From Azolla caroliniana (taxonomy: Eukaryota; Plantae; Polypodiophyta): a stretch of DNA of 64,000 nucleotides. This document shows, piece by piece, positions 1-64,000 of this stretch (position 1 is its first letter; each line of letters begins with the position of its first letter). The stretch covers positions 9,920,001-9,984,000 of the forward strand of contig JBHGNT010000013.1 in the NCBI GenBank assembly GCA_043228905.1, written 5' to 3'. The notes beneath the pieces were generated by a model. That model did no database searches. It was given only the letters and a program-made list of their open reading frames with translations, and had not been told where the DNA came from. The position numbers and the translations under genes are program-made.

Positions 1-189
1 CTGGTGTACATGTAACGCCAACTCTCTGTGTTGTTGTTGCGTTTGTTGCGTTTGTTGCTTCTCTAAAGAAATTTGTTGAAGATCCCCCAACAATCGTTGA
101 TTTTCTTGTTCTAGTGCTACGAACTTTTCTTTCAAGCACTCCAGCTCTGAGAGGATAGATTAGTATTCTTGAGCGCTAACAATTGCCAT
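1..189 (-). pseudogene. gag N-terminus of Tcn1-like copy 1 (in-frame stop, runs off window)
   Basis: ATG at 187-189; homologous to the N-terminus of ORF 15735-16739; TAA at codon 10. Confidence 0.8.
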
Positions 190-719
190 AGTATTGGAGG
201 AAGGAAGGATAAGAAGATTTGTATGAAGAGAATGAGGGATACGAAGATGAGAACGAAGCAATTTGGTTCAAACTATCAGGAATAGTACTAAGATAGAGAG
301 GGAATTAGTACTAAAGCCGAGGATTAGTATTGAGATGAAAGAGGGTGTAGAATTCTCGAGAGAAGGAGAGGGAGGGAGGGAGGGAGAGATAGATAGATAG
401 ATTATATTATCATCTTCGGAGGTCAAATATGACCTATGAGACCAAAAATATTACATTTCACGTGTGTGAAAGTGAGTAGTGACTCTCAATGTTCAAGAAC
501 TTTACCAATGAATGTTGCAATCGAGAGTGCACATTATGGTTGTGAGAGGAATTCATGCAAAGATTGGGCTCAATCGAAGAGATGTGGAAAGCATGGTCAA
601 ATATGATCAAAGGCAGAGCATTGTATCAAAGTGTGATACTCAAACTCGCGAACTTGTTTAGGGCAAAGTGTGCATAGCCGACCACTCTCATCACTTGTAC
701 CCCAACGCCATGTTTCACA

Positions 720-3700
720 TCACAATGCATGTGAGCTAAGTCGCATGGAAGCAATGGTTCGAATGGAAGATAACGGTATGGGCTCTAACATGTATGGATG
801 TGTACGATTTCCCCGTTCCGCAAAGAATATGGTTTTGTAGTTAGGTGCAACATGTGTAGTATAATGTGTCAAGCGTGAGCCTCCACATTTGTCCCATGTC
901 ATGATACATTGGTGTTGCAAAAATGACTCATTTACAGAGGAATCTAATGATGCATCATGAAGCAAGTGTCTCGCATCCCATCTACCAAACCATTTTTCTA
1001 TATCTTGCATCCAACCGGAACACAAAATTTTGCTTTTATGCGTCTTTTGGATCTTTTTGCTTGCTTCCCACACAATTCTAGGAAGTCGATGTGAGGGACT
1101 TTTTTGAACCTTAAGCATGTATTCAACAACCCTTTCCATGGCCATGATCTCAATAGGAAGCGATCCCGTCTCAAGGAGGAGGAGGGTGTAGGGCGTTTGT
1201 TTCTTAACTTGTAGAAACTTGGTAAGAAAATGCTTTTGGACATTTTCAAACTCTTTCCACATGGATTTAGGGATGCTACCGCCCCATACTTCCACCCCAT
1301 AGAGAAGAACCGGTGTCACCAAAGTGTCGAAAAGATATTTCTTGAGGACCCAACACTTAATATCTCCAAGATTGCATGTGTTCTCAAATGCATGGTATGC
1401 TCGTTTGCCCGCCTCTAAGCGGCGTGTAGCACATTCATTCCATCTATGATTTGAAGGAACTTCAAGGCCAAGATATTTGAAGATTTCCACACATTCAAGT
1501 GGCTCATTGTTGTACATAATGCATGGTTTATCTCTTTTTTGGCTCTTCACAAGAATAATCTTTGTTTTAGAGCTATTGACACTTAATTTAGTATGCATGC
1601 AAAATTTTTCCAATGCCTTCATAAGCTTTTGTGCATCTCCTAAAGTATTTGCAAAAAGCACTACATCATCTGCATATAGCAAAAGCATAATCACAACATT
1701 CCCAATGGCAACTTCTTCAACACATTCTTCCTTTGCAAACTTGGTAACCATTTCTTCCAATTCATCAATGCATAGACCAAATAGTGTTGGTGAGAGTGGG
1801 CATCCTTGCTTAACACCAATAGTGCTTTTGAAAAAATCTGAAAGTTTATCTCTCATGCGCACACAACATATAACCTTCTCATAAATTCGGGAAATTGCAA
1901 GCATATATTCACTTGGCACCTCAAGTTCTTCCATTCGCCTCCAAAGATGCTCACGAGGTACCATATCAAAAGCTTTCTTGAAGTCTACAAAGCAACAATA
2001 TAAACCTTTACCTCTAAGGCGACTTTCCTCCATTAATACTCGAAGGGTGATAAGGTGATCAATGGTGCTATAATGTTTCCGAAAGCCAGCTTGTCCATAA
2101 GCTCTCTTACCACTTTTTTCAGCCCATACACTTATCTTTGATTCCATTATACATCCAAATAGTTTTGCCATTAATGAGTCAACCATGATGGTTCGATAGT
2201 TATTTACATTATTTATATCTCCACCTTTATGTAAAGGTTTGATCCAATTTGTAGTCCAATCGTACAACATACCATGTTGCAATGCATCATTAAACATATC
2301 GCTTATCCATATATGTGCTACCTTTCCCGTCCATTTGAGCATTTCAGCCTTTATACATTGAAGATCGCTTGCCTTTCGAGAGGCCAATTTCTTAAGTCCT
2401 ATGCATATATCTTCAATTGTAAAGAAGGGAGGCATATGTGAAAGAGAACCATAACACATAATCTTTCCAGCAAGAGATAACTCATATAAATTCTTACAAT
2501 GCATAGACAAGTCGTGAAGAGTTAAGTCACCATAACTCTCAACACGTTTTCCCTTTAGATTTCCCCAAAATTTAGCACATGCATGTGCTTTCTCTTGCGT
2601 TTGGATAAATTGTTGAGTAACTTCCCATATTCTTCTCTTTCTTTGAATAAGCCTCTTATACTCATGCAAATGCTTTTGGTAATTCTCTTTATCCTTAACA
2701 ACATCCAAAACCATAAGGCACTTTCGAGCTTCACGACATTCTTTATCAAACCATTTTTTCCTAAGTTTCTTGGTGCATTTCCAAGATGTGCGGTTGGTCG
2801 AAAAACATTTGTTTGTACATGAGAGAATGACTTTCTTGAAAGCTTCCCATTTGCATTCTAGTGTGGCACCATGTTGTATGTTTGTCATTTGTAACATATC
2901 CTCAACCATCTTGGAATACATGGGTGCTCGCTTAAGGTTCATGCTCAAGTGCGGTTGTTTATTATCTTCAATAGCCTTCTCACAATCAAACCTATGCATA
3001 CATTTGAGATCAATACATAAAGGCCTATGATCGGATTCCGGTGTCCATTCACCAAGTGAGAATTTATGTATACGATCCAAAATACCTTCAGAAAGTAGCA
3101 CATAGTCAATCACACTATTTCCGTTGTGTTTTCTACATGTAAAACCATTAGTGTTGGGCCATAAGGAAATACCATTTGCAATAAGCAATCTGGTACTATT
3201 GCACATTTGTAGGAGTAACTTCCCAAATTGGTCCAGATCTTTTTCATCGCTAGAAGAGCGGTTATACATTTGCATATCCTCTTGCATCCTTGAGATATGT
3301 GGCATGAAAGATTCTTGTGAATCAAGTTGGAAACTTCTTGTACGAGCATTCATATCACCAAAGACAATAACTTCCCCTTTGGATTTGAAATAAGCAATAT
3401 CATCTTCTAGATTGGCAAACGGTTGATCTTTATCTAAATAAGCATAAAAGTTAGAATCTTGATGATGAATGTAACATCCAACTACAAAAGTGGGCAAATC
3501 ATTAGGTGTTTCTATTTTGAGCCATATGTAGCATTTATTTTCATCATTTTTTATGATTGACACATATTTCTCTATTTCCTTCTTAATCAAACATGCCACC
3601 CCTCCTTGTCCTCTTCTTTGTCTTGGATTTTTCTTCCATATCAAAGAGTGTACATTATAGTTTCCTAAACCTTGAATCCTTTGAGTATCATGCTCCCATG

Positions 3701-3833
3701 TTTCAACAAGAAGTGTGATATCCGAGTCATCGGTGAACTCCTCTGTGCCAAATCCCGCATTCCATGGGTATCCATTGCAATTCCAAAAGCATAGTCGTAA
3801 AAGGCGTGGGTTAGTCTCATAGATCGTGTGTCC
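720..3833 (-). CDS. LINE ORF2: AP endonuclease + reverse transcriptase (premature TGA at 720-722 before the CCHC finger)
   Basis: Motifs CFWNCNG, LLVETW, VFGDMNAR, SVIDY, ESDH (APE) and FVDFKKAFD, GVKQGCPLSP, LLYADD, FKYLG (RT). The frame is open from 3833, upstream of the ORF-track start at 3644, and continues past the stop to ~600. Confidence 0.9.
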   Translation of the reverse strand, partial: GHTIYETNPRLLRLCFWNCNGYPWNAGFGTEEFTDDSDITLLVETWEHDTQRIQGLGNYNVHSLIWKKNPRQRRGQGGVACLIKKEIEKYVSIIKNDENKCYIWLKIETPNDLPTFVVGCYIHHQDSNFYAYLDKDQPFANLEDDIAYFKSKGEVIVFGDMNARTRSFQLDSQESFMPHISRMQEDMQMYNRSSSDEKDLDQFGKLLLQMCNSTRLLIANGISLWPNTNGFTCRKHNGNSVIDYVLLSEGILDRIHKFSLGEWTPESDHRPLCIDLKCMHRFDCEKAIEDNKQPHLSMNLKRAPMYSKMVEDMLQMTNIQHGATLECKWEAFKKVILSCTNKCFSTNRTSWKCTKKLRKKWFDKECREARKCLMVLDVVKDKENYQKHLHEYKRLIQRKRRIWEVTQQFIQTQEKAHACAKFWGNLKGKRVESYGDLTLHDLSMHCKNLYELSLAGKIMCYGSLSHMPPFFTIEDICIGLKKLASRKASDLQCIKAEMLKWTGKVAHIWISDMFNDALQHGMLYDWTTNWIKPLHKGGDINNVNNYRTIMVDSLMAKLFGCIMESKISVWAEKSGKRAYGQAGFRKHYSTIDHLITLRVLMEESRLRGKGLYCCFVDFKKAFDMVPREHLWRRMEELEVPSEYMLAISRIYEKVICCVRMRDKLSDFFKSTIGVKQGCPLSPTLFGLCIDELEEMVTKFAKEECVEEVAIGNVVIMLLLYADDVVLFANTLGDAQKLMKALEKFCMHTKLSVNSSKTKIILVKSQKRDKPCIMYNNEPLECVEIFKYLGLEVPSNHRWNECATRRLEAGKRAYHAFENTCNLGDIKCWVLKKYLFDTLVTPVLLYGVEVWGGSIPKSMWKEFENVQKHFLTKFLQVKKQTPYTLLLLETGSLPIEIMAMERVVEYMLKVQKSPSHRLPRIVWEASKKIQKTHKSKILCSGWMQDIEKWFGRWDARHLLHDASLDSSVNESFLQHQCIMTWDKCGGSRLTHYTTHVAPNYKTIFFAERGNRTHPYMLEPIPLSSIRTIASMRLSSHAL

Positions 3834-4691
3834 CTATTTGCCTACATTTCCATCTTTAGGCACATCCTTAACCTTGTTTTTCAATCTTTCTTCATATGGT
3901 TTATGACGAGCATTTTGTTGTGAGATAGCACGATCTTCACTCACAAAGCATTGTGTACCTTTGAGGTATACCCAACTATTTTTTAGTATGATCCGCCGCT
4001 TTGTATCATTTGTCATTGTGCATACAATAGGCCTTTCTCCGGAGCGAGTAACACCATGTTTCCCAACTCGGTGTGCCCCATATACATTCACATCTGACAT
4101 CCCATAATGCATGCTAAAAAATTCACCAAGGGATGCAGGTGTTTCAATACTCTCTTCTTTAATCCCATGGACGACAATGTTCTTTGATCGTCGTTCACGT
4201 TCTTTCAATTCTCGGACATCTATGCTTTCTATATTCTTCTCTTGATGCATCACATGCATATTAGATGAGTTTGATAGCACATCCCCACCACATACATCGG
4301 CCCATGACTTCGTTGTACATACATTTTTCATCTCACTTACATCCCGCCTCATCGTGTCCAATTTTTCTTCTTTTAATGCTTCCTTTAACTCAATCTTGTT
4401 AAGGCGCTCATTTGTTTCAAAAGAAGCTCTTTTACATTCTTGAATCTCTTCTTGAAGTTTTGCAACCACTTGTTTAAGACTTTCATTCTCAATGACAACA
4501 CTTTGGAGCTTAGTATTCTCTTTCATTAACGTCCTAATCTCTTCACCTTGCTTGTTTATGGTTTCTTGAAGAGAAATCAAGTGACTCATAAGCATTTTGT
4601 CCATTGCATTAGAATCGAGATTTGTTGGTGATCTCGGCTCATTATCAATCATACCCCCGAACTTTGCGGCGGTTTTACGAGTATTTGCCAT
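3834..4691 (-). CDS. LINE ORF1 (coiled coil + RRM-like nucleic-acid chaperone)
   Basis: 285 aa with heptad-rich N-terminus, then RERRSKNIVVHGIKE...AHRVGK...RPIV...VSED, typical of L1/CR1/RTEX-type ORF1; lies directly upstream of ORF2. Confidence 0.8.
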   Translation of the reverse strand: MANTRKTAAKFGGMIDNEPRSPTNLDSNAMDKMLMSHLISLQETINKQGEEIRTLMKENTKLQSVVIENESLKQVVAKLQEEIQECKRASFETNERLNKIELKEALKEEKLDTMRRDVSEMKNVCTTKSWADVCGGDVLSNSSNMHVMHQEKNIESIDVRELKERERRSKNIVVHGIKEESIETPASLGEFFSMHYGMSDVNVYGAHRVGKHGVTRSGERPIVCTMTNDTKRRIILKNSWVYLKGTQCFVSEDRAISQQNARHKPYEERLKNKVKDVPKDGNVGK

Positions 4692-4951
4692 TGTAGGGAC
4701 AAACCCTACGGGAAAAGAGAGACAGAGAGGGAAGGAGAGAGAATGTACCTTTCACTTGATTTAGGGCTTCAAAATCTACCTTCCGTTTGAGGAACCGTGG
4801 GGCAAAGATGGCTGCGGATGAAAATGCTCATAACTTCTCGCCACGGTAACAGAATTTAGTAAATGAACATTCTTTAGAAAGCTCTCTCAAAGATCTTTCC
4901 AACGAGCTATAGAACGTAGAAAACGATGGCCGGAGTGAACTTACAGAGAGC

Positions 4952-5007
<56 letters not shown>

Positions 5008-5650
5008 ACAAACGATATATTATATAATATGAAGAGAATATACAAGAATAGCCAGAAGGCTTAAGACTCGCGTTGAACCGAATTGGTTCGAAATAATGCC
5101 TTATACCTCTATTTATAGTGTTGTCAAGATTACTCTTGAAGTTTCTAGAATGTTCCAGAGTAATCTAGAATATATATGAATTTCCTATAGAAATAATAAA
5201 TGAAATTAATATCTTTTGTATTACAATTCATGGTTTAATGGCAAGGGTTCAGCCCATGTAACACAAGGTCATGGGTTCGAATCCTTTTGGAGTATACCAT
5301 GCCATATCATGACAATGACAAGTCAGTTGACAAAAAAGGAATATCTCCACTACTATCAACTGACCACAGTGGTTGGATTGATCATCAATCCCCAGTAATT
5401 TTGTAGTGAGATTGTCCAGATCCCATCTAAGCGTTGAGGTGTGAGCGCATGGGTGAACTACTCTCATATGTAATAGAAGTTTTGTTTTCATATATCCATC
5501 TCTGTGGTTGTAGCTCTATATACCTATCTAATCGATTCTCAATATTTCTAACATGGTATCAGAGTTGAGAGGTTGATCTACATTAGGTATATACGGGTAG
5601 TTACTGTCTAGTAGCACAGACAAATAGAGAGAGAAAGAGAGAGAGTATCA

Positions 5651-6186
5651 ATGGCCTTGTCCACGAACGTTGCACCTGCTCCACTGCGCATTCGTCCACC
5701 TCTATTGTCTGATGGAAAGCTAGATGGAACCAACTACACTCTATGGAAGTTCAAAATGTCTGCCATTTTGGACTCCTATGAGTTGTTGGAGACAATCATG
5801 GGACCCACAGGAGGAGACCCATAAGTCCATGGTGACCTTTGACCCTGCACACCCTACCACATCAATCCCTCCAAATGTTGATCTACTTCGAACCTAGAAG
5901 AGAATGAATGTTGATGTGTTTGTGTACCATAGTCACTAGTGTATGTGACTCTGTACTAACATTAATGCAACATACAACCAAGGCACATGAAGCTTGGAGC
6001 ATATTGGCCAGCCAGTATGAAACCAGAAACTATACAAGGATACAAAACTTCGAAAATCAGCCTGCTACAAAGAAGCTCATTGATGGACAAAAAGTAGAAT
6101 CCTTTGTAAAAAGGATTAAGGATCTTCAAGATTAGATGGCAGTTGTTGGAGTAGTCGTCTCTCCAAAGGATATCGCTCGTCGGTGC
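5651..6186 (+). pseudogene. copia gag N-terminal part (continues at 17316 after the insertion)
   Basis: MALSTN...KLDGTNYTLWKFKMSAIL... with frameshifts and stops; KDIARRC|IQVRPSMYDGIV reads across the GGTGC TSD. Confidence 0.8.
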
Positions 6187-6289
6187 TGTCAGGAACAGTA
6201 CTAAGACAGAGAAGGACTTAGTACTAAAAGAAGTATTAGTACTAAGAGAGGTGAAGAACTCTCGAGAGAAGGACTTAGTACACTCATCG

Positions 6290-8808
6290 TTTTGGATTGA
6301 GGACCCGGTTTGTCTGGATATTGACGATGGAAGTCTTCAAGAAGAGCACGAGCAGGTGGTGACATTCTCTATCGGTTCCCAAGTACGCTCGCTGGGACTA
6401 TATCCTAGCCAATCGACTAGATAGTAGAGCTTGTTGCGAACAAACTTGGAATCAAGGATGGCAGCAACCTCGTACTCAGGTCCATCTTCAAGCTCGATCG
6501 GGGGTGGAGGCTGTGTAATACGGCCTGGGATGGTGCTCTCTTGATAGGGTTCGAGGAGAGAACTATGAAACACCGGATGTATCCGAAGTTGTGGAGGTAG
6601 ATCAAGACGAAAAGTGACATCATTAATCTTTCCTATAATACGGAAAGGACCTAATCGCCGATAATCCAGCTTCTCGCATGGGCGAGTAGTCTTGATGTGT
6701 CGTCAGAGTAGCCATACCCGATCTCCAATGTTAAAACTAGATGGGAGTCGATGACGATCCGCATAAACCTTGTGTGTTTGTTGAGCTTGTTGGAGATGAA
6801 TAGACAAATACGCTTGTAACTTGCGTAACTTCTCCAAACGAGCCTCTGCGCAAGGATTTGTGGACACCTCTGGGGTTTCAAGTACACACCACCGGGGGTG
6901 ACATTCCATATAAGCATAAAATGGCGTAACTTTCGTGGATGCGTGGATAGAGTTGTTATAGGCAAATTCGGCGAAGTGGAGAATATCTGCCCAGTCATCC
7001 TGATGATAGCTGAGAAAGCACCGTAGATACTGCTCCAGCGTTTGATTGGTTCGTTCGGCTTGGCCGTCGGTTTGTGGGTGGTAGCCGAAGGAGAGGTTAC
7101 AACTGACCTTGAGCATGTTAAAAAGGTGCTTCCAGAATTTTGACACGAACTGGGGTCCACTGTCGCTGATGATACTATCAGGAAGTCCATGATGCCGACA
7201 TACTTCACGCATGACAATTTCGGCAGTGTCTTCACTGGAGATCTCCTTAGTACATGGCAAGAAATGAGCCATCTTCGTATATCGATCGACCACTGTTAGA
7301 ATCGCATTGAACCCCTTAGAGACTGGAAGATCTATGATGAAGTCTAGAGCAATGGATTGCCACGGCTTGCTTGGAATTGGTAATGGTTCTAATAGACCAT
7401 ATGGATGATGCCTTGGCATTTTCACTCTGCAGCATGTATCACAAGTCCGAACAAAATCCTCGACAAATTGTCACATATAGGGCCACCAGAATGATCGTTG
7501 TACTAAATGTAGTGTTTTAGTACTACCAAAATGCCTAGTTGTATATGTGTCATGACAGTTTTGTACTACTTGAAGGCGGCAAGAACCATTAGGAACATAC
7601 AAAAGTTCTTTAAAGAAGAGTAATCCATCATGGTATTTGAATTGCCGATAGTCCGTACCTGGTGGTTGCGACTGTGAACACGACGTTCGAGAGGGATCAA
7701 TTTGTGCTAGTATAGCTTGGGCGAACGCATCTGTCTTCAAGTCTTCGCGTATGGTATCGATAACGCGGGAATCCATGGGCATGTCAAAGACATGTGTTGC
7801 TTGTAGTCGTGCCGGTCCCAAGATGACTTGTTTTTGGTTATCGAAAGCTGGCTCGCCGGGACGGGGTGCTAGATACGAACGCCGTGATAATGCATCTGCC
7901 TTCCCTTGGTGCTTCCCCGGACGATATGTAATTTTGAAGTCGAAACGCGTGAGGAAGTGGGCCCACCGAGCTTGACGTCGATTCAACACACGAGCATCCT
8001 GAAAGTAGGCAAGGTTCTTGTGGTCACTAAATACGGTGACCGGATGAGAGGATCCCTCTAGAAAATGCCTCCATTGCATAAAAGAATCCACTATTGCCAA
8101 TAGCTCCTTATCATGAATTTCGTAGTTGATTTCGGCGGCGTCAAATTTGCGTGAGTGAAAAGCCACAGGATGTAGCTTCTCATCATTCCCCTGTTGTGAC
8201 AGAATGCTCCCCAATGCAAAATCCAATGCGTCAGCTTCGATAGTGAATGGTTTTTCCGGATCAACATGAGCTAGAATTGGAGCTGAGGTAAATGCCTTTT
8301 TAAGACTCTCGAAAGCCACATCGGTTTCTTCAGACCAGATGAACGGTTGTCCCTTCCTGGTAAGTTGTGTGAGAGGTAGAACGATCTTTGAGTAATCTTG
8401 TATGAACTTCCGGTAAAAATTGGCAAAGCCTAGGAAGCATTGCACATCCCGCACCGAACACGGAGTCTTCCATTCTACCATCGTTTTGACCTTAGCTGGG
8501 TCCATGGAGATGCCTTCTGACGAAATGGTGTAGCCGAGAAATTCCATTTGGTTGCATCCAAAACTACATTTTTCCAGCTTTGCATACAGACCATGTTCTC
8601 GAAGTCGTTTTAGTACTAATAGTACATGAGAATCATGTTCTTCTTGGGTCTTTGAATAAACCAGTAGATCATCCAAATAGATGATCAAACAATCATCCAA
8701 AAGATCTCGGAATATATCATTAGCCATGTGCTGGAAGACTGTCGGTGCATTAGTGAGGCCGAACGGCATGACCGTATACTCGAAGTGCCCATATCTGGTG
8801 TGAAACGC
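6290..8808 (-). pseudogene. pol 3' part of Tcn1-like copy 2: RT C-terminus, RNase H, integrase, chromodomain (stops/frameshifts)
   Basis: YLDDLLVYS, EADALDFALG, NYEIHDKELLAI, WQSIALDFI, HPQTDGQAER, YEVAAILDSK...YYLVDWLGYSPSERTWEP (group I chromodomain). Confidence 0.92.
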
Positions 8809-10198
8809 TGTCGCCATGATTCGCGCGTGCGTGTGCTACTCGAGCGACCACCGGGGTCTTGGACTGGGGAGGACGTTCGCGGAATTATCGAAGCTAGATG
8901 ACGATCAATGTAAGATTAGATGAAATTGGTTTACTCGAGAAGAAGAAAGATTGTACACTTGAGAAGTAGAAAAATAATGAAGAAGATAAAGACAAATATT
9001 ATATTGATGATAATGGTGTTGGTGATATCACATATTGAGCCCCCCTTACACAAGCCCAACTAGAGGCTTTTATAGGTCTTTCCATGCTCGTGACATGCAC
9101 ATAACCATGGGCTAAAACCATGGTTTTGTGCACACGGTTTTGCTTATGTCATGCACAAACCATGGGTTTAAAACCATGGTTTTGTGCACATGGTTTTCTA
9201 TGGTTGTTTCGTCTATAATTTGTATATGAAAAGAAAATACATAAAATCTACACTATATGATAGTTGTCCTAGTGGTAAGGCAATTATCTTGTATGTTAGA
9301 GGTGCAAGGTTCAATCCTTGCTTGCACCCCTCTGTATGAACTCAAGTGCCACTAGGCTAGGTTTATTTGCTAAGTGCATGTGCAATGTTGCACATCCTTG
9401 GTTTATTCGTCTCACTCGGTTTCACACCGTAGCCGAAAATCGTCACGACATCCACCCCCACCAAACCTGCACATCCTCCGGTATGTGCCGAGAAAGGTGA
9501 AGAGGTGAGATCTTTGGCAACGGTGATCAACCGAGTTCCTCTGCACGCTCGTCGACTTCATCTTCCACTTTGAGTATGCGCAATCTTTCCAACCGAACCA
9601 CCGTAGCCACCCGATCCACCATATCCGGCGCTCACACCTTCTTCCCCGATCGGTTGTAGTAGATCTACCGAACGATGTCGTCGATACGACCGCTCTTCCT
9701 TCGTCCACCGTGCGTGTCCTTCGATTGGACTCCTGGCCACTCCTCACGCTCACCGTCTTCAACTGGGTATTGTAGATCGTTCGTGTCGATCTCCGATTAG
9801 GCTGGGTTTGCCCTTGTCCGGATCGGTCTCCACCGATCGCTTCTTGGCTTGGTTGGCCTTCGTCTGCATTCACATTTCCCCGAGTCGGGCTCGACCGATT
9901 GATTCTGGCTGGGTCGACCCCCTTTTGGATCGGAATCGTCCGATCGATTTTCGCCGAATCAGGTTTCGGCCGGGTCGGCCCCGGTCGATCGGCTCCCATG
10001 TAGATCTTCCTTCGTTCGGGTCGGAATCCCGGCTGGATCGTCTTCTGGTTCAACCGGTTCTCGACTCTTCCTTCCTTCCCACATGCAACCTCTCCATTGA
10101 ACTCAACCGCAGCTTCATCCTTGGCCTCTACGTCGGCCATATCCTTCCCTCCATGTATGCTTGCCGCGAGCCATATTGTCTCCTCTTCGCCACCTCCT

Positions 10199-11356
10199 CC
10201 TTGAGCAAGTCGATGACTTTCGGAATATGCGCCCGTGGCACCGGAATCGGCTTCAAGTTCCACGGTACATGATCAATCGTGAAAATCACCATCGGCTCCA
10301 CTATCTTTGGATTAATGCATCCGATCTCCCTCGATGTGAACGCGAATGCTTTGCCATGTTGCTCCAACATCTCTCGAAACCGTTTTTCTTCTTCTTGTAA
10401 GAGGAACCCACCTCCACCGATCCGAAGTTTCTTCCGGGTCTCATCTGTGAAGGCATGTCCGATATCCACGGACTTCCGAAGTGTCGGATCTCCCGAGACT
10501 TCTTTCTTCTTTTGTTCGCTATCGGCGGGTAGTGGTCCCGCGGCCGGTTTCACCTTCTTCTCCACGGTCTTGTATTTCGTACTTACCATTGCTTCTTCTT
10601 TGCGGAGCGCATCCGGCCCCATTTTCGCAACGATCTCGTACATCTCAACCGATTCCACCGGGACTACCTGGTTCCCTTGGCTTTTATCTTCCGCAAGCTC
10701 TTCAAGCCGTTGTAGTGTATTCCCATAGAACACTTCCTCGATCACTCCCACGATTTCTTCGTCGTCTTTTATTATTGATGCCGACCGTAACTTATCCTCC
10801 ACTTGTCGGTATTGTTTCTTCATTCCTCCGGTTACGGCCGTGTACGTAGATGCCCCATCCGGGCCGATTCGTACTTGTTTTGCTCCGAGAGTTTTCTTTC
10901 TGTGTGGGGTATCAGGGCTTCTCGGACTATCACTTCCCCACTCCACAACAGTCCGCTTTAAAAATCCATTCTCACTTGGGACAAGAGTTCCCTCTTGTTC
11001 CTTTCGTGATTTGCCGGCACCGTTAGGAATTGGACGGATTTCCCTCCGTTTTGGCTCCGAATTCGCGCAAAAGCCGCACCACTATCGAGCACCTTCGTCT
11101 CCATCCGTGAAGCCGTGATAAAGGGTTGGCCAAGGATGACAGAGTGTGAAACCTCATCCTGCACAAAGAAATTTTGGTCAATTTCGACATCCCCGATCTT
11201 TACCGTCACATCCGGACAAGCCGCAAATAGGTCTTCTGTCGTTTTCGTGGCTGCCCGAATCTTCCATCCATGGTTGGTGTTTATAGGCCACTTCCCCTTT
11301 CGGTAGAACTCCTTGGACATCAAGTTGATCTCCGATCCGTGATCAATCAATGCTAG
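10199..11356 (-). pseudogene. Captured protease to RT-start fragment from an autonomous gypsy partner
   Basis: LALIDHGSEINLM (aspartic protease), VILGQPF, then EPMVIFTIDHVPWNLKPIPVPRAH (pre-RT region); flanked by a 1080-bp direct duplication. Confidence 0.8.
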
Positions 11357-11649
11357 CATGGTTTTGTGCACACGGTTTTGCTTATGTCATGCACAAACCA
11401 TGGGTTTAAAACCATGGTTTTGTGCACATGGTTTTCTATGGTTGTTTCGTCTATAATTTGTATATGAAAAGAAAATACATAAAATCTACACTATATGATA
11501 GTTGTCCTAGTGGTAAGGCAATTATCTTGTATGTTAGAGGTGCAAGGTTCAATCCTTGCTTGCACCCCTCTGTATGAACTCAAGTGCCACTAGGCTAGGT
11601 TTATTTGCTAAGTGCATGTGCAATGTTGCACATCCTTGGTTTATTCGTC

Positions 11650-13875
11650 TCACTCGGTTTCACACCGTAGCCGAAAATCGTCACGACATCCACCCCCACC
11701 AAACCTGCACATCCTCCGGTATGTGCCGAGAAAGGTGAAGAGGTGAGATCTTTGGCAACGGTGATCAACCGAGTTCCTCTGCACGCTCGTCGACTTCATC
11801 TTCCACTTTGAGTATGCGCAATCTTTCCAACCGAACCACCGTAGCCACCCGATCCACCATATCCGGCGCTCACACCTTCTTCCCCGATCGGTTGTAGTAG
11901 ATCTACCGAACGATGTCGTCGATACGACCGCTCTTCCTTCGTCCACCGTGCGTGTCCTTCGATTGGACTCCTGGCCACTCCTCACGCTCACCGTCTTCAA
12001 CTGGGTATTGTAGATCGTTCGTGTCGATCTCCGATTAGGCTGGGTTTGCCCTTGTCCGGATCGGTCTCCACCGATCGCTTCTTGGCTTGGTTGGCCTTCG
12101 TCTGCATTCACATTTCCCCGAGTCGGGCTCGACCGATTGATTCTGGCTGGGTCGACCCCCTTTTGGATCGGAATCGTCCGATCGATTTTCGCCGAATCAG
12201 GTTTCGGCCGGGTCGGCCCCGGTCGATCGGCTCCCATGTAGATCTTCCTTCGTTCGGGTCGGAATCCCGGCCGGATCGTCTTCTGGTTCAACCGGTTCTC
12301 GACTCTTCCTTCCTTCCCACATGCAACCTCTCCATTGAACTCAACCGCAGCTTCATCCTTGGCCTCTACGTCGGCCATATCCTTCCCTCCATGTATGCTT
12401 GCCGCGAGCCATATTGTCTCCTCTTCGCCACCTCCTTTATCTTCGGTCTTATGCCAACACACGGTCTCGACTGCCGAAGTCTCCGGAACCGGTGTGAAGG
12501 AATCCCTTCGCTCATGCACATTTACCTTGTCTTCTTCATCGCCCTTCCGGTCGTCCTCTTTTTTGTCCACACATTCCGTCTCTCCGGTCTCACGTTGGCG
12601 CACGTGCACAACCGCCGAAGTCTCTAGAATAGGTGTGGGGATATCATTTCTTCCTCGATCTTCTTCCTCCTTGTGTTGGGCCTTCGTCTTCCCGTCACCA
12701 CCTTCCGTCTCTCCGGTCTCACGTTGGCACATGGGTGCAACCGCCGAAGTCTCTGGAACAAGCGTGAAGAAAGTGTCGACATGGCTATCCGTCGTCGACT
12801 CATCCATAGCCACCTCCGACTCGATGTCGTTTGTCATGGCTACCTCCTCAATCTCTTCAGACTCAAACACTTTTTCTCCCTCGATCATGCAAGCTTTTCT
12901 CATGCTTGCGCCGTCATCACCCGATGTTTCGTACACAATGCGTGTTCCGAAACATTTATCCTCCCTCGAAGTGGCGTTCGCCGTCCTCGAGTCATCGGCC
13001 TCCTCCTTGGCCGTCGTTTCTTCGTAAGACAAGAAGGTGACTTGTTTCACACCTTCTCTCTCGGTACCGTCATACCGAACCAGAGCCTTTGTATCGGCCA
13101 CTTCATTAACCCGCATTTGTTGGGAGGTCTCTTCTTCCTCGATCACCATTCGCCTCGGTTTTGTCTCCCTTCTAAGCTTCATTTCTTTTGTTGGTGGTGC
13201 GTTGTTGCATCTCGTCCCTCTTCGATCATCCCTCATGGGCCGTCTTGTTGTCGTCGATATTCTCGCTTGCCCCTTATCGTGTAGTCGGCATACACTTTCC
13301 ACTTTGCTCCAATCCTCGATGAGGCCATTTGCACCATCATCTTCTTCGAGTTTGAGACCGATCGCCATCCTTTCCATTCGATCGATTGACTTCACGAACA
13401 TAAGGACCTTATCGACCCCCACCAATCTTTGTTCCCGCTCCGACAATTGAGAAAAATGATGCTCGAAGTCTACGAATGCTTGTGTCGCGCCTTGGTGGGT
13501 CTTCGCTGATGTCACCCATTGGTCAAAGTTGCGTCGATCTTGTCCCTTCTGCCTCTCATAGCCATATTCCTCCAATAGAGCCTCCTCGAAAGTCGCCCAC
13601 GAATCATGAGCTTCTAGAAGCTCTTTTACATCTTTGAAGATCGGTTGAGACACCACCCGACAAAAGTACTCTAGCCTCATAGCTTTGTCCACACCTCTTG
13701 AATCCATCTCCGCATTGTAGACTTTTAGGAAACTTTGGACTTCGGCACCGTTGAAATAGCTCATTTGTTCGACTACCTTGTCGACGGCTTGTTGGGCTTC
13801 ATTTCTTCTTTTCCCTTCTCTCAGAAACTCCATCATCCTTCTTGACATTGCCTCCATGAGATATTCGCCATCCAT
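11650..13875 (-). CDS. gag-like protein (741 aa) of the Trp-primed element, acidic repetitive C-terminal half
   Basis: Starts 22 nt after the PBS; capsid-like N-terminus (FNGAEVQSFLKVY...WATFEEALLEEY); three PETSAV..RETGETE repeats; homolog at 62718-63563. Confidence 0.75.
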   Translation of the reverse strand: MDGEYLMEAMSRRMMEFLREGKRRNEAQQAVDKVVEQMSYFNGAEVQSFLKVYNAEMDSRGVDKAMRLEYFCRVVSQPIFKDVKELLEAHDSWATFEEALLEEYGYERQKGQDRRNFDQWVTSAKTHQGATQAFVDFEHHFSQLSEREQRLVGVDKVLMFVKSIDRMERMAIGLKLEEDDGANGLIEDWSKVESVCRLHDKGQARISTTTRRPMRDDRRGTRCNNAPPTKEMKLRRETKPRRMVIEEEETSQQMRVNEVADTKALVRYDGTEREGVKQVTFLSYEETTAKEEADDSRTANATSREDKCFGTRIVYETSGDDGASMRKACMIEGEKVFESEEIEEVAMTNDIESEVAMDESTTDSHVDTFFTLVPETSAVAPMCQRETGETEGGDGKTKAQHKEEEDRGRNDIPTPILETSAVVHVRQRETGETECVDKKEDDRKGDEEDKVNVHERRDSFTPVPETSAVETVCWHKTEDKGGGEEETIWLAASIHGGKDMADVEAKDEAAVEFNGEVACGKEGRVENRLNQKTIRPGFRPERRKIYMGADRPGPTRPKPDSAKIDRTIPIQKGVDPARINRSSPTRGNVNADEGQPSQEAIGGDRSGQGQTQPNRRSTRTIYNTQLKTVSVRSGQESNRRTRTVDEGRAVVSTTSFGRSTTTDRGRRCERRIWWIGWLRWFGWKDCAYSKWKMKSTSVQRNSVDHRCQRSHLFTFLGTYRRMCRFGGGGCRDDFRLRCETE

Positions 13876-13896
13876 CTTCGTCCTCCCCTGTTGCTC

Positions 13897-13914
13897 TTCA
13901 CGTCGGGTTCACCA
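13897..13914 (-). promoter_or_regulatory. Primer binding site complementary to tRNA-Trp(CCA)
   Basis: Minus strand TGGTGAACCCGACGTGAA, 5 nt from the LTR; complements the plant tRNA-Trp 3' end ...TTCACGTCGGGTTCACCA as recalled; identical at 62679-62696. Confidence 0.85.
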
Positions 13915-14561
13915 AATGATGTCGCGAAGATTCGCGCGTGCGTGTGCTACTCGAGCGACCACCGGGGTCTTGGACTGGGGAGGACGTTCGCGGAATTATC
14001 GAAGCTAGATGACGATCAATGTAAGATTAGATGAAATTGGTTTACTCGAGAAGAAGAAAGATTGTACACTTGAGAAGTAGAAAAATAATGAAGAAGATAA
14101 AGACAAATATTATATTGATGATAATGGTGTTGGTGATATCACATATTGAGCCCCCCTTACACAAGCCCAACTAGAGGCTTTTATAGGTCTTTCCATGCTC
14201 GTGACATGCACATAACCATGGGCTAAAACCATGGTTTTGTGCACACGGTTTTGCTTATGTCATGCACAAACCATGGGTTTAAAACCATGGTTTTGTGCAC
14301 ATGGTTTTCTATGGTTGTTTCGTCTATAATTTGTATATGAAAAGAAAATACATAAAATCTACACTATATGATAGTTGTCCTAGTGGTAAGGCAATTATCT
14401 TGTATGTTAGAGGTGCAAGGTTCAATCCTTGCTTGCACCCCTCTTTATGAACTCAAGTGCCACTAGGCTAGGTTTATTTGCTAAGTGCATGTGCAATGTT
14501 GCACATCCTTGGTTTATTCGTCTCACTCGGTTTCACACCGTAGCCGAAAATCGTCACGACA

Positions 14562-15561
14562 ACGCGGTCTTCCATTCGTCTCCTGGTCGGATCCGTACGA
14601 GGTTATATGCTCCCCGTAAGTCAATCTTCGTGAAGAACCTGGCACCATTGATCCGTTCTAAAAGACTTGAGATAAGGGGAAGAGCATACCTATTCCTGAT
14701 TGTAACCTTATTCAGGCCACGGTAATCTACAATGAGACGAAGCGATCCATCCTTTTTCTTGACGAAGAAAATGGGCGTGCCCGCTGGAGATTTCGAATGC
14801 CGGATGAAACCATTTTCCAAATTCTCCTCTATATAGGCCCGAAGGACTTCCAGATCGGTTGGTGACAAATTGTAGATCGTTCCCCATGGCGGCTCTTTTC
14901 CCGGTTGTAAATCGATGGGGCAATCGTACGGTCGATGATGAGGAAGTGTGTTGGCTTGTACTTTATCGAACACATCGGCGTAATGACGATACTTCTCGGG
15001 AAGTTGAACGGTGGATTCTTCTTTAGTGGTGCTGGAGGGTTTTACTGATATTGCAAAGAGGAACATTTCCTCCTTGTGCCCTTCTTTACGCAACTGACGT
15101 AGCGAAATGGTTGCCATCTTCTGAGTTGACCCTTGGGTTTGTCGACACCGGATTTCTCTTGTTCTCCTATCTATGTCTAGGTTATGTAACTCGAACCACG
15201 GTAATCCTAAAACTATGGGATGTTCTGGGATACTAATAATATTAAATGATACTACACATGCTAAGTTATCTAGGACAATATTAATGGGCTCTGACTCTTC
15301 TATGATATTTCCGGAAGCAATGGGACGTCCATCAATGACTACTACAGAGGCTGGACACTGGAGTTTTCTTAGGGATATCTTATGAGCTTGAGCAAATTTC
15401 TTATCCATAAAGCAAGAGTTAGCTCCGGAATCTAGGAGTGTTAGGACATGTACTGGAGGGGTACTTTTAGTACTAACTATTACTTGGGCTACGAACACAT
15501 CACTAACTTGCTTAGAGGGAATGGAACCACTAATGGGCTGCACAGATCTAGGGTTGTCCAA
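14562..15561 (-). pseudogene. pol 5' part of Tcn1-like copy 2: protease + RT N-terminus (interrupted)
   Basis: [53 protein letters not shown]...WKTA. Confidence 0.92.
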
Positions 15562-15734
15562 CCAAACGGCTCCTATTTTGGCTGGACTTAGTCGTTTAAC
15601 TCTTCTTCTAACTGACTAAGGACATCAAATCTATTCGCTAGATCTGGGCTATTAGTACTATTAGGACTATCAGATATCCCTACTGAAATAGGCTCGGGTT
15701 TAGTACAATTAGAACTAACGACTATTTGGTTTAC

Positions 15735-16739
15735 CTATCTTCTTGGCCTATGGGGGAAATTTATTGCAATATGTCCTGGTCCACCGCAATAAAGACATAG
15801 TCGATTTTTACGGTGTCGCTGCTTTTCTTCTTCGGATAATGGCCCTCGACGACATGTAGTGTCAATCTCCATCGGAGTCGGAGTATTCGCTGGAGGCACA
15901 TTATATGACTCCCTCGGAAAAGGTCTTGCTACCACTGAGGCGTAGGTGGGCTCTGATCTTGCCCTCGGCATATGTAGCTGTCGTTCCAAACGTCGCTCAA
16001 AGAGGCGGTTGTCACATCTCACCGCGCGACTGATTGCTTCTGTTAAGGACTTTGGCTCTTCGGGGAAGGTCAAGAGTAAATCCTTGACATCGTTGAGTAA
16101 ACCATAACGGAATTGCTCCATCAACGCTTGATCATCCCAAGGGATATCGGCGGCGAGTAGGCGAAAATCTGCAGCGTATGCGGAGGCTGGACGGTCACCT
16201 TGGCGTAATCGCCGAATTTTGTTGATTGCGGTCCTGATGCTGTCAATATCTCCGAAACATGCTTTAAACTCACCTAGAAACTCTTCAAAATTGTTGAGTA
16301 ATGGAGATTCTTTTTCTAATAGTGGAGCGAACCATGCCAACGCTGAGGCACTTAACAAAGTGCCTACTAAACCCACTCGTGATGCATCGGTGGGATACCG
16401 GGAAGGATGCATTTGAATAACTAATCGTACCTGGTTAAGGAACCCTCTAAACTGCGATCGCGTTCCATCGAACTTCGTGGGAAGGCCAATCTTGGGTTCT
16501 TTATGAATCCCTTGTGTTTCGGGCCCTTGTTGTTGCATCGCTACGATGGTTGCTTCGAGTTGTTGCACGCGTAACGCAAGTTCCCCATGTTGTTGTTGCG
16601 TTTGCTGCTTTTCTAAGGAGATTTGTTGAAGATCCCCCAGCAACCGTTGGTTTTCTTGTTCCAAAGCATGGAACTTCTCTTTCAAGCATTGAAATTCCGA
16701 GAAAACAGATTGATATTCTTCAGCGCTAACAATGGCCAT
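15735..16739 (-). CDS. gag of Tcn1-like copy 2 (334 aa)
   Basis: Coiled-coil N-terminus, KFDGTRSQFRGFL, LRQGDRPASAYAADF, PMEID, CLYCGGPGHIAINF zinc knuckle (last Cys mutated). Confidence 0.9.
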   Translation of the reverse strand: MAIVSAEEYQSVFSEFQCLKEKFHALEQENQRLLGDLQQISLEKQQTQQQHGELALRVQQLEATIVAMQQQGPETQGIHKEPKIGLPTKFDGTRSQFRGFLNQVRLVIQMHPSRYPTDASRVGLVGTLLSASALAWFAPLLEKESPLLNNFEEFLGEFKACFGDIDSIRTAINKIRRLRQGDRPASAYAADFRLLAADIPWDDQALMEQFRYGLLNDVKDLLLTFPEEPKSLTEAISRAVRCDNRLFERRLERQLHMPRARSEPTYASVVARPFPRESYNVPPANTPTPMEIDTTCRRGPLSEEEKQRHRKNRLCLYCGGPGHIAINFPHRPRR

Positions 16740-17539
16740 GGGATGAAAGAAAAGAGGAATAAGAGATTAGTAGGAAATGAGAGAGACAGAAGGTAGGGCA
16801 AATCGGTTCAAACTGTCAGGAACAGTACTAAGACAGAGAAGGACTTAGTTCTAAAAGAAGTATTAGTACTAAGAGAGGCGAAGAACTCTTGAGAGAAGGA
16901 CTAAGACAGAGAAGGACTTAGTACTAAAAGAAGTATTAGTACTAAGAGAGGTGAAGAACTCTCGAGAGAAGGAAAGAGTGAGAGGGAGGGAGGGGGAGAG
17001 AGAGAGAGAGAGAGTGATGATAAGAAAAGATATATATTATGTGAAGAAAATGTAGAGTAACTAGGAGGCTTAAGACTGGCGTTGAACCGATTTGGTTCGA
17101 AATAATGCCTTGTGCCTCCTTTTATAGTGTTCTAAGGAATACTCCTGAAGTTTCTAGAATGTTCCAGAGAAATCTGGAATATACATCAATTTTCTATAAT
17201 AAAACATAAATGAAAATAATATTCTACGTATTACAATGTATAATCTAATGGTCAAGAGCTCGACCCATGTAGCATAAGGTCATGGGTTCGAGTCTTGCCA
17301 TATCATCACAGGTGCATTCAAGTACGTCCTTCCATGTATGATGGCATTGTGACAGCATTGAACACTCAGGTTCGACCCACTCCTTTAAAATTTGATGAAC
17401 TAAGTGCAATGTTGCTTGACAAGGAGCTTCAGTTGAAGACAAGAGAATGACAAGAAGATTCGGCATTTGTCTCTAGAAGTAAAGGTAAAGGGGTATCCAA
17501 TTCAAACAATGCGAGAAGTCAGGTGTTGAAATAACAGAT

Positions 17540-18125
17540 TCTGCTAGCAAGGTTGTAGGAATAGGGGTAAGGCGGAACAATCTCTATGAGTTGAGCGCAT
17601 TTACAATTTCTACTGACCACATCACAAGTACTAACACAAAGCAATGACATGAGAGATTTGGGCATCTCAATGTTGTTGTGTTGAAGGAGATGAAGAAGTC
17701 AAATATGGTAGTTGGGTTGCCAACCCTATCTGACTTAAGTCATGTTTGTGATGCTTGTATGATGGGCAAGCATCAAAGGTTAGTCATTCCAAAAGAGAGT
17801 CAAAATCGGACAAAGACTCCTCTACAGCTAATACACATCGACCTCTCTAGAAAAATGGTGACTCCTGCAATGGGTGGATCTCTCTACTATATGCTAGTAG
17901 TCTACGATTTCAATAGAAAGATGTGGGTTTACTTCCTTTGGGAGAAGGCTGAAGCTTTTAAAATCTTCAAAAGATGGCATAAGTTTGTCGAGCGGGAGTC
18001 CAGAAAGTTATTGAAGGAGTTACGCTTTGATCAGGGTGGAGAATTCTTAGATCAATAGAATTCTGTGAGTATTGCAAAGAGCATGGAATTAAGCGCCAAC
18101 TTACAACTGCCTACACTCCACAACT
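17540..18125 (+). pseudogene. copia GAG-pre-integrase / integrase core remnant of the outer element
   Basis: HERFGHLN, VCDACMMGKHQR, LQLIHIDL, LRFDQGGEF, QLTTAYTPQ. Confidence 0.85.
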
Positions 18126-20631
18126 GATTCAAACTTGATCAACGTAATTAAAAAGATGACAATCCTAACAAGTCTCGAAGCTTTGAAGGTATTTGTACAA
18201 AAGGTTCTCTCACTCGAAAGATTTATTCATATGTTGACATGCTTACTTCTATCAAGAGTTATGTATCGCATGGACCTACTTGTGTTTGGAGAGATAACAA
18301 AGGCATACTAATTGTGGTAACCTCTTTCTTTGTGTTGACAAGGAGAAAGATGGCGATGGGAATTGTCAATGTGGGTGTGTGTCTAGGAGTGTGAGGTTTT
18401 TCCTACCGACTAGCGGGGGTTTTACTCACATAATTTGTTTCTTCTTTATTTATTCTCTCCTTCTTTGTCTATAGCCATGTATAAGGCGAAGGAGAATTTT
18501 TGGTTTTACTAGTAGCTTAGGGTTCACCATAAATGGTTCACCAAGAAGTAAGGGGGAGGGGTAAATGTGAAAGTGTTTTCAGAATTGAAGGTATTGAATT
18601 CTACAAGAATATAAGGTATGGTGCGTTCACATCCAGAGGGCAAGATCACGGGCCAAGGTTTTGAGGATAAGTCAATTTAAAAGCAAGACACATGGAGAAA
18701 AGTAAAAGAAAAAAAAAGTGGGCCACCAAAACGCAGTCTGCAACGAACGCTCATAACTCATTCGTTTAGAAGTCAAATATAACGTGCAAATATGGGTAGA
18801 AAGCTTGTGAAGAGAGTTATCCATAGTTTTTTAAATCGCTAAATTTGGAGCTCGGACGAGGGAGATATGACGATTTGAAGATCATTGTGTCATAGATAAG
18901 AATAGGACTCGATGAAAACTCTAAAAAAGCATAAAAAAGAAAGCAACGGAAGCTTATCCAGTGGAAGAGAACTTTATATAAAGCAAGAAGAGTAAGGTGG
19001 TAGAGGAGTCTCTTTCTTGTGATGTTTTCTTGCCTATTCACGTAGTGTTGGTTGAGTTGTTATCAATTTATCCTTGTAGACTTGGATTTATGTATCTTCT
19101 TTCTCTCTTCCTTCCATCATAATTATTCATTAGTAATAGATCTTTGTAGTTTTGGGTCTGTTTATCTTCCTTATCTCTCCTTTCTATTATCTCTCACTCT
19201 TTCAATATGAAATACAAAAATGTAGCATTACAAGGAGTCACAACTGACTTAGTATAAAGTAGGAGGGTGCTTTATATAGTCACCCTCTCTCTTCATTAAC
19301 TAACTACAACAACCACTCTCTTAGGGAATGTGGAGACCCATTAGTCATGGGGAATATGAAACTCATTAGTTATGTGTCATAGAATACGATTCTATGACGC
19401 ATAGTTAATGTGTAGAGAGTAGTGGTGTGACTCTTGACCTTTGAGTAATCATAGATTCTCAAAAGGTGTGTTCACACATTGCACTATGTTGAGCTTGATT
19501 CTCAACAAATAGAACCAATGATCAGCCCCAAGTTGTAAATCTATCCCCATATGTGCTCTTAGAGTGCACACTTTGTGATAGTGCCCCAAATGAGGAGCGG
19601 CTAGTGTGCAACTTGACAATATGGGTCGATAAAATGTTAATCTAGAAAACCGTAGATGCGTAGGACACAATGGATTTAGGAAAGAGCGAAATAGGTAATA
19701 GGATTGGCTAATTGTTATGTACACATAACATTGGTGAGGGTAGGTCACTAATATTTACATTAGTGAAGGGTATGTTCACTAATGTTAAAAAATGGGCTAA
19801 TGGGATTGGATAGAAGGAATGATAGGTGCATGCACTATCATGATTTGAATGGAGACCCTTTTAGAAAGGCACATCTATTCAAGGGGCCTAAGAAAAGGTA
19901 TAAATATGAGGCTTAGCTACCCTCATAAGCACATTACGTCGGAAGGTTGTTGTTGTAGACACCGGTGGTGCAGGCTAGGCTTTCGTCTCGACGATCGTGT
20001 TTATCTCTTCCAAGGTATTAGTCATCCTAATATCTGGTGGTATGGGACGTCGGTGGTAGGTTGGCTATGTTTAGATCATAGCTCGGGGGTGGTCGGGTGG
20101 AACGGGTTCTTCAATCCAATCTATTTTCCTTGGTTTACTTTACTTTGGTCTATTGATTAGTAATAGACTCTTAACATTGGTATCAGAGCATTTACTAACA
20201 TTTTTTTTTTTTTTGATGTTTTTTGCGTGTTAGCGATGGGGATCTAACAAGGCTTGTCTTGCTCTTCGCAGGATCAAAACAACATTCTTAACCCGATATT
20301 CTTCTTTCGCGAATCTCTGGTTTCTTTGCTATGATGCTTTCTTCTTGGTCATATAGAAGTGGTATTACATTTTCTTTTCTTTTCTTTCTTCTTTCTACCA
20401 TGATATGATGTAAATCTACTTATGCATCGGGTCGAGCATGTTTGCACTAATCACACACGCTCAACTCATGGCCCTTTTGCATATTGCGATGTATCTCCCA
20501 CTCTCCCTTCTCTTGAGCCATCTCTTACAGTAATAATTATTCTTGTGCATCGGGTTGAGCGTGTTTGCCCTAATCGCACACACTCACCTCATGACCCTTT
20601 TGCATATGATGTTGAGTATGGCACTCTTCCC

Positions 20632-20935
20632 TTTATTGAGCCATCACTTGGTCGATTCAATGGGATGTTGTGGCCTTGACTAGGTATATGTCTCTTACCT
20701 ATGCCACTTTACTCTTTATTGAGCCATCACTTGGCCAATTCTATGGGATGTTGTGGCCTTGACGAGGTGTATGTCGCCTACCTATGCCACTTTACTCTCT
20801 ATTGAGCAATCACTTGGCCAATTCTATGGGATGTTGTGGCCTTAACGAGACATATATCGTTTACCTATGCCAATTTACTCTTTATTGAGCCATCACTTGG
20901 CCGATTCTAGGGAGATGTGGTGGTCTTGAGGAGGT
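20632..20935 (+). repeat. 83-bp tandem repeat (~3.6 copies) in the chromovirus 5' leader
   Basis: ATTGAGC(C/A)ATCACTTGG recurs at 20635, 20718, 20801 and 20884. Confidence 0.85.
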
Positions 20936-21943
20936 GCATGTCAACAACCTTAGGGTTTCATACCTTAAGACATGCTTAATGTTCATACACCTAATTGATT
21001 ATTATTCTAATTATTTTCTAATTACACAAATTGTCTTTTCACTTTCTGATGATTTTCTCATAATTGGCATTAAATACCCACCCACAATTAACTCTCTTTC
21101 TTGCCCTTATTTTAAGTTCATCTACACTATTTACATACATTTAATGGTGTAACGATTCATGTAGACTATTTTTTAATATTGAGTGGGCATCATGCCGCTT
21201 TTTGAACATTTTTTCCAAAGTCTTCTCTAGGTTTGACTCATGTAATCGAGCCTTAGAACACGATTAAAAACACATGAGTTCCCCTATTGATGTTTTACTC
21301 ATAAATTTGAATACTACATCTTTGCGCACAACACCACCATTTGTATCAATTTGTGGCTTATGTCACAATTGTGCAAATTACAACCACCATATTGGGATGT
21401 AAATGTGCATACCTTGCACCATCCATTTATTTGTGACATTTTTTTTAAGTAGGTAACACATGGGTTTTTTTACCCTTGTATTCGTCATTGCTTGATTCTT
21501 ATGGGTAGTGCCTTATTTTATCGTTTTTGTCATAACATTTGCTTGTTACTCACAAGACTAGAATATTACTTGCGAGTGCACTTGTTTTTTCACGTAATAC
21601 ACTTTCTCGACCATATCAATACATGTTGGGTTGGCATTCTAATATAAGGCTAACTAGGAAACTACGTTGATGTTAGAACCACGGTTGAGCCTCGGGGAGC
21701 CGCCATGATTATTCAAGATAGAGATTCGAGAAAGACATCTTAGCTATGTTTTCCCCCATGGTTTTTAAAACACCATAGTGTTACCATAGTTATCGGATCT
21801 CGAATCACATCTCATATGTCTAGAGGGGTAAAGACGTGAGATACTTTCTTGGTAAAGTTCTTACAATCAAAATTTCAAGCATTCATTTTGCTTGTGTATT
21901 TTCTGAAGCTCCTTTTTCATATTGCATACCCACACCTTGCATC

Positions 21944-24900
21944 ATGGAACAAGTTTTGAATGTTGTTGGAGCAATCTCTCCGACTGAGACTTCTCAACTC
22001 CAATCTACATCTTGCACACAAGCTGAGATCACTATTGAGCAATTGCTCACTACTACCTTGAATCAATTGGCCGAAATAAGGCAGGCCAATATGACATTGG
22101 AAAAGAAATTCCAAGAATTGACTATTGAGTCCAAGAAAAAAGGTGAACCTTCTTTCGTAGTAACGCCATTTAAGGAAGATAAGAAAGAAAGAACCGAGGA
22201 GGCCATTAGCACTTGGCTTGGTCGTTAGGAGTCTCACTTTGAGCTCCACCCCAAGCCCGATGCTGTAAAAATTGGTTATGTCGTTTGTGAGTTAGGTGGC
22301 CGAGCTACTGCTTGCTGGCGCGACCTAAGGACTGCAAAGAACTTACCCACAACTTGGGAAGGTTTCGTTGATGTTTTTAAGAAACAGTTTTTGCAACCAC
22401 CTTCTCAAATTGAACAAGCGCAACACTTGCTCACGTTGTCAAGTAAGCCATTTACCTCTCTCGAGGATTATGTGCATCATGCTCAAACCCAAATCCAAAA
22501 ATCGGGACTTATGGGTGAGAAATGGTTTTTTGCTTGCTTTTTGAATGGTATTCCCAATGGGGATTACCATTGGATTGTCCATGACAAGGACCCCACAACT
22601 TTTGAGGAAGCCATCAACATTGTACTTCGGTACCATAGGACTTCCAAGAAAGAGTACAATAAGCCTAAGTTCGCCAAAAATCTAAATGTCAAGTTCATTG
22701 GGAAATGTAAGCAATCCAGTGACACTCTTGACCGCGACTCGAAGCTATTCTGTGCATATTGCAAGAAGCGGGGTCACACAAGGGATACATGTCATCATCT
22801 TGAGAGGAAGTCAATGAACATCCCTCCTCAAAACAAATCTACGAGTCACACAAGTGAGTCTTTTGATGTTATTGAAGTTCATACCAACCACTTAAGTTCA
22901 TGTGAATGCACTTTTCCTTCACATTTACTTGGACCTAATGATTTACTCCGAGCAGTCCGGTAGATCAATGGAACACAAGCACATTTCTTGTTTGATTCCG
23001 GTAGTTCTCACAATTTTCTTAATGATCACTTTGTGCAGCAAATGGAATTCCACATAAACGCAAGTGATCATATCTATCAAGTTCACATGGCAAATGGAAG
23101 CATTCAATACATCAGTGGCATTGATTGTCAACTGCCAATTCAAATAGATACCTATTTGGAGAAGCTAGACTTTCATGTTATGAAACTACAATCTGCAGAT
23201 GTCATTTTAGGATACCCTTGGTTTTTTAATAAAAACCCTTCTTTGTCCATTGATTGGGTTAATCACTCAATCACATTTGAACTTAATAATTGTAAACATT
23301 TTATTCAATGTTCCAAACTTCCTTCTCATTCACTTGTGTCTTGTAAATCTTTAAGTGAGTATTCTAGTTCATTAATTTATTCGTGTGTAATTGATCTTGC
23401 GCTTCAATTTTATTATTTTAATATTGTCGCCGCACAATTACCACATTATGAACAATTACTCGACTCTATTTTTAGACAATTTTCAAGTTTCCTAACGAAT
23501 TGCCGCTTACTTTACCACCAAAACATAATGTGGACCATCAAATTGAACTCATCCCTTGTGTTGTTCCTGTGAGCATTCCACCTTACCAACTTAGTCAATT
23601 AGAAGAGGATGAGATCGCTAAACAACTTAAGGAATACTTGAGTATGGGCCACATTAGGTATAGTAAATCACCTTGGGGTGTGCCAATTCTATTAGTTAAG
23701 AAGAAGGAAGGTTCATGGCAAATGTGTATCAATTATCGCCGTTTGAATAAAATTACAATTAAAAATGTATATCCGTTACCTCATGTCGATGATTTGATTG
23801 ATCATTTGCATGGGCCCGATATTTTACGAAAATTGACTTACGAATAGGTTATCATCATATTCGCATTGCCGAGGATGATATTCCTAAAATCGCTTTTCGT
23901 ACGTGCTATGGCCATTATGAGTTTTTAGTCATGCCTTTCGGGTTGACTAATGCTCCAACCACATTCCAACAAGCGATGAATGACGTTTTTCGAGATCAAC
24001 TCAGTGATTTTTTTGTTGTCTTCTTGGATGATATTTTGATATATAACTGTACCTTGCAAGATCATGTTCAACATGTTCGATTTGTTTTGCAAAAGTTGTG
24101 TGACAACTCTTTCTATGCAAAACATTCAACATGTGATTTTTTCCAAAAATCTATTGTGCACCTAGGCCATTTAATTACGGAAAATGGCATTGAAATTGAA
24201 CCTTCTCGTATTGAAAAGGTTAAACTTTGGCCCATTCCTCGTAATATTCGTGAATGCGATCATTCTTAGGGTTTGTTGGATTTTTACGAAAATCAATTCG
24301 TAACTATTCCAAATTGACTACGCCATTAACTGACCTTTTAAAAGGTTATCCACGTAAGTCTGTTAAACTGATTGTATGGAATGAACAACTTGACAAATCA
24401 TTTGAGACACTCAAAGAGCATGTGTGTCAGGCTCCCACTCTTCTATTATCTGATCCTTCCAAGCCTTTCTCAATCGAAACCGATGCTAGTGATTATGCTA
24501 TTGGTGTCATCCTTTATCAAGGCGGTCACCCTAATGCTTTTGAAAGTAAAAGGCTTGATGCTACTCAATCTTGGTATTCGGTTCAAGAGAAAGAGTTGTT
24601 CGTGGTAATACATGCATTAAAAACATGGGCAATATCTCTATGTAAATCAATTTGTGGTTACAACAGACCATCAATCCTTGAAATATTTTTGTGACCAGCT
24701 AGATATTGTTGGTCGTAAAGGACGTTGGGCTAACCTTATGCAAGATTTTGATTTTTCCATACAATATCGCAACGGTTCTATGAACACAGTTGCGGATGCT
24801 CTTAGTCACATTAAAGAAGTTAACATGCTCGGCTTCACGGAAATAAAATCTGACTTTTTAGATTTCCTACGAGGGAATACCTTGATGACAATTATTTCTC

Positions 24901-26450
24901 AAAATACTGGATGAAAGCCGAATCTGGTTTAGATGACATTACTAGCACCCTACCCTCAAAGGCAACCTTTCACATTACAAAAAGTTTGCTCTACCATAGT
25001 GGAAATGTCTATGTTCCAGATTTACCAAACGTAAAATAGAAAATTCTTCATGAATGTCATGATGCACCATCTGCGGGTCATCCTGGAGTGCAACGCACAC
25101 TCGTTCTCATCTCAAGTACTTCTTTCTGGCCTAATATGCGCTCTGATGTGCATAAATACATAACCCAATGCTTACAATGTCAGATTAATAAGTCGGAACG
25201 ACTTAAAGCTGTTGGTCTTTTACATCCCTTAGACATTCCCAACAACAAATGGGAAAGTATCTCGATGGATTTTATTGTTAGTTTACCTCGTACACAGAGG
25301 GGTCATGATGTCATTTGGGTTGCCATTGACAGACTAACAAAATTGGCTAGATTTATTCCTACCAAAACCACAGTAACCGCTCAACAACTGGCTTATCAAT
25401 TTGTTGATGAGTTTTTTCGTTTTTATGGATTACCTATGGATATTGTTAGTGATCAAGATTCCAAGTTTAGTAGTGACTTTTGGACTCAAGTCTTTAAGAA
25501 ACTAGAAACTACGTTGAGCATGAGTTCCGCAAATCATCCTCAGTCTGATGGAAAAATTGAACAAGTTAATCAAATTATTGAGGATATGCTTCAAGCTTAT
25601 GTAGCAAAAACCCCTTCTAAGTGGGAGCAATACCTTCCTATCTTAGAATTTGCCTATAATAGCTCTAAACATACATCCACTACATACAGTCCTTTTATGT
25701 TGATGTATGGTTTTCAGCCACATGCCCCAGTTGACATCACGATTCATTGTGATACATTAGACAGTACACGCAATTTTTTGCAAGACATGAACCAAATGTT
25801 GCATATTGCCAAAGAAAATGTCAAGACAGCTCAAGATCGTGCTCGATTTTATGTTGATCAAGAGAGACGTCCTCGTGCATTTACTATTAGTCAAAAAAAA
25901 AAAATTGTGTCCCTACTAACTCTACGTCATTTTCTACGGGCAAGTGCACTAAGTTAGCCCCACAATATTTTATGTTGATTTTATGTTGATCAGGAGAGAC
26001 GTCCTCGTGCATTTACTATTAGTCAAAAAGTTTTTTTGTGTGTCCCTACTAACTCTACGTCATTTTCTACGGGCAAGTGCACTAAGTTAGCCCCACAATA
26101 TTGTGGCCCATTTGAAATCCTTAAGCAAGTTGGGTCATTTGCTTATCACCTTGCCTTACCCCGTAACGTTGGTATTCATCCTGTTTTTCACGTCAATCGT
26201 CTAAACCCATTTTTAGGCTATGGCGATAACACCATCACAATCCAAGATCTTGTAACATTAGAGGATTTTTCTTACAAACCTCATGTTCCTGAACGAATTC
26301 TTGATTCTCGTACTAAACGTTTACGTTCTAAAGAGATTCGGCTATTCAAGATCAAATGGATGGATAAACCTATTAATGATGCCACATGGGAACGCGAGCA
26401 TACTCTTAAGGCACAATTTCCTCACTTCATATTGCAAGAGTGCAATCTTT
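21944..26450 (+). pseudogene. gag-pol of the Met-primed chromovirus (many frameshifts)
   Basis: CAYCKKRGHTRDTC knuckle, FDSGSSHNF, FLDDILIY, ETDASDYAIG, WESISMDFI, HPQSDG, chromodomain PERILDSR...IKW...ATWE. Confidence 0.9.
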
Positions 26451-26848
26451 TAAAGTATGGGAGTATGTTATGTACACATAACATTGGTGAGGGTAGGTCA
26501 CTAATATTTACATTAGTGAAGGCTATGTTCACTAATGTTAAAAAATGGGCTAATGTGATTGGATAGAAGGAATGATAGGTGCATGCACTATCATGATTTG
26601 GGCAACCAATTAATGGAGGCCCTTTTAGAAAGGCGCATCTATTCAAGGGGGCTAGGAAAATGTATAAATATGGGGCTTAGCTACCCTCATAAGCACATTA
26701 CGTCGGAAGGTTGCTGTCTTAGACACCGGTGGTGCGGGCTAGGATTTCGTCTCGACGATCGTGTTAATCTCTTCCCAGGTATTAGTCATCCTAATATCCA
26801 ATGGTATGGGACGTCGATGGTAGGTTGGCTATGTCTAGATCATAGCTT

Positions 26849-27541
26849 TGACAAGAACTACGCGCTCCCTTTGCTCAACGCTCGGCCACAACCGAGCCTA
26901 GAATAAAACACAGAAAAACAGGAATGAATACACACGACACAAAGGAGAGAAGAGTACACAGGATGTTTACGTGGAAAACCCAAACTCGGGAAAAACCACG
27001 GCAGCCCACAGACCGCGAACTATCACTATGTCAGAATGTACAATAAGAAAGCACCGAGGCCACGACCTCGAGCTTGCTATCTTCGCCACAGGTGGCAGTT
27101 ACAATCAGAGGCAACGACCTCTTCCTCTCTCTCACTCTCTCTGTACACAGTTGCACGCTCTAATCTTGCGCCAATAAGAATGACAACCACGCTATTCTCT
27201 GTTTGCCCTAAGTCATATTTATACTAATATGACTTTTCGGCTATTTACAAATATAGCCCCGATGGACTCTCAGAGACATATTTACAAATATTTCCCTTCA
27301 TCCGATGAGCACTTCTCACCTGGCCTCCACCATCCGGCTCTTGCCGGGTACTCCTCATCCGGTTCACACCGGGTCTTCCGTAGCCGGGTACTCCTCATCC
27401 GGCACTTGCCGGGTACACCACATCCGGTTCTCACCGGGTCTTCCGTAGCCAGGTACTCCTCATCCGGTTTCGGCCTCGGTCGAGTTTGCTCATCAGTATT
27501 GTTCTTCTCACTTCCCATCTGGAGGGACTTGTTTCCTAACA
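26849..27541 (-). mobile_element. copia solo LTR inside the 3' LTR of the chromovirus; TSD AGCTT
   Basis: TSD at 26844-26848 and 27542-27546; TG...CA; reverse-complement homology to the LTRs at 45413 and 47149. Confidence 0.92.
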
Positions 27542-28699
27542 AGCTTGGGGGTGGTTGGGTGGAACAGGTTCTTCAATCCAATCTATTTTCCTTGTTTTAC
27601 TTTACTTTGGTCTATTGATTAGTAATAGACTCTTAACACTAATCAAGTCAACTAGAATATTTTGTGAGCAAGTTACGATGTACTTAAGGCTTGAAGTATG
27701 TATCATTGACTTCAAATAAGTACTATCTAGCATTATCATGTATCTAGGGAGTTGGGTGATATTAAATGACAAGTTAGTTGACAGAAAAGGAATATCTCCA
27801 CTACTATCAACTGACTTGCACATTTAATGTTATACTCAGACCAAACATAGAATATAATCCACTTTCTTACACAATGGTTGGATTGATCATTGGTCCCCAC
27901 TAGTTTTGTAGCAAGTTGGTCCAAATCCCATCTAAGCTCTAAGGTGTGAGCGCATGGGTGAACTACCATTGTGAGCTACTCTCATATGTAATAGAAGTTT
28001 TGTTTTCATATATCCATCTTTTGTGGTTGTAACTCTATATACCTATCTAATCGATTCTCAATATTTCTAACATGTTTAGTGTAAACTATGTGTCTAAACT
28101 TCTGCATTCGTTTCCCTACCTGTATTCTGCATTGTGTATTGTGTAAGCCGAGCGGTTGTAGCTGACTCGAGTCTAGGTTCAAGGTATGTATGTGTATTGG
28201 ATCAGCCGATCAGGTATCGTTTTGTGTGACCATACCTTTACGTGTTCTATGTACAGTTGCACTCATGGACGTGCGACCGACTAGTACTATCCAGCATCAA
28301 ACTACAAGACCTTGATCTAGATACTTAAGGAGTAAGTATCCGACCCGTGTTATACCAGGAGGGTATAACAAAAACCTCCCTATCATGAGGCAATTATGCT
28401 ACAATCTATCTTCCGTACTGCTTTCAATCGTATGTTGCTAACACTGATCGAAGGCATGCACGAACTAGACGGTCTCCAATGTATTTGTTACGTGATCACA
28501 ATGATGGAATGTAAAAATACGTCTCATTCCAATTCTTGGAGCCCTTGTCTTGTTTGTGAGCTTCTACCATGACCAAGTTGATACTAATCAACCCAATCAT
28601 CCATGTCATCATCATCTTCCTCGGACAATGCAATGACATGTACCTATAGGTTAGTTACATCATGTCAAGGGAAAAAAGAGTTGCCCAATTATAAATTAC

Positions 28700-29030
28700 G
28701 AAGTTATAATATAATTTACCATCAAACACATGAAGGATCTCAATCCATTGGGCCTTCCTCCATTTTAAGCGTTTTTTTCTTGACAAACCATCTGATACTT
28801 TCATGGTCTAATAAAACATCGAGTGTGGCAACATAGAAATAAAGATGGCATCGCTTAAGAGCGTGCATTATAGAAAAATAAGTACTTTTCATTTGTAGTG
28901 TATATTTGCTGGGCTTCTTCCAACTTTTTCTCTCAAATCCAAATGGTCTTCGATCTTGGAGTAACACAAACAAAACCCATTTGAAAATATGACTTGCATT
29001 GGTTTCAAGAACAAATGTTTATTTAACAAA
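28700..29030 (-). pseudogene. Highly degenerate Ty3/gypsy RNase H fragment
   Basis: FVLETNAS, VLLQDRRPFGFE, SIMHALKRCHLY resemble the ETDAS / VLxQ / HALKxWRHY motifs. Confidence 0.5.
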
Positions 29031-30894
29031 AGAATCATTAGCTTACATGTATAATGATTGAAAGTCCAAAAAAGAACGTAACATTAGACTCTAAGCCGCA
29101 AGCTTAAGGTTATAAAGCATAAACTCTAGCATTGTTTCTAATTCAAATTTCTAATGGAGTTAAATCCTTTCACATTGTGACTTAGCACCAAATGTCTTCC
29201 CATCAATACTTTCACGCAATTCAATTCATCTTTCATCATCACCATAAAACATAGTTAATAAACTCATCATCCTTATCTTGAAAATTCCTATGTGGAAGTG
29301 AACGATCATAGCCTCTAGAGAGGTCCAACACTATAATTCCTTTACTTTTGTCAAAGTTAAGAAAACTCAATCCCAATGAGCATTGTTAAACGCACACTTG
29401 AATTGCAACTTTATGGAAAGACTCATCTCAAGATGGGATTAAATTCTTACATAAAAACTACTATTTGTCTTCTAGGAGAACATGTATTGGCAAAAAGCAC
29501 CGGTTACAAAGCTTGGCACTAGGTTAATATAACATATCATTCATATTCAAACAAATAAAAATAAGCCTTGTTCAAACTCCAAAGATATAAACTAGAAGAA
29601 AATGTGTAACATCGACAAACTTAGAAGCATGTATCCATGTGCTTGACTTGTTGAAACAACATGACTGTAATGAAATTTGAACCTAGTCATGTTATATAAT
29701 TGAAATGGCCACTCTAAATGTTTGGACGACATAGAGAATCAAATGACCATACAAACATGTGGTTATGTAAAACCTCATATATATATCAATTGGGAGTTTA
29801 GTTTTCTCTTGCAAATCAAATTGTGCTTCTCCATCTTAGTACAGAAAGGGATTTGTATATGTTTGACAAACGATGGTCGTAATTAGTGTATGTGAGCAAG
29901 AATATATATGTCTAATATTAAATTTGGTAGGTTTTCGTTGTATCTTAGGTTAATGTTGTCATGCTAGTCTTCTTGGCCCAAAATCACCCTTTTATGAATA
30001 TATTTTTATAATTATAGCATGAAACATAGAAGTAGAAGCATGCAATTTTCACACCATTGCATACACTAGACATGCTCGATATAAAAACCGAAACTCACAT
30101 GAGCAATTCAAGAGCATGCATGTGAACTCGAAGATATAGAAACCTTTGAAGAAATGCTACCTCATTGCCACCTCAACAAATTTGTAATGAGTAAGAAAAT
30201 GATGGTCTTCCATTTTAAGTATAATAATTCTAGCTTCGAAGCAACAGAGTCATTCATAACCCCTCCATGTTTCATCAATCATGAGAAAAGTCAAAAAAGA
30301 TTAGACGTGGGGAAGTAGATTCCATGTAAGCAAGAGTGACTTGATTGACATGATGTCGAGATGTGTGCGATAATTTCGTTCAACTAAAAAGAAACGAAGA
30401 GCAAGAAGGGCAAGGGGATGGAAGTCATGGGCATGGCGAAGGAAGTGTGCACGATACATCGTGGAATCAATCATGTCATGTTTGCTATGTCGTCTTCCAA
30501 GGGAGTGGGAATGAAGTGGAGGAGGAACCGAGACTCTCGGAATAAATCTCAACACATACCGCCCCGCCCCTTGCCTTTGTTTGTGTGCGAGAGTACACAC
30601 GACACACACAACACAACACAACACAACACAAAGAAAAGAGGAGTGCACCATCACCGTTTTCCATTTGAATTAATGGTAAGGAAGGGGAGCACGACGATAA
30701 AACCCACCCTCCATTTTCCATTCTAACTTTGGAAGAAGAAGAAGAAGAAGAAAGAAGAAAGAACATGAAAGAGCTTTCCATTCCAAAAGACACGTTTGGC
30801 TAAATAGAGACGCATGTTTTTGTTTTTGTTTTTGTTTTTCTTTTTTTACCGATAAAAAAGAACGGATAAAATATGTACATACATACGTGTTATC

Positions 30895-31000
30895 TAGAGC
30901 CACGTCAGCGATAGAAAGGCACGCTGCCAGCTGTAAAAGAGTCGTTGACGTGGAGGGAGGGGGACCTAGGTTCCCGCGCGATTGAAGACACGTGGCGGAA
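30895..31000 (+). promoter_or_regulatory. Clustered ACGT-core elements (ABRE/G-box) upstream of the host gene
   Basis: GCCACGTCA 30899-30907, TGACGTGG ~30946, CGCG ~30975, GACACGTGGC 30987-30996, followed by a (GAA)n/(CT)n-rich leader. Confidence 0.55.
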
Positions 31001-31084
31001 GCCCATTCGTGGGGATCCGCTGATTAAAAAGCTGCGTTTATCAGCAGGAGCGGGAGAAAGAAGAAGAAGAAGAAGAAGAAGAGA

Positions 31085-31134
<50 letters not shown>

Positions 31135-31174
31135 GTGCCTGTATTATATGCACGATCGCTAGGGTTTCATTGCA

Positions 31175-33078
31175 ATGCAGCAGAGATCCATGGAACACGA
31201 AGAAGAAGAAGAAGAAGAAGAAGAAGAAGAAGGAAAGGAATTAGGGAAAGAATCATCCTTCACAGATGGCCATGTCACCGACCTCGCTCAACAGATCGCA
31301 GGAGGCTCCATGCTTGATGACGAAGACGAACGCAAATATGAGCACATTATCAAGGAGCTGCATGATCAGAGTCTGGGGATAACAGTCTCTACACGCCCCA
31401 TGCAGGTGGTATGCATACTGCCATAGCCGCCACATCTCTGGACCTTCTCTTTCTGCTTCTTGACGCTTTCCCCTTCGCCATGTTCACTCTCTTCTACTGC
31501 TTGTTCTTTTTATCTTGATAGGCGTCTGAATAACCACCTTTCTTTCTTTCTTTCTTTCCTCTCCTTGATTTTGCGCAGTGTAGTCGCAATGCCCCTCCAT
31601 TGGAATGGAGATTCAGGACCTGCCAAGGAGAACGTGCAATTGCTAGCCATGACACACCAATGCAGCAGAAGAAGAAGGTAGCTGAGGAGCGAAGGCTATA
31701 TAGAGGTGATCACAAGAATACCGACGCTTATATGAAAATGCTTTACGCTGAGCTTCTGAGGATGAAGATCGAGAGCAGGTACACAAGAGAAATAGCAAGC
31801 CTCGCTGAACAAGAGGAGTACATAGGCAAAAAGCGCTTGCATCAGGTAAATGAATGCATAGATCTCTGTCTGTCTATCTGTCTGTCTGCCTGTCAAGCTT
31901 TCAAATGTAGCAAATACGTGAAGAGGAAGGGCAAAGCGGCATCAGGTAAATGAATAGATCGCTGTCTGTCTGTCTGTCTGTCTGTCAAGATTTCAAATGT
32001 AGCAAATACGTGAAGGGAAGGGCGAAGGGCGAAGCGGTTGGATGACTCAATCTTAGGTGTGTAAATGCTCTTGTTTTTTTGTTTTTGCTTTCAACAGCAG
32101 CAAATTGAGGCTTACAAGGTGCAGGCAATGAGAGCAAGGGTTGCTCTTCCAATTGATGTACTGTCATCACCTAATTTAAATAATCGTCATCAAAATCATC
32201 TTCATCACCGGCATCATCAGCAAACAAGTTGTGGTGGATCGGGGATGCGTGCAGTGTTCCTTGCAACCCACAGTAGCTCCCAACGTGAGTGTGGCGGCAC
32301 TGGCGTCTTCCTCCCTCGTGGAAGGACGCCCAGCCATGGATATAATTCTCTAGAAAGCAAGAGGAAGCCAGGTAACCCTGTAACTATCTGCACAGGCAGT
32401 AATTGTCTGATTCATTCTGAAAGTATAGATGCTTCCCATTTCATTGGAAAAGAATGTCTCAGAGTCCTAGCGTTATAATTCTTCCATTTTGATTCCCTTC
32501 CCTCTCTCACTCTCTTCTATGTTTTCTCCTAATCTTCTGCTGCTTCTTCACCATCGCCACAGCTTGCTCCACTGTCCTTCTTCCTTCTCGCATTGTCCAA
32601 GCTCTAAACCTCAATGTCGAAGACACCATCTCCGGTTCGCTACCTCGATTTGCATCTGGCAAAGGTAGTCAGGAAGAATCCTCTAATAAATAATACTCCT
32701 AAGAAAAGATCCAAAATAAGCGACAGATGCGTAGCAATCAATGGGTTGTGGTTCTGGTGGGGGTTTAGGTTGTTATGGAATAATAGAGTTTGGTCTAAGC
32801 CATTTGTCTGGAACCAGATTGAGAAATGTCTAGGGTTTTGTTTTGTCTCTTCATTTTTGTATTGGATCTTTGCAGAGCACCCCCTAGTGTGGCATGGAGA
32901 TGCACACCATAAGATCAGAGGTAGCGAGGTATGGAACACCCCGGAGATGATATGGCCACGATCTTACTACTACTCACATGGAAGAGGAGGAGGAGGAGGA
33001 GCAGGAGCAGGAGGGAGAACAAGTTCAAATGCTCATGAAGACAATATTCTCAGGCTTCCCAGTGATTGGACCTACTGA
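31175..33078 (+). CDS. Plant-specific uncharacterised protein (MRAVFL / GTGVFLP / STVLLP / LPxxWTY family); exons 31175-31405, 31579-31845, 32098-32371, 32563-32664, 32876-33078
   Basis: All four introns are GT-AG with consistent phases (0,0,1,1); spliced product contains GGSGMRAVFL, ECGGTGVFLPR, KPACSTVLLPSRIVQALNLN and terminal LPSDWTY*. Confidence 0.88.
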
Positions 33079-36000
33079 GACAGACAGACAGACAGACATC
33101 AATGATGGACAGAAAACTAATACAAAATAAAGATAGATGGAGAAGATAATCAAGCTGTACTATTGTACCATTACATATAGCATACAAACTGATTTAGGTT
33201 TCTCTTTTCTTTTTTCTTTAAAAAGCATAACTTATGATTAGCTTGATCTCCCACTAATCATCACCCACCAAACTGATCCACGAACTAACTAATACCAACC
33301 AGCCCATATTAAGCGTTTCTTGCACACACAAGGGAGAAAAGAAAAGAGAAATATATGAAGTATAAACAAGTTACAATAAATGACAATAATAAGAAGAATG
33401 AGATATGGTTGGTGCTGGATTTTGTTTGTGTGTGGATGGATGAATGTTGGCTCAAATGTGTTCCTCTTTTTCTTTATGCCTGGTTTCTACGTTTCCCACA
33501 TCCCGTTTCACACCACAACCGAGTGAAATCATCCCCAATGCATCTTAAATCTGTTCATACGATTCGAAACAAAAGAATTGCCTTGCCGCTCTCCAGAAAA
33601 CAGATTCTTTTGTTGCCTAATGAGTGTCTAGTGTCTCTTGAAATGCAAGTTGCTTGGATTACTTGAACACATTTATGTCTCTCCTCTTCTTTGCCGGTTA
33701 GTATCAAGCAATCTCAAATCCATGCATACAACTGAACGTGTACAATTTGCAATTCCCAAGGATGTGTCTTGCGAGACAAGGTGTTGAATAATCATACCCA
33801 TGCTTCCCATACACAGGTTTTGTCAAACACTTCGCTTCATAAATAAGCCGGACTCTTGAAGTACACAACCTTATCAGAAACTGCATGTACATGGGGCATT
33901 TCCTTATGGGATCTACATTAATTTTTAAGGTTCTCAAAAACTAGATAAATATAATTCAAGGCCTACTTTAGTAGGTGAGCATAACAAATGACAATGTGAA
34001 ACCAATCCTCCTTTACAAATCATATAAGGAACTTTAAGTGTTCCCATAAATTCGAATGAAATGAGATCATGTAGATTTACGAGTGTAGATTGATTAAAAC
34101 ATAAATGGATGATGCATTGGGTAAAGTGCTCTTTACAGCCCCAAGCTTTGGGTTCATGCCTCGAACAATTAGTTTGAAGTTGCGTTCATTCCAAAAAGCC
34201 GCCATATTGTTTTGATCATGCACATTGACTCCTAGCTACCAAGAACGACTTTAAAATCCACTTTCCAAAACCCAAGGGGTATATAATCATGCACTCTAAA
34301 TATTTGCTCCCACAAGAAATGCCTTTACAATTCACTTTCTACAATCAAATGTTTAAAACAATGCTAATAAAATCACGATCGGTGAGCTCAAACAATGCAC
34401 CATATTATTAGAGTAACTCTCTCATTGAGCATTCACTCCACCCCAACAATATGCTTTTAAAAAGATGGCTTTACAAACTCATTTCCATAACCCCAAGGTT
34501 CAAACTATCATTGTAGAAAATGGCTTTAGATTGGGTTCATATTAATCTTTTGCATTATTTAAGCTTCACTTATTACTTATCTTTAATTTAAGAAATTTAC
34601 CAACATATCACTTACTTGTCCTTTTCTGAAGAGAAACTGAATAATAGAATCAGTGCCTTGTTAACTTTTTTTACAAAGATGAAATAAAAATCAAGTTAGT
34701 TGAGTGCACACCTACTTGCAAAGGATAATAACATTGATGGTCACCTTACCTCCTAATTATGTACTGAATGCAATATTTTTTGTATTAACAAAATATTGGC
34801 TAGAAGTAATGGCACCATAATCACTGGTTAATATGGATTTCCAACAAAAGGATTTACACCATTTCAAAATTTGGATTGTGCTTCCTTGGTACATTTACCA
34901 TTTTAGTTGTTATTAACCATTAAGACGTTAAAACAAACCACATAGGAAATCAACAAGATTCATTTCACTATGAGCATAGAAGACACTTTATGAGGTTTAA
35001 AAAGTATTTTGCAAAGATAAGGGCAAGATGCAAATGCAAACAAAGTTTGATAACTATCGTCACAAAAACAGCACAAAAGGCCATCAAATTTTCAAGAACT
35101 AAAAACTTGACAAGTACATTGTCAAATGGAAAAATAAGAGAAATGGTTCAAACTTCATAGCCTACCTACCTAGCCATCTAGCATGACGTGTGATCTACAA
35201 GTGCACTTGATGCTCCAAGATTTGGTCGTATGATAAATCTTCTCTCTTCATGAGTTTAATGGAACGTACCATTGTCAACACTCATCTTGACTAGAAAAGC
35301 GGGAGGTTGCTGGCAATAAGCATCCATTTCAATGTGGACCCTTCCCCCTACTTCATCATGGATAACAAACCCACACATTGTTCTACCTTTGTATTTAGTG
35401 GACTCATTAAACATTCACTTAAGTAGCATTCACTACATCACACAAATGCCTACTCATTCTTTGTGTAAACATTCAACGCACATCATAACTTCCATTTGCA
35501 CATGATGTGTCATATATAAAAACGGGGACTTACCAATGTATTGCTTTTGTTTATGCCTTCCTTATGTTTGAAGATTTTGATCCACACAATGTTGATAGTG
35601 GTTTCAAGCCCCCAAGGAATGCTTTAGGACTTTTGTTCCTCCTTTCAATCAAACTTACATCACACTTTCATCACTTTTTTGTTACCTTGATATACAAATT
35701 TACTTACCCCTTTCCAACTATGTAAACTATGAAACATTACCACAAAAAAGCCCTTCAGTTTCTTCATTGTTTATTCCTTAAAACCATTAATCATTACGGC
35801 AATGATTGCAATCAATCATATTGAAGGAATCACTCCTTCAAAGAGAAAAGCAATGTTTGATGTACTGAGTTCTCATTCAGGTTTTAATATGAATAGTTGT
35901 CGATAGTAATTATGAAAGACATTGTTGCAACTAACTAAACCCAAAAACCATCCATACCGATAATTGAATCTAGGTATGAATAATGTCATGATTAAAACTC

Positions 36001-37879
36001 CTCTTTTTGAGAATGAAGTTACGTAGGAAGAGAGCCAGAATCAGTGGCTGCTTTCCTTTTTCATATAATACAAAAATCATCATATCATTCATTATCCCAT
36101 CTGCATTCAACAAACAAGTCACTTGTTAATTGATCACAAGGGTCATGCAAACATGGGAAAATCGACCATTCCTAACTACAAAAAATTTCAAGTCATGACG
36201 TCGTTATAGTTATGCTACTCTCCCCCATCAATGCGCATTCCATATACATTCCAAGAGCGGCATTGTCTACACCTTTGATAAGTCACTATGTTGATGTTAA
36301 GAATATCAACTATAACACTGCCACACTGTTATATTCTCCATATTACTAAATGACTGCTAATGAGTTTTACTTGAAAGATCGTAATGTCTGAACCTTTGAT
36401 AATCCACTATGTTGATGTTAAGAATTTATCAACTACAACACTACCACACTGTTATATTTTCCATATTACTATCAAGCTGCACGTGATTTTTAGTTGAAAG
36501 ATTGTACTGTCATTCCCTAGGGTACACGATACTATACTCTCCAATATAAAGGGTTGTATAATTATACCGATACTGCATTGATATTTCAATCCCTCACAAA
36601 TTCGGAATGATGATGCACTGTTTCTGTGACTTTTAGCATGGCAAAGTTCTGATTTTTCTACTGGCCCACAGATAAAAATTCTTAGTGTCATTCTGCGTGT
36701 CATGCACTCGATTGTAATCATATTACCAAAATTGTAGAGGCACCATTGTCTTTATTCAAACGAAGTTCTGCTTTCTCTAGTACACCTCACCAATCTGTTC
36801 CTCGTACTTGGCTGATTTACAAGTCCAAAATGATCTACGAATATTCAGTACCAAATTTACAATCCAAAACACTTCTGCCGGGTATAAAACAAAGATCGGT
36901 GTTAAAAGCATGAAGGCGTGTATACATTTACGCACTAGACGAACAAGTTGAACCTAATAATACCAACCCTGTTAAGACTGAGACTGCGAAATTAGCAATC
37001 ACATGGCTCTAGCAATTAACAGTCGTATAGGCTCTCTACTCTGTCTAGAACTAGCCCATTGATGTTTGGCACTATGCTAATCTTTGTGATTCGAAACCCC
37101 CTAAATAGTTTAATCATCAATAAGAAGATTTCCAGATAATGACGACTTAATAAAACTTGTGTCATGCTGTTTAGCGATTTAGGTATCGTAACAAACGTTA
37201 AGCATTCTAAGATGCACTCTCGTACCCAAATTTATTTTAAAGGAGTCTCTAACAAGAAGAAACGAGGGGCTTAGAAATTGCATTACGAACAACCTTAGTA
37301 TTCATTTCAGTTCAAGTCTCATAAATCATTAAAGTAAGACAAACAAGGATTCAAGGTGATATACAACTCCGATAAAAAATAGACACGTCTCTGTTAATTC
37401 CCTGATGCCAGAGACAAAACAAGTCAGACATATGGCTAGCCAATCTAGTTGGATGGGAGGGGATTGAGTAGAAGTGCACCAAAACATGCATGTCACTACA
37501 ATAGGAGCCATAATCTTCGCATCTTCAGTGCAGGGAACGAACATAGCGTTATCTATTCATTTGGTTTGTATTCCTCGCATAGCAGAAACGACGTCTAGTC
37601 ACTGATATGAATTGGCGGTGCGGAGCATATTGTCAAACTAGAAAATTGCAATGTAGTCATTTGCATCCAAGCCTAAGCATTACTAGCACATGTAAGGTTT
37701 CTCATCGAATCTATCCTAAGAAGATGGTGTAAGTATTATCTACGTTGTAAATAATATGGATGATATGGCAGTATGATCCTTACTTACGATGACAGGCAAA
37801 CAAACAAGGAATGGAAACACGAATCCAGACACAAGCCAGAATACATCTAAGAAACACCATCGCGGGCAGTCCTTCGGAA

Positions 37880-37980
37880 CCCGTAGATCCTCAGCATTCG
37901 GAAATGTATTGATTCATTTGAGGAAACCTCTTCAGAATTAGCATGGTGTATTAGAAACACAACATCATCAGATCTACGGG
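37880..37980 (-). ncRNA. Box C/D snoRNA, snoR53Y/snR53-like (18S Am796-equivalent; guide also fits U6 A53)
   Basis: Perfect 10-bp terminal stem CCCGTAGATC/GATCTACGGG; box C TGATGA 37965-37970; D' CTGA preceded by CCATGCTAAT-T, complementary to AUUAGCAUGG in 18S rRNA and U6; box D 37891-37894. Confidence 0.8.
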
Positions 37981-38135
37981 AGCTACAGCAAACACTTGAA
38001 AACCTAGTGCTACGGAGAGGAGGGAGCTACAACAAACACAACATCATCAGATCTACGGGAGCTACAACAAACACTTGAAAACCTAGTGCTACGGAGAGGA
38101 GGGAGAAACAGAGAAAATCTCCATTCATCATTTAT

Positions 38136-38229
38136 GCTCAGAAAAGCACGGATAAAATACTCTCGTCACAGAACCTGATGTAAAACAGGCCGTCAGAGTG
38201 AGCTGGGTAAATCCGGAGATCATCATCGC
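38136..38229 (-). ncRNA. Box C/D snoRNA, U29/snR71-like (25S Am2946-equivalent)
   Basis: Box C ATGATGA 38220-38226; guide ACCCAGCTCAC-T before D' CTGA 38193-38196, complementary to 25S GUGAGCUGGGU; C' GTGACGA; box D 38138-38141. Confidence 0.8.
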
Positions 38230-38489
38230 AAATTTAAGAAAACCAGAAGCGAGGGGGGGTAAAGCCTGCTTTATATAGCATCAATGGCCTTACAAAAGTA
38301 GAAGGCCTCGCGCTGCAGGCTGTCATCACAGCGGAAACCTGAGCACAACACCAACAAAAAGGAGAAGGAAGAAGGGGGTGAAAAACAGAGACCACCCCAA
38401 CAGAACCCCTTCTCCTCCTGCTACTCATTGCACTGGCTCCATCGCTCTGATAAGATCAAGTAGTGTTACTGATAGAAGGGCGCGTCTCT

Positions 38490-38580
38490 GCATACTTATA
38501 ATGGGTGGGCCTTGAATTTGCCCTAATCTCTCTCTCTCTACACATATCTATCCGGCGGTGTTACGAAACCCTAAAACATC
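38490..38580 (-). promoter_or_regulatory. Putative Pol II promoter of the snoRNA cluster (telo-box, site II, TATA-like)
   Basis: AAACCCTAA ~38567-38575, TGGGCC ~38506-38511, TATAAG on minus at ~38494-38499; this combination is known for plant ribosomal-protein and snoRNA genes. Confidence 0.55.
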
Positions 38581-40494
38581 CAACGGTGTTAAGTCATGTT
38601 CGCATTACATAACACACACACACATCGACGTTTCTATTTACAACCGAACAATAAAGAGGCGTGCATGGTCGGGAAATCGTGACATCTTCATCCTAAAAAT
38701 GTGTGCATCTTTCTACTAACCCAACACTAATCAGAGTCTCCCAATCCCAACACTGATCAGAGTCCGTCACGTCTAACCCGGACACTACCAAATTCCAGCC
38801 TTGCCATTGTAATTACCAACCTGGACCATTGTTTACAACCCCGCCATTATCAATTCAAACCAACTTATGTTTTGTCTAACTTTCTCCAAATGATTGGCTA
38901 ACCCAGGCATATGAAGCATCTACATTACTAAACCGATCAAATGGATTGTTTAACGTGGGCCGATCCTGCCATGAAATTACTAACCTGGCTATGTCTAGAT
39001 TAACCAGACTAGTTGTTCTAACCATACGAATCTACGATAGAAGTTAATAACATGGCCATGACTTCCAACCCAATCCTCGAACCTAAACCGGTTTAATGGT
39101 CCCTAAAAATGAACTCGACATCATGGTGCATCTAACTCGGCTCCAATTGTAGTGTGGCTAAAACCTTGCACATTTACACATTTTCGCCTCTTTTTGAATT
39201 TTTCAAACCTATTGCACTTGAGGTTTCAACAAACAAGAAAACCGATCACACTTGTCATCCACCACCTACGCTAGACCACCTACACCTCAACTTAAACCTC
39301 CACATGGTATGTACTTTCTTTGTTTTGTTAATTGCCTAGTGCAAGGATGTTTGTCGGTATCATATTATTGATGCAATTAATGAGGGGTTTAGGGTTTCCA
39401 ATATTTTTAAGAGATTGTGCGTGCATTTAGTTTCTTGTGGCTTTCATATTTGTTTGCATTTAGGGTTGAGGAAACATACCACCTACACCAATAACTCCGC
39501 ATGAACCTCCACCTTGTATGTGGTTCCTTCTTTCCCTTATCTGTCTAGTGTTGGCATCATTGATTGATGATTTAGGGTTAGGGTTTAGGGTTTTCAATCT
39601 TTTTGAGAGATTGTGGATGCATTTCGATTCTTGTGGCTTTCATATTTGATTGTGCGTGGAGTGTGAGTCTTGTGGCTTTCATATCGTCGTCCGGTGTCGG
39701 TACACGGGGTGGTGGTGTCGGTGGTCGTTCCTCCTTTGGTGGTGTCAGAGGTTTTCCCCGGTCTTCTGTCGCTGTCGGAGGTCTTTCCTACTCCTCTTGT
39801 GGTGACAGAGGCTTCTCCTCCTCGACTTCCGGTGTCGGAGGTCTCTCGTCGTCGACTTCTGGTTCCGGAGTGTGGTCAACTTCTAGTACCGGAGTTTCCA
39901 ACCTTGTCGATTCGGGTTCTGTTGTCGGCAAAGTATCTGACTCCTTGTCCTCTGGTCCACCTCAGGTGTCGTTACTACTGCGGTAGTTTGTCTGCGCACT
40001 GTATTCCTTGTCCGACAATGGCTTAACACAGGGTGTCTCTGGAAGACACTTCACCAAAGGGTGTTACGGCGAGATAACTTAAGACACAACGATTGCTTCG
40101 ACTTAATTAGCTTCTTAGCAATAAGGCATACACTTAATACACGCATAAGATATAACAATTAATTCAGAACGGTAATCAATACGCGAAGATAAAACAGAAG
40201 CTTATATTAATTCTTCGTTAAAGTTATACATTGTAACCAAGCCTTTATATAGGTCACCGGTGCTACGTACAAAACGGTGCCAACCGGAACCTGTTCGGAA
40301 TCGGTCCGGATCCGGATCGGCATACCGATTCCGGTCCATCCGTTCACTACATAATTATAATCTAATCTACTTAATTAAATATATTCCGAATAACCATCCC
40401 TTTCACATTCTGGTCTCTGCTCCTTTGCCGGTCGGGTAACACATGGCACGCCCGTGGGACAGTACCTTGTACGTCGAATCCCACTATCCAGCCC

Positions 40495-43490
40495 TTAGCT
40501 TTCGTCCAAGATGTCCAGAATACTCTGCTCCAGGGTATCCAATGGTTGTTCGGAATTTGGTTGTTGTTGTTGTTGTTGCGGCTATTGTTGCTGTGGTGGT
40601 TGCGGCTCCTCCGACTGTTGCTCCTGAGCGTGCGTCTGTTCGGCTTCCGGTACCGGTGGTTGTGGTGGTGATTCCTCTGTTAGCTGCTCCATTGGATTTG
40701 ACTCCGATTGATTCGTCCCGGCCTTGTCTCTGTCCAGTCCTTGCTCCAGTGATGGCTCCTCATCGCCGAGGTTGACGGTCGCCGCCTGCTTTGCTTCTTC
40801 TCTCCGTAGCCTGGTCCGCTCATAGCTCTCAAACTGGATTTGAGCATCCAATTGATCATCATCTAGTTGGGCTACCAGTTGCCGGACCACTGCTACTTCC
40901 TCCTCCGCCAGAGTTATAAAATCTTCGGCTACCTCCTCTCTGACGGCGGTGAAGTCCTCCTTCGTTAGCATGTAGCAGTCATCACCTTCCCTCTGTCGGT
41001 TTTCCGCGTTTGCCCGTAGCAACTGGAGCTCGGCTGTGTGCTTTGCCCATTTGTCCCACCATTGCGCGGAGCTTTCATCAATCAAGCGTTTGGTCTTGTT
41101 CCTCCATGCCTGGACAATGAACTAGATCCGCTCCAATCCCATCTTTGATTTGTCCTCCGCGGCTTGTCGTTCGTCCTTCAACTGCTTGATGAGTGCCACT
41201 GTATCCACCTCCTGCTCCCGGTAATGTGACAGTTGGGTTTGATAAGTGGTCTGCAGCCTTTGCAAGATCATCATCACTCTTTCCTTCTCTTCATAATGCT
41301 GCTTATGCAGCTCCATCCGTTCTTGTGCGGCTTCCTCCAGCAGCGTGGTTCTTTCAGCCCGTTCCTCCGCCAACGTCATCTCAACCCGATGTACCTCCTG
41401 TCGGAGCTCTGCCATCTTCTCATGCTGTTTCTTATGCTCCGTATCCAGGTGCTTGTGGTCCAGGTGCAGGTGCTTTTGGTTGAGTTGCCGGCGAGCGCGG
41501 TCTTCTCGGTCCTTTTGCTGATGGAGTTCTTCTTTCAGCCTTTCGATCTCTGTTTCCACCATCCGTCGCAACTTCTCCTTTTCTTGCAGCGCCTTCTCTT
41601 TCTCCTCCTTCAACCGGTCGTAGGCCTGATGTCCTTTCCGCAGATTCTCTTCTGCCCGGCGGAGGTTCTCAGCAGTCTTTCGTTGCTCTTCTTCTGCCGC
41701 TTTCTTCAAGTCCCGCTCTCGGGTGCGTAATGGTTCTTGTGCGGCCAGTTCATCTCTTAATTCAGCAAGCTCTTTTGCTTGCGTCGCCACTATCTTCGGG
41801 ACTGTTTCCGTCTCCGGGGTCTTATTGCTATGTACAGGTGCTGGTGCTTCTTTGTTCTGTACATTGATCGGGGTCACCGGTGCTTGGAGCTGTGGTCCGG
41901 TTAAGGCCATTTTGGCCAATTCTTCTATGGCCAGGTCCAAGTTTTGTTCTAGGCTCCGGATCCTTGATTGGGCCGTCTCTAGTTCTCCGGTTGTGACGAG
42001 CAACTGGTCCATCTGCGCTTTCTCTTCCGCCTCTATGTAGTGTACCACTCTGGCAATCTGTTCTCCAATCCACCGGAGCCATTGGGTACCGGTGCCCTGT
42101 TGTTGCGTTTGCCCGGAGGGTTGGCTGTTGGTGTCGCTGGCCAGTGGTCGGTTTTGTCCCGTTGCGTCGAGCTGCAACTCTAGCTCTTGTTGGTGACCAC
42201 TTTGTCGTTTAGGTTGCGGCTCCGTTGGCCGCTCAACCTCTGAACGCTCTTGGCCTGCTGGTGGGGTCGGTAATTGTACTTCCGGCACTAGCATATCGGG
42301 TCTTGCCATATCCTGACCCACCGGTAGAGGTTGTTGTGCAAGGGGCTCTGTGGCCGGTTCTGTCTGAACCGGTTCTGGTTCCATCCTCGGTGCGGGCTGC
42401 TTAGGGCAGGGTACAAGCATTCCATCCTTCTTTGGGTCCGAACGCTCCCCGACATCTTCGGAGGTGCTTGCCTTCTGGTGCCGCTGGAGGTGCTCTAACG
42501 GTTCCTCCTCTGTTTCCTTCTCCTGAGTCCCGATGTTGATTTTTGCTGCCAAGGGGTCCGACGCTTGTTGAGCCGGTCGGCTAAGTCTGATTTTGATTGG
42601 CCGCACCGGTGGCTCCTCCTGCGTTTCCGCCTGCCGCTTCCTGTTGGCGCGCTCCTTTACCACTTAGTCCGTGTCGGCCGCCTTCCCTCTGGTTGCCTTA
42701 GACGCCAACAACTGCTGTCGTTTAGAGGCCGTTTTCGGGGTGCCTTCGGTTGTTCTTCCCCGCTTCATGCTCTTGACGGGCTCGATAGGCGGCGCCAATA
42801 GAGTGAGGCATTGCGCCACCGTCGTCCATATCTTCCGACCCTCTTTGCCTCTGACAGAGTCGATGGCCGCACAGAGGCCATCCGCAATTAGTACCGCCCA
42901 GTCCACCTTCATGCCTTCATATGTGGCTATGATTAAGCCGGCCCGATTTTGGGGCATGCAGGGGGGTCGAGGGTATACATGTCTGAATTCATGGAGCACC
43001 CGGGCAATCTCGCGAAAGAGAGGATCTTCGCCGCCCTGTGTCTGGTAGGCCTTGCTTGCCAGAGAGTATTCCCCAAAGTATTTTCGGAGTTGTTCCGGGG
43101 TAGGGTTATCGATAGTGAAGATTCCCCCTTCCGGAAGGCCAATCAACGCATGGATGGCCGCCTTAGCAATCAGCTCTGTGTCGATTTCTTTGACTATCTT
43201 CTCCACCTCCCGGTGGGTGGCGCCTCCATGATGGTGAGGAAACCCTCTAAGCCGTGTTGCCTTAGCCGCTTCTTGGCTGCTTTAGAGAGTGCTTGGCAGT
43301 CCATGGCTTCGTCGAGGTCGGTGAGCGCTGGTGAGGGTTGTGTGTGAGGAGTCTCTGTGTGCGTGGGTTCGCGTCTGTTGATCTTCAATCTCCTGTCTGC
43401 GTTTGTGCTTCTCTGTTCGCGAAATGTGAGGGTTTCTATGTGGCAGGGGTCTTCTTGTTGCATGTTGGCGCCTGTTTTCTTTTTTTTCAT
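40495..43490 (-). pseudogene. Extra sense ORF (~1000 aa reconstructed) between pol and the 3' LTR: globular N-terminal domain, long coiled coil, Q-rich tail
   Basis: ORFs 42664-43206, 41122-42663 and 40582-41085 share one frame separated by single stops, continuing to TAA at 40495-40497; one frameshift near 43200 links 43194-43490. Confidence 0.75.
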
Positions 43491-43722
43491 TACCCGCGCA
43501 TGTGCACGTCGTGTACTAAAATAGAATGATGTGCCATGCGGCGGTGGTTTAATACCCTATTAATAGCCCACTACGTACCTTTTCAAAGTGCCTGTTCACT
43601 CCTTCTTTTTGCATGTGTCCGTTCACTCCTCGCCCTTGCATGATTTACTTTGATTTGCTTTGACTCGATTTTATTTATTTATTTATTTATTTATATTTTT
43701 TTTAAGATAATAAATGGTTTTG

Positions 43723-45412
43723 CTAATTAGCGACCGGTCCCACTGGACACCTATCCGGATTGTGATCCTTGCCGAACGTTGGACCGCTTGCCGGCGCTTC
43801 CGACTTACCGGTGTCCGGTTCTGTGTCGCCCTTCACTTGTTCAAATGAGTTTCTTGGCATGGGTCCATTGTATGGTTTGAGTCGAAACTCGTTGACCCAT
43901 TTACCCAAAACCTCGCCGGCGAGTGTCCCTAATTGGTAGGAACCGTTGAACTTTCACGTAATCCAGTATGGTCCGGTCCACCGAAACCGTAACTTTCCCG
44001 GCATCTTACCCATCCAGGTCTGGAACACGAGTATTGGCTTACTGATGCCGAACATCTTTTCGTTCCCTTTTCAGTGACGATCCACGAACGCCTTCCTTCG
44101 CCGTTGCTCTAGTTCTAGGTGCATGATGTTGGCTAGCCGGTGTTCTTCCAATTCGCACAACGCGTTTAATTGGATAACTTCCGATTCCTTCTCATTTAGG
44201 CGTTCCCGAATCTGTATTCGTAAACTCGGGACCTGGAACTCTACTAGCATCACTGCTTCTAATCCAAATGCTAAGCAGAACGGTGTTGTGCGGATACTTG
44301 TTTTATATGTCGTTCGGTAAGCCCAGAGTGCACTGTGCAACTTTGTATCCCAATCCGTCCGATTCTCATTGACAATTTTCCGCAGGATATTCTGTAGTGT
44401 TTTATTTGTTGACTCTGCTAATCCGTTGGCTTGCGGATAATAGGGAGTGCTCCGTTTGTGCACCACCGCATAAAATGTCGTCAAACTTTCCACTACTTGC
44501 CCTAAGAAGTGCCCACCTTGGTAACTTAAGAGCTCTATCGGACATCCATATCGGCACCAGATGCATTCATATAAAATTTTTGCCGTGGATGCCGCGGTGT
44601 TGTCGTGTACTGCTTTTGCTTCGACCCATTTCGTGCAGTAATCCGTAGCGACGATCACGTACCGGTTGCCGGTTCTCATTGTCGGTGGTTTGAACGAACC
44701 GACAAAATCTAGCCCCCATTTCTGAAATGGTTCTAACGGTAGTACGGGCTGGTGAGGCATTCTGGCTTGTTCGGTTGGTTGCCCCATTCGTTGACATAGG
44801 TCGCATTCTTTAGCGTATCGGACTGCATCTTTCAATGTTGTTGGTCACCATAGTCCACTCTGCCATATTTTCCTTGCCGTAGCGTCTCCCGCATAATGTC
44901 CTCCGGCCACGCCGCAGTGTGGCTCGTGCAATATTACTTCCTTTTCGTCACTGCGCATTGTACGCCGCCATATGCCATCTGCGCCTTTGTGGTACAGTGT
45001 GTCCTGCAATAGACAGAAGTGTCGGCTTTGAACCGCTAAGAGTTTCCTTTCGTCTCTGTTCATCTGCTCCGGAGGTAAACCGATGCTCAGAAACTGGTGC
45101 ATATTGGTGAGCCACTTGTCTTCCTCTGCGACCGAATTGTCCCTTGCCGTTTCTGCTATGACTCTAAACAGCTCTGCATTCGGAAAGTTGTCTGGGACTC
45201 TGTCACCGGTTTCCCCGGAATCTAGCCGGCTTAAATAGTCCGCTACCGCATGCTATATGCCGGGTCAGTGGAATATCTCAAACTTGAATTCTTGTAGTAG
45301 TAACGTCCACCGGGCCAGCTTACCGGTGAGTGATGCTTTGGACACCAAATAGAGGAGCGACGAATGATCTACGTGAAAGGAAAATTTCCTTCCCAACAGA
45401 TAGTGTCTAAAC
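43723..45412 (-). pseudogene. Athila-like pol 3' part: RNase H end + integrase
   Basis: FRHYLLG...DH...LARW...HAVADYLSRL, HCGVAGGH, CDLCQR, YYPQANGLAESTNK, RWTGPYW, VNEFRLKPY. Confidence 0.9.
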
Positions 45413-46169
45413 TGTTAGGAAACGGGTCCCTCCGGATGGGAAGTGAGAACCGGATGACAAGTACCCAGCAACGGAAGACCCGGTGAGAACCGGATGTGGT
45501 GTACCCGGCAAGCGTCGGATGACGAGTACCCGGCTACGGAGGACCCGGTGAGAACCGGATGACGAGTACCCTGCAAGAGCCGGATGGTGAAGACCCGGTG
45601 AGAACCGGAAGTGTGCCCGACAAGAGCCGGATGATGCGGGCCCGGTGAGGAGTGCTCACCGGATTACAGGACATATTCGTAAATATGTTTTCTGAGAGTC
45701 CATCGGGGCTATATTTGTAAATAGCCGAAAAGTCATATTAATATAAATATGACTTAGGGCAAACTTAGATGTGTGGTTGTTATTGTTGCCATTTCTTGTT
45801 GGTGCAAGATTTGAGTTCGTAACTGCGTACAAAGAGAGAGAGAGAGAGAGTGAGAGAGAAAGAGGTCGTTGCCTCTGTTGTAACCGCCGCCTGTGGCGAA
45901 GATCGTGAGCGCGAGGTCGTTGCCTCCGTGAGCTCACTGTTGTAATTATTGTGATATAGTGATAGTTTGGAGTTTGTGGACTCCCGTGGTTTTTCCCTCT
46001 CAGGGTTTTCCACGTTAAACATACTGTGTACTCTTCTCTCCTTTTGTGTCGTGTGTATTCATTCCCCGTTTTCTGTGTTTGATTCTAAGCTCGGTTGTGG
46101 CCGAGCGGTGTTCATTGGAGCGTCTAGTTCCTGTCAAAGTGGTATCAGAGCGAGACAACACAGGAAAAA

Positions 46170-47148
46170 ATGGAAGATTCGTTGGGAGGCATGTTCAAGC
46201 TCACCGGCTCCAACTATTCGGTGTGGAAGTCGAAGATGAGGGACATGCTCATGGTTAAAGATCTTTGGCTTCCGGTTCAGTTCGGGGACAAGAGACCGGA
46301 CAAGATGGACGCCATGATATGGGAGGTGATGCACATGAAGACAACGACTTACATACGGTGCTTCATCAACATGAGCCTATACAACAACTTCAATGAAGAG
46401 AGCAAGGCTCATGAGCTCTAGGAGAAGATCGGCATTATGTTTCAGAACAAAAATGTTGTTAACCAGGTTTCGGTGTTCCGGAAGCTAGTAAGACTCTGGT
46501 ACAAAGATGGCTCCAACATGGCGGAGCACATGAATGCCTTCCAGGGGCTGATACACCAGGCAACATCATTGGAAGTACCTCTCGCCGATGAGGTACTAGT
46601 GCTACTCCTACTCTGTTCCCTCCCAGATAGCTGGGAGACGTTGGTTGTCACTTTGGGCAACGCCGGGCCGGAAGGGAAACGGTTATCTCTAGCAAGAGTG
46701 AAGTCGAGCTTGCTAGATGAGGAGGCACGTCCGAAAGATAACGATACGAGCTCCGACTCCAAAGCGCTCATTACCGAATTGGAACGCGGAAGACAAAGGA
46801 ACCGTAGTCCCCAGAACCGGGAAAAGTCGGGGACACGGTCAAAGTCAAGGGGGAGGCCTACTTGCTTCTATTGCGGCAAGCCGGGACACTTCCAGAAGAA
46901 CTGTCGGCATTTCCGAAAAGACAAGGAAACCGACGGTACCAATTCGAAGTGGACACCAGACCGGAACGGTAAAGACCGGAGGGGAATGGACCGGAAGGGA
47001 ATGACGGCAATTGCGGCAAGCGAAGAAGAGTTGATGCTCATCATCAAGGAGAGTGAGATAAACCTTGCTGGCGACGAGATGACGTGGGTGGTCGACTCCG
47101 GAGCGTCGTTCCACCTTACCCCAGATCGGAAATGTTTCTCATCCTACT
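46170..47148 (+). pseudogene. copia A gag and protease start, cut by insertion of copia B
   Basis: KLTGSNYSVWKSKM, CFYCGKPGHFQKNC, WVVDSGASFH; TAG at ~46419. Confidence 0.9.
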
Positions 47149-50100
47149 TGTTGGGAGACAGGTCCCTCCGGATGGGAAGGGAGAAGAACAGTGTTGATGA
47201 ACAAACTCGACCGAGGCCGATAGGCCTCGGTCAAAACCGGATGAGGAGTCGCTGGCTACGGAGAGCCGGATGGTGCAGACCCGGTATGAACCGGATGAGG
47301 AGTACCCGGCTACAGAGAGCCGGATGGTGCAGACCCGGTATGAACCGGATGAGGAGTACCCGGCTTCGGAGAGCCGGATGGTGCAGACCTGGTATGAACC
47401 GGATGAGGAGTACCCGGCTTCGGAGAGCCGGATGGTGCAGACCCGGTATGAATCGGATGAGGAGTACCCGGCTTCGGAGAGCCGGATGGTGCAGACCCGG
47501 TATGAACCGGATGAGGAATACCCGGCTACGGAGAGGCGGATGGTGCAGACCCGGTATGAACCAGATGAAGAGACATATTCGTAAATATGTTTTTGAGAGT
47601 CCATCGAGGCTATATTTGTAAATAGCCGAAAAGTCATATTAGTATAAATATGACTTAGGGCAAACTTTTAGTAGTTGTTGCTGTCATTTCTTGTTGGTGC
47701 AAGAAAAGAGAGAGTGCATAACTGTACAAAGAGTGAGAGAGAGAAAGAGGTCGCTGCCTCTGTTGTAACCGCCGTCTGTGGCGAAGATCGTGAGCACAAG
47801 GTCGTTGCCTCCGTGAACTCACTGTTTGTACATTCCAACATAGTGATAGTTTGCAGCCTGGGGGCTGTCGTGGTTTTTCCCCTAGTTTGGGGTTTTCCAC
47901 GTAAACCTCCTGTGTATCTTCCTCTTCTTTGTGTCGTGTTTCATTTCCCATTTTCTGTGTATCATTCTAAGCTCGGTTGTGGCTGAGCATTGCGCATAAG
48001 GAGCGTTGAGCTCCCGTCAAGTGGTATCAGAGCAAAACGACACAAAAAATGGACGAATCGTTTGGCGGCATGTTCAAGCTCACCGGCTCCAACTATTCAG
48101 TGTGGAAGTCGAAGATGAGGGATATGCTCGTGGTAAAAGATCTTTGGCTGCCGGTTCAGTTTGGGGACAAGAGACCGGACAAAATCGACGCCGCGATATG
48201 GGAGGTGATGCACATGAAGACAACGGCGTACATACGGTGCTTCATCGACATGAGCCTGTACAACAACTTCAATGAAGAGAGCAAGGCTCATGAGCTCTGG
48301 GAGAAGATCGGCATAATGTTTCAAAACAAAAATGCTGTTAATCAGGTTTCGGTATTCCGGAAGCTAGTAAGACTCCGATACCAAGATGGCTCCAGCATGG
48401 CGGAGCACATGAATGCCTTCCAGGGGCTGATACACCAGGCAACATCATTGGAAGTACCTCTCACCGACGAGGTACTAGCACTACTCCTGCTCGGTTCCCT
48501 CCCGGATAGCTGGGAGACGTTGGTTGTCACTCTGGGCAACGCTGGGCCGGAAGGAAAACGACTATCCCTAGCAAGAGTGAAGTCGAGCTTGCTGGATGAG
48601 GAGGCGCGTCGGAAAGATAAGGATACGAGCTCCGACTCCAAAGCGCTCCTTACCGAATCGGAACGCGGAAGACATAGAAATCGTAGTCCCCAGAACCGGG
48701 AGAAGTCGGGGACACGGTCAAAGTCAAGGGGGAGGCCCACTTGCTTCTATTGCGGCAAGCCGGGACACTTCCAAAAGAACTTTCGGCATTTCCGAAAAGA
48801 TAAGGAGACCGACGGTACCGATTCGAAGCGGACCCCGGACTGGAATGGTAAAGACCGGAGGGGGCCGGACCGGAAGGGAACGACGGCAATCGCGGCAAGT
48901 GAAGAGGAGTTGATACTCATCACCGAGGAGAGTGAGATAAACCTTGCCGGCGACGAGATGACCTGGGTGGTAGACTCTGGAGCGTCGTTCCACCTTACCT
49001 CGGACTGGAAATGCTTCTCATCTTACTCAGCCGGTGATCACGGCTGTGTCCGGATGGGGAATGAAGGTACATGCCGAATTGTCGGCATAGGAGACGTGTG
49101 GCTGTCGACACCAACCGGATGCAAGTTGCTGCTGAAGGATGTCCGACACGTTCCGGAGGTTCGTCTGAACCTTATATCAGCCGGTCGGCTAGATGATGAA
49201 GGCTACATGGGTAGCATCCGGAACGGTGTCATGAAGTTCAGCAAAGGGAGCCTGATTGTGACTCGGGCCCGGAAGGTAAACACATTGTACCTGATGAATG
49301 CTCGGTTATGTTCGGAAGAAGTGAACGTGGCATTCGACACTGTCGGTGAGCTGTGGCACAAGAGGCTGTGTCACATGAGCGAGAAGGGGATGAAGAGGCT
49401 TGCAGACGACAACCTCATTCTAGTGAAGAACGTGCACTTGGAGAAGTGCACTGATTGTCTGGCCGGTAAGCAAAACCGGACCTCCTTCCGACCAAGGCCA
49501 TTGATGAGACGTAATGCACCACTGGAGTTGGTGCATACGGATGTGTGTCAGGTAGACACAAAGTCACATGCCGGAGCGTAGTACTTCGTGACGTTCATAG
49601 ATGACCACAGCCGGAAGCTGTGGGCCACACCGTTGAAGACGAAGGATCAGGTGCTATCCGTCTTCAAAGAGCTCCACGCGAGAGTGGAAAGAGAAACCGG
49701 CAGGAAGCTGAAGGCGGTTCGAGCAGATAACGGAGGAGAATACCGGGGGCAATTCGAGGAGTACTGCCGCTCGAAGGGAATCCGGCTCGAATTTACCGTG
49801 CCGAAGACGCCGGAACTAAACGGGCTGGCCGAGAGGATGAACCGGACCATAATGGAGAGGGTCCGGAGTATGCTAGCACATGCAAAACTACCCAAGAAGT
49901 TTTGGGCTGAGGCATTGTCGACGGCGACATACGTGATAAACAGATCACCCTCAATACCCTTGGACGGAGACACGCCACAGAGAGTTTGGACCGGTAAGGA
50001 AGTGTCCTACCGGCATCTGAAGGTGTTCGGGTGTCTCGCGTACGTGCATGTAGCTAAGGACCGGAGAGGAAAGTTAGATCCAAAGACCCGGCCATGCATA

Positions 50101-50260
50101 TTCCTCGGTTACGTCGACGATGAGTTCGGCTACCGAGTGTGGGATCCGGTCGACAAGAAGGTATTCCGGAGTCGAGATATTATCTTCATGGAGAACAAGA
50201 CGCTCGCCGACTGGGAGTCAGAGAAGAAGATAATGAACTTCGAGTCGACCGGTAAGGAGA
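47149..50260 (+). mobile_element. Ty1/copia element B (related subfamily): 5' LTR + gag-PR-INT, 3' part lost
   Basis: LTR 47149-48019, PBS-Met 48022-48033, ORF from 48049; no second B-type LTR or matching TSD found. Confidence 0.88.
47237..47570 (+). repeat. 54-bp tandem array (~6 copies) in copia B LTR U3
   Basis: Unit ACCGGATGAGGAGTACCCGGCT(A/T)CGGAGAGCCGGATGGTGCAGACCCGGTATGA; gives an 18-aa periodicity in all frames. Confidence 0.9.
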
Positions 50261-50265
50261 TATGA
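48049..50265 (+). pseudogene. copia B gag-protease-integrase polyprotein (one in-frame TAG at 49579-49581, truncated)
   Basis: WVVDSGASFH, LWHKRLCH, LVHTDVC, RADNGGEY, NGLAERMNRT, KLDPK...CIFLGY. Confidence 0.9.
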
Positions 50266-50656
50266 AATGTAGTTAACTTAAAGAAAATCACAATTATGGT
50301 CAACTCAAGGCACAAGTTAAGATTAATGGTTTCACCATCTTGAGAAGATTAAGGTTACATCTATTGTTAGACTTGAAAATGTTTTAAGTATAAAAGGTAA
50401 TATTGCAATCCTTAATGTCATCATCTATAAATTAGTGCTCATTAACATCCATAAATTCACAACTCAAGAAATGTAGATAATATTCATAAACAATTTTGAT
50501 AAATCCACAACTCCTAAAATGTAGACGATATTCATAAATTGTCAAACTTTAGATGTGAACATTAATATATCAATTTGAACATAACACATAGTTATCAAGG
50601 TATCTACAATGTTATAATCTCCTTCCTTATAAGAATTCCCCTTCAAAATTTGTGAA

Positions 50657-52707
50657 GTAAATGACATTTGCAAAGTTCAATTACCATCAACACAATTATT
50701 AATGGTTTTCTTCTAATAAATGAAGCACATATTTACCATAAGGTATCTTGTTGTGCAACATACATCTTTAAAAAACCTCTTTTATTTGAAAAACAACAAG
50801 AGTTTTAAACATGAACACGATATGTTGTATTGAATTGACGTAAAAAATAGAGTTTTCATCATAACTCTATACAATATATTGAATTCATGTTCAAAGTTTT
50901 TTTTACCGGATTTAAATAATAATAATAATAATAATAAATTAAGCTTGAGTTCATAGAAAAACTAGATTTTTCATCACAATTCAATACAATGTATCGAATT
51001 CATGTTTAAAGTAATTTTTTCTAATTTTTAAAAAAACATTTTCAATTTGTTTCAATTTTTTTTATTTTTTTCAAATTTCTTTTGTTTTTTTCAATTTCTT
51101 TTATTTATTTTTATTTTTTATGGAAAAAATAATAATTTTAAACATGAACTCAATACATTGTATCGACTTGTGATAAAAACTCTGGTTTTTTCATCACTTA
51201 TTAAAGCTCAAAAACAAAATTCTAAGACAAAGACGAAATTAGTACTAAGAGAGAAATATTAGTACTAAGAAGAATTTAAGGTGTAGAACACTTGAGAAAA
51301 GAAGAGAGAGAGAGAGAGAGAGGGACTGAGAGGGAATGATGATGACAGTGATATACTGTGTGACAAGAATATACAAGGAACGCTCGATATAGTAAAAATG
51401 AAAATAATAGTTTATATATTACAATGTATGGTCTAATGGTGAAGAGCTCGACCCATGTAGCATAAGGTCATGGGTTCGAGTCCTACCATATTAGGACATG
51501 AGTTAATCTAACTCTTTTACATGAACTCGATACGGTGTATGTTTAAAGTTTTATTTCGCATTTTTTTTTTAAAATAATTACATTTTTTCCTATTTTATTT
51601 TAGTGTTTTGTTTTTTTTCTAAAAAATGAGTAAGCTTTAATAAGTGATGAAAATAATACTTTATGTCTTACAATGTGTGGTCTAATGGTCAAGAGGTTGA
51701 CTTGTGTACCATAAGGTCATGGGTTCAAGTCTTACCATATCATGACATGAACTAAGCTAACCTTTTTACATGAACTCGATACAGCGTATCGAGTTCATTT
51801 TGAAAAGCTAACTTTTTTACATGAACTCGATACGGCGTATCGAGTTCATGTTTAAAGTTTTATTTCGGATTTTTTTTTTTTAAATAATTACATTTTTTCC
51901 TATTTTATTTTGGTGTTTTGTTTTTTTTCTAAAAAAAAATTCAGCTTTAATAAGTGATAAAAATAATATTTTATTACAATGTGTGGTCTAATGGTCAAGA
52001 GCTTGACCCATGTAGCATAAGGTCATGGGTTTGAGTCCTATTATATCATGACATGAGAAGTTTAAATTTGGATTTTAAAAAAAAAATAATTACATTTTTT
52101 TCTATTTTATTTTGGTATTTTGTTTTTTTTTCTAAAACAAAATTAAGCTTTAATAAGTGATGAAAAAACCAGAGCTTTTATCACAAGTCGATACAATGTA
52201 TCAAATTGATGTTTAAAAAATAAAACAAAATCAATAAAAAATTATAAAAAATTGAAACAAAATTGAAAACAATTAGAAAAAATTACTTTAAGCATGAACT
52301 CAATACATTATATCGAATTGTGATGAAAATTATGGTTTTCTAGATGAACTCAAGCACAATTTATTATTATTATTATTATTATTTAAATCCAGTAAAAAAA
52401 ACTTTGAGCAAGAATTCAATACATTGTATGGAATTATGATGAAAACTCTATTTTTTACATCAACTCGATACAACATATCGACTTAATGTTTAAAATCTTG
52501 TTGTTTTTCAAATAAAAGAGGGTTTTTAAACATGAACTTGAATCGTACTAAAATGTTTGTTTTAACAAGAGAAAAAGATGCATATCGATAGTGCAAACAA
52601 GTATGTTGTACAACAAGATACTTTATGGTGAACATGTGCATCATTGATTAACAAAAAACTATTAATAATTGTGTTGATGGTAATTGAACCTTGCAAATGC
52701 CATTTAC
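50657..52707. repeat. Foldback-like structure: ~550-bp inverted arms (50657-51208 / 52146-52707) enclosing tandem Tcn1-LTR-derived units
   Basis: GTAAATGACATTTGCAAAGTTCAATTACCATCAACACAATTATTAAT versus its reverse complement ending at 52707; similarity continues inward to TCATCACTTATTAAAGCT / AGCTTTAATAAGTGATGA. Confidence 0.85.
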
Positions 52708-53577
52708 ATGGTTCATAAAGTGTTCGTGTGGTTGTTAATCACTACTTAATGTTAATCTTTATAGTTGGAACGAAGCATGACAACACAAGCATAACTAAGA
52801 TGACAAGGAAACTTGCAAGAACTCAAGATGGGGATATTAATAGCTACACATGTAGATGGCCATGACCTAGGGTACCAATTCTGCATTGGTAAAGTTTTGG
52901 ACGTGATGATGTATTAAACGTTTGTAATACATCTATCATTGACATTAATGAGGTGGATATCATTATGTATGACTTTACACAAACAAAAGTTGGATGTATA
53001 AGGACAACAACGATATGCATAATAAAAGAGATATTAGCAAGTCTAGAAGATATCTCAGATTGAAGGCGAAGAAGATTTATTGCACAAAATTTGGAGATAC
53101 CATTTGGTGAGACAATGATTTGATTGGTACATTGAAAGATGAGGAAGAGTCACAATTGTATATTATCTATAGTAGTGATTCTCATGAAAAGAATGATGAT
53201 AGTCATGCAAATAACCCCCAAATGTATTTGTTGTGCAACTATATGTAACAAATTTAGACAACATTTTATCAAATGGAATAAAAACGTTCATTGTTTTGAA
53301 ATATTCTACTTTGATTTCTTTAAGATCTAAAAACTTATTAGTTGTCATTTTTCTTTAAAAATCTACAAAGTTACTTTTCATATTTTACCCAAATTTGGCA
53401 TTTTTCAATTTTACCAAATGGTGAAATTTTCAACTTTTTCATCAAGTTTTGGAGAACATGTGATACTAGTATCAAGATGTTTTGTGAAATGGCAAAAAAA
53501 CCCCCAAAATCAAACGGAATATTCCTTATCCTTCCACTTGTGCACGATCCTTCCACTTGTGAACGCAAACGTGTTGT

Positions 53578-55042
53578 ATGCTGGCGCATGCAAAACTACC
53601 CAAGAAGTTTTGGGCTGAGGCACTGTCAACAGCGACATATGTGATAAACAGATCACCCTCAGTACCCTTGGACGGAGACATGCCGCAGAGAGTATGGACC
53701 GGTAAGGAAGTGTCCTACCGGCATCTGAAGGTGTTCGGATGTCTTGTGTATGTGCATGTAGTTAAGGATATTTTCCCCGGTAGTAAAGATGACCTCCATC
53801 CGGACGGTGCTGAGTATAGCAGCAAGCATGGACCTCGAGGTAGAGCAGCTGGACGTGAAGACAGATTTCCTTCACGGTGACCTCGAAGAGGAGATCTACA
53901 TGCAGCAACCGGACGGATTCGTGGAGAAAGGGAAGGAGCACCTGGTATGCCGGTTGAAGAAGAGCTTGTACGGACTGAAGCAGGCTCCCCGACAATGGTA
54001 CCGGAAGTTCGACTCCTTCATGACCGATCAAGGGTACCACAAGACACAGGCTGATCACTGCGTGTTTGTGAAGAAGTTCGAAGGAGGCGACTTCCTGATA
54101 CTCCTTCTGTACGTGGACGACATGCTGAAGAAGGCTCTCAATCGGACCTTCCCAATGAAAGACTTGGGTCTAGCAAGATAGATGCTGGGGATGCATATCA
54201 TCTGGAACCGGCCAACGAAGCAATTGTGGCTATCACAGGAGAAGTACGTGACAAAGGTGCTTCAGCGGTTCAACATGTCAGATGCGAAACCGGTCGGATC
54301 GACACTTCTGGCAAACTGCAGGTTATTCGGTAAGCAAAGCCCGAAGACGAAAGCAGAGAAGGCGGATATGATGAAGGTTCCATATGCCTCTGCCGTTGGG
54401 AGCTTAATGTACGCAATGGTGTGTACCCGACTGGATATAGGATACGCAGTCGGAGTGGTGAGCCGGTTAATGAGCAATCCCGGCAAGGAGCACTAGAATG
54501 CTGTCAAATGGATACTCCGTTACTTGAAGGGCACTTCAAATATGTGTCTCCGATTCGGCTCCGGAAAACCTCAACTTGACGGTTTTACCGATTCGGACAT
54601 GTCGGCTGATGTGGATGCCAGCCGGTCTACATCCGGGTATGTAATGACATATGCAGGGGGAGCTGTTTCATGGTTGCAGAAGACGGTTGCGCTGTCAACC
54701 ACGGAGGCGGAGTACATGGCGGCTCTGGAAGCCGGTAAGGAAATATTATGGATGAAGGACTTCATCGGAGAGCTCGGTATCCGACAAGATGAATACCGGC
54801 TCTATTGCGACAGTCAAAGTGCCATCCACCTTGCTAAGAATGCGGCCTACCATTCTCGGATGAAGCATATCCAGCGAAGGTATCACTGGATCCGGGAAAG
54901 AGTAGATGACCAGGAGTTCGCGCTGACGAAGATCCACACGGTCGAGAACGGGTCAGATATGTTGACCAAAGTACTGATACCCGACAAGCTGGATGCATGT
55001 CGGAAGCGGATCAGACTAGTAAGACATCCCATGCCGGAGTGA
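53578..55042 (+). pseudogene. copia integrase fragment fused by deletion to RT-RNase H
   Basis: 53578-53765 duplicates 49870-50058; then IFSPVVKMTSIR, QLDVKT, LKKSLYGLKQAPRQW, LYVDDM, TDSD, STTEAEY, KHI, DMLTK. Confidence 0.9.
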
Positions 55043-55815
55043 AGGGGGAGTTTGTTAGGAAACGGGTCTCTCCGGATGGGAAGTGAGAACCGGATGACAA
55101 GTACCCGGCAATGGAAGACCCGGTGAGAACCGGATGTGGTGTACCCGGCAGGCGCCGAATGACGAGTACCCGGCTACGGAGGACCCGGTGAGAACCAGAT
55201 GACGAGTACCCGGCAAGAGCTGGATGGTGAAGACCCGGTGAGAACGGGATGTGGAGTACCTGACAATGGAAGACCCGGTGAGAACCGGATGAAGTGTGCC
55301 CAACAAGAGCCGGATGATGCAGGCCCGGTGAGGAGTGCTCATCGGATGACGGGACATATTCGTAAATATGTTTTCTGAGAGTCCATCGGGGCTATATTTG
55401 TAAATAGCCAAAAAGTCATATTAGTATAAATATGACTTAGGGAAAACTTAGATGTGTGGTTGTTATTGTTGCCATCTCTTGTTGGTGCAAGATTTGAGCC
55501 CGTAACTGTGTACAGAGAGAGAGAGAGAGTGAGAGAGAAAGAGGTCGTTGCCTCTATTGTAACCGCCTCCTCTGGCGAAGATCGTGAGCGCAAGGTCGTT
55601 GCCTCCGTGAGCTCACTGTTGTAATCATTGTGATATAGTGATAGTTTGGAGTGTGTGGACTCCCGTGGTTTTTCCCTCTCAGGGTTTTCCACGTTAAACA
55701 TACTGTGTACTCTTCTCTCCTTTTGTGTCGTGTCTATTCATTCCCCGTTTTCTATGTTTGATTCTAAGCTCGGTTGTGGCCGAGCGGTGTTCAATGGAGC
55801 GTTTAGTTCCTGTCA

Positions 55816-58099
55816 TAAACTTGGTGACACTGTAGATCATTCCCAAAGCCTCCCTTTCTGTCGTGGAATAATTACGTTCCGCTTGGGACAACTTCCGGCT
55901 GGCATAATAGACTGGCCGGTACCATTTCGGTTCTGTCAGTTGCATTAGTGCGCTCCCGATTGCAATGTCAGACGCGTCAACGAACACATGGAACTCTTTG
56001 GACCAATCCGGAGGTGCACCACCAGGGCTTGTGACAACAATACTTTTAGTGCTCGGCAAGCCTAGTCTTTTGTGTCTGTCCATCGGAACGGTGTCCGATG
56101 TACTGCGACATCCAATGGTGTAGCCATGTCTACTAGATATAGGAGCATTCGGCTATGCCACCGAATTTGTCCTAAGAACCGGCTTAGTGCCTTTGTCGTG
56201 GCTGGTGCCGGTGCCTCCAGGATTGCTTTTACTTTGTCCGGATCCACTGCGATACCCTCCTTGCTAACGATGTGGCCCAGTAACGCTCCGTTGGTTACTC
56301 CGAACACGCATTTTGTTGGGTTCAGGCTTAGTCGGTAAACCCTACATTTTTCTAGGCATAGTCGGAGTTGCTGAAGGTGATCCCCTTCCTGGCTATAAAC
56401 ACCGAAGTCATCCAAAAACACCTGCATGAATGCCGGAATGAATTCCCCGAAAATTTCCATGATGATTCGTTGGAAGGTTGCTGGTGCCGTTTTTAGTCCA
56501 ACCATCATCACTACGGCAACAAAGACTCCCCATTCGGTGACAAAAGCGGTTTTCTCCTAGTCGGCGGGGTGCATTCGGATCTAATTATAGCCGCTGAAAC
56601 CATCCAGAAAATTGTACACCTTATGACTAGCGACCGCATCTAGGACTCCATCCATGAATGAAAGTGGGAAGGCATCCGTTACCGTAGCCGCATTCAATTT
56701 CCGGTAGTCGACGCACACTCTGATCTTACCGTTCTTTTTGGGTACTACCACTATTGGGCTGAGCCATGTGGCTTTCTTTACTGGTCGGATGAAGCCCACT
56801 CTCAGCAACTTGTCGATTTCTTCTTTGACCTTTGTTGCGTAATTCGGGTTCATCCAGTAATGTCGTTGCGCTACCGGTTTGGCGTCTTTGCTCAGATGTA
56901 TCTGGTGTTGATATAACTGAGGATCGAGTCCCGGCATGTCCTCGTAGGACCATGCGAACACATCGCGAAATTCTTTTAGGAGTGTGATCATTGCCATTTT
57001 GTTCTCCGAAGTCATTTCCTTGGCGATGTGCACCGGTCTTGTGTCCTCTGTGGTACCTAGGTTTACCTGTTCTAGTTGGGATGCTTTCACGCGCTGTGAT
57101 ATTGCCATTTCTTTTTCCAGTGCCTCTTGTGCTTGCCGTAATTCCCGGATTGCCTCTTTATCCGGTTCTTCGTTGGTCCTGTCTGGTTGCAATACATACG
57201 GTGATACTGCTTCGGCTACATCAATCTCGAACAGAGGTACGATCTTCAGATTTTCCTGTAAGTATTGATCGACCTCTTCGTCCGCCAATCCTTCCAGCAT
57301 GTTAACACGTTCCGCATATAGCGGCGTTGATTCCTTGTCGGTACCGGATCGTGGTTGAGTCGGTACTCGTACTTTTGCTTTTCCTCGCCGGAATGTAATT
57401 ATGTTCTTCCTCCAGTTTTGCTTTATGTGTGCCATTTTTAACCAGGGCCGTCCCAACAATAGTGGGTAATCTCCCTGAGCTTGTAGCTGGAGAACTACTG
57501 CGGAAATGCGAAATGTGTGACCCCCGATGGTCACTTCCAGATCGTGTATTAATTCGGTCGGCCGTACTGAGCTAGTGTCCGCCATCCGAAGCCAAAACGG
57601 ACACGGTTCCCAGTCTTGGATTCCTAGCGTGTTACACGTTCAGAGGCTGATCACGTTCACGCCAGATCCTCCATTGATAATCATGTTGGGTAGCTCTTTT
57701 CCCTTCACGATGGCTGTGATTGCTTGTGTCCACCACTACCGGTCCTTGCTCCGGATTTGAAAAGAATGCCGGAGCCATTGGTGTGTCTGCTGCCATCCTT
57801 CCGGTCTTCAATCCTTCCGTGAACTGTGGTACCAGTTGCAATAACCGGCCTAACGGCAACGTTATTTGGCATTCTTGTAACGCCTGCCAGGTTGGGTTTT
57901 CGGGTTGCCCCGGGCCGGTGAGCTCTTTGGCATTCTCCTTTTGTTGTTCGAGCTCAGCCACATTCCGTTCATTTGCCTTCTTCACCCATTCGGTTGCCTG
58001 CTTCCAGATGGCTTCTTGAGTTTCCCACTTCGTGGCTTTGCCTTTTGATCTTGTAGTGACCTGTTGTATGTCCGCGACTTCCGCGTCTACCATGTTCAC
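55816..58099 (-). pseudogene. Athila-like pol 5' part: protease, RT, RNase H start
   Basis: MIINGGSGVNVI (protease), LLLGRPWL, WLSPIVVVPKKNGKIRVCVDYRKLN, VFLDDF, YYASRKL, NYSTTEREAL. Confidence 0.9.
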
Positions 58100-59905
58100 C
58101 GTTGGTCGTTTGTCGTAGCTCTTCGCTGGACATTGATTACTATAGTGACCCTCTTGCCGGCAATAATAGCAGTACGGCTTCCTGGCATTGTTGGATTCAG
58201 CGTGTGTGCTTGGTGGCAGACCAGGGGCAAGTGCCTGGTTTTGGTCGGGTTGGCTGCTCGGAGCGCCCTTTTCTGGTTCTCGTGGATGACCCCCCTTTTT
58301 GTTGAAATGACGTTTCTTATTGAAATTCTTTTCGGTGCGGTATCCTTGCCGGGGCTGGTCTTCATCCTTGCCATAGTCGTCCTGTCGGTGGTTGTAACCA
58401 GGGGAGTGATCCCAGTTATATCTTTCATACCGTCCATTATAGTCCCGGTATCTATCCTGTCTATCATACCGGTCATACGCGTCTCTTCGGTCGCTATACC
58501 GGACATCTTTTGCCGACCGGTAGCGCTCCTCTCACCGCTAGCATTCTTCTTCTTCCTCCTGGTTGCTCCGTGGTTCAATTTGCCAGACCGGTGGTGCTTG
58601 TCGATTTAACAAGTTATACTCACACCGTTCCACTGTGTGACTTCTGGAGTGGCAGAGCAAGCATTGGGAATGCATGGTGCATTCCAGCGCCGAATGTTTG
58701 GCATTCAGGCATACCATACATTGAACTGCTTGTCGGAAACAGAGGTCCTCTTCCGTCAGTAGCGTACGCTACAGTGCGCCCATGGTTAGCCATGAACTCG
58801 AGTTTTCCATTTCCCGAACTCGGTCAATCACTTGATCTATGCTGCTGGTGCGGAAATCGATGACGGTGCACACCGTCCATAAGGGTTCCTGGAGTGCTGC
58901 TAAGAATATGGCCTTTGTTTCTTCCTCCGGTAGTGTCTAGCTGAGCTGACTGTGTATCCACTGGAACCGGATGACAAACTGTTGGATGTTCTCGGTTAGT
59001 TCCTGCCGGATACTGTAAAATAACCTGACCATTTCCCGCTGGTCCATCTCCTTGTGGAAGAAATGCAAGAATTTTGTCTTTAATGTTTCAAACGTGGGGA
59101 TGGTGCTGGGATCTTGTGTTCGGTGCCATCTGGCGGCCGGTCCCTCCAAGGTCATGCCGAACTCTGCCCGTTTTGAGCGTTCCTCTTCGGCTGCATTTAA
59201 GCGTTGGGACACATGGTTCGCTTCCCAGGTCAGCTGAAACGCATGGACATGGGCTTCCGCGTCCGGATCATCTCAGTATCTGGGATATTGGAACGACATA
59301 TCGTCGTCCGGTGTCGATACACGGGTTGGTGGTGTCGGTGGTCGTTCCTCCTCTGGTGGTGTCAGAGGTTTTCCCCGGTCTTCTATCGCCGTCAGAGGTC
59401 TTTCCTACTCCTCTTGTGGTGTCGGAGGCTTCTCCTCCTCGACTTCCGGTGTCGGAGGTCTCTCGTCGTCGACTTCTGGTTCCGGAGTGTGGTCGACTTC
59501 TGGTACCGGAGTTTCCACCCTTGTCGATTCGGGTTCTGGTGTGGGCAAAGTATCTGACTCCTTGTCCTCTGGTCCGCCTCGGGTGTCGTTACTGCTGCGG
59601 TAGTTCGTCTGTGCGTTGTATTCCCCGTCCGAACCTGATTCAAATGCCGAAAATGCTTCGGATTCGCCTTCTCCCGCTACCAATGCCTGGAGAAGGGATT
59701 CTGCTTCCTGGAGGCTGCTGCCTTCGTCTGGGTAGGCGTTTTGTGGTAGCCGAAGTGATTCCTTGGCCACTCTCCAGATCACTTTCGAAAATGAGCGATC
59801 CGCTCTGATTTCTTTTGCCGCTTGCTGGAAAGCCTCTCGCTTCCTCAGCCGTTCAGCAAGTCACCTTGCTCGCTCCGTAACCGGGTTGTTCGTTGGTCGC
59901 ATCAT
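58096..59905 (-). pseudogene. Athila-like gag (frameshifted)
   Basis: FGMTLEGPAARWH, IRQELTENIQQF, C-terminal zinc knuckle near 58120-58175; begins just after the PBS. Confidence 0.75.
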
Positions 59906-60624
59906 CCATTCCCACCGCTGTTCGCTGCGATTGTGCAGGAATCGTGGTCGCCAAAAACTGTGTTAATCCTTAGGGCCGGACAATGGCCTAACACAGGGTG
60001 TCTCCGGAAGACACTTCACCAAAGAGTGTTACGACGAGATAACTTAAGACACAACGATTGCTTCGACTTAATTAGCTACTTAGCAATAAGGCATACACTT
60101 AATACACGCGTAAGATATACCAATTAATTCAGAACAGTAATCAATACATGAAGATAAAACAAGAAGCTTATATTAATTCTCTGTTAAAGTTATACATTGT
60201 AATCGGGCCTTTATATAGGTCACCGGTGCTGCGTACAAAACGGTGCCAACCGGCACCTGTTCGGAATTGGTCCGGATCCGGATCGGCATACCGATTCCGG
60301 TCCGTCTGTTCACTACATAATTATAATCTATTCTACTTAATTAAATATATTCCGAATAACCATCCCTTTCACATTTTGGTCTCTGCTCCTTTGCCGACCG
60401 GGTAACACACCTTAGAAAAGCAGGAAGGCAAGGAACCATGGATTCATGTAGAGAAAAGGGGGTTGGATCAGTTGATGAGATATATACGCCAGATGATGAT
60501 GATGATCAGATCAGAATGAGAATCAGAGTAGAACCAGAGACAGATGAGAAAGAATTGGTGAGAGATGGAGAAGAGAGGAAGAGGGGGAGGGGGGGTGGTT
60601 TAGCCAAAAGGAAGGAATTTTTTT

Positions 60625-60655
<31 letters not shown>

Positions 60656-61305
60656 GGGGCAAATAATTAACCCCCACCTTATGACTCTAAAACCTTACCA
60701 TTTACCCTATAATTGTAGTATGTATAGAACTATATGCGTTTTAAATCCTAAACCATATAAGACTTGAACCAACAACCTCCACATTATGAACCTCAAAGAC
60801 TACCATTTAGCCAATACTCATTTGTTTTATTTAGAATAGCATTGTATAGTCTAAACCATGTAAATTAATGTACTACATGTGCACCACATAGCACACATGC
60901 AAGAGCCTTCTTTGCATGTGTGACATATGGCCCACATGCAAAACCATCCCATTCCTATAAAAGGAGAAGGGAGTATAGTCACAAGGATATCAAGGAATCA
61001 ATCAATATCAAAAGAACTATATTATATATATGAATAGAATCAAATAGAGTTATGTTGTAAGAGATATCACAATAGAGAAAGAAGAAAAGAAGGTCAACAT
61101 ACAAGAGAAGCTCTAAGTTGGCGGTTGTGGTGCTACACTCTCAACCAAAAGGGTGGAGGTTTGAGTCTTATCTCATTGAAAGGTAAAAGAGAAGATTGTG
61201 GTCTACTATCAAGAAAGAGAAGAGCGATAGAAGCGAAGATTGTGGTCTTGATGTAGTTAGTGGAGTTTATTTCGTTGCTAGAGGGTTTTACGAAGTATTG
61301 CTATC

Positions 61306-61791
61306 AAGCACTTCCACCCAAACATGACATTTGTGACGAATTAGCCCTTGATAGTCTTTTGACAAAGACCACGACAATGCATGAACCATTTGTTCTCTAT
61401 ATGTTAAAGGAGATTCCTCAAGTAATTGAGTTTTGTACTTTGGTTCTGATAGCAATACTTCGTAAAACCCTCTAGCAGCGAAATAAACTCCACTAACTGC
61501 ATAGACTTTAAACATTACATTTATCCATTGAGCCACGTCATTTGCAGAAGGCATCTTCCCAAGAAAGAAAAGAATAATAGCATTTGACAAGTACACTTTT
61601 AAAGGATTCAACAAGTCTTGCGATGGGATAGTAAATGTCTTGCTTGGCAAAGGCCCATCCCATGTCTTTCTATCCTCTGCAAAGTCCTCTAATAGACTAT
61701 CCTGAAGCCATTTTGTATCTAGAGGATCTTCTATGATTTCTTTCCTCTTCTTATTCCATACAGAAGATGATTGAGCCATCCTTGACAACAT
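61306..61791 (-). pseudogene. Plant L1 ORF1 fragment (DUF4283-like)
   Basis: AIILFFLGKMPS...ARGFYEVLL...PL..REQMVHALSWS...HVWVEV pattern; truncated at an inverted duplication. Confidence 0.65.
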
Positions 61792-62049
61792 GTGGTAGAC
61801 CTGCTACTTTGTATGTTGAAATGTAGAGAGGTCTAACAAAGGTAATGAGAGGAGCAAACCTGATGTCTCACAACTTAGGTTGAAATAGGCAGGTCTTGAA
61901 GTCTGCACTCCGCTCAGATTTGAGTGAATCTGACAATGCTCAATCCATTCTGAAGGCTCCAAAAACGACTCAGACCTCGTCCAATTCCGACTCCAAATGA
62001 GGGAGATATGAGAGTTGAAAGGTGAACTCTACCTCTCTGTCTTTCACGT

Positions 62050-64000
62050 TGTCATGATGTTGCGTGTCCAATGGGAGAAATTGTGTAGTTCCACGCACAT
62101 TACACAAACGATTATGAATATGAAAATTATCCTAGGGCCTAGTGGCATTTGAGTGCATATAGAGGGGTACAAGCAAGATTTGAACCTTGCGCCTCTAAGA
62201 TAGAAGAGATTTATCTTACCATTAGGTCTACTACCAAGTACTTTAAATATTACATACTTCTTTTCAAATTCAAAAGGCATAGGAAAACAACTGTACAAAA
62301 CCGTGTGCACAAGACCATGTTCCAAGACCATGGTTTTGTGCATGCCACAAGAAAAAACGTGTGCCCAAAAACCATGGGTCCAAGCCCATGGTTTTGTGCA
62401 TGTTAGAACCATGGATAGACCTATAAAAACCCTCGTAAGGCTTGTGTAAAGGGGGGGCTCAATATATGATATCATCAATATAATCTTCTTCTTAATATTC
62501 TTCTTGAAATCTGTCTTCTTCTTGAGTCTAAAAATATTTGTTCTTTTCAAATGTGACATTGGTTTCCTCGACTGTAACATCCACATCGTTGTCTTTTCGA
62601 CAAATTTGTGAACGTCCTCCCTGGTCTGTGGCCCCGGTTCATTTCACGAACACGCCAGGATTTCCTCGACATCTCATTTGGTGAACCCGACGTGAAGAGT
62701 GGCAGGGGAGGATCAAGATGGACGAGGAATATCTCATGGAGGCAATGTCAAAGATGATAATGGAATATTCGAGAGAAGGGAAAAGACGAGATGCGGCCCA
62801 ACAAGTCGTCGAAAGCATGGTCGAGCAAGTCGGCTATGTCGACGGGGGCATAGTCCAAAATTTTCTAGACACCTACAATGCCGAGATGGATTCGAGAGGT
62901 GTGAATGAAGCTATGAGGCTGGAGTACTTTTTTCGAGTGGTGGCTGAACCGAACTACAAAGAGGTAAAAGAGCTTCGAGATGCTCATGATTCGTGGGTGA
63001 CTTTCAAGGAGGCTCTATTGGAGGCATATGGCTACGAGAGACCAAAGGGACAAAGTTTGTACAAGTTCAACCAATGGGTGTCATCAATGAAGACCCACCG
63101 GAGTGCCATGGATGCGTTCGTTGAGTTTGAGTGTCGCTTTGCTCAATTCTCAGAGCGGGATCGAAGACTGGTGGGGGTGAATAAAGTTCTACTATTTGTA
63201 AAGTCAATTGATCGATATGAAAGGAAGGCCATTGGAATCCAACTCGAGGATGACAATGGTGCAAATGGCCTCATCAAGGATTGGGCCAGAGTGGAAAGGG
63301 TATGCCGACAACACGACAAGAGGAAGACGAGATTCTCGTCGACAACAACACGACCCATGAGGGATGTTCAAAGGAGAATGAGATGTGGCAATACACCACC
63401 ACCGAAGCAAGAAATCTCGAAGAGGGAAGATTCGATACTCAACATAGAAGTCTTTAAGAGAGAGGCATTCGAGAACTTAAAGGCGCAAGTTGTGGTTGAA
63501 GAGAAGCTTCAAAAGGAGCAAAAACTGAAGCAGATGGTGATCGAGGAAGAAGAGAGCTCCTAACGAATGGGGGTTGATGAAGTGGCCAAGATGAATGCCC
63601 AAGTTTGGTACCACGAGAGAAGGTGTGGAACAAGACACTTTCTCATCTTGCAAAGAAACAACGACGAAGAATGAAACCAATGAATCGAGGACGGCGAACG
63701 CCACTTCAAGTGAGGACAAATGTTTCGGAACACACATCATGTCTGAAACATCGAGTGATGAAGGTGCAAGCATGAGCAAAGCTTGCGTGATCGAGGGATG
63801 TAAATATTGCAATGTTGGTGTGATTGAGGCGGTAGCCACGAGGAACGACATCGAGTCGCAGATGGCTATGGAAGAGTCCACGGCAGATGACCGTGTCAAG
63901 ACTTTCCCAACACTTGATCTAGAGACTTGGGCAGTTGCGTCTGAGAGCCAACATGAGACCCAAGAGACAGAAAGTGGTGGGGAAGCAAATATTGAAGACA
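62050..64000 (+). mobile_element. Second, diverged Trp-primed gag-type LTR element (runs off window)
   Basis: LTR 62050-62671 (TGTCATGA...TCGACA) homologous to 13920-14561; PBS-Trp 62679-62696. Confidence 0.88.
62718..63563 (+). CDS. gag-like protein homologous to 11650-13875 (premature TAA; homology continues to window end)
   Basis: MDEEYLMEAMSKMIMEYSREGKRR... aligns by eye with MDGEYLMEAMSRRMMEFLREGKRR... Confidence 0.75.
   Translation: MDEEYLMEAMSKMIMEYSREGKRRDAAQQVVESMVEQVGYVDGGIVQNFLDTYNAEMDSRGVNEAMRLEYFFRVVAEPNYKEVKELRDAHDSWVTFKEALLEAYGYERPKGQSLYKFNQWVSSMKTHRSAMDAFVEFECRFAQFSERDRRLVGVNKVLLFVKSIDRYERKAIGIQLEDDNGANGLIKDWARVERVCRQHDKRKTRFSSTTTRPMRDVQRRMRCGNTPPPKQEISKREDSILNIEVFKREAFENLKAQVVVEEKLQKEQKLKQMVIEEEESS

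Follow-up and report, generated by a model that had tools for sequence, protein, structure and literature searches.

A clade of Ty3/gypsy retrotransposons was found to lack the polypurine tract (PPT) before the 3' LTR, and to carry in its place a cassette copied from the 3' end of tRNA-Arg(UCU). This replacement is real and clade-wide. Priming of the plus strand from a PPT is the accepted rule for retroviruses and LTR retrotransposons, and a successful clade of several families without a PPT means that the plus-strand primer can be swapped. The explanation that we prefer, to which we assign roughly an even chance, is that a second host tRNA anneals to the complement of the cassette on the minus-strand cDNA and primes the plus strand 2 bases before the LTR. 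It is probable that a new priming route is in use under one or other of the two leading mechanisms, a host tRNA or a genome-encoded tRNA mimic.

The window, a 64,000-nucleotide stretch of the Azolla caroliniana contig JBHGNT010000013.1, contains a Ty3/gypsy element whose gag, RT, RNase H and integrase were all placed on the minus strand by Pfam (zinc knuckle, RT and RNase H at 58531-55697; integrase core at 44844-44074). Self-comparison gave an LTR pair at 40014-40443 and 59979-60409 with 94% identity. As annotated here, the 5' LTR occupies 59961-60407 on the minus strand, running from TGTTA to TAACA with a TATATAAA box on the minus strand near 60215. The 3' LTR, likewise minus-oriented, occupies 40014-40441; it agrees with the 5' LTR at 404 of 428 aligned positions, its final 18 nt or so having gone through a deletion. 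The normal primer binding site (PBS), TGGCGACCAC at 59953-59944 on the minus strand, lies 7 nt past the 5' LTR and is a 10-nt complement of the 3' end of tRNA-Arg(UCG). The minus orientation and the position of this PBS had been given in the first-pass annotation, and both hold: the minus strand carries the ORFs as well as the TATATAAA box, and the PBS sequence is present.

The direct LTRs (TG..CA) surround gag, RT, RNase H and integrase in gypsy order, as they do in the intact relatives P0002 and P0004. The region 55816-59909 (minus strand) holds gag with its zinc knuckle, RT and the start of RNase H, and has several stops and frameshifts, showing that the window copy is dead. The end of RNase H and the integrase (rve) follow at 44074-45412 (minus strand), with no second, archaeal-type RNase H. 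Between these two parts RNase H is split by a nested Ty1/copia element (45413-55815, plus strand) with a 5-bp target duplication, TAAAC, which lies outside the mechanism considered here. Minus this insert the gypsy element is about 10 kb long, of which about 2.7 kb is an extra 3' ORF in sense orientation (40585-43313, minus strand). This ORF is interrupted by stops in the window copy and forms a single frame of approximately 940-1170 codons, stop to stop, in intact relatives. Its N-terminal domain of about 170 residues is common to the clade and is accompanied by a long coiled-coil-like region (window 40585-43313; L008:1542-4403; L009:1381-4890). No Pfam family scored above cut-off in the window copy or elsewhere for this ORF, and in the atlas search all matches were below 0.9, with PMD and DUF1985 as weak leads. 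The cassette is located shortly past its stop codon.

The locus as a whole reads LTR, internal region, LTR, and then the remnant of a second unit. This remnant is a truncated second copy of the 5' region of gag (39680-40015, minus strand; 93% identical to 59297-59632), left past the 3' LTR from a tandem unit. The join between the 3' LTR and this fragment is a deletion of about 350 nt with short microhomology, and the fragment ends at a further short microhomology with the flanking DNA. No target-site duplication was found for the gypsy element, its left end having been lost in the deletion and tandem remnant.

On the plus strand, 40437-40460 reads TAACA CA TGGCACGCCCGTGGGAC, confirming the earlier report of a tRNA 3'-end sequence where the PPT should be. 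The longest purine run before the 3' LTR is 4 nt within 40 nt and 7 nt within 300 nt, the latter 230 nt away; across the window and five other loci, the longest run within 40 nt of the 3' LTR is 3-4 nt, and no PPT is present. The feature had first been described as 17 nt long (40444-40460), which missed the hairpin: it is in fact a cassette of 41 nt, 40444-40484 on the minus strand, ending 2 nt ahead of the 3' LTR. It consists of positions 49-58 of tRNA-Arg(UCU), a 13-nt insert, and positions 59-76 including CCA minus one C. The copy of positions 49-58, corresponding to the 5' strand of the T-stem and the T-loop, is at 40474-40484 (minus strand); it has one extra A in the window copy and can pair with the cassette's own CCAC. 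The insert between the equivalents of positions 58 and 59 is at 40461-40473 (minus strand) and forms a 4-bp hairpin with a 3-nt loop, with compensatory changes across families. The copy of positions 59-76, one C short, is at 40444-40460 (minus strand), and on the minus-strand cDNA would be the putative tRNA-binding site.

The spacer between CCA and the start of the LTR (40442-40443, minus strand) is TG in the window and GG or AG in sister families. With the LTR defined as TGTT..AACA and a variable 2-nt spacer following CCA, the motif does not abut the LTR, as had originally been claimed; the LTR starts at 40441 and not at 40443. The 2-nt spacer has the size expected of an overhang trimmed by integrase. 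Members of the clade have 4-7 nt between the AACA that ends the LTR and the PBS (window 59954-59960; L009:5512, L024:4199, L025:641), so that the overhang at the U5 cDNA end would exceed the 2 nt found at U3. tRNA genes usually lack an encoded CCA. Because the cassette contains CCA, it probably arose through capture of a mature tRNA by RT.

The identity of the tRNA was checked by comparison with Arabidopsis tRF-3 fragments. The tRF-3 of ArgTCT is GTCCCACCGGGCGTGCCA, and one of ArgTCG ends CACTGTGGTCGCCA, as listed in the available part of PMC8482286 (supplementary file 3 for ArgTCT). The last 11 nt of the window tail match the ArgTCT tRF-3 ungapped, and 6 more match after a 1-nt gap (17/18, one bulge), in keeping with the initial description of a tRNA-Arg(UCU) end one nucleotide short. 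The first-pass annotation had made its reading depend on a tRNA match of at least 12 nt including CCA; ungapped, the match stops at 11 nt against the Arabidopsis tRF and the bacterial proxy, whereas with one bulge it reaches 17/18. The references for these matches, the Arabidopsis tRF and the bacterial tRNA-Arg L089 (which has the same 3' end and is identical to the Arabidopsis tRF over 23 nt), may differ from the tRNA of the host. The normal PBS matches the ArgTCG tRF-3 over 10 nt. From composition, the 11-mer should occur 0.011 times over the full window, and its position-specific chance is about 9e-5, a generous figure that allows for 60 tRNA ends and 6 offsets.

Searches for complete tRNAs were negative. 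ARAGORN found no tRNA genes in the 64-kb window, so that the full cloverleaf with anticodon arm of a tRNA gene or SINE is absent, and none in the 33 scanned of the 80 metagenome loci described below; Rfam gave no tRNA match in 40300-40700 at E values up to 10. The tRNA-end pattern occurs in 14 stretches in GTDB, of which all five tested were bacterial tRNA-Arg genes, with no plant tRNA gene, and in two stretches in viral sequences, one of them a phage tRNA-Glu. Scans of IMG/VR found no stretch with the cassette and no relatives. In L008, L024 and L066 the tail carries a G-to-A variant that would form a tolerated G-T pair with the tRNA. This variant tail, GAGCGTGCCA, has 10 nt identical to a TrpCCA tRF-3 in the available part of PMC8482286. 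The identity may be due to chance or to an Arg isodecoder. The TrpCCA tRNA behind this tRF-3 is presumably organellar.

We then carried out an integrase-based scan, in which the motif was not used, and took the best 80 metagenome loci of at least 514. Six of these loci were testable members of the clade, with 62-79% integrase identity and at least 3.5 kb past the integrase. The cassette is found 2 nt before TGTT in five of the six (L008, L009, L024, L066 and L025); in the sixth, L026, similarity to L009 stops at 2142 nt, and the locus is truncated. Sister families therefore carry the cassette, and not the ordinary PPT that the first-pass annotation had proposed to look for in them. L028 and L035 also have the cassette at LTR starts; they were used in the cassette alignment only and are outside the five of six, and the integrase of L028 probably belongs to another element. 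None of the 12 outgroup loci with at least 3 kb downstream, among the same best 80 of at least 514, has the cassette. A G-rich PPT lies directly before TGTT in the outgroup Athila-type families L053/L054, L067 and L076, and L044 and L040 have a tentative PPT only. No LTR pair or clear PPT junction was seen for L042, L043, L046, L052, L055, L056, L071 and L080, making most of the 12 negatives weak.

Among the window, L008, L009 and L066, blastn can align nothing but the 45-95 nt around the cassette; alignments reach further only in close pairs, namely L008 and L024, and the window and either L035 or L028. The 3' LTRs of L008 and L066 end in AACA. The 5' LTR of L025 starts at TGTT with an unrelated flank, and in the window too the outer flank of the 5' LTR is without the cassette. 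In Logan contigs from four runs of four studies, summed depth peaks at 40440-40478, about twenty-fold over the neighbouring LTR and 3' region (in run X1, 785,761 at the peak against 21,508-40,936 in the LTR bins 40356-40425); summed contig depth is not copy number, and these contigs show neither RNA ends nor strands. The contigs at the peak have diverse loose ends on both sides, which together with the peak indicates that many diverged families share only this segment. Organism C has the cassette as well, with 392 pieces; organism D shows hardly any of it (4 pieces), and five pieces matched in run X14, guessed to be RNA.

The type of the PBS varies within the clade and the cassette stays Arg(UCU). 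The window, L001 and L035 have an Arg(UCG) PBS, L009 and L019 have an Arg(UCU) PBS, and L025 has a third type. We rejected the idea that the cassette is a copy of each element's own minus-strand primer. L025 is the most distant carrier, at 62% integrase identity. It has no hairpin, retains the C that is lacking elsewhere, and keeps 15 tRNA positions, with one change within CCA.

The hairpin in the insert occurs in the variants GTAC/GTAC, GCGC/GCGC and GGAC/GTCC. Both sides have changed at two of the seven pairs, 95.9% of cells pair, and none of 500 shuffles reaches the covariation score; since these counts come from seven related rows (about four families) and the structure was read from the same rows, they amount to support and not proof. 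Position 58 of tRNAs, after which the insert lies, is usually methylated and stalls RT. In duplex models of the cassette with the tRNA, calculated using RNA parameters and bacterial L089 as proxy, the 13-nt segment loops out at one and the same point in each of the seven copies that have the hairpin. In six of eight copies the predicted DNA fold keeps 9-10 nt of the site free of pairing, close to the 10-13 nt of the PBSs in the clade. The fold of the window cassette is no better than that of shuffles (RNA z -1.2, DNA z 0.1), which counts against the reading as a tRNA-primed site.

These observations can be combined into a model, which we hold at about even strength, in which both strands of the PPT-less elements are primed by host tRNAs (two arginine isoacceptors in this case), and the hairpin between positions 58 and 59 acts as a switch that exposes the second site on new cDNA only. 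The minus strand would be primed by one tRNA at the normal PBS; RT would copy the cassette, and RNase H would degrade the RNA. The new DNA would then fold into the predicted hairpin, leaving unpaired the 9-10 nt that match the acceptor end of the tRNA, and the hairpin may help to evict leftover RNA. tRNA-Arg(UCU) would pair over 10-11 nt, like the short PBSs of the clade, or alternatively over as many as 27 nt if the 13-nt hairpin loops out. Finally, the second tRNA would be removed by RNase H in the same way as the primer of the minus strand, and the 2-nt spacer would be trimmed off by integrase. The four acidic catalytic residues of RNase H are intact in the proteins of the clade.

Several points count against a host tRNA as primer. 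One C is missing relative to the tRNA in the window and in six of the seven other carriers, and the hairpin would hide part of the site; the loose contig ends moreover show many families in which the self-stem extends over GGG, leaving only 7 nt free. Three copies have mismatches in the tail (CTA for CCA in L025 and L035, position 66 in L028), though all three may be decayed. The site is also matched perfectly by the genomic RNA, which would compete for it. In the main alternative, which we regard as possible but clearly less probable, the cassette in the genomic RNA forms a tRNA-like hairpin that withstands RNase H; cleaved behind its CCA, it would then serve as the plus-strand primer, a structural substitute for the PPT with no second tRNA. 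Such a self-primer would account for the compensatory changes in the hairpin and for the missing C, which accompanies the hairpin form and improves the self-stem. It would also keep the canonical logic of a primer encoded by the genome, as set out in the available part of PMC5371799, and the 2-nt spacer fits it equally well. However, the primer would be held on its template by only 7-10 nt, the covarying pairs are Watson-Crick and hence fit the DNA strand as well, and the counts derive from the seven related rows of about four families. Furthermore, L025 retains the tRNA tail without such a hairpin. That L025 keeps the tRNA sequence, C included, suggests that an outside tRNA imposes the constraint and that the fold does not, and an exact tRNA tail across families that are otherwise unalignable is more readily accounted for by pairing with an outside tRNA. 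We favour the host tRNA as primer because the tail still matches the tRNA exactly where the hairpin and all flanking sequence have been lost.

It is unlikely that the cassette is functional without being a plus-strand priming site, for example by pairing with the PBS (in genome circularisation or minus-strand self-priming) or as a signal for processing or packaging, while the plus strand starts from some other site. The tail of L009 is complementary to the PBS of the same element over 11 nt (-24.9 kcal/mol) and that of L024 pairs at -19.8, and there are parallels in the 3' element of the bipartite PBS of Ty3 and the self-priming of Tf1, according to the parts of PMC10085805 and PMC5371799 that were available. 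Against this, pairing between tail and PBS is poor in the window, L035 and L025 (-7 to -9 kcal/mol), implying that cassette and PBS do not covary; good pairing with the element's own PBS is confined to L009 and L024, and we rejected such pairing as obligatory. In addition, the Ty3 3' element is complementary to a tRNA whereas the cassette is identical to one, no substitute PPT is present near the LTR, and the fixed 2-nt distance to U3 is a requirement of a primer end. Reversed polarity, in which the replicated RNA is antisense to gag-pol, the motif is the true PBS and 59944-59953 is a mirror site, would still leave two tRNA sites and seems very improbable. It draws on the classic PBS geometry of the motif on the plus strand (AACA, 2 nt, TGG) and on a tRNA match longer than that at 59944-59953, but every ORF lies on the minus strand, as does the TATATAAA box, and the 59944 site has a T-rich spacer as in the Athila PBS junctions described in the available part of bioRxiv 10.64898/2026.03.20.713144. 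We give almost no weight to a local artefact in which a second, nested copy inserted next to a PBS that was foreign or there by chance, and contributed the left LTR as its 5' LTR. A second gag fragment does follow the left LTR, the U5 end is lost, and no target duplication was found; nevertheless the same cassette stands before the 3' LTR in four other families (L008/L024, L009, L066 and L025), and the peak is present in contigs of several studies. A junction artefact or local inversion, raised as a possible objection in the first-pass annotation, was therefore rejected on the evidence of the sister loci and the contig peaks.

In the literature searched, which was mainly open-access, no description was found of a plus strand primed by a tRNA or tRNA mimic, in agreement with the initial impression that there was none. 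Text searches for the motif returned unrelated papers only, and the supplement of PMC5389709 contained no match. In the available parts of PMC6317226, PMC10085805, PMC5371799, bioRxiv 10.64898/2026.03.20.713144 and PMC8482286, plus-strand priming is either by a PPT or unaddressed; the part of PMC10085805 describes ordinary PPTs and provides no precedent. The known variety of primers (whole tRNA, half tRNA, self-primer) concerns the minus strand, as far as covered by the same part of PMC6317226. The clade offers a simple test system for the choice of primer by RT and RNase H. There is a consequence for annotation too, since such elements may be missed or assigned to the wrong strand by pipelines that depend on PBS and PPT signals.

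An integrase tree of 70 sequences was calculated, for which 44 of the 80 loci were offered and from which L035 and L066 were excluded by a length filter. The carriers fall in a clade with 100% support that includes the fern (Adiantum) proteins P0011 and P0014. Loci with an ATHILA PBS form a separate clade, also with 100% support, in a tree based on integrase only and without REXdb references, whose deeper nodes are weak (31%). The nearest named relatives are the fern proteins, with a Selaginella protein branching nearby at 72% support. Archaeal RNase H is absent from the window, P0001, P0002, P0004, P0005, P0007 and P0010, and present in P0048. There is no Chromo match in P0002 or P0004, and the element lies outside the chromovirus outgroup. 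The most suitable classification is as a non-chromovirus gypsy clade without a fixed place, likely one of non-seed plants.

The earlier label 'Athila-like' is supported neither by the integrase tree nor by the type of PBS, which is Arg and not Asp, Asn or Ala. Elements of the Athila group, non-chromoviruses of the OTA superclade, resemble the clade in having neither archaeal RNase H nor a chromodomain; both also possess an extra 3' ORF, and in both an AT-rich spacer separates the LTR from the PBS (PMC6317226 and bioRxiv 10.64898/2026.03.20.713144, in the parts available). Their PBSs are mainly for tRNA-Asp/Asn, and also Ala, according to Additional file 5 of PMC6317226, and the available part of the bioRxiv paper (10.64898/2026.03.20.713144) gives a conserved PPT junction in 97% of its Brassicaceae ATHILA set; here, by contrast, there is an Arg PBS and no PPT. 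The available part of PMC6317226 gives two further comparisons. The Tat elements (TatIII, Ogre, Retand) share tRNA-Arg PBSs and long 3' regions with extra ORFs, but Tat (TatI-III, Ogre and Retand) is defined by an added archaeal RNase H, which is absent in this clade. The Phygy and Selgy elements of non-seed plants are likewise non-chromoviruses without archaeal RNase H; they are set apart, on the basis of their descriptions, by being short, with no extra ORF and with a tRNA-Trp/Thr or tRNA-Ala PBS.

Ty3 itself, in the portion of PMC5371799 at hand, has a tRNA-primed minus strand at the PBS, an RT with RNase H, and a defined plus-strand start at U3, as here. The plus strand of Ty3, however, starts from an RNase H-resistant purine tract, in place of which the present elements have the copy of a tRNA 3' end. 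The self-priming of Tf1 and Tcn1 and the bipartite PBS of Ty3 are similar in that they are genome-encoded or split priming elements in Ty3/gypsy, but they concern the minus strand, and a PPT is kept in both types of element (PMC6317226, PMC10085805 and PMC5371799, as far as available).

Some minor observations can be added. The nested copia element (45413-55815) has an internal duplication, in which 45476-47148 resembles 47385-49027, a tandem array of a 54-nt unit at 47181-47612, and an AT-rich insertion with long inverted repeats at approximately 50657-52707. An LTR related to that of the nested copia is present in inverted orientation at 26846-27469. Further retroelements in the window, at 720-4751, 6651-16766 and 22229-26566, are a LINE with endonuclease and RT, an internally duplicated gypsy element, and a chromovirus. 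An outgroup gypsy family (L046:5108-6958, L047:6970-8820) has an aspartic protease, PF13975, about 250 residues past the integrase core (E approximately 1e-6); the match is above cut-off and lies within a single frame of 2458 codons, an unusual order of domains.
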